Assembly: GCA_002633005.1 (NCBI GenBank)
Contig: NMRA01000754.1
Span: 62,001 to 126,000 of the forward strand
Reading direction: 5' to 3'
Origin: Phoronis australis
Taxonomy: Eukaryota; Animalia; Phoronida
DNA length: 64,000 bases
Shown: positions 1 to 64,000 of the stretch, one piece after another
Numbering within the stretch: the stretch's first letter is position 1
Layout: each line of letters begins with the position of its first letter
Program-made: the position numbers and the translations under genes
The notes under the pieces: generated by a model
What the model saw: the letters and a program-made list of their open reading frames with translations, nothing else
Databases searched by the model: none
What the model was told of the DNA's origin: nothing

Positions 1-36
1 TTACATTGTTTTCTTTATCCTGTTTCCACTTTGTAG

Positions 37-1902
37 GAAAAGTATGACGATTTGCTCAAGGAAGAGCGAGAGAAGTGCGAGAAAGCTATCGAGGCAGCGA
101 TTAAGGAAGAACAAGCTAAGAGTGCGGTAAAAACATCTGATACTTAGCAAAATTTGACCACAAGCTCAATCAAGCTTTATAGTGCAGTGTTGCCTTATTT
201 GGTATTGAAGTCCTAGCTTGTGTTTCCTTGTTCCTAGACTCAGGTGTATTGTAACAAGGACATCTGTTGCGTGTTTAATTATGTATAGAACTTTGGGTGG
301 GGTAGGCTCGTGAAGCTTGGTCAAATGTGATTATTATTACATGACCACTGATATTTCTCTTCTCTAATTAGCTGAAACCTGGTACGACAACTTCCAATAA
401 TTGTCAAGATAAAACAAGAATGTTCATAGATTCTGGCCATGGTGATTCATGCTATTGTTTTCTTTGCAGGACTTGTTGAGACAAGCAGTTGAAGATGAGA
501 GGAAGAGATGTGGAGAGAATCTGAAGACTACTTCAGATAGGCTGAAAGTGGATCTGGAAGAATATATTGATGGAAGGAAACAGGTATACTTGACTTGCAG
601 TAGGAAACAAGCCGATCACTTGTTTTCAAGAAAAATAGCCGAAATTTTGAAGCAGTATGTGCTCATTTTCAACTGATTTAGTAAAAAAAGTTAGTTTGCG
701 ACTGATTTTCTTCTGAGCTTTTGCCTCAGCTTAACAAGGGCAGGCATCAATCATCACCTTTTTATAAACCACTGTAGATATGAGTTCATTAATGCGAGTT
801 GGTAAACAATGTCCAATGGATAATTAAGTTTATGTAGCTCTTTATTCACAAGTCTGCATATTCAGTCAAGCATCTACAAAACTGTAAACTTTAACACTGT
901 TTGTTTTCTGAAGGTAGAAATCCTGTAGAAATTCATTTTTATGTGTACCAATCTGAAGTTGTTAGATCACATACGTGACCCTGTCATTTCAATTATTTTA
1001 AGTTTACCTAAAGAAAGGCACGTTCTCAGCTTCAAGACAACGTTGTCAATAACACAGCCAAGAAATCTCAAAAACGTTGTTACGTTTCAAGAAATCAATC
1101 TTAGTGTCCTAGCTTGATAGTGGTTGCAGATTCAGCTGAGTGGAATTGCATGTGTGAAACAAACTGAATTACAAATATAACAGTTTTGTGTGGCGTGCCG
1201 GGTTATGCAGACCCATCTCTTCAGAAGTGGCAGGCTGAAATTGTGAGAGCTGTTCGATTCTGCAATTAATCATGACCATTGAAAACACTGTTGACCTTAA
1301 GTAGTTGATGCAAGAATTAAATTCAACGTCTCTTTGGCATAAGCATGATTTTTTCAACGCCTCTCAATTGTTTATTTAATATATTTTCAAGAAAATGTCT
1401 TTGGACCTTTTGCTTTTGGTCAATTCTCCTTTGGGAAGATTTTTTTTTGTAAAATCTAATAATTACCTAACGTGAAATCGTCACCATCACACAGTGGAGT
1501 TTTTAAATGACTCCCAGCAAAGGTCATCTTCATGAAATATTGGTGAAGGAAAAAATGTTGCCTACTCATTCCATCTTGTTCAACGAAATTCAAAATTGAA
1601 CCAAGCTAAAGTCGCTGCTTTTGTTCTCACTGTACTTTAACAAGTCCTCTGTCTGAGATACTTTCTGTTGGAAACTAGGCGACATTAGCTACATAATGGA
1701 CTCATTGTCTCTGCGACTTGTGCTAGTGTCAGCAATCACTTGCTTTCATGTATTTATTTTGCCTATTGCTTTCTAGGCTGATGTTGCAGTTCGTCAAAGA
1801 TCACTCACCGCCCTGGATTTATTCTTGGACAGTGCCAGACAACAAATCCAGCTGCTTATGAATGACAATCCATCAGGGAATGATTCAAAGCTAGATGTTT
1901 AG
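37..1902 (+). CDS. CCDC91: Coiled-coil domain-containing protein 91 (GGA-binding p56), last three coding exons; gene begins before the window
   Basis: Phase-0 exons 37-126 (EKYDDLLKEEREKCEKAIEAAIKEEQAKSA), 470-583 (DLLRQAVEDERKR...EEYIDGRKQ) and 1777-1902 (ADVAVRQRSLTALDLFLDSARQQIQLLMND...LDV*), all with AG/GT boundaries. The terminal RQRSLxxLxLFLxxAxxQ matches my recollection of the CCDC91 C-terminus. Confidence 0.8.
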
Positions 1903-4319
1903 TTTTTCTCTGTGCAATTGTAAAAAGTCTCATGTATTTTCTTCAATTTTGTGAAGAAAGAAATATTTCCAACAGAATGGTAAAAAGTGGTAGCAGCACC
2001 GTTTTTACCCATTCTGCCTTTTGCTCCGCCACTTTCTCTATTTTTGAGCTATTGTGCCGTCTTTAACTAATGAGGAGTTATGTCAATTCCTATCAGTGTT
2101 ATCAACCAATTAAAATTGTGTTTTTTTAAAGCCATTGCCATTCACCGGAATTTTCTGTAGATAAACCCATGGGCCTGTATTCGGAAAATGAAAATTTTCA
2201 GACTTTTTAGTAACACCAAATAAACGCCAGGTAGTTATTCGGAAAAAGGGGACGTGTAAACGGAAAGCCACAGGTCTGGCTATAGGTCACGACCTTGGCT
2301 TAATGACCCGCAGGTCAGACCAAGTATTTATTAACAAAATGGTAGCCATCTATTATTGGGGTGCTGAAGATCATAAAAGTGGATAGTGTGCTTGTAGCAA
2401 ACAATTGCAGTTCATGACCTCGGCTTAATGACGTGCAAGTCAGACCAAGTATTTATTCCTGAAATAGTAGTCATCCATTATTGGGGTGCTGATGGTCACT
2501 ATTGGTGTATTTTGGCAGCAATTTTGCACGAAGAGACCTTTTGTTTGTCACAGCGTTCCGTTGACACTTAATAACTACAGAATTTTAAAATCACATTCCA
2601 CTTGTGATTTTAAAATGTTGTTATTAAGTGTAACGGGAACGCTGTGTTTAACAAAACATGTAGCCTGTCTTGAGCTAGGTGGAGAGTGTTTTTTAAAGCT
2701 TTGCTTCGTCTGCTTGATTTCACATAAAAGCTGTTGACTTAATTTTGTTCTAAAATGATTAATCACGTGCAGATCATTGCACGTGAACCGTGTACTAATA
2801 AATGGGTTGGAATTTACAATAGGCTTTTTTTTAATGTAATTTTGTTTGACATTACACACTTACCCACCTTTACGTGTGTGAGAGGAGAAACATTGACCAT
2901 TATCTATGTTGTTCTTACTATAAAATTTCATCATTGTGCAGCCTGTCGTATTGACTTTGAGGAAAGGATTATTGGATTATTTATTTTTTGTGGAGAAAAT
3001 TTGTTTGATTTTCCCAGTGGGACATTTTTTTCATAATCCCGATTCCAAAAATGATGTCACTGTTTCATATGGCCAGTTTAATTGTCCAACAGGAAAGACA
3101 TGTAGCTTTACTATTTTTGTTCTTAGTTTTCTAAATTTAGCAAATACACAATATTCAGGGGGTATTTTACTTTCACATCGAAAACTATCTTAAAGAAAAA
3201 TCTTGGAAATGACTTCAAATTCATTTTAGTTTATATTTCAAGCTGATTTTTTTTAAAATCGATCCATGCGTGGCTGACAAATTATTGGCATACAGCTACT
3301 CTTCAAGCTATTAATAAATTTCAGCGTATCCCGAGTTAAAACCAACATGGCTACATGACGGAGCTTCTTTGCGTAGCGGTGGTGGGCTGATTGCCTTATT
3401 TATGGTTTAAGCTAAAAGGTTGCCCTGACTTTTTTTGAGTCGGCTACCTTCAAGTGTGCGGATCAGCAGTATAAGGTAAAGAACTTGCGAATATGGAATC
3501 AAAGTGCAAACTTTGCAATTTTCGAGTACAACACCTCATTTGAAATGAGCTTTTCTGTGACTAATAAATGAGCTTGGAGAAAAGACTAAATTAAATAATA
3601 AGGTATTACCCAAACAGTATATCACAGTGACAAATTCGTTAAAGAGCTCCCGCCATACATTTTATTAGTTTTTGAGATTTCTGTTAGCTAATATGAAACG
3701 AATACCATAAAATCTAGTACTAAATCAGCACTTTTTATGCCAAATAATCGTGAATTTTTAATTTTGAAGAAAAGTTGGTTATTTCTAAATTTCCTACCAA
3801 ATGGTGCAATGGGTGGAAGACTGTTGGCCACTTGACAATCAGTTGGTATGTCGGAACAGCAGGTCAGAAGACGAGGACGATTTTGAGCGAGAGCTGGACA
3901 ATTATTATGGAGACAGAGAGGAGAGTGGATACGGGCATCACACTTTTAAGTAAAAGTACTTGAAGAATCGGACAATGAACTCGATTTCCCCTAGCGATCT
4001 TTCGTGGGCTTTGAGGCCGTATGAACTCGACTCCGGCGCAAGAGAAATGTTGCAGACACATGTGAGCCATAACCAACTGAACTAAGGGCTGGTCAATATT
4101 CACAAAATAGACTTAAAAATCACTGACAAAGGCCTCAGTAAACCTGGGTTACTCATATTCACTATTTCTATGAAGGAATGAGCACAACCTAAATACACAA
4201 TGCATTAGACTTTATGTGTAGTAGTACTCGATCTGGGCCGAGGTCGAGGGCCTGGCTGGCATCACTCGCCTTCGAATGGAAGCAGTTGGTTCCTTATACA
4301 ATTTACAAAATTAATGCAC

Positions 4320-4570
4320 TTACAAGGTGGCGTGTCCTTCATCAGAACACCGCTTTTGTGTGTGTTCGAAACACGATTCTTTGAAATGTACCTAACAAAG
4401 TGTGGCTCCCGACTGAAACGCATGCTCCACACTGACATCCCACCCTCGTGCGGCGCACAAACCGATGCCATTTCTGTGCAACTTTCACGTAGGCCTATTT
4501 GGGAAATTTGAACACAGAGACGTTCTCAGTCAAGTTGATACCACAGCCTCCACAAACGCACCTTTCCGTA
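4320..4570 (-). pseudogene. Degenerate THAP-domain remnant, probably from a DNA transposon
   Basis: Minus strand reads RCVCGGCGINLTENVSVFKFPK*AYVKVAQKWHRFVRRTR, then after a frameshift LC*VHFKESCFE. This is the THAP pattern CxxxxC...FP...W...CxxHF broken by stops and a frameshift. Confidence 0.6.
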
Positions 4571-4741
4571 GGAGGCTCTACGCGGACTTTCCTCACGACT
4601 CACAATCGCACTGGTAAAAACAATAACGCCGAGACGGTCTTCCACGCATTACGTACAAACCCGATAACAGAAAAATATATTTTTTGAAGTTTTGGCTAGT
4701 TTCTTAGCAGGTGTACTAAAGGTTATTAAAAATTCCGTTTG

Positions 4742-4821
4742 CATGGGCGACGCACCATAGGGGGCTGGGGGAACTTTGAATAGCCCCCCGCCTTACTTTT
4801 TTCAGTGCTGCGCCGCCCATG
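4742..4821. mobile_element. 80-bp mini-MITE remnant
   Basis: Terminal inverted repeats CATGGGCGACGCA / TGCGCCGCCCATG (one mismatch) around an internal GGGGGCT...AGCCCCC. Confidence 0.45.
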
Positions 4822-6677
4822 TTTTTGAGACACAGAGTCATGGTGGGAACTCTTTAATTGGCCTAGCGTATGTAAGTCTTTTTAACAAGCTTATATACTT
4901 GAAAAACTCATTTTAATTGAGGTGATTTTTATCGCAAGAGAGTATTAAATTAACAAGTAAAGGAGATGATACAAAATTTTGAAATAGTAAAAATGTCAGA
5001 ATAATACCATCCGTTAGTGTTTGCTTTAGCTTTCGAGCTTATTTTACGACGCTAGTGCCTGATGACACGAAACAGTCCCAAACAGTAAGATCGAGCTTCA
5101 CTATGATACCTAAAATTACAGCGCGTTAATTTTGTGGTTTGTGCAACAGCTGGTTAACATCACTAAATCTTACTGTCAAGTCAATTTCTATGTATGATAC
5201 ATGTCGAACGTTCGTAAAAACTCTACAATCAACCTTTTGATGTCAAAGCACATAGTGATCTTTTCATCGAATGCCACTTATTCTAAGTTAAGGACTAAGT
5301 CAGTTTGTTTTCCGTCCTAATAGAAAATGTGCTACAAAAAGGTGATCACAATTCAGAAGTCATAGAAGTATAACAAAAGTGAGTAGATATCGACCGCAAA
5401 TGTGCAGATTTATTGAACGTAGTGGAACTCCTATTTACATGGAACCGGCATCTGGTCTTTGATTAGCAGTGGTGACGTATGTATGCCAGGTCAATTACAT
5501 AGCATTCTCAACTTCATTACCACTGATGTTTTTGCCAAAGTATCCATCGATTTCTGTTCGACGTTATCGTATAATTCCGCCATATATCGTAGATATACAA
5601 ATAACTCACCAGTACGTTTATGAAATACGAACATAATTATATTAAATGTGCAATAAATACAAACTCTTATTACTGCCGATTAGCCTCATATTAATATGCT
5701 ATTATAGTCGTCACTGGGAATTTAGCAGACCCTCATGTCACAAAGTGATCCAGCCGGTTCGGGCTTGCAAACACATGCGTGCCAACAGCGAAAGGGGTGG
5801 GAGAGAAATTGTATACCTAGACCGTCTGTACTTAGCGGCGTATCGTGCATTGTTGGTATGTCTCTTAATTTTATTCCAAGCGTACAAGCTGGATGGCTGG
5901 AGCTGTGGCTGAACAGGAGAAGACTCCATTATAATGGAACTGCTCAACAGATTTACTTTTTAAAAGGATACCAAAATAATTATCTGCAATCCTCCACAGC
6001 CTTCAAAAGTTTGGAGGAGGATTCGAAAACTCCTTTCAAAGTCTGCTAAACGGGCTAGAGTGACTTACGCTTTTAGCAAAGTACAGGGCATCTGTTTGGA
6101 AAAACCCACCCAACAACCAATCTATGACATAGGGAGCATGAATTTTTAGTTAATTCCGGCTTCTATCTTTCAATATTGACGCCAATGATGCAATAGCGGG
6201 TGACAGAACGAGGAACTGGTTAAAATCGTCAAAACAGGGCTTAGTATACAATTAAGTAAAAAGTAAAGTATACTGAATAATATCTAATGGAATAGTAACC
6301 TGCCTTGCACTTTTTGAGGTCAGACTCTGCAGGTTGGCTTGTCAGGGCGTATCATTTTAAGGATCGAGCATTGTCTCAACCAATATTATGTGAACTGTCA
6401 GCTCTTTGCAAGCTCAGGAATTATTTCTTATGATGATTCGAGTCGGGAACAAGTTGGTTGCAATTTTATAGCGGTAAGTGCTCTAACTAAAATTAGCTTC
6501 ATGAAAGGGACGCGGGTTTGCAGCCGCTTCCACTGAGAAACTCGTTTGTTCAACGATGCCCCCCTTTGATCCACTAGAAACCCAGAAGAATGCAGAAAAA
6601 CGGTAATGACATTTCTTCAGGATCCAGAAAAGACTGTCAGTGTTCTGTAGACGATTAAATGCGGAGGTGTCATTTAA

Positions 6678-8852
6678 TTATTTCATCAGCGTCTGCAGTG
6701 TCTTCTCGGCTGATTCTAGTAACTTCTTATAATGCTCAACGTCCTGAAGAACACCATTTTCTTCACAGTAATTCAAAGCAAAAGAACAGCGTGTGGCCGC
6801 GACCATGTGGCGAAACAGTTCTCGAGCTGGCGCGTCTTGTTCACCCAGGAATGCTGTCGACATATGATCCCTGTTCACATTAATTGTGACACAGTCAAGG
6901 ATGTGGCATGTCCTCCCAAGTACCAGTTGTCCTTTATGCAAGCGGAGGGCTTGACAGAAAGACCCGCGCAGTATGACCTCTGCCTCATGCGGATAGTCGG
7001 AAAGCGCGTGAATGTCAACTGCGCAAATTGTGCTGACGACGCTGGATGGGTAAGTCTTCCTATAGTAATCCAAATATTCAGGCTTTACCTCTATGACGTC
7101 AATCCTCATAATGACTGGAATTTTGTCGTCACTGCACTTTTCGATGAAGTCGACAGCCACATTTATGTCCGACGTTGCGGACCAAAGACCAAGAGGGACC
7201 GCGATGTATCTGTCCGGCACAGGGCGTTCGAGAAGGGACGTGAATGCTTTGAAATCTTCAGAAGTTAATCCCAAGCCTCGGTACACCGTTCCCTGAAAGT
7301 TGTTGTGTTCGGGAAATTTCAAACAGTAATTGAACAAGTCGATGTTGATGAGCTCTACGAGAAACACAGCGTTTCGGATTTTGTCGGCAAACTGCACGGC
7401 ATCGTCCTGCCGAAACACAGCATTGATTATTCCAAAAATACATTTGTAGCCGTCAGCCGACGTATAGAGTCGAACAGCATCGAAATTTTCGTCCAACGTT
7501 TCCGGGTGAAGATCGCCCCACTCCCAAGACCTGAGACCAAGTTTGTCAATCCTTTCGGAAAACTTGTCCCCACCGCCAAATTCCTTCTTGTTTTCTTCTA
7601 TGAACTGTTGCATATCGCGAAAAAACTGCTGGCGATTTTTCCAGTTGTGGCGGATGAAGACAATGTTATCTCTTATGGCATTCATACGCTCGTTAACTTG
7701 GTCACCCTTGTAAAAAGGTCGTAGTTCGTTTATGTTCTTACTTTTGCACATCTCTTCCACAGCGTTGGGATTAATATACCTCAGGGCTCGATCATCTGAA
7801 AGAGGAACATTTTGTCAAAACATTTCGAGTGTATTCAAATTATCCCTAAAAATGTCTGAAACCACGTTAGCCTTACTAATCTGTAAAAAGTAATCCAATA
7901 TAGGCCGAGTGTTGGCGACCCAGTTAGCAGTCAGGCGTGTGCTTGTGCACAGCTTCCAAAATTGACCGTTTACGGTTAGAGATTTGCGGGATATCTCAGC
8001 GCAATGGATTGAAGAATACATGGCCACAGCCAACAGCTGATGCCCGCTCAAGGAAACACCCACCCGCCGAACAACTTCGTTTCTAATGGAATTTCAAGAA
8101 TATGTGACAGTGAACGGCTGGAAACTTGGGAAGTAAAAACTCGGCTGTGGCTGAGGGGAAACAAAAAAAGGTCCGCTTGTCATAATGGTCACCGGATACC
8201 CTCGAAAATAAGCAGTCAGCAAAATGGCCTCTTGCGTTCAGACTGCTGTAAATTTTTGTTCACTTAACGTTGGTTATTGAGCTCACGACAGTACCTCTTC
8301 GGTCGCGGCCTTCTTGGCAAATACAACTAGATCTACGGGTTTGATGGTTACCACATTTTTACACATCGGCGAGGAAACACAACTATAGACACGAACATAA
8401 AAACTTATAAAATTTCAATAACTTGCAAGGAAACTTCTTCAGAAAATGCACCTGACATATTCCAGTGGTCATCAACTTTTTAAAAGTTGGCATGCAATTC
8501 TCAGTGTCCACCAATTACGTGAAAACTGAAGCAACGGCATAAATTTTTGTAACGAAAGCAAGATGCTGGCACAATTCCGAGTCAAACATTGGAAATGACA
8601 ATGTGTCTACCTTTCGCTTGGTCTTCCCACATTCAAGCCTAATTGACAAGGATTATAAACAATCTTGATGCGTGTTCGCGGACAAGAAAATATTTACACG
8701 GGTACTAATAAAATGTCACCTTGTTGAGATGTAAGCTCGTCTGCTCTCATTTCAGTAGGACAGCGTTCTTCCTGTCGAGAGTCATCACCTGCAGCGCGAC
8801 TCACGCTCGAGCTATCAGAATTGGTTTCAGTCGCTCGAAATGTTCTGTACAT
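6678..8852 (-). CDS. ARTC-like (R-S-ExE) NAD+-dependent mono-ADP-ribosyltransferase-domain protein, 416 aa, no signal peptide
   Basis: Coding exons 8852-8720 (ATG preceded by an in-frame TGA; MYRTFRATET...ELTSQQ; phase-1 donor GTGAC) and 7795-6678 (acceptor TTCCTCTTTCAG, phase-compatible), total 1251 nt. Motifs: AVRLYTS..Y...IN..FR helix, TVYRG (Arg codon 7278-7280), WSATS (~7170-7184), SDYPHEAEVIL (ExE ~6975-6986). A further non-coding exon is implied by the acceptor at 8868-8869. Confidence 0.75.
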
Positions 8853-9549
8853 GATGGAATCTCAGTCCTGCAAAGGCAGAAATTCATACACAATCTTTAG
8901 TTCAAGCGTATATCCCTAGGTTTAACCACCTTAAAACTGGGAACGAGTGAGAAGTTGACGTGACGTTCGGATACTAAACGTCCTGTAACAACGACCTGAC
9001 GAAATTCAGGATCCTGGCTTTAAGAAATCCAAGGCTCGCCACTCCGACGTTCCAAAAAAGTATATCGCCCCTCACTCATGCTAGTCATTGAATAAGGTAT
9101 TGCAAGACCCCGTGACATTTGACTCTGGTGGGATCCTGACATTAAATGCGGATATTTTAAGTAGCCTATAATACAGGGAATAAAACAACTCAATCGCACA
9201 GCATCAACCTTGACATCAATACAAATTGAATGAGTTAGAAATTCATCACTAAATCTGCAGAGAGAGTGCAATCGTGTTATAATGATACCTGCGCATTGTT
9301 TTGAATAGTAACAAAAGATTCTGTGATCTGATAGGTTCTAAAAATATACAGTTATATTAATTGGTCGACCTATAATACTTTGAAAGTTATTTAAGACATT
9401 CGATCCTTTACTATCAAGCTCACGTCAAAAACGTCTCGGAGCTCACTTAAAACGTTTATCGAACGATTGATGTTGCATCGCACACACCTCATGTACTCCT
9501 ACACGAAGGCACAATCACGCGGCCACACGTTGTTGCGAAAAGAAAGTAA

Positions 9550-9602
9550 ACGATGGAACCCAGTATCTTGATATAAATTCTCAAGATACTGGGTTCCATC
9601 GT
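9550..9602. repeat. Perfect 22-bp inverted repeat with a 9-nt loop
   Basis: ACGATGGAACCCAGTATCTTGA-tataaattc-TCAAGATACTGGGTTCCATCGT. Confidence 0.9.
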
Positions 9603-10144
9603 ACCTTGTCGTTATATAAATAATGTCCATAAGTTGTAACACCTATGCATTTTATTAAATTTTACTACGTTACATAGTACAGTGTACATTTAATTTAGTT
9701 TCCATGACAATTCCTTCTGTAATTGCGCTCTTATGTATGCAACCTTATATTCGTGTTTAATGTCATTGTTCTTGTTTCATGTATCTTACACCATAGCGTT
9801 TATGATTTTTAAATTTATTTGCCTTTGATGACTGATGTATAGTCGAAGTACCGCTACTGTTTTATTATGATATGTTTTGTACTAAGTTTTATTATATATT
9901 TACTCATATGTGTTCGTGATGCCACTTACACTGCGCGATCTATTATATCCGATGAAAGACACTTGTGTAGACACTAAGTTTGTTGTACAAACTAATTAAA
10001 GCAAAGAACAGCTTACTTTTCAATGCAACATGTATATGTTTATGTATATGTATATATTCTAAAATGTCATCCTAGTCACAGAGAGGCCACTTGCTAGCTA
10101 TATTAACACTAGTAAACAGCGGCCTAGTTCAGTACGGTAGCTAG

Positions 10145-10864
10145 TCGGGATCATACCAACTGAATCTCAGTGGGATCACTAAAATCAATATAGGCCGCGG
10201 CCCCAGTTGTTGCGGTCTCACGAAAGATTTTGTTGTGACGGAAGCCAGACGAAATAAAACTGAACCTCGAAGAATGAACAACGGTGTTTTAATCCACCGT
10301 GTGGGCACCGCAATGTGGACAATTGATTTTAAGAACAGGCTTTTGTGGTCATTGTCGGATCGAGGCGGTCGGTATTCAAGGTCACTGCAGATATGACCTC
10401 TTTCTCATTCTTCCCCTTCTATGCACTTCACACTCTAACTGAAGTCGAGTCAGTATTCCGAAGTGTTTCTCCGATTCAATACTCTTGAATACACTATGAG
10501 CTAAAGACCGACGGAGTTCATAGGACTGAGTGGGAGTCACTTTGGGTCTTTCAAATGCGAGTCCGGAGCTCAAACCACTGAGCCACACTGTCTCCGCTTT
10601 GCTCAATACATAGTAAGGCTCATTGAATATACCCCAGTGAGACTACAGACTACAGACAGCTATACTTCCGGGTTTCTGAGTTCCGATCGTGACGCTTTTC
10701 GCTATCAAATACCAGTAAAATGCGACTACGGGGACGCAAATGACTTAGAAGATCACGGGCTCGTCATGGTCTCTCAATTCACTGTAACCTCAGCGAACCT
10801 AGGCTTTGCGTGGGGAAGGGCGCGCTCCGAGGCTTCGTCATGTACTACGGACGGCCTAATCTAA
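10145..10864 (+). pseudogene. Possible decayed coding sequence of unknown family
   Basis: One frame of about 240 codons with only three internal stops, in a GC/CpG-richer block. No family motif recognised. Confidence 0.25.
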
Positions 10865-12103
10865 TAACAAATATACAAGTAGTAAGCCTAGTGCCTGTTT
10901 AGCGCCGGGTACATAGTGATCAAACCGCCAACGCTCTCCACAGCTAATCTATTTCGTCAAACGTAAGCACACCCAAGGCAGGGGTTATGCTCCGACTACA
11001 CTAAATGCTACAATGAGTTCTTCGTGAACAAAGCGAAAGCGGACTTACTTGTACGGTTACCTTGTTGTGTTTACGGTTTCGCTTTGCATTTCAGCGCCCT
11101 CTAACGAGAGATGTGTCATCTCGGGACTGGACCCAGACATATTTCGAAGACACGAACAATCCGCGTGTTCCCCCTACACGGCACCAAGCTCCAACCAGCC
11201 CCGGCGATGACGGTTTTCACTCATTTGAAGCCGACGCTGATAACCGGCGCCCAGGCAGGCCGGCGTAGCCCAGAGCACTGAAACTCGTTTATACTGCGAC
11301 ATAAAGTGGTGAACGTGTTTTACTGGGAAATTGTCTTGGTCCGATTTTCTGTCGGTCACTGAGGAAACTTAAGTTGCGAAACCGATCGAACTTGTCAGCC
11401 AGGCAGCCGGGACATGATACTTGAAATAAGACATGACCCACCAACGCCTTATATTTATTTTCCAGTAATATAGATTAGGCCTGTTATAAAAAATATCGCA
11501 GTGTGTGCCCGAAATTACTGGCGCTCACATATTTTTTTCGAGAAAAAATGCTACTTTTGGCCACGTAAATCAGAGAATATGAGTATTAGTTCCAGAGCGT
11601 CGGGAAAATAACAATTATAAACTCGATATAACTTTCCAAACAAACAAGTGGACTTTAAAGGCCCTGAGCCGAGCTAGATGGGTATGGGAGGCAATTGTCC
11701 TGGCTAGTTCAAGAATTATTATGATATTTTAGGCTGCAATATTGTCGTAACTTGAATTTATTTTGTAGATGAGCCAGAAATAAGTGCTCAGTGAAATAAA
11801 AAGTCGATCTTATTCAGTTTTCACGCATAAACTAGGCTACTGTTTGGCGCCGAAAATACTGACCCCAAAATTGTATAGAAAATAACTAAGACTCAACTGC
11901 AAAGCAGGCTTGTGGACCCAGTTCGGATATTTTCCTAATAAAGTCCCACGAGTGTACAATTGCATGGGGGCATACTTGTGGAAATTCCCGAAATCGTAGT
12001 ACACCTACAATGTATTCACACATATACTTTATACAAATACAATCAAACTTCGTGAGCACTTGCTCTGAAGCCATAGCTGTAAGTTCTTCTCAAGCGTACA
12101 AAT

Positions 12104-12246
12104 CAGCAGCGGATTCAGAGGCCAAGGTGCTGGCTATGTCCCCTCCAAAACTCTCCTAGATTCCAGTTCGAATGTCTGACGGGCAAAATCCCGGCTAATA
12201 CTCTGCCTTGCCTTCCCCCCAACTAAGAATCCTGGGTCCGCCTCTG
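12104..12246. mobile_element. Diverged MITE of the CAGTGGCGGATC...GATCCGCCACTG family
   Basis: Ends CAGCAGCGGATTCAG and CTGGGTCCGCCTCTG resemble the termini at 13249, 21891, 22190, 24193 and 44370. Confidence 0.45.
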
Positions 12247-13004
12247 CAAATCATTTATAGTTTGCATATGGAACAAAGCGACACCCACCGGTAAGTGGCG
12301 TTAAGTCAGAAGGTGGGTTTTGACAAAGTCGCTGGTTTATTTCCTTTAAGTTAACGGAGGAAACAAATGTTGTAAGGTGAACTCGCCCAAATGTCTTAAA
12401 CTTCATGTTTTCGACAAAACGCCAGTCTACCAGGCATGTGATGTTCATACCTTTTAAAATACACAGCTTTACGAATGTGGTCATAACGTAGAATTGTTGA
12501 TTTTTTATTTATTTACTTTTATACAAGTCAGCTACAAACGATCAGAATACCATTTAGACCAAATAAAAAACGATATATAAAATTGACCATACTAAAATGG
12601 CTGATTATTTCAAAAAGGTACGCCCTGTTACATTTCTCTTTGATAAAGTTTAACTCGGTTTTTGAGGAAGCGTCACGGCAATAAAATAAGAACAAATACT
12701 CTTCAATTTCTTTTATTAAAGCAAAACACCCTAAAACACAGTGCACACCACCTACAACGAGTAAAATATCTGTCGCTTAAAGTGCCTATGAATTCGCCTT
12801 CCTTTACAAAAACAAATTTTGATTTAGACCACTTGCCGTTACAAAATTGTCTCAAATTAGTAGCAAAGGTCCTCAGATACAAGCAAAAGTATTTTTTACC
12901 CATTCAGCTTTCGTCCACCATGAGCTGAGGACTTCGTCAGAATGACACGAGCTTCATACGCAAGGCGCATGCGCAGAAAACAACCGATCGTATCAAATTA
13001 TTAC

Positions 13005-13990
13005 TTAATCAAGTTGGAGGTGATTGTCGCAGAATGTGTTATTGTGTTTTTGGTTCATTCAGTTTAATCATCGTATTACATCATTTATTGTTGTTGTTTA
13101 TCACCACTCTCTTACAATAGAAGATGAGTAATACTTTCCATTCCTAGAACTACTTGTTTGTCAGAATGTTGCATCCTTTATTTTTTCATCTTATTTGATT
13201 GATTAATTCGTGTTTCTCTGGTCTCTCTCTCTATATATATATCACTTTCAGTGGCGGATCTACGGGGGGGGGGTTCAGGGGNGCAGAAAGTGCTTGCCAC
13301 ACACACGGTAATTCTCCACTGCTTTGTACGTTGCGTGGACGGGTAACGCTGCGTTCTTCACACGAACGAGCCAAGTACGGCGAAGTGTGTCATCCATCGG
13401 AAAGCGATGCAAAGGCACTCCCAAAGCGCGCGTGAGCCGATAATTACTACATCCCGGTACGCAGCAACAGTGTGGCATGTTGACTGACTAGTAAATGAAA
13501 GCGAACGACGACGGAACTTAACACAACCGAGGTAGAACAATGACTGACTCGGCAGCTCTCACAGTCAGACTATGTGAAAAGAAATTGGCGGGAAGCGCTT
13601 GCCTCCTAAAACGTCACTTCCGGAAAAGAGGACGAATAATTAATAAAATTACGAAAAGCTGTAATTAAGTGAAAAATATGTCTAGGATAACCAACCAACC
13701 TTATTTTAGCTCAAAATGACATGGAAAAAGGTTGCCTTCGCCTTTAATCAAGTTGGAGGTGATTGTCGCAGAATGTTTTATTGTGTTTTTGGTTCATTCA
13801 GTTTGATCATCGTATTACATCATTTATTGTTGTTGTTTATCACCACTCTCTTAGAATAGAAGATGAGTAATACTTACCATTCCTAGAACTACTTGTTTGT
13901 CAGAATATTGCATCCTTTATTTTTTCATCTTATTTGATTGATTAATTCGTGTTTCTCTGGTCTCTCTCTCTCTCTCTATATATCACTTTC
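13005..13990. repeat. Near-identical ~245-bp duplication (13005-13250 and 13744-13990) straddling the N at 13282
   Basis: TTAATCAAGTTGGAGGTG...ATCACTTTCA occurs twice with a few SNPs and different CT/AT microsatellite lengths. Confidence 0.9.
13283..13743 (-). mobile_element. End of a Kolobok-like DNA transposon carrying an intact THAP-domain ORF start (truncated by the gap)
   Basis: ORF from 13478: MPHCCCVPGCSNY...LHRFPMDDTLRRTWLVRV...RVCGKHF, a complete C2CH THAP core. The element ends ...GGTTGCCTTCGCCT next to TTAA (13744-13747), matching Kolobok RR...YY termini with a TTAA target site. Confidence 0.7.
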
Positions 13991-15534
13991 ACCGTATTTT
14001 GTGCAGTATAGTCTCAGTAGTTTTCATGAGTTGATTAGTAGTTCTTTCTCCGCATTGAGAAATGTTCTCATCATTCGTTGACAGTCTTCAATATACTAGT
14101 CAAGACTAATCTCTTGTTCTTGCTTACGAACCACCTCGTGCACAGCCAAACCGCATTTTTCCGTGTACCCCACAGTGATTTAGGGACTTTGAAAAAAGCG
14201 ACAGGTCGATACAAGATTGCTGACTCGCTAAATAAGTTGGCTTGTCACGGCGTGTCATTTTATGCCGCGAGCATAATCCAGTTAGGAATAACGATCTGTC
14301 AGTTCTTTTCAAGCCAAGATATCACTTATCATTTGAGTAAGGCAAAAGTTGAAACCAATTTCATAGCAACAAGTTCACTTCTTGGAATGAATGCAGGTTT
14401 TTAGCCCGGCACTTTTAACTTTAGTTCTGGATCACGCTTGTGCGCTGATTGGCCCCAAATCAATGCAACAATCGTTTTTTTATAATTTTATTTCTAAAAA
14501 GCTGACCGTTATAACAGATCATTAAGGTCATCAGTGCACATTAGGTCAAACACATTAACTGAATAACATGCCTGAGTTTACCCCTGCTGTTGACTAAGTT
14601 GGCTAGCTACGGATACGTTCTGAACTGTCCCAAGATATACCCAAATATAAAGCAATGTTGAAGCTGCTATTAAGATTTTTGCATTTTAAGGACTTAATGA
14701 TAAGTTGAAGTCATTTGTTGTTGTGTGTAAATGCATCCATTTCCAGAAGAAACATGATGCTTTGCAGTTACGGGCATGTTCTGAAGCTGCATACATATAG
14801 GCCTATGTTGTAGTGATGAAAATTTAAATAGAAATTGACTGAAAACTCGAAACTTGAAGAGAATTGTAGACGGTGGCCCACAGTGTTGAGACAAGACAAA
14901 GAGATCACGTGGTAAATTAAACCAATAATCGTAGAACAAAGGGGTCACTGACCCGAGAATCCAAACAATATGGTAATGAGGACGAAGCAGTATAGCTTAC
15001 ATGAAATAATTTAATACTTAAATAATGTATAGCTAATCGGACAAGTGTTCGACGAGAGAGAAAAGGCTGACTCCTATTACAGACGTTAGTGCTTGTGCGG
15101 GAGACAATTCATTTTTTGTTGAAATCTACGAGTAGACCGTCGTTACTAACACCGTGGACTTTTACCAGGCAGTATGCTAATACCGTGAGAAATACGAATT
15201 ACTCTAACTTCTACGAGCATTATTTGAAAGCACACGCACGTGCGTATCACACGCGTGTAATATCCGTGTACAGTGAGCGACCTAATCAAGCTAGATCAGA
15301 GAGAGCTGACGCACTCAACTGGCTGCCCCAGCGAAAGTTCGCTGAGTACGTAGCTCACGCCAAGCCATAAAAACACTTAAGAATTGAAAGAACTAGCCAG
15401 GAATTCGTCGACTTGTTCAAGCCTAATCACTTGACGTGATGTGCTCGCTTAACTTTCACTCGTGGCATCCAGATAAGCTCTTCTTCGTCTGCTCTGAGCC
15501 TATCGTTCTAGTAGCACCCTATCTACAAGCGCTA

Positions 15535-18500
15535 TTACTGTACTTCCTTGCAGCCGATGCAATGGTCTGCGTATTTATGTTCAGGACAACAAAAACATTT
15601 ATAAAACTTGAAATTAGATATGTGTTGTCTTTTACACTGGGTGCCAGGTGGGTCACACCACATCAGCCAATCACACGATGAGCTGGCACCACCCGTATAC
15701 CCGTACTTGAATTTTGGTTGGCCGGTCAAGCATTCCACTCCGACATTGTTGGGTTTAATTTCAAGGAGGAAGGATTGGACTTCCAGGCTGAACGTTGTAA
15801 GCGCGTAAGTAGTTCTTCTCGTTCTTGATGCTCTTTTTTGAACAGAGGTTGTAGCAGGGTTAACCCCTCCTGTAAAACAACAAAGGCAAACGAATGTTTC
15901 ACCTTGTTTTAGAGAATATCCTGCAAACATGTTGTTTTACCGTAGTTTAAAACGAAATCGCAACAGACTGCGAAATAATCGGCAGTACCTCATGTCGGCG
16001 TGCAGTTCTTAGCAACTACACCTGTATGAATGGATATCACGTGTTCTATCTTATAAGTCAGCAAATGTTGGTGACTATATTTCTGTACAATGAAAATGAT
16101 ACTATACTGTCACTTGACACTATTATTATTTTTTGTCAGTTGTTTCTTAATGACCTTGAAACCGTGTCACAAACTGTATGTCAGTACGAATCTGTCCATT
16201 TTCACGAATGGCGATGTCTCGGTGGTATGTTAAGAAACGGTCACACTTAAACTTGCAAAACATGACCAATAATTTAGCAGACTATCAACAAATGTAGCAG
16301 CTAATGTATCAGTTATAATTAATTAAAGTTTGTCAAAAACTGTATCGTATTAGCAAATCGGTGCAACATAAAAAGCTATGAAAAGTGTTTTTCGAGGGAA
16401 GTCAAATTGTAGTAACGCCCAAAGGAATATGGACAGGCGCTCAAAAAAAATTAATGAGTCGAACATACATCGACAGCAGTATTTTTTCTTAAAACGTAGA
16501 CGTCAAGATTTGTTTTGGCTCCAATTATTTGGCTCTAAGTTTGTCTCTTCGACTTAGCAGGGAGCAAACAGTCTGAGATCATCATATTGGTGACGATGTT
16601 GATGCTTTACTTCAAACCATTTAATTTGGTATTTTTACAATTTAGGAAGAATGGCACACAATGCTGCTGTCAAAGGAGACTTTCAAAGGACAATTATGAG
16701 GACGCATAGATTTGTCAAAATGGTAAAATATTGGATCAAGCTTTTCAAATGCTCTTGTTGTGCCTAGGTACGTTAAAATTTGTCTTTCTTGTCAATGTTA
16801 GATGACGGAATACAGCAAAGAATGTCAGGCACTTAACGTTAAAAATATTTCACCCCTACTAAGAAAGATGGATAATAGCTTCAAAAGCTAATGAAAATAG
16901 CTGATTGTGCGCTGTGAGTAACAATGTTAATTTGAGCTTAGTGATTTGGCGTTGTCTACAGTAAAAGTGTAATTCGTTCTCAGGACGGTTATCACAAATT
17001 TCACAATTCTCCATAGAATCCTAGGTTTCGCCACAATTTTTTGAGAGGGTGTAACCGCCCAGTCCTCCGCTTTTTATGAGAATGGTTAGAATTAGTTAAC
17101 TACCTAGCAGGAATTCCGCATCGTCCGGAAGTAGCTTCATTCTGTACACTGGTCGGTTCTTGATGAATTCTCGCATTTCTTTCCTCAGGAAATCCAATGA
17201 CTGCAGCGGTCCTTCCGTAACTGTCCAATTTTTTCGAACAATAACGGAGTCTGGGCTTGTATCTTCAATATGAAGCCCGTTTTTCCTCTGTGAGCAAAGC
17301 ACAAGATTTTAGCAAACGATCATGTGACGATAGCCTCATTTTTGTGAGCCTTTCACGTTAGGGATACTGTAGACGGAGAGTTACAACCTGAGCTTAATCG
17401 ACCTCAAGTGAACGATTTTGAGCTTACAGTTCACTTCAAGGCGTTGAACTGACTAGCCTCTATATCATTCACTTGTTGACGTACTTTCACACCTTGACAT
17501 GATCTGTCAGCTCAGCTATCATTCACTTCAATGTGACAGTCAGCTCAGCTCGTAATTCTTCGTCTGCGCTGGATTTTGGGCAATTAAGCTAAAGTGTCTT
17601 TGCTTGAAGTGACGATAAGGTGTTACATCACACCCAAGCAAACTGCTCCAAAATGAAGAAAGACAACATTGCGCTAGCCTATTTTATTAAGCACTTGTTC
17701 AAACATGGTCAAAATTCAATAAAATACTTTTTATGATCTGAAGTTCATACCACGGTAGACCATGCATACTTTTCCATTGACCACGTGTTAAGTATACAGA
17801 GTTTTAAAAACTGGTAATTGTATAACTTCAACTTCCAACCCACCTCGGAACTAGGTCTATCTGCCCTATCGTTGCAACCCATGTCCAGGAGATCAATGTG
17901 GCGTCAATGCATTTATGTTACAATGTGGACACAAAACAGTAGGCCTAATAAACATGAGGACGGAGGCTAAATTAAGGACTTTCTTTCGTAGCAAATCAAC
18001 TCCGAGTCCCAAGTCCGGTTTCCGAGTTGAGTTCCATTATCCTAAGTAGTGTTGTTGCCTCAGTAACTTATTATTTACCAACCTAAATTGCAGTCTTTGC
18101 TAGCTAGGAGAGAAGGAACAAAAATGGAAGGATGCAACTTAATATCATATCGCTCCTCTGTCATCTATTGCACCAGAAGAATTAAACTCACCCACAAAGC
18201 TAACAAGCTGTCTTCCTGGTCTTGCAAGCTGTCAACATGTCCTCGATCAAGTTCAATCAAGAAACATTTTTTCAGGTCAGGTAAACACTGTACAGTGAGA
18301 CCCTAAAATTTTTTAAACAATTTAATTTAAATGAAGACATATAGCAGCAAATTTAAATTTGCTGACTGTGTCATTTGCATTACAAACTGGTTGGGTTTCA
18401 CAGTAATTCTCATTGACTGACTTCTAAGCAAGTCCTCAAAAATTCCTAACAACGCCATTGTTTATCCAAAATGAGGGTACTTGTATGCAACAAAGAATAT

Positions 18501-19642
18501 CGTTCTTTTGTATCTTGCATGTTGTAAGATGAAATTCAGTCAAGATTCGAACTCAGAATATCGATATTTATCGTCGAGTAAGTCGGAACCTCAAAATGTT
18601 TCGTCTTACTGTTCTGCAACAATTAGAAACGGAAACGCTCGTTGTTCATGTCCACTGCGCAAAAGTCACTCAGTGAAATATTTCAAAATGACACCACTTA
18701 AACTTGGGAATGACAAAACTTTGTTTTTATACTGGAGGTTGTAAACAGTGACAATTGTGTACAATGATACACGTCCACAAATATACGATAGTCCGACGGA
18801 GCTCTGATTGATTCTGCGTAACAACTATTTAACATTTCTCCACCATTTTTTTATTAATTTTTTCTTAAAAAATGTTTACTCACGTTGTCCATATCATGCA
18901 TCTCATCCATTGCGTTTACGCCATTGTGTGCTGGAACGTTGATTATTTCTAGGTTCTTGTCGAAGTCTAGCTTCACTCTTTCCGTGTAACTCGTGTTCTT
19001 TTCGACAATATGTATGTCAAAGTTCTACAAATGATTAAAAATTCACCTAAATTAAGCGTTTTGAAATAAATTGGTGAATGCTCGTGGAACTTGTCCTATG
19101 TTTTCTAAGACAATTCAGGGATCTGTTTCAATAGAAGTGACTTAAACTCAAACTTGCTCTTTAGATCGCACTCCATTCTTACCAGTTTTTGTCAAGTAAA
19201 TACGAGCAAATCCCAATACAGAAATAATCTATAGAAATTATCTCGGTAACTACTTGTTATGGATATGACCTCAGACTGAGTTACTTAGTAGTTTTGTTCA
19301 AGTAAGACTTAATTGTTTTTTCAGGAATATTTGTGGTGAGTGTTAGACTTTCATGAAACAAGTAGTGAACAAGAAAATAAAATAACAGAAATCAATTTAG
19401 AGTAAGCAGAAATGTTTTGGTCCGAACTCACGAGGATTATTTAAGAAATGAGATTTTGCCGTTTTCGAAACAAATCATGAATGAGGTCATCGTGCTAGAA
19501 TTTTCTCTGTTTGAACTTTATTCGTCTGATGCTCCGCTGTTTGTTCGGTATTGACTATTCTTACCGCGTCAGTGGATCGTCTCACATGTCTCGCTTCACA
19601 CTGGGTTACCAAGGAGATAACTGCTATCACGAACAGCTTCAT
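15535..19642 (-). CDS. Secreted BRICHOS-domain precursor with furin site and Cys-rich C-terminal domain, 282 aa
   Basis: Coding exons 19642-19565 (MKLFVIAVISLVTQCEA-RHVRRSTDA, signal peptide), 19024-18884 (..ERVKLDFDKNLEIINVPAHNGVNAMDEMHDMDN), 18302-18192 (GLTVQCLPDLKKCFLIELD..), 17287-17104 (..EMREFIKNRPVYRM..) and 15869-15535 (..KRASRTRR plus Cys-rich tail). All introns GT-AG, phases 0,0,0,1, total 849 nt. VPAHN...HD..GLTV...CF and PVY are BRICHOS-type features. Confidence 0.8.
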
Positions 19643-21890
19643 TGTGACGATGAGCTGTAACAGAAACGATAAACATCACCCATCTTTGCATGTTCAGTTA
19701 GCACTCCGTCACAGTCAGGAATACACAACAAACAAGCTGAAGCTTTCTCACAAAACACATACCAAAGCAGAGAGCTTCTCAAAAGACACCGGTCCCCTTT
19801 CAAAGCATTTAGTTTTCATTATAAGCCGCTATTTTACGTAAGGAAAAAAACTAGCTTGAAGAAAAATTATTCTGTGTAACATAACGACTGCACATTAATT
19901 GAGATGGAAGCAAAATTGTCAAGTGTGTTATTAATAAACGTATGCCACAAGTAGGAATCACTCCCACAAAGCAATAACATCCATATTATTTGTTTGCGAC
20001 AGTAAGTTAAAGAGCGGGTATTTTCTGGCCAACTTTCCAAAAAAGTAAAAAAAACTTTCTCCATAACCATATTCTCAAAAAAAACTGAAAAGATACTATG
20101 TTCGCTTCACTTTAGTAAAAATAACCGTAAGGCAAATTAGTCACAACTAAATCCCGAGTGGGGCTTCTTTGGCGTGGCATTTTTTCAATGAACAAAATTT
20201 CCAATTAACTTTTAAGTTTAAAAACTTTCTTTTTTCTGAAGATTTGACAGTGTACAAAAATGATGGTTGCTGAATTTTTTGTGAGCTTAAAAAACTTAAT
20301 AACAAAAACAGACATGTACAGGGATGTTCGTGAAAACTTTGAAAGTAGCTTATAGCAGACTTGAATTTTTTTATCAGAAAGCTATATACAGTGTAAACTT
20401 CGAGCTGCACTCCAATGCACAATTAGCAATCAATTTTACCTTTGCTTGTTATCAATGTTTCAACCTGTCTTCCTTTCAAAAGTTGGTTTGTGGCATTAAT
20501 TAACTCCAAGGAGCTCTTTTTATGCGTTCAGCAAAATTTCCTTGTAGATTTTTTGTCCAATCACAGTTGAGGTGCATCCAAAATAAACTTTATGAACTTC
20601 CTTGTGAATTTTTTGTCCAGAAGGTCCAGTCTTTTTAATTCCCTTTCTTTTGTAGTTCTGTGTATGTTTAATTTACCTGGAGCGTTTAGTGACCACAAAA
20701 TACTCCTAATGTTTTTATTTACAATTCGATGCCACTTGATGCAAAAAGGAAACCGTCATTACCTTAAGCTATAGCTTTGAAATCAAATAATACGAACACT
20801 TAATCTTGTCTCATGTTTCAATAAAAATGACCTGGGCAAATGCCGCCTAAATTTTACTTCCTTATCGAAGTCGACGTAAATTGCAAAGGTAAGTAAAGAT
20901 TTTAGCCTAAAGCAAAGTTTGACTATTGCCGTGATTTAGTAATTTACATGACACGTCTGAGATTAACTAACTAAGCGTTAAGCGGGACTCGCATTAGACT
21001 CATGCTTACACACAATAACCAATACCAGGAGTTATAGATAGTCAAATATTTTGCAAGTAGTTCATCCCGTTCAATCCGCCATCTTCAAATATTTTGCAGT
21101 GGAATTCACTGAGCAAAGTGTTCAAGCCGTCAATTTTTCGTCTCATATACTTCTTTTATACACCTATAATATTTTGCTTTCAGATGCAGAATTACGTACA
21201 TGTAGCTCACAACGAGAGTGCTCAGCCTTGCGTGGGATCTGTTTTATGAAAAGTCACATATAGACCAAACATGACTCTTGTACGCATTACCCATTCAATT
21301 CTAAATAATTGTGATGCGCTAACAATTATAGTGTAATCGATTTTTTTCCGAAACTGTGAAGTAAAAGTCAAAATTTCTGACTTAAGTTTAAGGTCATATG
21401 TAGATGGAGGATCGTAGCTACAAGTCCGTCTTAATTCTGATAAATGTCCTCAAAACGACTAAATTTAACTCAAGAAAAGTATACATTGTCTGAAAGGCGA
21501 GTATCTCGACAGCAACTTTTCTCTGGGACAGTTTTGTTTATCACTACATTCCATTTGCTTTTTTTGGCATCATAAACGCTCAAAGCTTCGCACGGCAGTT
21601 AGCAAGACTACATGTACACGCGGTACACGGAAAATGTGTTCATATTCATAATACCAGTTATATTGGTGTTACGGTATGTTGGACACATAGGGCCTACTGT
21701 GTGTACAATGTTCTGTAGAGTGTCTATGCATCTCCATGCTATTAAACCCCATTTTGAGTCTGAACACGGTAAATTAACTTGTTTGATGCCACGGCAAAAC
21801 ACGCGAGGTCACTGAATGTGGCAAACATCGTCTTGTAACGTTAAAGTGATTTCTAGTCCCAGGCCCGTAGGAAGGAAAAAATTATTGGGA

Positions 21891-22190
21891 CAGTGGCGGA
21901 TCTACGGGGGGGGGGTTCAGGGGATTTAAACCCCCATTTGGGCCAGGACCCAAAAATATAAAAAACAAAAACGTCTCCAGCAAAACAAAAACGGCACCGC
22001 TAGCGTGTGTAAACCCCAAGTAAACCAACTTGGAAAAAATGAGAGGGAGGGGTTCACTCTGAAAATATTTTTTGCATTGTGAATTGCTGCGTCTTCGTGG
22101 CTCATAGGCAAAACGCACGGACATCAATTGTGTGCGCGCTTCTGTCGATACTTCTGAAGTAGCCAAGCATTTTAGATTGATCCACCGCTG
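21891..22190. mobile_element. ~300-bp MITE
   Basis: 5' end CAGTGGCGGATCTACGGGGGGGGGGTTCAGGGG (essentially the same as 13249-13281); 3' end GATCCACCGCTG is an imperfect inverted copy. Confidence 0.7.
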
Positions 22191-24079
22191 AAAGAGCAGC
22201 TCTATAGCTGATTTCTTTAGGTAACTAGCTTCTTTACGATTTGATTAGGGGAAATACTGTGGTGCCGCAACCCTGATATTCAGGCGAATTGACGTGCAAC
22301 GTTTTACCTCATCTGTCATGCCGTGTCATTCTATTACACTCCACACGTTTGTAACTGATGTATAGTAAAGATGTCTTGCGTAATATCAAACAGTGTACGT
22401 GTACATGTAATATTTTTGAAAAAATATTCTTTTTCCAGAGAATTGCTATTGTGGCGGGCGCCGTGGTCTAGTCGCGAGTTCGTTTGAAGATATACACTCT
22501 AACAAGTTATGTCTATTCAAGGAATGACCAAAGGAGGACTGACATTGACAAAGTGACCGCATTCGCAAACAGTGTACAGTACCAGAAATTGCGCAGAGGC
22601 TGTTCTTTCACAACAAAGTCTTGCGGGACTCGTGCGATGTTCAATAAGCCTCCTAAGGAGCCCTAGTTCCTACCTCAACACCCACCGTCTTTCTACCTGC
22701 AATAAACACACTGCCGTCTTCTATACTGGGAATTTTCGCAGAAACACCCATCCCATGAAACGCTCACGCCCATGATGTTAGTACTTCGGGTTTCAAGTGT
22801 TCAGACATTGGGACGTTTATTTCGAAAATTGCAAGAGATGCAAATAGGTCCTGGGATACATCGTCAAGGTTTGAAGTAGTCCATGATGAACGGATCAAAT
22901 TTAGTTGCGCCTGTAAGTCTTTTGAATGGACTTGGCAACCTGAAGGATCTTAGTGCCAACTGAGCTGCGAAACGGGATCTTGACATTGTAGGGGCTTACA
23001 AGCTCATTAGCAGTTGACGAAGTGCAAGCGTTGGGAACAAACATCGAAGATATCTGCAGTGGGTAGAATGGTTCCAAGACGAGCAAACCATTGGATCCGA
23101 TATATAGATTCCTCGACAGTCTTGACAACAGAAGGATAGGACTTACGTATGAGTAACCACTAGGGATTAAAAAGTGTCTAGAGAGAAGTTTTCAATTCAA
23201 AATTTTTTGCATAGTACACTTTAGGTCTCGCGACGGACCAGGCCAGCTTGACTTGTGTAGATGTTGAGTTTCAGTGTACTTCTGGTCCCTCGGCGAACTA
23301 GTCTTGTGATTTTTTTTACCAAAGTGTTCTTTGTAAACTATTTATCTTAGCCAGTATTGTTTGGTCCCGCGACAGATCGACTATTTTTATAGGGATAATA
23401 AGCACTTGGTCTAATGACGGACCAGGTCAGCCTTTTTGTCCCTCTGCAAACTAGTCCAATATGTCTTTTCATCACTGTGCACAGGATGTTTTGGTTTCGT
23501 GAAACTGTTTTCAGATGATTTGTTTCCTGAAACGTTTGACGTTTTTCAATTGTTGTCAACGTGATTCAGCTTAATAAAGTGATACTTAATTATTTATTGT
23601 CGCTTTTAATAATAGACTATGAGCTGAGAGCACCATCGTTCGCCAGTTTTTCTCGTAACGAGACAGAACACATGTTTATTTCCGGACTAGCAGTACACGT
23701 CTTCGTTCTTAAACAACAAGAGGCTGCTGTTACGCGATCATCTGATATTCAAGTTTTTACGCTCCGTCGTTGCTCCTTATGCTCTTGAATATTTGGAAGT
23801 TGTCTAAACCCCTGTATACACAACACACTTTTTCGTATACGACTTTTCGTATGCTAAAAAAGGTGTACGTAGGCAGATGTTCCAACAAAAAAATTTGCTG
23901 GTGGCGTGACTCATACCCAGATGTGCACAATATGGTTCCACGAAAATTATGAGCCAAGTTCATGTGACGAATTCGAGAAGGGTTTTTAACTATCTTAAGA
24001 AAAACTCCAGAGACATGTTAAGTGCCAGAAACTTACCAGGATGCATGGAAATTTCACTGTTTTCACAAAAAATGTCTTA

Positions 24080-24193
24080 CACGGGAGGGGGGCCCCCTCC
24101 CCCGACGTCCCCCCGCTCGGCGCCACGAGTCTAGGATTCGACCTTTGCGGGAATCCTAAACCCCCTTTACCGAAAACGTAGATCCGCCACTGG
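24080..24193. mobile_element. 3' end fragment of the same GC-rich MITE family
   Basis: Ends CGTAGATCCGCCACTG, the reverse complement of the 21891 terminus, preceded by GGGAGGGGGCCCCCTCCC. Confidence 0.55.
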
Positions 24194-27100
24194 GGGGGCA
24201 CAAACCAATTTTACTTTGCCAACCTACTCTCTTGCTATCGCCACCTCCTCCCCCAGTTGTCTTGATGTCACCATATTTGTACCGAACGGGCGACGTAGGT
24301 GGGGGTGATACCGGGGATGCAGCCATCCCGATTTGACTAACCGTGAACCAACAAAGTTTCACGGAAAGAATGGATCTAGGACCAGCGCACTGACGGGTAG
24401 CTTAGTGGGAGTTGCCTGAAGTAACTATAGCTGGGTTCCAACTGCGGATTCGAACCTATTCCTCTGCTCTGGGTTGAAGGTCAAGGTTTGTTTTCAGAAA
24501 AAAAATCTTCAATTTATTATGGCCATTCTTTGAAGTAATTTTTTGGAAAGGCGAGGTCCCGAGGTGCCTGGTACGAGTGCCTTTGTAGCCGTTTCAGAAT
24601 CCCTAGATGAAATATTGGCGGTAGTCCAATTTCTGGTTGCTGGGGGAAATGATACAGAGTGTGTCTCAACAATGTACACACTTCAACGTCTGGAGTTCAA
24701 ATTCAGTTCCCGACGTGGGTATCTGAGATTCTGTGAAGGCCTACTACAGGTTACACCTTATTTATAACGTAGATGTGCCAGTCATGACGTTCTCCGTGCA
24801 TGCGCGTCCTCATAGAAGGGGGGCTCGGGGATGGGTCCGAACGAGCCCTCCCTCCCATTTGGTAAAATGGGCAAAAACGTCCGCCCCAAAGAAACAAAAA
24901 TCCGAGAAAAACGAGACAGAAATCCACTAACTCAGAAATTCGGCATATGCACAATTCATAGCCCTGAACAAGTCCCGTATTCCGTTTTTTTTTACTAAAA
25001 GTTCTACAACCTCAAAAATTCGAGCTTTTCTATATTTTAGGCTGTGTGCGCGCTTGCCGTGTGTGTAGTATGCACGGGAATTGCAAGCAAGACGATTCAG
25101 TTTTGAAGAACAAAAAATCATTGCGCAATACTACTAGAAACAAAACATCAAGGAAGTGCAAAGAGAACCATTCCAATTTGATGACCAATGACTTAGATTT
25201 TATTTGTTTAAGTACTTAAACTTCATTTTCGATCTGCGGTTTGTAAACTTGAACCCAGTAATCTAGTTCCTAAGCCAATGATAATTTACTGTCATTCGAA
25301 GTGTGAAAACATTTTGGAACACTTTGTAGAGCAGTCCGAAATTCTTCTATTTCCTTGAGATTTATTTCAAATTGACAAAAATCATGTAGTGTACTTTTAT
25401 ATTTGGGGATCTGATGATTGATCGAAATTTCCCAATGTCGGCCTGCAACTACCGGTAAGTTCATTGAAGCATTGTCATTTCTTACAAGATTAGCTTCTAA
25501 TTGTAAAAAATCAGCTCTTAATCAGTCCATTTTCATAGATACATAAGCATGTAAATCAGAAACCGACAATCAAATCCAGGAACAATGCGTTTACCTTGAT
25601 TAAAGAACTTAATTACTTTTTGATCCCCTGTTGGTGACTTTGAAAAACAAGTCTTGTACCGAATTCAAAAAAAGCAATGCATTTTTTGTAATTTGAATTG
25701 TGAGTAAATTTTTGGGAAGTTTCCGAATTTCATCAATGTCCTTGAGAATTATTCTAGATAGGCAAGAAGCGTCCAAGTGCAGTTTACTATTTGAGGATTG
25801 GATTATACTAGATTGTTTTGCATATTCAGATTATGAATTCAACTTAATTCCCTGTAATCATTTCTTAAAAGACTAACTTGTAATTGCCAAAAATCATTTA
25901 TTAACCTGTCAGTTTTCGTAGATACATAAACATGTAAATCAGAAACCAACGAATTTGTTGGTCAAAACGGAAAGTTACAAGCATTTTCCGCAGGCATGCT
26001 TGCAGATTTTTGACGGGTATTCGGGGGTAAATGGGAGATTGGACATTTTTGGCTCATTTACATGGTACATATAATGGTTCACTAGTTGCCTTGAACTTGA
26101 CCTCAGAAAAAGCTGAAATATTTATTTATCATTGCGAGTATTTGAGTACACTCGTTCGACATGTACACGGTCACCCCAATGGTAGCCTCGACAGCAGTGT
26201 TTTCCACAAGTGGGAATTCTTTACCAACAACTCATAGTGACCATTTTCAAAAGGGATACTATTCTTGTGATACTATGAGAAACAGTAACAGTATTCTGTA
26301 ACTAACCATCGAAAATAGACCTTTTGTGTAAGTAACAAATAGCGGTCTTCAAGTTCTTCAAAATTCCACCCTTTCGATGGCGGTCAACTCTCTTGTTTTT
26401 TCACATTTTTGGTTGTTTGGGTAGAATGTCTTGATACTGCTGTGCTGAGCACAAATGTTTTGTACTTTTTGATGAATATGAAATCTCAAGTTCCGTCGTG
26501 AAAACTAGGCAGTGTCGTATCTACATGTATACACGGACAAAGAGACATTTTTCCGAACTGCTCCACCGAGATAGGGTCCCGTCTGAAATTGGACACCTTA
26601 ATTATCAAAAGCTAAACAGAAAAGAATGACAGTTCATTCCACCGTCGTGTGGTCACAAGACGGGGCAGGCAGTGACCTTCCTCAACATGAAAGTCAGTTG
26701 CACGATTTCACAATAAAACAGGAAGCTATACGTTATCGAGTCCAACTTTGGGCCCTCTCTCCGTGAGTCGACCCTTAAGAATTTGTCAATAAAAACATGA
26801 ACAGGTGGCCACTTGAATGTCATCAATGACCTTATTCAAAGGTGGGGCCCCTCAATATTTTTTAAAAAATCAAGAAATGTGCAGCAATTGATGATATCTG
26901 CCATATCATCAATTTTTCTCAAGTGATGTACAATTCGAGAAAAAAGCGACAGTTGTCTCCATTATCCCTTGCCAGAGAGGGGCGTCTGGAAAAATGTGAT
27001 TTTGCAGTCGCACATTGATTTATTGAATTTAAAAAGAAAGCAGATTAATACGTTCCGCAAAAGCTTCGTTTTACATTTTTTTTCGATTTTTCGAAATATA

Positions 27101-27974
27101 TGCATGAATCAATACGTGCTCGTTTTCAAGTGCGTTTAGACAACCTGTGCTGCGAAACCGCAGCGGAGACTGCAATAACAATGTCCTGGCCCGGTTCCCC
27201 AAAAGGTAAACCATGCACTGATACAGAGTTGTTAAACGTTCTCTTGAATTTTGTCTCCTATCTGCACTTAGCAGGCAGTCTTTCTTTTCTCGACTGTCCC
27301 CGTCCCACGAGTATGTCGGTTGCCACGGTTTAACCTTGACGCCTGAAAATTTTTGAGGGGCCCGTGCCCCCCGACCCCCGCCGCTTCCTACGGCCCTGAG
27401 CCTCCTGTAATCAATGAACAGGATATTGGATTTTCGTGCATTTTGCGCTCGTTCAGCTGAGCGGTTACTGGCCGGATGTAGTTCTCACTTTGTATGTGAT
27501 CTCCGGAGTCCTTTTCTATGTGATGATTTTTTCGTGGTGGCCCTTTATGGACCTTTCCTAACTACGTCTCATGAGAGACATTTGCACTGTGGGCCTATGT
27601 TTTCTCCTTATATGGTTTCAATATGACGGTCTGTAATTATTTGACGTCTCATGCTTTCCTCACAGCCATGAGCCGGGTCACGATCTTTTATCGATTGACG
27701 CCTGCCTAGTTAGTGACATGAGGTCAGCCTGCCCCCGCCAAGTAGAGTGTTTATCTACTAAAAAAGGCCATTAGGCTACAAACAAATGTAACGTCGTGTT
27801 CAACAAAAAATTCTTAAAGTAGAAAGTCTGTAAAATTTAGGTTTTGTCTTTATACCTGTCTTCAGTTCACTGGGTCACGTGTCTTAATTTCCAAAAATGG
27901 ATGAGCGTCTAAACGAAGTTTTTGAACTGGAAAGCACGCTTTATATCATTGACCAAATAGTTGAACGCTAACAC

Positions 27975-28865
27975 ACGTGAGTTACGTGCGTACATCGATG
28001 TTTAACGGCGTAAAATAATTCTTAACGGCGTAAATTAAAGTTTTACGACATGTATCAATCATTTTCAGTGCAAGTTAATTATTTGCGGTGCAAACTAACT
28101 TTTGTGGAGAACACTGTAAAACGTTTCCCTATCTGTTTCGGGAATGTCCGGAAGAAAATGTGGTACTAGTTTTGCTGAGCGGTATCACGTTCTTTGTGGT
28201 AAATAATGTAGACGTACACTGCATTACTAACAGCGTTTCACAAGACGTGTAAACAAGTGTTCGACCGAAATAAATGTTCATAAGAACTTTTAACGACGTA
28301 AATTTATTATTTACGCCGCAAAACCAAGTTTGAACGACGTAAATATATTATCTAATGTGTAAATTAGAGTTGATTTGCAGGAATAGTTTACACACGAAAA
28401 TAATCAATATACGCCGTAAATTAATTTTTTTACAATGACCGTCGGTATTACAACCAGTGCATGCGCTCTACTTTGGCTACCGAAAAACAGAACATGGTAA
28501 AACCCCTTGAACTCGAAGCTATCCGTGGCACAATAGGGCAAATCATGCCCGAAACAGAAGGCACTGGACGACCCCTTTTCAGCAAGCATAAGCTGACACT
28601 TGAAGAGTCTAGAATGACATAAGCCCCAAGAAATTTCATGTGGTAATTAAACTAAATGTGGGCCAAATTAAGTGAATCTACCTTTAATTCTTTATGGATT
28701 GTAAATTAAGTATTAACGGCGTAAAATCACTGAGTTAACTTTTAACTGCGAGAACTTATTAGATTCGGTTCAAATTAAATTATAAGGATGTAAAGCAATT
28801 ATTTGCGGCGTAAATTTATTATCTACGAAAAACGGTAGTTTGCGCGCATATCGGACTACGTGTGT
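27975..28865. repeat. Degenerate repeat element with recurring (TTAAC)GGCGTAAA / ACGACGTAAA motifs
   Basis: The motif recurs at about 28002, 28022, 28290, 28333, 28713 and 28806 and occurs inverted near 28310. Confidence 0.45.
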
Positions 28866-29177
28866 ATTAAGAACTTTTTCTTCATAACAGTCTCAGGTAC
28901 GGGCACTAAACCAGATCAACTATTATGATGTTCCGCGTACACAACTAAATTTGGAAGTTTTCCAGGGTCTTCAGTCAATTTTCACGGAACAGATTCTATA
29001 ACGAGTTTCAATGGTGCTCCACATGCATCTTTTTAGAAGTGAACTTACAGCAAGCAAGGAGTGTAGTAAGAATATTAGTATGCTACACTCCTTGCAACCC
29101 TCGTTCGCAACAGCGCAGAGCTAAATTCTGCTAGGAGTTGTCGCCCCTGAATGCCAACAGATGTCACTGTAGTCAAA

Positions 29178-32100
29178 ATGGCGAACTCGAACGTGGTCTG
29201 TAAGGTTCATCCAGTTGTTTTATTTTGCATTGTTGATTCCTACGAGAGAAGGAATGAAGATGCTCACAGAGTAATCGGAACATTGTTAGGTAATGTAGTG
29301 TTGGGAAACTTATTCTCTACAATTCATGATGGTGTTGGTTCTTGAATGAACAGTTCCGCCTGGACCTCGTCCTCGGCACAGGTGTCCTCTCAGGCTCAGC
29401 TCGTCCTCAATGCACTACATATAATACTACTAGGTATGACACTCCCGATTAGAAACTTCATGGGTGCTTCACTTCAGCCCTCCATAGCTAATATAAAACT
29501 CAATAAATTTACACAAAACAAGGTTTCAACAAACCATTGGCAATTCTTCTTTCTTCCAATACCATTCACAGTGTCCTGTTCCGGCGATTTCGTAAGAAAT
29601 TCGCAGTCAAAGAACAAAAATGTTCACAAAAAGCCCAAACACACTTCCATCATGGACGGCTCGAGGTCAAGGACGGTACGGAAATTACCGATGAATTACG
29701 GATGGATGGCGTTATCGACATCGTGACTTTTAAGTGTGGAATGTATTTTTGACGAGGTGAAAACACAAAATCGGTGACTGGATTTGGGTTAAAACGAAAT
29801 GTGTACAGAAAGCAAATGGAAGTATTGTAGCCCCTAAATGGCCAACAGAGGGGCTACACGTTGCCTAACGATTCATCAGCACGTTTACAACAACATTCCC
29901 TTCTTTCCTACAAAACGGGCATGCCTCCTGCGTGAGGGGCTGCAGATCTCGGCAGACCCTAGTGTCCTGGAATTTGCCTTCAGCAACACTTCCCCATGTC
30001 CTGGAATTTGCCCTTCAGCAATGCTCTCCGTGGTGTGGATCCACCAACAATTACGCCCTATCCGCAAGCCCCTGAGTTGGCAGTGCTTCCTGTCACCCGT
30101 TTGCCAACTATATCAATTGTAGTAATAGCCGAGATTGCCAACCAGGGAATCAAACCAACAATCCCAATAAAACTGGCAAGCTTGCTAACCATTCAGCTAA
30201 TAGGCAATATGACCAAACAGAGGCTCATATGATGCATCAGAAACACGTCTAAAACGCTACTACTGGCTTTGCTTATGTTTTTTTGAAAACATCAGTTTTC
30301 AGAGAAATTTTGAATGCGCTACCTTCGAAATTATTTCAAACATGCTGGATTATTATGTAAGATAATCATCCTCTGACCTCAGCTCTGTTATGTTCACATT
30401 TCCTTTGCAAGAATTCGTAATCTCAAATTAAAGAACTCCTTCGTCTGTTTCCACTTATGCCAGACGGAACAGTCAAAAGTTGGTTGAACTATGTAGTTAT
30501 AGAAGTTTTTACTAATGTAGAGCAATCTGGACTTCTGGAAGGTTCTGTCTCGTTTCAATTTAGAAAAATGAGACGTCTGTCCATAGTTCATAACATTATT
30601 TATAATGGCAGACTTCATGTAACCGTTACTGGATATTGGTGTAGACCAATTAATTCATAGTGAATTGTGTGTTCCCAGGTTGAATATTTCAGTTGTTAAA
30701 AATAATTTTCGCTTTTAATGTATGCGTGGTACGACTGTGTCAGAGTACCAGTCTGTGTCAATATACCAGTCTGGCTATAGTTCATGGTCTAAATCCTTCC
30801 TGTATAAGCACATGTACCAGTCTGTGCCAATATACCAGTCTGGCTATAGTTCATGATCTAAATCCTTCCTGTATAAGCACATGTACCAGTCTGTGTCAAT
30901 ATACCTGTATGGCTATAGTTCCTGATCTAAATCCTTCCTGTATAAGCACATGTACCAGTCTGTGTCAATATACCAGTCTGGCTATAGTTCATGATCTAAA
31001 TCCTTCCTGTATAAGCACATGTACCAGTCTGTGTCAATATACCAGTCTGGCTATAGTTCATGGTCTAAATCCTTCCTGTATAAGCACATGTACCAGTCTG
31101 TGTCAATATACCAGTCTGGCTATAGTTCATGGTCTAAATCCTTCCTGTATAAGCACATGTACCAGTCTGTGTCAATATACCAGTCTGGCTATAGTTCATG
31201 ATCTATCCTGTATAAGCACATGTACCAGTCTGTGTTAATATACCAGTCTGGCTATAGTTCATGATCTAAATCCTTCCTGTATAAGCACATGACCAAATGC
31301 CTACAGCCAAGGATTTTAGTTACACCAATGCATATTTGGTGACAACTGTCACTTCTATAAGCACTGCATCGCCACTCGAGTGCTATATTGATACATAGTT
31401 AAAACCGAGCTTAGGAGCTAGAAACCTGACTCAAGGGTCTAGCAGCAGTGTGGTCCAGGGAGACTCAAACCCACGACCTCGACTCCTTGAGTAAAGAAGG
31501 TGGGCACCCATCAAACTACTCCACACTGCCTTCGCCTTACTACAGTTCAACAGTTGTGAACTTTTGGCAAACCTTGTAATCTGACTGCATTTTTGTCACT
31601 GATTTTCGAACTTGTTTAATCACTCACCTGAAGCCAGTCCCATTAAATACAATGGCTCGAGATGTGCAGCCAAAGCAGACATAACATATGTTTTTCATTA
31701 CAGGTTCACAGGACAAAAATTCTGTAGAAATCACAAACTGCTTTACAGTTCCACATAACGAGTCAGAAGATGAGGTAAGCATAATTGACTAGCTGCAGCC
31801 CATAGTAGAACCAATGATGTATGCAATGATATTCAGTGGACTAGCTGCAGCCTATTGTTGACCAATGATAGATTGGCACTGATATTCAGTGGTGATGCAA
31901 TGATCTTTTAGTAGATTCTCAACTTTTCAAACAAAAGAACTAACCAGATATTAGGAAATAACCATGCAACATTGTCAATTTTGCAAGACATTGATAAATT
32001 CGTGGTAAAAATAGAAAATGCCATCAGCTCATGTACATTGTGTCTTTAAAATGCCCAGTTATAGGTACTGTTGCAAATTATCCAGACAGTGTAAAGCCTG

Positions 32101-35100
32101 ATCCACATTATGTAAGAGTCTCAGTCACAGTGTAGTTGGTTCTTGCAGCCATTTTATAATCCACCAGGATGAATTGTCTGATAGTATAGTGACTTGTTGC
32201 AACGCAATGTGTGCATGAATATGCAGCAGCTGGGTACAACTTGGTGCAATTTGATGCTTCTTACAATAATGTTTGTGCAACAACCTGTTGTATTCTTCAA
32301 TGGGATACTAGTGACCTTTTGGGGGATGAAGAGGCACTTCATAATTTTTGTTTAAAACATCCATCTACTCTAATCACATACATCGTGAAAGTCAAAGTGT
32401 TCCCCTGTGCTATCTGCTGAAACATCAAAGTACATGCTGCTACAGCCAGGTGGCGATTTGAGTCACCAGTCTTTTTTACAAAGTCAAACTGTTCCCCTGT
32501 GCCATCCGCTAAATAGCTAAGTATCTGCTACGTGACTGCCAGGTGGCGAGTTGAGTCACCGGTCCCATGTGGTCAGCCCCCCCCCATTACTTCCTGAAAG
32601 TTTCCCATTCTGACAACTGGTTCTGTAATAAATTGTGTGTGTTCAAGAAGCAACTCTGTTATTCTAAACAGACCAACAGTAACAATATACATCTTTATGG
32701 TGTCATGCAATGGTCTGTCATTAACAGTTAGGTGTCAGGATGGTTTTTTCTTTGTAGGTGGCTGTTGACATTGAATTTGCTCGTAACATGTACGAACTTC
32801 ATCGGAGAGTGAATCCAGCTGAGAGTATTGTTGGTTGGTGAGTGTAAGCCAAACATTTTGATAATTATTTAAGTAGTCCATTGTTCAACTGACCATGTTG
32901 TCCAAAACGGCTACTGCACGGAAATAATTTTGATTTATGAATGGTTCGTGGTTTTCACCTCCTCTATTGATAAATACCTCAAGTGATTTTTCAAAAGGAT
33001 TTTACAACAATTATGATGATGTAATGTAATGCAAAAACTGAACGATTCTTCATAAACAAGACATGCAGGGGATTTTACGAATTCCAATTATAGTTTGAAC
33101 TTGATCACACAAAATGGATACCATCAATGTCCTAGTAATTTTATGTCAAGGTCCACCTTGACCTTATCACAATTTTTTAACACCTACGCACAGTTAATGA
33201 CGCACCCATAGATTTCTTGGTTTTCATTTCATATGTGGTGAGCATTTTTACGTGTATGAGTACGGTGAACTTTCACTACTCAACAGGTCAGGCAGGTGGA
33301 TGTGTGTGAGATAAAGTGACTTTTCATTTGAAACACACCTGACAGAACATTGGCATTTTATTTTATCAAAATTTCAAACATAAAGTGAATAGGAAGAAAA
33401 CTTTACTTCATTATTTGCTCAGTTTATATTTTGCAGTTGTTATCAACAATCACGCAATGAAATTTGAACATTTTTAGCAAAACGGAGAGCTTTCGATTGA
33501 ATGTAAGATTGACAGTCTTGGCAGTTGGTTTATGTGGAATTGAGGAGTGTTAACCACGCTAATGTTCTCCCTATTCCATATTGCAGGTACTCCACTGGTC
33601 CTGATGTCACTGAACACTCAGTTCTTATACACGAGTACTACACACGTGAAGCCAAGAGTCCTATCCATCTGACAGTTGACACCAGCCTCCGTGGATCACA
33701 CATGGGAATCAAGGCATACATGAGGTACACCCGTTTGATCGGGATGGAGATACTTTACTGTTGCTTAAGGAATCGTGTTAACACTTTCGTGACGGAATTA
33801 TTTAGTAATGAATGACACTACCTTGTGAGTGTCAAATTTTGAAGACATTAAGAGAATTTGGTGCAATAGCAAAAAGTCTCAAAGTTGTTTAGGTGGTATA
33901 CATGTATTGCCATGAAATATTCAGTCAGAAGTGTTTCGTACAGTGTCAGACTTCTGAACTATGATTCCGCATCTGAAGCTTTTGCTACTTTCCTCGGGTA
34001 ACTGGTCGTCAACTGCTTGACAAGTAACTACAATTGCTCCAAGTTTACTGAAATGAGATGCTTTCATGAAGTGGTTGGCTGTTGACTGCTCTTTGTGTCT
34101 CGTTTGAGAGATTAAAACCAGACGAGCTTTAGACAATTACCTCAAGTTGACTAAAACCTTATCACACAATAGTTTCCAAGAATTGCTTACATTTTCTTTA
34201 ACAGCTGATGTAACTATCGCCGAATGGTTTATTAATGTCATTAAGTATCATCAAGTGTGCATCAAAAATAGATTTAATCAAAGTTGTTGTTTCTTTACGA
34301 CAGTGGCTGTCACTTTGTAAATCACTGAATTGTTTGCCCTATTTATTCCACTGAAGTTTGAATTCCCATTACTTTGTGAAAAAACACTGGAAGTCTAAGT
34401 TGTCTCACTCAAATAATCCTTATGAAATAACACTTTACTATACATTAGACAAGTGTTGTTTTCCTGGCAGAGCATTGGGTTGCATTATGCCAGGCTGCAG
34501 TTTCCATCATCTCCAATAGATGTCTCTGCTGTCTATTTCAGTGCAGCTATGGGTGTTCCTAGCAGGACTGTTGGCACTATGTTTACGCCTGTCCCTGTGG
34601 AGATAACAAGTTATGAACCTGAGCAAGTGGGAGGTCAGTACTAGCTCTGATGCATCCTCTGAAGTGTACCACCCATGTCACTCTGATGCATCTCTGAGAA
34701 ATGTACCACCCATGTCACTCTGATGCATCTCTGAGAAGTGTACCACCCATGTCACTCTGATGCATCTCTGAGAAATGTACCACCCATGTCACTCTGATGC
34801 ATCTCTGAGAAGTGTACCACCCATGTCACTCTGATGCANACCATGCCTTTCCATTTTGCAAAGTATGCCCTCTACTGGCGACTTTATGGTACCAATAAAC
34901 AACCCTAGAAGGATACCGTATGCGGTGCAATTGTGGGCGCACTTCAACGCTCCGCGTTACTCTTGTTATGTGTATGAGTACGGTGAACTTTCACTACTCA
35001 ACAGGTCAGGCAGGTGGATGTGTGTGAGATAAAGTGACTTTTCATTTGAAACACACCTGACAGAACATTGGCATTTTATTTTATCAAAATTTCAAACTTA

Positions 35101-38100
35101 AAGTGAATAGGAAGAAAACTTTACTTAATTATTTGCACAGTTTATATTTTGCAGTTGTTATCAACAATCACGCAATGAAATTTGAACATTTTTAGCAAAA
35201 CAGAGAGCTTTCGATTGAATGTAAGATTGACAGTCTTGGCAGTTGGTTTTGTGGAATTGAGAAAAGTTAACCACAGTAATGTTCTCCCTATTCCATATTG
35301 CAGGTACTCCACTGGTCCTGACGTCACTGAACACTCAGTTCTTATACACGAGTACTACACACGTGAAGCCAAGAGTCCTATCCATCTGACAGTTGACACC
35401 AGCCTCCGTGGATCACACATGGGAATCAAGGCATACATGAGGTACACTGGTTTGATCGGGATGGAGATAGTTTACTGTTGCATAAGGAATCGTGTTAACA
35501 CTTCCGTGACGGAATTATTTAGTAATGAATCGCACTACCTTGTGAGTGTCAAATTTTTGAAGACATTAAGAGTATTTGGTGCAGTAGCAAAAAGTCTCAA
35601 AGTTGTTTAGGTGGTATACATGTATTGCCATGAAATATTCAGTCAGAAGTGTTTCGTACAGTGTCAGACTTCTGAACTATGATTCCGCATCTGAAGCTTT
35701 CGCTACTTTCCTCGGGGAAACTGGTCATCATAGCTGCGATCCCAATTGCTTGACAAGTAACTACAATTGCTTCACGTTTACTGAAATGAGATGCTTGCAT
35801 GAAGTGGTTGGCTGCTCACTGCTCTTTGTGTCTCGTTTGAGAGATTAAAACCAGACGAGCTTTAGACAATTACCTCAAGTTGACTAAAACCTTATCACAC
35901 AGTAGTTTCCAAGAATTGCTTACATTTTCTTTAACAGCTGATGTAACTATCGCCGAATGGTTTAATACTGTCACTAAGTATCATCAAGTGTGCGTCAAAA
36001 ATAGATTTTATCAAAGTTGTTGTTTCTTTACGACAGTGGCTGTCACTTTGTAAATCACTGAATTGTTTGCCCTATTTATTCCACTTTAGTTTGAATTCCC
36101 ACTACTTTGTGAAAAAACACTGGACGTCTAAGTTGTCTCACTCAAATAATCCTTAGGAAATAAAACTTTACTATACATTAGACAAGTATTGTTTTCCTGG
36201 CTGAGCGTTGGGTTGCATAATGCCAGGCTGCAGTTTCCATCATCTCCAATAGATGTCTCTGCTGTCTATTTCAGTGCAGCTATGGGTGTTCCTAGCAGGA
36301 CTGTTGGCACTATGTTTACGCCTGTCCCTGTGGAGATAACAAGTTATGAACCTGAGCAAGTGGGAGGTCAGTACTAGCTCTGATGCATCTCTGAGAAGTG
36401 TACCACCCATGTCACTCTGATGCATCTCTGAGAAGTGTACCACCCATGTCACTCTGATGCATCTCTGAGAAGTGTACCACCCATGTCACTCTGATGCATC
36501 TCTGAGAAGTGTACCACCCATGTCACTCTGATGCATCTCTGAGAAGTGTACCACCCATGTCACTCTGATGCATCTCTGAGAAGTGTACCACCCATGTCAC
36601 TCTGATGCATCTCTGAGAAGTGTACCACCCATGTCACTCTGATGCATCTCTGAGAAGTGTACCACCCATGTCACTCTGATGCATCTCTGAGAAGTGTACC
36701 ACCCATGTCACTCTGATGCATCTCTGAGAAGTGTACCACCCATGTCACTCTGATGCATCTCTGAGAAGTGTACCACCCATGTCACTCTGATGCATCTCTG
36801 AGAAGTGTACCACCCATGTCACTCTGATGCATCTCTGAGAAGTGTACCACCCATGTCACTCTGATGCATCTCTGAGAAGTGTACCGCCCATGTCACTTGA
36901 CATCACCTTTAGTGAATCCAACCGTGTTCATGTGTTGCAATGGTGCTAAATAAACACATAACGCTGTTACACTTACACATATCCATGACTCATTAAATTT
37001 AACTTTGGCTTTAATTAATGTTCTCTTGGCCCTAATTGATTAATTATGTATGCGATGATCTTGGAGCAGTTTGCTCAACAATCAGTTTGTAATGGTCATC
37101 ATTAACTTTAATCAATATTTTCTGCCCGTTTTAAGCTTTTTACTTGTCACGAATTGTAAACATAATTCAAATATCAATATAAATTTGCAGCTTTCCCTAT
37201 TAGAATATTCATTATGACAAATAAAAGTCATCAATAATGTTTAAGGAAACTATGACTGACTCACATTTTTGGCCAGCAGCAAGTCAAGTCATTGTTTTAG
37301 CCAAAGTCATGAACAGATAGCAACAGTAATTAAAATAACAGTCACCACCTATTTCGCTACACCAAAATAAGTGATTTTTATTGTAAAATGTCTTAACAAA
37401 GTTTAGACTGATTCTTAAAATCAAGTTCTGGAATCACCTTGCTTTTGAGTATTCAGACAACAAAGTTAAAATCTCACATGTGTTCTACTGCATTGTTACG
37501 CATTTGATGCAATATTTTGACCGTATTTCTAACTGATACCTCCAAACATGTGGGTGTGGAAACATATGCCAAGGAAAGTTAACATTTGAGTTTGCTTAGC
37601 TGAGTTATTTGCCCAATTCAGTCGTGCTATAACCTAACTGCAAAATCATATTTCAAGTCAATACTTTGCACACTATGTTGTGTGATGCCTTTCTCCGGTG
37701 TACAATGAGGCTTGTCAATGTTCTGTTTTGAAACTGGAGTTGTCTCCCCTGAGCATTTTGACAAACTCGTACTCTAGAAGAGCAGTCGCAATTTTTGGAT
37801 GTTGTCTTGCGTGCATCCTTCTGATTGTTTAGCTGGCATGCCAGTTTTACACCATGTCTCAAAATGAACTGAATACCAGATACAAAGAGAATTTAAGTTG
37901 TTGGATATTCTTCCAGTCATATTGCTGACATTGCCATTGTTGTTTTTATTAAAGACATGATTGACCTTTGACCTTGTAGTGGACGTCATACAACAAGTGA
38001 AGTACAATCCTAAGAGAACCGTAGGGGTCAAGTCGGACTTGGAGCAGGTCAGTTCAGCGTGTGGTGACCTGCTGGAGATGTTGACCACTGTCCAGAGTTA

Positions 38101-40623
38101 TGTGGACGATGTAATGGTGAGTAGATTGTCTGCTCCACACAACCTTCACGTTGCCATGGTGACTGAAGCTCTTGTCATGCTTTCATACGTTTAAAGTCAG
38201 TTTAACATGTATTTCTGTTCTTCATTTCAAAGTAGACGTCTTTGTTAAAATTAAAATTTGATCACAAATTGAGTATGTATTTTTCAGGGCTTGAAATTTT
38301 CATCTTAAAGGGGGTTTCCTCTTTTTAATTTTGATTTCCTCTTGTAAAATTTCCAATTTCCTCTTTTTTGTCTCTTTATCAGTTTTTACAAAAATGTTTA
38401 TTTCAGTTAATTTTTGCGAAGACAATTTTATCATACAAGCCTATTTATTTGCGAAACAATACATCACCTGTAATATTTTCCTCTTTTCTGTCACTGGTCA
38501 TTCCAACCCCTGAGTTTAATGGATAATTCATGGTGATTTGTTTCTTGGTTGGTTGTAAGTACAACTGTTAGTAAATTCACAGAGCTTGAATACAGTAAAA
38601 AATCTTCAAAGTGGGCTGCTAAAATTAATTATGTTACTCAAGTTCGGAGCTTGTCCCACATTCTAAAAATACTGGTCGTCCCAAATTCAAGAAACACCAG
38701 AAAGATGTCAAAATTACCCACTCACTAGATTGAAAACAAATTGTTCAAAATTCGAGAAATGTGATGAACGTCAAAATCTCCCTTGTCCCAAATTCCAAAA
38801 TCTAGAAATTTAAATTAAATTTTGTGGGAGTTTACATGTCCCAAATTCTAGAGACTGTCCCAAGTTAGAGAATTTTTACTGTTTGCTTTAAGTGACCAAC
38901 AAGCCCAGTGGGCTGGGTGTTCAAGTAACACTGGTCACTGTAATAAATTTATTTTATCTCTCTGTTATCAAGCCAAAATGTACATGGACCCAATGAAAGC
39001 ATGGGCAATATTATTCAAGCTGTTTGGATTCGCCTTGTTCATGGTTATACACTGAAATTGCATAACCTTCCTTGAAATGTGGCAGACCTTGTTTTATCAC
39101 ACTTATTTGTTATGAAAAAAGTGTTATAATTGGAGTTAGCCCATAAAGCCCTTGATTTATGTTACGGACCATCAATCTTATTGAAGCTTGCAGCACAACA
39201 TTGGTTACCTGGAAACGAGGTTTCCAAGCTTGGAATGCAATGTTGACAAGTGGTGACTGGCACAAACTTATTCAAGATTTTTTGACAAACCTGATGTGTT
39301 TCAAGTACATGTTGGTAGCCTTGTTCAAGCTAACCAATTTAAGTTTAGAGAAAGAACTAAATGAAATACTAATTTCTTTTTCCATCCATTTTTTATAAAT
39401 ACAGGTCCACTATCAATTCAAGTAGTCATTAAGGCTTAACGTTAAAATTCCAAGAGCCTCGCACTATTGATTGTGGATGCAAGGTCAAAAAGACTTTGAA
39501 CACATCCTTCCTAAGGGTGCTTTTGTTGCGAAGAGATGTACTATTTAAAATACAAAGCATTTAGTACATCTTGACTATTCGTAATATGTCCAACTCGTTA
39601 GAGTGTTTTCTTGTGTGTGTGGTCCTCAGTTTATTTGCTAGCCTCAATTGTTTCTACCTTTTTTGTTTCAGTCTGGTAAAATCCCAGCTGACACCTCAAT
39701 GGGCCGCCAACTGTTAAACCTGGTCAGTAATGTGCCCAAAATAGATACAGACGAGTTTGAGTCGATGTTGAATTCAAACATGAAGGTAAAATTTCTTACT
39801 CCTATAAGTAATGGAATGGGTGCCTGGACATGCTTGATGATGTACGAAAACTTGTAGCATTGTTAGTGTGGGTAATATACTCCAAACGTACACCTAAGTG
39901 ACATGTCTGTGCAATATCTATTCTGTGGTCAGAATTTTGCAGACTGGCCAACACGTCTTTGTGCAAACACAAAATGTTTTTATAGTATTTTGACTATATT
40001 TGAAAATCTAGTTCTGAGCTATTAACCAGAATTTCCATAAGTATGTCTACCCTGGCTCTCAAATGATTTTCCCAGCATCAGATTTGTTTCACAAGATCCA
40101 CCAAGTTTAGTTTTTTTTAACCGTTTATTTCACCCAACAAACAATACATGACATAATACACCTGCCTGCCCTCAAATGGAAGACATGCAGGCAGAGTAAT
40201 GGTAAAGATAACAGTGGGTATAAAATTTATATTATAAATATAGTCACCACCTTATAACAAATGTCACAGAAAAGAACTTATGGCGATACATACTTATCTG
40301 CACTAAAACCACTGAGTTTACTTCGACAACTGTTTCTATATATTAGTGTTCAGCTTGTGTGTTATGACTTCTGATGTTGTTTGTGGCAAAACACTTCATA
40401 ACTGAACAGCTCAAATTCCAAGTTGTGGTTTGTCCTTGAAAGTTTGGTTTAAATGTTCCCAAGTCTTTCTTGGTGAGCTTTAATTAATGTGAAATGTGTG
40501 AAGTTGTTGACTTCATCATCATTACGTGTTTTGTTTCAGGATCTACTGATGGTTGTCTATCTATCAAATCTGACAAGAACTCAGCTGATGTTGAACAGTC
40601 AGATAGCTTCACTGAAAATGTAG
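29178..40623 (+). CDS. EIF3F: Eukaryotic translation initiation factor 3 subunit F (MPN domain), 275 aa
   Basis: Exons 29178-29289, 31704-31774, 32758-32837, 33587-33724, 34542-34633, 37980-38116, 39672-39785 and 40540-40623 (828 nt, GT-AG, phases consistent). Motifs [75 protein letters not shown] at 40907-40912. Confidence 0.96.
30745..31290. repeat. 69-bp minisatellite, about 8 copies, in eIF3F intron 1
   Basis: Unit GTACCAGTCTGTGTCAATATACCAGTCTGGCTATAGTTCATG(G/A)TCTAAATCCTTCCTGTATAAGCACAT. Confidence 0.95.
34645..34838. repeat. 37-bp minisatellite, about 5 copies, truncated at N34839
   Basis: Unit CTCTGATGCATCTCTGAGAA(G/A)TGTACCACCCATGTCA. Confidence 0.9.
34970..36377 (+). other. EIF3F: Second copy of eIF3F exons 4-5 and flanking introns (exons 35304-35441 and 36275-36366); probable uncollapsed haplotype
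   Basis: Repeats ~33253-34644 with scattered intronic SNPs/indels and identical exon translation, starting shortly after N34839. Confidence 0.85.
36378..36895. repeat. 37-bp minisatellite, 14 near-perfect copies
   Basis: Same unit as 34645-34838, beginning 12 nt into the intron after exon 5. Confidence 0.95.
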
Positions 40624-41203
40624 GACATTTTTTGAGGTGCGACAATTGCAACACGCATTGGAACATTCAGTAGACTAAGTTTGACAATGTCTACAGTCCC
40701 AGCCTAGAGTTGTGCCGCCATGTCAGTAAAATTTGTTGGTCTATGTCTACCGCAACCACCACAGAAACCTTGGATTTCCACAATAACAGAAAGTCTAATG
40801 AAACTCATGGAATTGGTCTTCACTTATGGAATTACGAGTTTCTATCGGTTATCACATATTTCAGTAGTAAATACCAGAGATTCTCAAACACAGATATATA
40901 TGAGAAAATAAAATTGTAGCAAAAAAGTAGTTTTAAGATAATTATTTTACATGTGTACATGTAAAATTTTCCTCAGCAACATCAACTTTAAGTTTACCTG
41001 AACAATATGGCTGCCACACTCGTGAACATAGTTCCTCGCTTATAGACATGGCTCACAGACCCGATCAGCACAGTTCACCGACTCACAACATGGAGTCCGT
41101 GCACCATGTTGATAGGTCAGGAACGTAAGTTTTGTCTTGTGAGTCTTGCTTGAGCAAGTTATTCTTTGGATGTTAATGTTTTACATCTCATTCTTAAGTG
41201 CTT

Positions 41204-44200
41204 TTATAAGGGGGTAGTGTTGACACCGTTCTCATTAACACTTTCACGCGAGGCTGCAGTAACCTTGTCAGGATTCTCTCCTGGGTCCCCTGGTTTGTAC
41301 AATAACCATGCTACCAGACCAAGTCCAAAAGACAGCACTTTCACTAAAACAGTAACGAGCCCCATTTTCCACGCTAAGCTATCAATGCCATAATACAGGC
41401 AAGACGTCTGTTGTCCGCACTTCTCGCCCCAAACGATGCAGGCTGTGTCAAATATGTAGCCGACAACAATGGGTCCGGGTATGGTACCTGTAACAACATG
41501 GTTGCAAATGGATCAGATAGACAACCTTAGATTTCATTTGGGGATAATTCCATTCAGCAACTAGATATAAAAATGTGCAGTGAAGAGGATCACTTTTCTT
41601 AATAGTAAAAATACAAGGTCAAGGTCAATACAAACTTACAACAGCATTAAATTATTAGGCTCAATGTAAACCTTCAAATAACACAATCAGATGTCTGTGG
41701 CAATAGACATGTCTTCCACCAGGAATTGTTTTACTGGGGTGAGGACTAATTTGCCTGTGAAAAAATTAACGGGAAGTGCATTTCAACTTTACACTCTCCA
41801 TCCATAATCTCACCTCTCACAACTTGCATTGAGCAAATGACACAATATAAATGTGCACACCAAATACAAAATAGTTTTTGATAAGCACCATCAAAAGAAG
41901 CCTTGATGCATTCATCTGCACATGGAGGACTGTAAGCCTTACTGGTGACTAATACATTAAGTCCTACCTAAAACCCGTGCTGTCACCCATCCACACCCAG
42001 TTGCTAGAGACCTCTGTGGGTAGGGTACGCACCTACAAAATGCATATTATTACCAGCGACAGCCATGTTACAGAAGGGCAACATGACTTATGATAAGTAT
42101 AACAAGTCTAGTCGCAGCTCCGACAGTCGCAAGCCCGTTACTGCAAACGCGATGCTGTGTCTTGGAAAAGCTACAACATGGCGACAGACCTTATGTTGAT
42201 ATTTTATCATATTCATACTTAATGACTGCCTACACACGCCTCAATAATGAACTGTCTGAAGTTAAAATTAAAGTTACGACTGTCTTGGCTAAGACTGGAC
42301 TTCCAACCTTTGATAAAACAGGCCCATGGTCTTCCTAAGTAATGAGTTTGTCAGAGCTACTTACAGTATAGGTCAGCCACCCTTCGAAAATGTGGCAATT
42401 GTTAAAGGTCAATTTGGCAAGATTAACCATATACCACACAGCTTCTGCTTTCAGAATATGTTATTCATAAGTTCTTTACACATCATTTTAAGCGTTGGTA
42501 AAAAGTACAAACAATAAAAATGCAACAATTAACAATAACGGGAAGAATATAAATATTCTTGATAAATCAAATTTCATGAAAATCCAAGAAATTTGCACGA
42601 GACCGTAGGAAACAAATTTAAAATAAAATAGCCAGAGTTAGGCACAACAATGGTCAGATTTGATAGAAATCATCGTCTGTGGATGGCCAACTTAACAGGA
42701 ACATTGGCCAAATCCTGCAAGGGTCTTCAGGAGAAACCACTGCAAACGAAGGGCAAATTGCACGTTCATTGTGTACACATGTTTAAAGTGACGTTGTACA
42801 GACCTTAGAATGACCTGAATCTGCGGCGTGGCTACCATAAACATAAGGAAAACGAAGAGGAAGAGCATGACCATGAAGGCAGGCATGAGGTTACATGAGG
42901 TCACACACTTGCCAGTAGTGGCCTGAACTGTAGAGTTAGCCAGACACGAACAGTTGGTGTAGATCTGGGAAAGAGAAGGCAACGTGGGCTGTGTGAATAA
43001 GGGTGAGATCGTGCAAGTCTGCCAGATATCACCATGAACCTTTTTACAGATAAAGTGAGATGTAACATGAAAAATAGATTGTGGAAAGTCATTTAGCATT
43101 AAAGCAAAATGAAACAAGAGAATGTGCACATTTCCAGTCAGCCCTGGGACGGCGAGAATGTAATGTATTTTGCAAATCCGAGTCTGCTCAGGTGCATGCA
43201 TGCAGCAATTTGTTATCTTCAAATCACTCAATGCATTACAACCAAAGGACTTAAACTCACCAACTTTCACTCAAATCTTGTGCCAAGCAACAGGCACTGC
43301 AATCTTCTGAAGGTTCGTTTGGAAAATTTCAAAAAACCGAAAGTTAGAGAACGGCATGTTATTAACCGCTGAATAGACATTAATTTCAGTTGCAACTTAG
43401 CAAGAACAGTGACACAATCCACAATGCTTTTCAAATGGCACGTAATAGGCCATTAAAAATAAATTTACCCATCGTCCAACCTGAGAAGTGTACACACCTT
43501 TGAATTCTGAGTAGTGGAACATCCAGCATGACATGGTGAAAAGTACATGATATCACCAGCACATACTGGTTGATATATCTCCGCACTACAGTCACAGGCA
43601 GTGTTGCATGTTGAGGATAAGTTGAGCATGGAATGACTTGTATTACTGTAAAGAATGAATGATGTTGTATCACCACCACACAATGGCAGGTATAGGAATA
43701 GGTGGAATAAGATTTCATGGGGTTCCAATCATGATTTTTTTTCGAAAGGAAAAAAATTCGCTGAGGCCCCACGAATGGAATGCCCACGGTTTTTTAGTAA
43801 TGCTCCAGGCCCCTTAAATCCACCTATGGTTATAGGTCTCTGGATTACCTTGTTACCGCAAACACAGTGCAAATACCGGTAGCACTTCCGTAAGCTCAGA
43901 AATCATTTACAACCTAAGATTTCCAACCTGGTACAATCTGATATCAACCTTAGTGGTCAAATTCAGGGCTTTTTAGTGCTGTAGTGGGACATAGGCGCAC
44001 GTAGGCACAGCCAACCCCCTTTTGGCATTTGAACGTAGCGCCTACACACCGTAAGTAACGTTATAGTAGGGCGTAGGTGCACGTCGGCACATTATGCATT
44101 AAGACTTTTCCATGCAGTACAGCTGAATGTGAATGAGGATTCGGCGAAAGGAATCAGATGGCCAACAGACAATCAAAGGGCCACTGACGACAAACCACAT

Positions 44201-47200
44201 GGGCGACTAAAAACACTGCCCGTATACATTTTTTGGGCATTACACACCTAAATTTTCCTTTATAATTGTGTTTGGACCCCCTTCAAAGGCCGCTTGGAAT
44301 GCACACGGACCTTTGGCTTCCTATATGTGTGGTTGGGCCCCCTTTCTGTGACATCCTAGATTCGCCACTGCAGACTCGAAGTGAAATACCCACTCGTGAG
44401 TTAAAAATAGGCCTACATGATTTTGAGAATTCAGCGCACTTTTAAAATTCAGTGCTCAAGGTGATATGGTGGGCTTCGGGTGCCTAGTACTTACCTCTAA
44501 TTTTACCACTGACTACTATACAGCACTGGGGCTTTTTTTGACAGCGTTTGATATTATAATCACTCCCGGTGGGCAAATAATGGCTTTAAACATGGGCTTG
44601 TAAGTGACTGCTCAGGGAAATTACCAACAGGAGACAATGACACGTGAGATTTTAAAATGTGAGACATGGTTGTCACAGCTTGGCACACAACTTGAATCTC
44701 AATCAAAAAATATTGTGACAATGAGTAGATAATTGAGCTAATGATCAATAAAATACAATAAAATGAAGAATTTTAAATAAAATTCATCACAGTATTTTAT
44801 TGTCACACTTTTGTCTAATAAGGTAGTTTGAATTTTTGACAGTGACAACAGTTGCCAATATAGGTCCTGCCCTATTTAAAATCCAGGAACATTTTTGGAG
44901 GTATTAGATGATTCAAATACTTGTCCTATTAGTTCCTTTGGTCATGCACACAAGTCACACCTCCCCATTGTGTTGTCCTTATTACTGATATCCATCTCCC
45001 TTGCCTAATTCCAAAACAAAAGAAGCCAGTCATTTAACTCCAGGCATTGTAAAATGCAGCTATTGGAATCGGGTTAACCTGGGAAATACAAGTCATTCAA
45101 CTTGGCCGTTGGATGACGTAGTACATGTAGCTAATGGGAAAAAATTGTCCACTCCCCCCTCCCCTCCCCTGGTGCTTGTGCCTTATAAAAGAGAATATTA
45201 TGGGATGAGACGAAAATTTTACCACCCGATCACCGTAAATAGCTGACTCCCACTCTATTGCACGCCCACAAAGGCTCTGCCGCAAATAGTCAAAACTAAT
45301 GTTAACTTTGTACTCTTTCAAATTGAAACCTGTGTGAGTTACAAATGATTCAAACCTCGTGAGGAATTTTTCAATCACTTGTCTTAATGAGGGAAATCGC
45401 ATGATTTTTCAATATTCTTCTCAACCTGTTTTAATTCATGATGTTACATATATTTCATTGTTGTTTTATTACTTCATTGTATTATATTACTGTTTTTCTT
45501 GTTGAGGGCCCTCTTGGAAAGCAGTGCTATCACTGAAGAGGCCTCCCTCATTTTAAATATCACAATAATAAATAATACATAAATAAAAATGAGGCTGATA
45601 TTCGGCACCCAAAATTGAGGGATTGAGGGCCCTACAATCACAACTTACCCTGTCAAATAGTCGACTGTCACCCCAGCATACTGTGCATTGTCACATCCCA
45701 TGATGAGAAAGAGAGACGAACCGACCAGCAGTGCCACTCCCAGACATATACTACAGTACCTGAGCATCTGACCACAGTCCATGTTCAACTTGTGCATGAT
45801 AATCCCACTCAGAAGTGCCCCCCCGGTAGCAGCTGTAACCACTATGGCACCTGAAGATGAATCAATTAACCATGGCAGGTGTACTGTGAGACATGTCAGA
45901 CATTTAGACCACACCCATAAAAGCAGTCTAATCATGGAACACTTAGTCTGAGTGACGTATGTCAGACATAAAGTGGAACTTGCACGCTATTTCTTCATCT
46001 CTGTGATTGCTTGGTCAAATTAGTTAGAAACACAACATATAGCGATGATGTGAATATGAAGTAGGTTGAAAATTGCCAAATGTTTCTAAGAACGAGTTTC
46101 GTGTCGAAAATGAACTACCAGAAATCACTCAATCGTGTCCAGTATGTATAGTGACATGGTGTTGTCGACCAACAACACTGCATGATGAGGGCCATATGAG
46201 CCCCTAACTTATGTCATGAGTGCAAAGCTCACCTATTTGCAGAATTTTTGTTTACACAATTACAAGATGCCAATGAATACAACTGCACTAGTGTAGATGA
46301 TGTTCAAATAGTTCCTTCTATACATTAGCATAGTTATGAGCATGCAAATAAATCTTTAAGACCGTGTCCTTACTAATCATGGTATGGTACACAATGCGAT
46401 ATAGTTAGACCACGTCCACAACATGAGAACTTCACGATACTTTGAATTCATTCCGCTGCCGACTGCTTAACAGCGGCAAAAATCTTTCCAATTCCAAAAA
46501 TGGAGCACTGACGTAGATATACTGTCGTTAGAAAATAAAATGGAAACCAAAAATGTTGCAGTTCATGCTTTCATTAATAACTGCCAACAAATTGAAAACC
46601 ACTAAAAATTCAGCAATGACGGTGTAAAAACCAAAGAAATAGTCCTGAATTGACAATTTTTTGCAAAATCTCAAATTAAAAACAGGTAGACAAAGAGCAT
46701 TGTGGGTTAAGAAAAACGCGAGCACCAAACAATGTGTACCTGAGTACGTGGACGATGCCGAAGCGCTTACGCTGAAGACACTTTCCAACAATTTTGGTAA
46801 GAACGAAGCATAAGCTCCCATTAAAAATCCCTCCATACTGTCGCTGAGAATGCACATAACATATGTTTTATTAGACAGCAGGTTTTTTAAAGCCAGTGGT
46901 AAGTCTTTGACAGTCTTTCCAAAGTTTTTCTGCAAAACTTTAGCATCGCTACCAATTTGAGCCTCATTAGTTCGTGCTTCTCGGTAACTCGCTGTGTCTG
47001 CAATCAAGCATACAACAATGTAAAGAAAAAATTGCAAATCCAATTCAACGTTTTTTGCAAAACTTTAGCATTGGTACCAATCTGAGCCTCATTAGTACGT
47101 AGTTCTAAGTAACTCACTGTATCTGCAATCAAGCATACAATAATGTAAGAAAAAAATCACAAATCCATTTCAAAGTTTTTTAAAACAGCTTTGTTAAAAT

Positions 47201-50200
47201 GGCTCTAAACCTACATTGCATCAAAAAAGTGAACTTTCGATTGAAACCACTTACCACAGTGACTATAACAATTTTCAACTCGTTCGTTACTCAAGTGAAG
47301 TGATTTCTTCTAAATGGGCTTGCCAAGAACTGCATGACAATTTGTTCTTCCTCGAGACAATGCAATGCGAATAAAATGACGCCGCCCATGACAAGCCAAC
47401 TTACAGAGCATGAGCAATGACAAAATGACAGTTCTTTCGAAGCACTGAAATCCCCTCTAATTTAAGTAATTATTTGACACCAATAATTAGTTACTGTACA
47501 GTAAGTGCTCTAAATAACAGGTTGACCTTCTATAAAAGGTGGATTTATACATGCTTAAAGCATTGGTGAAATTAAAAATGACTGAGCATTAAGAGGAAAT
47601 AGAAAAACAATCAGAATTATGAGGTAAGAGCGACAATGCAATGGTTGGTCAAGTATAGAGTTCACACAAATACAGCATTAACAAGGAGAGGGACAGCTCT
47701 GACAAAGTGTGGTGCATGTGAATACTCATCAGCTGTCTCATGATAGCCACCTGATGATCAGCTCAGAAATACAATAAAAGATCTGCTTTGATTCGTATAG
47801 CGAAAAAATTAAATTCTGAATGATTAACTTGTGTCTGGGTTCTGCTGGGGCAATGTGACCATGTGTAATGCATAAGATCAAATTTCTGCCTTTAGTCACT
47901 TTTCAGGAAACACACCCCCCGAGGACAACACAAAACAGAACAAGTATTCAACAAGCTCACTGGGAAGTTGCCTTGCATATCCACTGAGTGGTATGGCAAT
48001 GATCAACGCCAGGATGCCACAGATAACCAGTCCTAACCACCATGCACCATACCAGCGGGGGTCCTCAGCACTCAAGTTTACACTAGAAAAAAGCAATAAA
48101 AGCAAACAGATGAAAAGATCAACTATATTGTTGATGTGACCACATATTGCGGTGCAAACTGAAGCCAACAGGATTTTTTCATGCATCGATCTGTGCAAAT
48201 AAACACAGATTAACAAGCAGTTTAAGGTTCTGGCTGAGAAGATAAGTGCTTTATTACATCCCATGGATTCTGAATAATCCAGCCCGGAATGTATTGAAAC
48301 TCCACTTAAAATGGATGGAGTAACATCACTGACAGTATGAACAAAGAGTGGAGTTTAGCATTAATTAATGAAAAATTTGGATGATCATCCCAGAAATGTC
48401 AAGCCCTACTGTCCTTGTGTCCAACAAGACAAGTGATTGACTATTACTTCATACCTAGCCATGTCTATTGCCCCTATATCTCCATACACTGTTAGAATCT
48501 GTCCAGTGCTCAGGTATCCAGCCGCAGGTCCAAGGATAGAAAAACAATAAAGTAATGCTAAAATGAAGGAAACAGCAGAGCATAAGGCAAAGTCAAAATA
48601 AACAAAACAGCAACACATAATTGACAAACTTCATTAAATGATGCAAAACCAAAATGAGAATTGCAGCAGGAGGGGAATTGTTTTGACATAGCACTGCTGC
48701 ACACTAGAGTTCCATCATGAGCAAACTGACACATGAGGAAGCATGATGAGTAAATTACAAACCATTGCTGCAAAAACGAGCACAACTACTAAGCCAGTTC
48801 CAACAAAAATCAACAACGCTGTCTGTGGGTAAAGATATTAATTATTATTAAGCATAAACAGTCAGTAAATATGAAGATTTCTAACTCACAGGTATAAAGA
48901 GCAGAGCTGCTCTGCTTGACATTCTCATCAAGATAAACAAAGGTGAGGGTAAACATGGGTGACGCCCCAAAGCCATGGAGTAGTTGAGCCACTAGGAACC
49001 ACCAAAAATAGTTGGAGAGGCTATTAGACTTCTGGCAGTCCATGTTACTTGTTGCGTTTCTATCTGAAAATCACAGACAGTTTATGTTGGCAGTGAAATT
49101 ATACAGGTACAATACTTTCATTACAAACTCTCTATCTTCTAGGGTATTAAAAGCTAGATGCATTATCATTGACCTAGTTTGAGCACCAACACACTTCTGA
49201 GCTGGGTTGAACACGTAAAGAAAGATATGAGTGTTGCGTCAATTCATCGCGCATATTACAAAACTTTAGTAGCATTTCTAGTGCAAGTGACCCCAAATAC
49301 ATTTAGAAATTGTTGCACAATTTGGTCACTTGCACTAAAAATTATGCATGGTAAGAGGGCTTGAGTGTGGTTATAAGTTCAGGGTCCGTGGTAATGGTTT
49401 TTGTTTGTGTTATTAGTTAGATTATCCAGAAAAGGTAAGAGTTGGTTTTCATCCCGACTCAATTAGCAGGTCAAAGGTGAATCGGAAACACATGGTCTTG
49501 GGCAACAGCTTTTCTGTTCTAGCCATGTTTTAATGATTCGATCACAGGAATTTTCCCATAGACGGTAAAGTAGATAAGTGACCCAACTTTGCTGCTTCAG
49601 ATTTCCCCCAGCGGATGAGCTTTGCCAGTTCAGGTGTTGGGGAGAAGATGTTTTCAGACAATGTATTGGGCATGCATTAAAAAACAGAGGAAAGTTCTGA
49701 TATCCAAAGCCAGTATTTTCGCAGACATAACATTGAGTGGTCTGGTCACTGCCATGTTATCTTTACGATCGGAAAGTTCAAATTTGTCAGAGAAAATACT
49801 GCACTGAAGGTCCCTACCTGAGTGGAAAATGTGTGACAAATAGGGGAATTGGTATAAGCTCAAAACTAATTAAGATAAAATGCGGGCCTGCGTGACTTCA
49901 AAATATGACTATTTCAAATCACTGATATCTCTTCAAAACACCTAGTATCCAGATGCAGCAGTCTGGCCAGCAATAAAGGTAGTCACTATAACAAGGAAAA
50001 CAGGAAACGATTTTATAATTTATACACCCAAAATTTGCACATGTATTGAATTTGCAACCATAACAACTAAATGGTGCCACAGTCGCAAAACCATGCTCAA
50101 ATTTGAACACTGCCATAAAAATACAATGTATTTAATCAGAACATACAGATTTATGTGAAAGAGGGCTGGACAAGGGAACAAATCAACAAGCTCTCTGAGT

Positions 50201-53200
50201 CAAATGGCTACTCTGCCAACGCCTTACCTGGCACACATTTTGAGTCAATCTTCGAGTCATACTCGTAGAGTCCTGTAGTAAACTGCGGCAAGGCGAAGAA
50301 AAGTGATCCAACACCCATGATGGCGCAGCCAGCAGCTGGAAGGTAAATTAATACTGTCAAATAGTAAGAGTGAACAGGTGAAACCCCTTTTGCAGTGATT
50401 TATGTGAAATGATGAATTATGACTTTCTTATTAACTGTAAAAAGTTAAGAAAACAGTATCAGACATTGAGTCTGTCTAGTGAACAATAGTATTCTCTACA
50501 TGTAACCTTATGTACAGGAAAATGTTTTGAAACATGAAGAAAAATAAATAACACCATTTTTCAGCTCATACAGTACTCAAAACATTGAAGATTTTTTACT
50601 GCGTTTTATTTGATGGAAACTAACTGTGCTAATAATAGAATAGGTTTTATGCATTTTTGTTGGGAAATTTGACAATACTTCACTGTGTTTTAAGACAGTT
50701 AACACTTAGTACTGAAAACTCAAAGATTACAGAGGTTTAAATCCTTTAATATGCCAGAATGATTTTAAAAAATGCTCACATACTTAACGTCATTAAAATT
50801 CAAATGTCCATTTTAACACATCTCCTTACCTATCCAGCGCCCTTTGTGACCCTGTCCACCTTTGTAAGTGACCAACACTAAGACTAATACCACACCAACA
50901 TCATAAAATGCACTGATTAACCCCGTCTGGGTACTGGACAAACCAAATCTCTTCTCTAACATGGATAGAGAGCCAGAAACCATTCCATTAATAGCAGCCC
51001 CTGCAACAGAGAACCAGGGCAACTTCAATCAAATATGCCGCACGGCCCAGACACCAAGAAAGAACTAAAGGCCGAAACTAAAATTACAATAAATGCTGTC
51101 AACTCCTACATATTTCACATATTTTGGCCCTAACACAATTTCACAGAAAGGTTCACATTGAAAATCTCTTGCCTCACCTAGTACTTCGTACATGGTCATT
51201 TTTGCAATCAAGGCCCATGTGGGATATCTCATGCTGTTGCGAACATGAGGTGAAAGGAGTGACTGGCCAGTGTCCTGTGTGACCCACAGGCATTTGCTCA
51301 GAAGAGCGTTCTAACTACCGTATAAACTGGACATTCCCTTTAAGCGAGATAAGGATTGATTTGGTGATGTCTTTTGAATTTCTCCAAGTCAGGTGGTCAG
51401 CCTGACCACTTCCATCCATATTCCAGTTTCACTCTAGAGGATGGTCATCAGTAGAGCCTGGGGCTATATTCATTAGCTTACGTAAATGCCGTTTACAATA
51501 CAAAAGTTGACACGAATCAGCTGACATGGAACGAGATGTTCTAGCGCGAGTATGTGTATAAACGGGACTGACACGGAGCAAATTGACACCGGGGTGACAA
51601 CATTTGCCACCCGTTTGTGAGGTAGAGCAATTTGCGCTTGATCATCTTGCTCCATGTCTATTATATGTCTAAACGTGAAACTGGGGCAAGGTAGAAAGGA
51701 TCATCTCTACTGCGCTTGTGCAATGACCTACATACTGGTTCTCTGCCTGCAACTCCCATCATTTGTAAACCTGCGCATGAGCGTTCCCTTCTCCAGCCTA
51801 CAACTTCCGCCACAGTTAGTGAGTTATGTGTGAAATCAGCCACTTGACACCGATCAATCTGCTACGTGTTAGTTGCCCCTGGCCATAAGTTGATGTCAAA
51901 CAGGACTACAGTGAAGTAGCTTTTGCTTAACAGATTGTGTCTGAAAGCAGCCAGGCTCTCTTTTTCCTTTTTCGTGAGGAGGGGACATGAAAACCAATGG
52001 AAGCCATAAAATATTGGAGGAGTGAAAATTCAGTTTAGTGTCTGGTTTCTTGAATTTTCAAAAATTGGTCATGCAATAGCAAGTTTGTCTACAAAACTGC
52101 AACAGCCTTGCTATTGGTTAGAAAGGAGTTTGCAGCATGGCTTATCAGCTAATTATACGCATCACTGCAGACTCACAACAGAAAGTGAGGCTGAAAGAAT
52201 GTGGATAAACCAGTTATTGTGCTGAAGGAATCTCGTTTAAAGGCAGCTTTCATCGATACTAATGTTGAGGCCTCCATGTTTTGGGGAATTGCAGTTATGG
52301 TACATGAACGCTTAACATCGGTCCTGGATCGAAGTTAACAGCGCCACTGAGTTAACTTAGCACTAAACAGATGGATTTAAGAGCGGAGCGTCGATGCTGT
52401 GGTGCTGTGTGATGCAGTCACCTTCGGTCCCATTGAAGTTATCGCCAGGTTCCACTGTTATCGTCAACAATTAAAGGGTATAAGTGTCGTCGCTAATAGT
52501 TGCTTATATTTTGATCGAATAATCACCCATTGAATTAAAAATAAATTTTATGTCAATTAGCACATGTGTATGAACATGTTCCCAAATTGTCATATTAAAA
52601 AAATCTTAGCATGCAGCGCTATCTTGCGATTACTTCGATTGCCACAGCGTCACCTACCCTTTACTTCGAAGTCCGTTAACTACTGAAGCCAGTATGAAAG
52701 GTATAGTTAACATCGCAGTTTACATCGACGCTCCGTGCAGAGTTAAGTCAGTACGAAAAGGCCTTAAAGGACATGTTCACCACATGGTAAATAAATGCTT
52801 AATCATTATGAAAAAAAACATTGGCAACCCATAGGCAACAGTTCATTAAATTTGCACACTGGACAGTTGGTGCTGCATGGTTACTCAGTTAACTTCACGC
52901 ACCCATTATTAAGTAAACCAAGAAGTCTACGTATTCACCTATTTCACATACCCGGACTACCAGATCATATCTAACTTAATTTGTGCCAAGTAAGTGGAAA
53001 ATTACTGTGCAAAGTTTGATTATCCCTGTCCACCATTACATGATTGGGTATGTCGTAGACAGACCAATTACCTTGCACGACAATCATCGCACACAAAAAG
53101 CCGAGTAGCCATCTTGAGTTATGAATAACCTGTAGAAATGACGGTGTGAATTTGAACCAGCCATACTTGGGCTCCCCCACGTGGCTACCCTTGACACCAT

Positions 53201-53282
53201 ACTGGACATCCACATGATTGGAGCAATGGCCACCATCAGAGTTGTCTTGGTGAGGATGAGAGTTTTTCTGGAGATCAGTCAT
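41204..53282 (-). CDS. Organic anion transporting polypeptide (SLCO/OATP family, probably SLCO4-like), 668 aa
   Basis: Exons 53282-53072, 51000-50830, 50335-50228, 49063-48890, 48557-48455, 48082-47961, 46997-46740, 45850-45649, 43645-43498, 42964-42804, 42032-41968 and 41487-41204 (2007 nt, phases consistent). OATP signature DPRWYGAWWLG, LEKRFGLSSTQTG, YLDENV, Kazal-like CNTACDCS..YQPVC..YFSPCHAGC, LGTIPGPI..G.IFD.AC. Confidence 0.93.
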
Positions 53283-55124
53283 GACGGACCTTAAAAGCAT
53301 AACCATGATTCTGTGGTAACAAGATAATAAACACGAGATCAGTTTTTATTTAAACAAATGCCAAACCCTCAGGCACTAGCACATTAAAATTTTGATGTGG
53401 GCACAGTGTGCTGGGAAATTAACTTAGAAATACCATGTTAAGTGCAACTCCCCCAGCAAATTGCCAGCCAGAAGAATTGTTCAGCAGATCCCATAGGCAG
53501 TGTTAAACTTTTGGTAGTTCAGCAAGGGGAAATCAATATTTCATTTCCACTGAAATTCAGACAACTTCTGTCAGCTAAATTTTCATTAAAACTTTAAAAC
53601 ACACCTTCCAATTATTGCTGCTTTAGTCCTTCATAGTGAACCAAAAGGTTAAGTTTGTTTACTGCATGGTAAATGAGAACTATTTATACACTGCGCTAGA
53701 TATACATATAATGATTTTCTAATAAATCACCGCAAGTCTAATAACTTAGAGTGACACGCAATACATAACAAATAGACAGAGTGACAGAAACATTTTCCCA
53801 TCCATCTTGAATCATTATTATACTCTTCCTCAGTATTCTGAAAATGTAAAAAGTCAATACATGACGACATCCCGTAGTGCTCCCAACTCTGAAGCCTGGG
53901 AGATAATTGGCCTGCTTGTTATCATACGGGACAAAAGACTGAGCTGGGAAGTCCACAAAATAGCCAGATGCTATCGCACGTTCAGCACCCCTCTCTGGAA
54001 AAGTTGCTGAACGACACAATGCTGTAATGAACTTTTAAGCATACAGTCTTGATAATTAGGCCCAACATCAATATATCGCTCCCAGCTGATAACTAGCGGG
54101 GTTTTACGACTCAAGACTGAGAAACCAAGTCTGATTGGCATGTAGTCGGTTAACACATGACGGCGACTCCCGTTGCTCCCAACTCGTTCAATTCTATAGC
54201 CCAACAACAAGTTGGGAAGTTTACCCCCGTAGCCAATATCGTACACCACTGATTATAACTCCATACTAGCATTTATGGTTGGAGGGCCTGCGCTCTTTTG
54301 TTAGATAATTGCTCTAATCTCCAATCAGATCGTATCTAGCCTGACTGGGCTGCGCTGATAAAAATGAGAGTTAAGTTATAACAAATTTGTCAAAACATTC
54401 TAACGTAAGTATAAAAAACTATATAGTAGAAATTTAACTGTAGAGAGCAAAATATATTTTTATGACGAATAAATATTGCACATGATCTGATTAAGCTATA
54501 AGTTGGCCTAGTTGGTAATTTTTACTGCACATACTTTTAAAAGTTAAAAATAGGTTAGCACCAAGATGGATGCATGTTTTTAAACATGCTTAAAAGCCAT
54601 TTTGAAAAGTTATTAACTAAATGATTTTAATTTGCTATTTACCAGTTTCCGGCACCTACTGCCAGTGCATGATCACAACTAAAATTTACTTTATGCATCT
54701 AAATCAGCAGGCGATAGGACCGTGAGGGATCATTTAGCAGTTTAGTCTGTGTACCAGTACAAAATAAGCCTCTATTCAACTATTCAAGTATCAGGATTAA
54801 AAGACTCCCAAGACCAAATCCATCCGGCAAAGGCAAATTTGAATACGAAATAACTTTTGACATTGATGAGTGTAACTGGCGAGTTTCACCCAGCAGTTTT
54901 TACCTTACAGGTTGAAGAACATCTCCTGGCGTATATGACGGATTAGTGACTGCTCCACAACTGAGTCACTGAGTGTCAATGCGGTCATTGACACTGACTG
55001 ATCATCACGAGTCACTGAATGAGAGCTCAGTCCAGCGTGACACCATAGTCTGGTGACACTCTAGGCAATGACCATCGCCTCTGTTGGCCCGAACTCAAAT
55101 CACCTACAACTTTTAAATAATAAC

Positions 55125-56566
55125 GCTATCATGCACTAACCTTTGCTTTCCCTGTTCTTTCAATTGACATGTACACGGTAGTGGGAGTTCGGGTCACACA
55201 CCCCGAGTGTCAAACTGTTGTGCGTGAACTTGGAATCTGCTAATCTCAAGATAAAGCATAACAGAGTGTTGCGTAAAAAGGTGAAATTTTTGTTCGGTGA
55301 AAAGAATTTTTATAATTATTGGCCTCGAGTTCAACCATTTTCTCTTTTACCGTAACTCGTGTCGCTGAACCAGAGGAATATGTGAATGGCTAAATAGATC
55401 ATTGTTTGGTGAAACTGATCGCCCGTAGTTAAGGTTGGAATTTTGATAATACACAAAACGTACCGAGAGCCAGAGTGGCGTACATCATAGACTACAGTAT
55501 AATCTATGCGTACATGAAGTAATATCCCACGAGCCATTATTCCGCGTATCGACCGAGACCGGAATAAGCCTGAGGTCGAGTGGGATACTACTTCATGTAC
55601 GCCAATCGAGGTACGTTTGGCATTTATCCCATGCGCTTCGATGATTCCTAAGTTTCCTACATTTTTTCGGCAGACTTTTCAAATACTTCACCCAGACTGT
55701 TCACATGGCGGATCACATCCTATATGTATGTTCTTGTGCGTTAGGTTGCAAGTTTCATTTTCTCTTGAAAAAGAAACAGTTTTATAAGTCGATTTATTTT
55801 TTNTGCTTCGGGCCAACAGAGGCGATGGTCATTGCCTATCATGCACTAACCTTTGCTTTCCCTGTTCTTTCAATTGACATGTACACGGTAGTGGGAGTTC
55901 GGGTCACACACCCCGAGTGTCAAACTGTTGTGCGTGAACTTGGAATCTGCTTAATCTCAAGATAAAGCATAACAGAGTGTTGCGTGAACTTAGAATTGAA
56001 TATCCTTTAAGGTAAAAAGGTGAAATTTTTGTTCGGTGAAAAGAATTTTTATAATTATTGGCCTCGAGTTCAACCATTTTCTCTTTTACCGTAACTCGTG
56101 TCGCTGAACCAGAGGAATATGTGAATGGCTAAATAGATCATTGTTTGGTGAAACCATAGATTATAGTCTATGGTGAAACTGATCGCCCGTAGTTAAGGTT
56201 GGAATTTTGACAATACACAAAACGTACCGAGAGCCAGAGTGGCGTACATCATAGACTACAGTATAATCTATGCGTACATGAAGTAATATCCCACGAGACA
56301 TTCATTCCGCGTATCGACCGAGACCGGAATAAGCCTGAGGTCGAGTGGGATACTACTTCATGTACGCCAATCGAGGTACGTTTGGCATTTATCCCATGCG
56401 CTTCGATGATTCCTAAGTTTCCTACATTTTTTCGGCAGACTTTTCAAATACTTCACCCAGACTGTTCACATGGCGGATCACATCCTATATGTATGTTCTT
56501 GTGCGTTAGGTTGCAAGTTTCATTTTCTCTTGAAAAAGAAACAGTTTTATAAGTCGATTTATTTTT
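55125..56566. repeat. ~680-bp duplication (55125-55802 and 55837-56566) across N55803
   Basis: CTATCATGCACTAACC...AAGTCGATTTATTTTTT occurs twice; copy 2 carries two small extra segments. Confidence 0.9.
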
Positions 56567-56993
56567 TGAAAAGAGGTAGCAAAGATGAAAATAAACGGCA
56601 ACTGAGCAGTGAACTTGTAACATCTCCTGAAAAAACAACAATATTTAAGATTTTAATTTAATAGGATTCGGCGCCTGAGTTGCAGACGATACTGAGAGAA
56701 AGTGTCTTGCTATAATTAACACTGAGTTTTTTTCCAGATTTTACGTTTAGGGCCTGGTTGCATGTCGAGTGTTAGTTCATACACTGTCTGTTGCAACTGT
56801 ATTACTTAAAACTACATTCGGAAAGTTTGATGATCGAACCGGCTGGAGACGTCCGTCGCCGAGTCGGCGACATTGACCTACTTTGAACTTTTGAACTTTC
56901 CATGTCAGAGGGCACTGTTGAAGTAGCTGCGGGAGGTGAATACGGAAAACTTTATTACATGGCCGTATTTCGCTCTCGACAGCTTCAACGCGC

Positions 56994-57179
56994 GTGGGAT
57001 AAATAGATTATTACATGGCGAAATCATTATCCCCCGTTAGAGCCCGAGTGGATTTTGGAGAATTATCACCCCCCGGCGAGGGGCGTTAGCCCCGAGGGTG
57101 TGATAATTCTCCAAAATCCACGAGGGCTCTAGATACGGGGGATAACGACTGAGAACATGTAATAATCTATTTATACCAC
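56994..57179. mobile_element. ~185-bp foldback (palindromic) element
   Basis: Outer arms GTGGGATAAATAGATTATTACATG / CATGTAATAATCTATTTATACCAC; inner arms GTGGATTTTGGAGAATTATCAC / GTGATAATTCTCCAAAATCCAC. Confidence 0.75.
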
Positions 57180-57452
57180 ATACTGAACGAGAAACATTGC
57201 AATGAACCTTTCTCGACTAGCCTCGGCTTTGTAACTTAACTTTCTATGTCAGAGCGGGCCCGGTGTCGGAGGTCGTGACCTTTTATTAGAAAAGCCGAGC
57301 TATTTTTGTCAAATAATACTATACTCAAACCAATTGAAAATTTAAACAAAATAGAAATATAGTGAATCTATAAGGTTTCAACTATTATATACACATTTTA
57401 TCACGCTTAGCTTCGACCGGGAATATATCGTCTGCTAAAGTAGGTTAACACT

Positions 57453-58230
57453 GCAAAAGGTACCCGCTCATCCAAAACCTTTACGGCAAACAGATGGCGC
57501 TGGATGCAATGATGCTTTACCAACAGGCAGCGCTGCTTACACTCATGTGACATTCTTGTGTGAACTGAATCTTGTGTTGATAGAACATAAAATACAGACG
57601 TTTCAACTTGGTGAACCATCAGCTGCCGTGTCGTGCCACGGCCAGTCCGGCTGCTGGGCTCAGTGTTGTTGGCTAACGAGACGCTGAACGAAAAAGAAAA
57701 TATCGCAGAGAATAAAACCTAACATGTATATCACCATGTATAATTCAAGCATAATTTAAAAAATATAGTGGTTATATTTCAACCTAATTAAAATTATGGT
57801 TGTGAAGTTGCCAAAATCTCGCCGGGCGGAAAAGTGGCCGGGCCCGGATTAGTAGCCTCACCATGGTCACGTTCATTTAATATATATTTTACCCCAGCGT
57901 TTAGGCCGAGCAACCACAACAGCGTATATTATTAACACTTTCACCTTAATTACATGTTATAAATAGTTGTTACAAATGGGGTTTTAAACATGGAATGTCG
58001 GACACAAAGATTTCTTTTCCACACAAATTCGCCACTCATCAGGACATACACTGTCTGGATCATGAACTCTCGTGACCTGTGGCTACAGTCAGCAGCAGCA
58101 GAATGTAGGTCAAGGTTCTTGGTTAAGATTCTCTGGCAGACAGTCTTACTTGAGCGATAAAATGACACGTGATTGATGAAAAGCGCCATCTGTTAGCCGT
58201 AAAGGTTTTGGATGAGCGGGTACCTTTTGC
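57453..58230. mobile_element. 778-bp non-autonomous Mutator-like (MULE) element
   Basis: 49-bp TIRs GCAAAAGGTACCCGCTCATCCAAAACCTTTACGGC(A/T)AACAGATGGCGCT with one mismatch; perfect 9-bp TSD GTTAACACT at 57444-57452 and 58231-58239. Confidence 0.85.
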
Positions 58231-58495
58231 GTTAACACTAGTAACAGAGTATAATGCTCAAATCAAAGGATCCCGACGACACGATAACCGCATTCAAATT
58301 GGAGATCGGCGATTTACAAGTGAGAGAACACGAGAGAAAAATTTCACTGATTTAAACTTAGTTGAATATCGTTTTTATGGAAATTATGCGTCTTATTTTT
58401 CATAGCATATAAATGTCGGTGCAATGCCCTTTGCTGAAGATGCGATTGTTGCTCGTGCTCATTTAAGTATTCTATTTTCGCGTTCGATTACGTCA

Positions 58496-58562
58496 GCCGC
58501 TGAGTGGTGTATTGGTAAAGTCGGCGACTCTTGAGGCCCGGGTTCAAATCCAGCCACGGATT
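58496..58562 (+). mobile_element. tRNA-derived SINE head or degenerate tRNA-like sequence
   Basis: A-box-like TGGTGTATTGG and B-box GGTTCAAATCC at tRNA-like spacing, but no convincing cloverleaf. Confidence 0.4.
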
Positions 58563-61500
58563 CCGCCAAAATGTTATCTCACTGGTGAGAAAACTTTATT
58601 AAACGGTTGTATCGGCCATTCGAGGCTAAAATTGTGGTGAATTATTTTATTCAAATGTAACTTGATTTAGTGCAGTAACGTGATTATTTGACAATTAGTT
58701 GCCTCGCGTATTCCAAGTTCACGCAACACTCGCTTTTGCTTAATTTTGAGACTTGACAAGATGTTAAGTTCACGCATAACAAAACATTTATTTACTATTA
58801 AATTTATTTTTAAACTAGCGACATCTACCGAAGAAAAAGTACAACAAGCAGAGGGAGACAAACAATCCCATTGGACGGCCACTGGCGGCCATTGTTTTTC
58901 CATGGACCGTAGAGTCGTGTAGCGGACGTGTGTGGAATATACAAATATGGCAAGACAACACGGCTCCAGACGGTAAAAAGAAACGGTGCTTTTTGCAATA
59001 CCTGCGTCTGCAGCAACAGTTAATTGAAAATTCGTGACTTTTTTGCTTCCCCACTTATTAAGATAGATAATGTTCACGATTGAAACAAAAAATGTTTTTG
59101 TGTGAAACTGCTGCCAGTCAACCATGCAGTGATGGACCGGGTGCTTTGAACTTTTATGTCTTTACAGTTCCCTGCATTTGATCGCTTATATAGAAAATTA
59201 TCGTTAATTGTTTGCATGATTTTGGGAAATATTGATTAGTGTATGCTATGCCCATTGATTACTTTCTTTCATTTCTTTCTGCAGTCTTAATTCATTCAGA
59301 TCTAAAAGATTATAACATTTACTATTACTACTTATTTACTAATTTTATTATTGTTATATTATCATATATTTGTTATTATTTATTTATTATTATTTATTTT
59401 TATTTATTTATTTATTCATTGTTTTTATTGATTTGCTGTTACTTATTTAAATTATTTCTTGTGATCTCATACAGTTAACATTCTGGCCATCGTTGGTCAA
59501 TAATTTATATTACATAATCATGATATGGACTTCAGTGCATAATAAATATTAATTGTATGGTTTGGTAACCCGCTTGATAATTTTCCACAAGAAGTGTCGA
59601 AGGAAGTGTTCTTTTAAAAGCACATTGAGTCTTACATCGGTGGGTATGTCGATCGTATGTGTACTACTTTGAAACCCCGTCAAACTCAGTGGCGATGTCG
59701 TTTCTTTAGATTTTTGTTTTGACATGGGTCTTAAAGCATCAAGTCAGGAAATAAGGCGTCATTATGTTATTTACTTTGAAGTTGGCCGCTTTTACCTGCC
59801 GATGTAGGCTGAATATGCCTTAACTATCTGCTGATAGTTGATTTTAAAAAGTATGAATGTTTTACAAGAGCTGGAACGCATCGTAAAAACTATCTTAAAT
59901 GGACTGTGTATCCAATAGGCGTCTTGGCTATGGGCATATAAGGCAAGTTTATTGGAATGTAGACAGGAATTCCATCTGTTGCTGGTTTTCAACCCCCTAC
60001 CCTCGAATCCAGTTTCATTCAACACAACCCACCCTAATTTCGCTACCCATTTCAGATAACATCAGGCACGGATCCAGTGAATCATAAGATAGCGACTCCA
60101 CTCTATTCCCTTAAAACTGCTGCATATTTGTGCCGTGATTTTGTAACATGAATAAAAGGGTCTTCAGATGCAAACTTGGACTAGAAACTCATAGGCATAA
60201 AGTATAATGTACTCGAGCACAGTCTGATAACCACTTATATTGCGTTGGGACAAAAGGAGCAGAGAAATTGACAAATACAATTTCGAGTTCGTTTCGAGTA
60301 CAAAGATTAGAGACCGGCCAGTGGTTTGTCAGTAGCTACAGATAGTTCAAATTCACCGTGCTGTATTTTTTTCTCTTCCACGTAGTTACCGGGCATTTTA
60401 CGAAACATTAATTCTTGAACACACCTTGCTGTCGTGCATCGAGATGGTACCCAGGGGATCTGTTTGCGGACTTCACTACGTTCCTTAGATCTTCTCACTA
60501 CGTTGTGGACTTTGTTTGCTCACTTTGTTTACTCATTTTTGGCATTTTTTGCCTCTTCATCTTCATTATAAGGTCCTCTTTTATTCTTAACATTTTCTAA
60601 TAATCTGAAAGCTGGGCCCTAGTATTTTAATGAAAATAAATGTAGACGCCTCTTAAATTAGGATCATTCAATGAACATAAGTTCAGCACTGCTATTCATT
60701 TTCAATATAGAATAAGTACTCTAAAAGGCTTCGACGTCGTTAAATTTACTCTCGCTATGAATGTTAAAAATGGAATAAGTGGAGAAGATAAAATAATAAA
60801 AGAGTTTGGACAATGAAGGGACTACAGAATGCGTATTTCATTTAACCGGCTAGTCAATGACTTCATGTCTGTCCATTGTCAGCGAGACCAAGGACACACA
60901 TAATGGGGAGACTATCTATTCTTGATTCTGGATAGACGTCGGGAGTATTTTCATTAATTGAATTCGCCTAGACAAACTGCAAGGTTAGGACCATCACATA
61001 ACCGTACTTCCACAAAAAACGACGCTCACGTACGTGTCTCGATCAATGTGACCAATTACCCACCAGGAATTGCTTAAATTTTGCAGATTGGATGCAACGA
61101 ACTTGGTGTTGTTGTTGTAACAAAACACTCAAAACTGGGCTAAACAGTAATGTGTTTTACGCAAATAGAGCAAAACAAGCTATAGGCTAATTCAGTAAGG
61201 TCATTGGCTTTCTTTCCAGCCCGCGTTGACTTGTCGAGTTGTTTAGTCACTCTCAAAAATGTCTTTATAAAACCATTTCTGTGATCTCATGTCCTCGGAC
61301 GACCACACCACTTCCCTCGTTCCACTCAGTTTCCAAAAGTCCTTTAACTTTTATGGGTTTGTCTGATTGTGGGAACAGTTTACCCAGTCTGGATCCACTG
61401 TTCCTCCAAGCCTGTTGCTTCCGTTGACTTCTTTTGGCATCACTTTCCTTGCTCTTCTTCTATGACATCAATTTGTTCTGTAATCAGTCCTGTGAGGAAT

Positions 61501-62439
61501 TTTTTTCCACAGGAAAAAGTGTTCTGACCATTTTCTATTTATGTTATTGACGACAGAGCCACCAGGAAAATACGTCTGCCCTCATTATACCTAGAACTGT
61601 GTGCTGTCATTGAAACCCACGTGATCACAGTTCCATGGAAGTACGTCAATAGTTTGTTGGACCTAGCTCCACACAGTGGGGTGACTTGGATACTTTAAAC
61701 CAGCCTCATGATTGTCAACAAAAACGAAACTTTGACTTTACACTCGATATTTTTAAGGTTGAAAACTATGATAGGTGATTCTAGCCACTATTTCTAGGAT
61801 AAGCATTGTACTTCTGTGACCATCGCAGATAAACTTTTAGTTACCTGTAACGTTTTATTTACGTGTATGCTCTTGTCTCTACGGATATTCTTGGATTTTG
61901 CATGTTAAGTGATTTGTTATTCTTGATGTCATTGCTTTAATTTTAGTTTAAAAAATCTGCTAATGAAACGCATACTTTTCTTGTTGTCCTTCCTGGCTGT
62001 GTAATCACTTTTTCTTTGGTTGTGTTTCATGATTTGGTAGCGATTTCTCTGTTTGTACATTTCATTTTGATCCCTCAGTTATCGCATATTGTCAGAGACT
62101 GAAGGATGTACAGTGTAAATATGAATATATTATTAGCCTCATTTAATTTTCACTGCACTGTGTGCATGACACTTGATGAACTGATTTTTGAAATGTTTCT
62201 GGTTTTTAAGATTTTTATATTTTACTTATGTTTACTTAAGTGTATTTTAGGAATTGCGTTTTATTTTCTGCAATTAATCAGTGTCAATGAAATATTAATA
62301 GAACTCAAGTTTGTTAAATCTTATATGAGAATCATTAAATTTGTTACTTTACCCCACTCTTGTGTTAGTGAAAATCGAAATTTTTGAATGCCTGTCCTAT
62401 TGAAACTTATTGCTTTTGGAAAACTTCAGTTTTCAAAAA

Positions 62440-62720
62440 AGTAGTTCCTTGAAAAAACTTAAGTTTTGATGACTTATGTTTGTTACTAAAATTTTGTTCC
62501 AAAACGTAATTTTTTCAAAAACTTAAGTTTCTGAAGCTTAAGTTTCCAAAAACTTAAGTAGTTTGGATTAAGTTTTTGGAACGAACTTAAGTTTTTAAAA
62601 CTTAAGTTTTTAGAACTTAAGTTTTTGAAAAACTTGAATTCGTTCCAAAAAGTTGTTCCAAAATACTTAAGTTTTCGCTAAAAACTTAAGTTTTTCCATA
62701 AAAACGTAAGTTCATTTTTG
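62440..62720. repeat. Degenerate cluster of palindromic AAAACTTAAGTTTT motifs
   Basis: Roughly ten ACTTAAGT-centred units interspersed with GTTCCAAAA / TTTTGGAAC. Confidence 0.7.
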
Positions 62721-64000
62721 TAAGAGACCAACGGGGGTTTCGCATCAACTCTCGGGCGGCATCTACTGTTGTCAGTTTTAGCTAGCCTACCCAGCCATGC
62801 AGATAGATCTGTCGTTTGGGTCTCACTTGTTGTAGCGTTAACTTCTCTAATCTCTACCGTTACTTAGTATCTAAAATTTTGTTTTTATCGGTGTCGTTTA
62901 TTTTGTTGTTTCTCATACTCCTGGGCTTAGCCTCAAAGGCTTATGCACCTTTTCCCTTGTAACTTTTTACTCCTTGTATGTTTTGTACACATATTTTGCT
63001 TTTGTATACTACAGCCTCGAGTGGGCCTTTTCAATATTCCACCATCGCGTTTTTCCTTCTACCCATCTTGCTGAGTCTTGTTTCCTAATATTTTGTACAT
63101 GAGGCACCCCATAATACATGTCATTATTGGACCATATACTTCTTGTCTTACTCTGCAGCATAACCTGTCGCACGGCCTACGGTAAAATTCGTCAGCTGTA
63201 AATCCCTGCTATATCACTGTAGCTATTTCAGACCACTATCGAACTACTTTTGTACAACACCTCGCGTCCACGCACACAATTGGTAGGTCCGAAATACGCT
63301 TTTTCAGCCAAACACCATGAACTAACTAGAATCCTTTTCAATCAATCTTTTGTTTAGGTTTGCCAAATGAAAAATGATATGGTCTGCTGAACACGGGTGG
63401 AGAAAAAGCAGAGTCAAGTCTTAAGGGAGGTGAATGTTGATGGCCGGTAAGAAACGTTGAAAATTCAAATCTTCAACATGATGCATGTCCACAGGAAAGA
63501 AAAAATTACCTTACCGCCGGGCGGATGCGTGTTGCACGCTGAAATGATAAACTTCTAAAACAGTAGTCAGGTACAATTCTCAAAAGAAGTAAAATACATA
63601 TAGATGCTTAAAGGTAGCTCAACCTCTGTCATGTTTTGTTCTCCTTAATCTCAAGACTGTTGAGTATCTTCTTGTATTGGATAATCTAAAACGGCAATGT
63701 TCATACTTTCACCGAAAAAACTTTAACATGCGAGAACCTTACACGTGCGCGCATCTAAATAAACAGATTAGTCTGGAACTCGAAGTGATTCTAAGGTCAT
63801 TCCCAGCACATCCATATCTTCTGACAAACATATACCCAAGTTGCGTAACAATTATACCGACAGTAATGTTGTGCCCAAGATTTACGTTTCAGAAAAGAAC
63901 AGCGGCTGTTTAATGATTACCATTTTAAGTAATGAAGTTCGACATCGGACACATTTTAAAATGCGCGTTTGCACTTTACCCTATACCGTGCCACTGTTGG

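What the first reader, a model, noticed from the sequence alone, without database searches (positions are those of the whole stretch)
6678..8852. Intracellular toxin-like R-S-ExE ADP-ribosyltransferase gene with the whole enzyme in one 1.1-kb exon
Seen: a spliced 416-aa ORF with YT..IN..FR, VYRG, SATS and HEAEVIL motifs, an acidic low-complexity first exon, no signal peptide or hydrophobic GPI tail, and extra helical segments on both sides of the catalytic core. Established: R-S-ExE marks cholera-toxin-like (ARTC) transferases, ExE is typical of arginine-specific ones, and the characterised vertebrate members (ART1-5) are secreted or GPI-anchored ecto-enzymes. Inference: this is a cytosolic ARTC enzyme of a poorly described family, possibly an immune or cell-death effector. 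The intron-free catalytic exon among intron-rich neighbours would fit horizontal acquisition or retroposition followed by gain of a host first exon.
Basis: partly seen in the sequence, partly recalled or inferred. Interest (0 to 1): 0.8.

Follow-up and report, generated by a model that had tools for sequence, protein, structure and literature searches.

The report
Cytosolic ADP-ribose writer spanning three kingdoms
An invertebrate animal expresses a spliced gene whose protein has the catalytic signature and predicted fold of cholera-toxin-type ADP-ribose-transferring enzymes but no export signal; its relatives occur in cnidarians, molluscs, mushrooms and scattered bacteria, where many sit beside or are fused to a receiver-domain protein, so it is likely part of an old, apparently unnamed in-cell defence or signalling switch, not a recently acquired toxin.

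Summary
Observation confirmed. Two exons (8852-8720, 7795-6678, minus strand) give 416 aa, and RNA-seq shows the junction in 3 of 3 raw-read runs. The model (pLDDT 90) matches ARTC enzymes best (ART2.2 Z 11.7, HopU1 Z 11.3). R-x-ExE is kept in 198 of 200 near-full-length homologues, and there is no signal peptide or GPI tail. The recent-HGT/retrogene idea is not supported. The gene groups with cnidarian, mollusc and flatworm homologues (SH-aLRT 84-89), some bivalve-type copies carry an intron in the catalytic domain, and acidic N-tails are shared. New here: a receiver (REC) gene, usually membrane-anchored, lies next to or one gene from the enzyme in 9 of 25 prokaryote-type locus groups, against 6 of 150 background genomes holding such a REC at all. 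The same REC type is a neighbour or fused in basidiomycete fungi. No REC lies in this window. The family has no Pfam, NCBIfam or PADLOC model of its own, and 10 literature searches did not find it. Most likely it is a regulated arginine-directed mono-ADP-ribosyltransferase descended from a two-part conflict module. Activity, target and immune role are untested.

The parts
8720..8852 (-). Coding exon 1: ATG plus 44 codons, low-complexity Ser/Thr/Asp/Glu/Arg-rich N-tail, no signal peptide
   Evidence: RNA depth and junction reads
7796..8719 (-). 924-nt GT..AG intron, phase 1
   Evidence: joint 7795/8720 in 3 of 3 raw RNA runs (3, 6, 15 reads); no RNA depth at 8012-8681
6678..7795 (-). Coding exon 2: whole ARTC domain with N-terminal helices and C-terminal helical hairpin, stop TAA
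7641..7688 (-). Family-specific N-terminal helix motif RMxxxRxxIxxxRxxW (R86, R93, W96 in the full protein)
   Evidence: R 195/200, R 197/200, W 193/200; helix in model
7410..7466 (-). YT...N...R helix motif preceding the catalytic core (ARTC alpha-3-type motif; name recalled)
   Evidence: Y 197/200, R 193/200
7335..7355 (-). Family-specific ELINIDL motif (E192)
   Evidence: E 200/200, L 198/200
7275..7286 (-). VYRG, first catalytic strand (R217)
   Evidence: R 199/200; strand 175-183 of model
7170..7181 (-). SATS, STS-type motif (S250)
   Evidence: S 193/200; strand 210-214 of model
6978..7034 (-). STICAV...S.Y..E-x-E: ARTT loop with E315 and E317
   Evidence: both E 198/200, C 194/200
6864..6875 (-). 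Family-specific NRDH motif after the last strand
   Evidence: 195, 197, 198 and 196 of 200
5340..6677 (-). 3' untranslated region, about 1.3 kb, end approximate
   Evidence: continuous minus-strand RNA depth; AATAAA near 5875

Best explanation
This is an expressed, two-exon animal gene for a predicted cytosolic ARTC-fold enzyme that likely uses NAD+ to place a single ADP-ribose on an arginine of a protein target, and it likely descends from a two-part microbial conflict module in which the enzyme works with a receiver-domain partner. Shown: the gene, its splicing, the motifs, the predicted fold, the spread of the family, and the link to REC in bacteria and fungi. Inferred: catalysis and arginine specificity (from ExE). 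Inferred: tight regulation, because the protein is made in normal samples and keeps about a dozen near-invariant residues outside the classical triad (R86, R93, W96, E192, R240, C302, NRDH) that would form a conserved acceptor or control site. Inferred: in microbes the membrane-anchored or helix-bundle-linked REC protein is the target or controller. It has an arginine three residues after the acceptor aspartate, a candidate modification site, and modification would switch a membrane-acting or growth-arresting response. In this animal the partner is not in the window, so the enzyme would act on an unlinked target, probably in defence or stress signalling.
For: Fold: the top 22 of 48,161 chains by VIA are all ADP-ribosyltransferase-fold entries, with ART2.2 Z 11.7 (rmsd 3.8, 195 aligned) and HopU1 Z 11.3 (4.4, 199), and the first unrelated row at Z 5.8. 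Foldseek E 2.8e-5 for HopU1. R/ExE is kept in 198 of 200 homologues. ExE is described as common in arginine-modifying ARTs (PMC8120803, section 2.2). There is no N- or C-terminal hydrophobic segment in the query or in 31 animal-clade homologues. A REC gene lies next to or one gene from the enzyme in 9 of 25 prokaryote-type locus groups, or 7 of 14 with at least 800 nt of flank on both sides. The background is 6 of 150 genomes with that REC type anywhere. REC is fused to the enzyme in P0189, P0202 and the fungal P0166 (Gloeophyllum), P0111 (Grifola), P0043 (Gelatoporia) and P0150. A profile built from bacterial RECs alone finds the fungal ones (E 1.9e-8, 6.1e-6), and the Atlas model of P0111 95-240 matches Response_reg folds (TM about 0.7). 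D-x-x-R is present in 21 of 22 linked REC copies. The enzyme is rare and patchy in bacteria: 0 of 400 further Actinomycetota and 0 of 400 further Cyanobacteriota genomes. Defence-type neighbours occur at single loci: CBASS cyclase (L001), AbiEi (L020), DUF4062 (L042), Macro (L017).
Against: The window holds no REC and no second ART, and no whole genome is held. 16 of 25 prokaryote-type and 10 of 12 fungal-type locus groups show no REC, some for lack of flank. D-x-x-R also occurs in RECs with no enzyme nearby (L074-L076, L079), so it is not specific to the pairing. The enzyme itself has no PADLOC hit. The fungal partner's N-terminal domain is a generic four-helix bundle with no specific cell-death match. 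Identity of 33-48% across kingdoms, and no run of paralogues in this window, are more conservative than expected for a fast-evolving immune effector. Expression is low but present in 3 of 3 runs, with no data on induction.
Confidence: 0.5

Rival explanations
1. The enzyme makes a diffusible NAD+-derived signal (free ADP-ribose, or ADP-ribose joined to arginine or another small acceptor). In microbes the REC domain would sense it and fire the attached membrane segment, as in Thoeris or CBASS layouts; in animals an unlinked receptor would read it.
For: The layout is enzyme + membrane protein with a possible ligand-sensing domain + nucleotide-cleaving gene. HIT lies downstream in 6 loci (3 groups), with weak hits to PADLOC ThsC2 (E 0.002-0.009), and Macro in L017. 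A second partner family with one membrane segment is adjacent or fused in L033, L042, L035 and P0130, with a weak '2TM effector' hit (E 0.0008). The same REC fold occurs with TIR and KAP-NTPase domains. Kinase-independent receivers are proposed as nucleotide-responsive switches (PMC8195603, passage). Invariant residues shared by bacteria, fungi and animals fit a small, unchanging acceptor.
Against: The closest solved folds are protein-arginine transferases. The HIT-linked enzymes form one clade, so they count as about one event. The PADLOC hits are weak. REC and enzyme genes are often divergent or convergent rather than co-directional.
Confidence: 0.25
2. A non-immune regulatory writer: it reversibly modifies a conserved metabolic or signalling protein on arginine, in the manner of DraT, and has been kept patchily in animals.
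For: High cross-kingdom conservation. Constitutive low expression. The animal members are stand-alone and mostly 370-425 aa. A search for much longer forms (985-2810 aa) found none (weak).
Against: It is very rare and scattered in bacteria, one copy is on a plasmid (L001), and neighbours are mobile or defence-type genes. No ADP-ribosylhydrolase of the ARH/DraG type appeared among recurrent neighbours.
Confidence: 0.15
3. A nucleic-acid ADP-ribosyltransferase, like pierisin or clam CARP-1.
For: Several invariant arginines outside the core could bind nucleic acid. Animal guanine-modifying ARTCs exist (PMC8120803; CARP-1 recalled).
Against: The motif is ExE, not QxE, in 198 of 200. No pierisin or Scabin entry is among the listed fold hits (absence from a list is weak).
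Confidence: 0.06
4. A recent horizontal acquisition or retrocopy specific to this lineage.
For: The catalytic exon has no intron, among small-exon neighbours. Within the animal group the query sits nearer cnidarian than mollusc sequences, with modest support (SH-aLRT 86-92), although the host looks lophotrochozoan; animal-to-animal transfer or hidden paralogy is not excluded.
Against: It is nested among animal homologues, with no close bacterial relative. The intron-free state is shared with jellyfish-clade DNA. Exon GC of 0.46 is ordinary for coding DNA in a window of 0.31-0.48.
Confidence: 0.04

Closest known systems
Vertebrate ecto-ARTs (ART2.2, PDB 1GXY; Pfam PF01129)
   Same: Best structural match (Z 11.7). 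R-S-ExE. 45 of 81 family members hit PF01129 weakly at E <= 0.1, and one passes its cut-off (P0142).
   Different: No signal peptide or GPI tail. About 13% identity. The query has no PF01129 hit. Extra N-terminal helices, C-terminal hairpin and family-specific motifs.
HopU1, XopAI, Vis, Tre1, SdeA mART (bacterial arginine-type ARTC effectors and toxins)
   Same: Fold matches at Z 9.4-11.3; ExE.
   Different: 12-18% identity. No secretion or delivery domain seen in the family, and no recurrent ARH-type immunity neighbour. The partner is a REC or one-membrane-segment protein. Present as an intron-bearing animal gene.
Pierisin, ScARP, Scabin and clam CARP-1 (DNA guanine ARTCs in or near animals)
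   Same: ARTC enzymes used by invertebrates; proposed lateral origin (PMC3482391, passage).
   Different: QxE there, ExE here. This family spans cnidarians to molluscs rather than one narrow lineage. No sequence match found.
Thoeris/CBASS-type signal-and-effector operons; kinase-independent receiver domains in conflict systems
   Same: NAD+-using enzyme next to a membrane protein, with HIT or Macro nearby. REC without a histidine kinase among recurrent neighbours.
   Different: The enzyme is an ARTC fold, not TIR or a cyclase. No PADLOC model. Passages searched in two 2025 preprints on new systems contain no receiver or response-regulator effector.
Rotifer-rich PF01129-like ART clusters in the ESM Atlas
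   Same: Next-nearest clusters by features (scores 0.96, run on the Potamilus homologue).
   Different: Separate clusters. The two nearest clusters (0.98 Basidiomycota-rich, 0.97 Mollusca-rich) are 'hypothetical protein' with no common Pfam, probably this family.

Membership tests
ARTC (R-S-E, cholera-toxin-like) class | ART fold with split beta-sheet core | tested here: met
   Model pLDDT 90, pTM 0.90; top 22 VIA rows all ART-fold, best Z 11.7; Foldseek E 2.8e-5
ARTC (R-S-E, cholera-toxin-like) class | Arg on first strand, STS-type Ser, catalytic Glu | tested here: met
   R217, S250 and E317 lie on predicted strands; conserved in 199, 193 and 198 of 200
ARTC (R-S-E, cholera-toxin-like) class | The three residues converge on one NAD+ cleft | tested here: inconclusive
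   Fold-search outputs give ranges, not coordinates; implied by the fold match only
ARTC (R-S-E, cholera-toxin-like) class | Transfers ADP-ribose from NAD+ | not testable with these tools
   Needs an assay
Arginine-specific ARTCs | E-x-E at the end of the ARTT loop | tested here: met
   E315-A-E317; 198 of 200 homologues; rule as stated in PMC8120803
Vertebrate ecto-ART family (ART1-5) | N-terminal signal peptide | tested here: not met
   Best 10-residue hydropathy in the first 35 aa is -0.38; at most 1.13 in 31 animal-clade homologues; in-frame stop upstream of the ATG. Hydropathy only, no SignalP.
Vertebrate ecto-ART family (ART1-5) | GPI-anchor tail (most members) | tested here: not met
   C-terminal 30 aa best window -0.37; predicted helix
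Vertebrate ecto-ART family (ART1-5) | Pfam PF01129 above cut-off | tested here: not met
   No hit for the query at E <= 10
Pierisin/Scabin/CARP-1 DNA ARTs | Q-x-E motif | tested here: not met
   ExE
Secreted or polymorphic ART toxin with ARH immunity gene | Delivery domain or adjacent ADP-ribosylhydrolase immunity gene | tested here: inconclusive
   None among recurrent neighbour clusters or in 36 longer homologues scanned; not every neighbour was scanned and many loci are short
Thoeris/CBASS-type signalling defence | TIR or nucleotide-cyclase signal enzyme | tested here: not met
   The enzyme is ARTC-fold; no PADLOC hit
Thoeris/CBASS-type signalling defence | Linked membrane effector with a sensing domain | tested here: inconclusive
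   Membrane-anchored REC or other one-segment partner in many bacterial loci; function unknown; absent from this window
Thoeris/CBASS-type signalling defence | Produces a diffusible signal and protects from phage | not testable with these tools
   Needs LC-MS and plaque assays

The most novel reading that the evidence does not exclude
An undescribed NAD+-based defence module conserved from bacteria to fungi and animals. An ARTC-fold enzyme, not a TIR or cyclase, is the switch: it either ADP-ribosylates the D-x-x-R arginine of a kinase-independent receiver domain or makes an ADP-ribose-derived messenger that the receiver senses, triggering a membrane-acting effector. Cnidarians and lophotrochozoans kept the enzyme as a cytosolic arginine-ADP-ribose writer.
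Probability: 0.3. Interest if true: 0.88.

Novelty: new variant of a known kind. Interest (0 to 1): 0.68.

Why it matters
From my own knowledge, not from a call: characterised animal arginine ADP-ribosyltransferases face outside the cell, while the eraser ARH1 is cytosolic, and the in-cell writer has long been an open question. This family offers a concrete, expressed, cytosolic candidate in invertebrates; no vertebrate name appeared among the named hits, but only some hits carry names. The recurring REC partner gives a small two-gene bacterial version that can be tested directly. It would add an ARTC enzyme and a receiver domain to the immune modules shared by bacteria, fungi and animals, and would be a case of a receiver domain controlled by ADP-ribose rather than phosphate.

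Tried and rejected
Sequence searches of the PDB with the query, the family profile and a bacterial member found nothing meaningful. Pfam, NCBIfam and PADLOC have no model for the enzyme. There were no relatives in viral contigs or PLSDB plasmids, and none at 985-2810 aa (weak; lengths 663-984 were covered only). No whole genome is held, so copy number, synteny and an unlinked REC partner in the host could not be checked. Complex prediction of enzyme with REC gave no verdict, so binding is open. I first took the fungal partner's N-terminal domain for HeLo-like (recalled resemblance); Pfam gave no such hit and the model matched only generic four-helix bundles, so the label was dropped. The careful bootstrap tree did not finish in three runs; the quick tree is used (70 of 200 rows chosen by hand), and in the FastTree of all 200 the flatworm fell outside the animal group. 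The run search listed no indexed RNA holder; the evidence comes from laying raw reads. Run X1 covers only the 3' part in diverged contigs and was not used. Five look-ups in earlier scan findings gave nothing on this family. Aravind et al. 2015 and Burroughs & Aravind 2020 are not held; they or their supplements, or supplement S3 of PMC9503650, may list members, and no supplements were read.

Full report
1. The observation. Exon 1 (8852-8720) and exon 2 (7795-6678) on the minus strand join in frame over a 924-nt GT..AG intron to 416 residues, with all five named motifs present. An in-frame stop 12 nt before the ATG rules out an N-terminal extension. Three raw RNA-seq runs of one study show the exact junction with 3, 6 and 15 reads, on the expected strand, with no reads at 8012-8681 and a 3' UTR of about 1.3 kb. 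Depth over the coding exon is about 1-11, against about 14-30 for the last exon of the next gene upstream, so expression is low but real. Of the three coding differences listed, two are silent and one changes a residue of exon 1 (108 further rows were not shown). The host is an invertebrate, probably a lophotrochozoan. This is inferred from one eIF3F exon whose best named matches are Owenia 81%, Watersipora 76% and Mytilus 73%.

2. Fold and motifs. The query has no relevant Pfam or PDB sequence hit, but 45 of 81 aligned homologues hit PF01129 at E <= 0.1. One homologue passes the PF01129 cut-off and one passes PF03496. The AlphaFold model of exon 2 is confident (pLDDT 90, pTM 0.90). Against 48,161 chains the top 22 rows are all ADP-ribosyltransferase-fold entries, led by ART2.2 (Z 11.7, rmsd 3.8, 195 aligned) and HopU1 (Z 11.3, rmsd 4.4, 199 aligned); the first unrelated row is at Z 5.8. 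Foldseek agrees. In 200 near-full-length rows (those covering at least 290 profile positions; a few are the same protein reached twice), R217 is kept in 199, S250 in 193, and E315 and E317 in 198 each. Beyond the triad the family keeps R86 (195), R93 (197), W96 (193), E192 (200), R240 (196), C302 (194) and NRDH (195-198). I could not get coordinates, so where these lie is open. Neither the query nor 31 animal-clade homologues has a hydrophobic N- or C-terminus.

3. Spread and origin. The word search found 80 relatives among 1,644 candidates. Named ones are 10 animal (7 bivalves and snails, Actinia, Hydra, Macrostomum; the exact split is), 11 basidiomycete and 2 bacterial; Rhopilema was added. 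The exhaustive search found 187 clusters at 50% identity, so the family is small. In bacteria it is rare: 5 loci by a strict pattern among 185,579 species genomes, 0 of 400 further Actinomycetota and 0 of 400 further Cyanobacteriota, and none in viral contigs or PLSDB. In the quick IQ-TREE of 70 hand-picked rows, all 11 named-animal rows (the query included) lie on one side of a branch (SH-aLRT 84 for the 27-row group, 89 against the other named groups), and named basidiomycetes form another group (99). Support for the animal group is moderate, the careful search did not finish, and FastTree placed the flatworm elsewhere. The query's nearest relatives are 62% (unnamed) and 43-48% (animal clade); the named bacterial ones checked are at 33-39%. 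Jellyfish-clade DNA (L006, L007) is intron-free across the catalytic region, whereas bivalve-type DNA (L041, L043, L045) is split near query residue 208; L041 shows GT and AG there. Acidic N-tails occur across the bivalve clade. The single large exon is therefore no sign of recent transfer or retroposition here. An old entry into animals and separate entries into fungi fit the tree but are not shown.

4. The partner. Four of the five named bacterial loci carry a small gene with an N-terminal hydrophobic segment and a receiver domain next to or one gene from the enzyme. Over all 70 loci, grouped at 70% identity into 41 groups, a REC gene is linked in 9 of 25 prokaryote-type groups (7 of 14 with at least 800 nt of flank on both sides), 2 of 12 fungal-type groups and 0 of 4 short animal-type groups. 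The kingdom labels of unnamed loci are my inference from tree position and gene content. For background, 6 of 150 other Actinomycetota genomes hold this REC type anywhere. REC is fused to the enzyme in P0189 and P0202 and in fungal P0166, P0111, P0043 and P0150. A profile from 11 bacterial RECs alone recovers P0111 and P0166 and the REC exons of L013, L015 and L066, and the Atlas model of P0111 95-240 matches Response_reg folds. REC-linked enzymes lie in several separate clades, so the link is not one event. These RECs keep W[VI]DD and the acceptor Asp, and have an Arg three residues later in 21 of 22 copies, but unlinked RECs of the type have it too. No histidine kinase recurs among the neighbours. 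A second, low-GC group has a different one-membrane-segment partner, adjacent (L033, L042) or fused (L035, P0130). HIT follows the enzyme in one clade, Macro in L017, and CBASS, AbiEi and DUF4062 genes lie nearby at single loci. The fungal partner begins with a four-helix bundle of no specific match. The animal window has no REC and no second ART.

5. Mechanism. Best reading (0.5): a regulated cytosolic protein-arginine mono-ADP-ribosyltransferase, inherited from a two-part conflict module in which the REC protein is the target or controller. Shown are the gene, splicing, motifs, predicted fold, spread and linkage. Inferred are catalysis, arginine specificity, the REC arginine as acceptor, and a defence role. 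Rival 1 (0.25): it makes a small NAD+-derived messenger read by REC, in a Thoeris- or CBASS-like layout. Rival 2 (0.15): a non-immune regulatory writer. Rival 3 (0.06): a nucleic-acid ART. Rival 4 (0.04): a recent transfer or retrocopy. Against any immune reading stand the high conservation, the lack of a PADLOC hit and the lack of induction data.

6. What is known. It is an ARTC by fold and motif. It is not an ecto-ART (no signal peptide, no GPI tail, no PF01129 hit) and not a pierisin-type enzyme (ExE). Ten full-text searches did not turn up this family or an ART-REC pairing. Papers seen: PMC8120803 (passages and part 1 of section 2.2); PMC8195603, PMC7824862, PMC9503650 and PMC3482391 (passages); preprints 10.64898/2025.12.03.692087 and 10.64898/2025.12.08.692795 (passages); all others as search listings only. 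Kinase-independent receivers in conflict systems, and repeated transfer of ARTs to eukaryotes, are already in print. Aravind et al. 2015 and Burroughs & Aravind 2020 could not be read and no supplements were seen, so a prior listing there is possible.

7. Verdict. A real gene and a new variant of a known enzyme class: an apparently unnamed cytosolic ARTC family shared by bacteria, fungi and invertebrates, with a recurring receiver-domain partner that makes it directly testable. Interest 0.68; most novel reading probability 0.3, interest 0.88 if true.

Noticed in passing
window 9550-9602: Perfect 22-nt inverted repeat with a 9-nt loop about 700 nt upstream of the ATG; hairpin -25.1 kcal/mol, z -10.3. 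Possibly a small mobile-element remnant.
   Followed up: partly
window 14500-19600, minus strand: Next upstream gene, expressed and spliced, with a weak BRICHOS hit (E 0.019, below cut-off) and a Cys-rich last exon. BRICHOS precursors of antimicrobial peptides are known in annelids (recalled), so this could be an immune neighbour.
   Followed up: partly
window 18301/18302-18883/18885: Runs X2 and X3 show this junction with one other letter (A) and non-canonical ends where X4 shows the canonical joint; probably an allele at the exon edge.
   Followed up: no
window 5980-6230: A dispersed repeat inside the 3' UTR draws many diverged reads from both strands.
   Followed up: no
window 30745-31295, 34645-34838, 36378-36897: Minisatellites: 69-nt unit x 8, and the same 37-nt unit in two arrays flanking an eIF3F exon.
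   Followed up: no
window 42692-53345, minus strand: Exons of an OATP/SLCO transporter gene.
   Followed up: no
L047-L067 clade; P0153, P0142 and others: A second, probably fungal clade of the family carries C-terminal extensions of about 80-270 aa with no Pfam hit; similar sequence also occurs as separate neighbouring frames, and one locus has a PigL_N (PF17111) gene next to it.
   Followed up: partly
L002:4421-5314 and L030:2-907: A third upstream partner family (about 300 aa, no Pfam or PADLOC hit) is shared by two distant loci (E 8e-92).
   Followed up: partly
L066: The enzyme gene is flanked by duplicated helix-bundle + REC genes on both sides and is itself in two frames.
   Followed up: partly
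P0212: A divergent relative (probability 99.6 to the family profile) that keeps R and ExE but lacks the N-terminal helix motif and NRDH; a possible outgroup.
   Followed up: no
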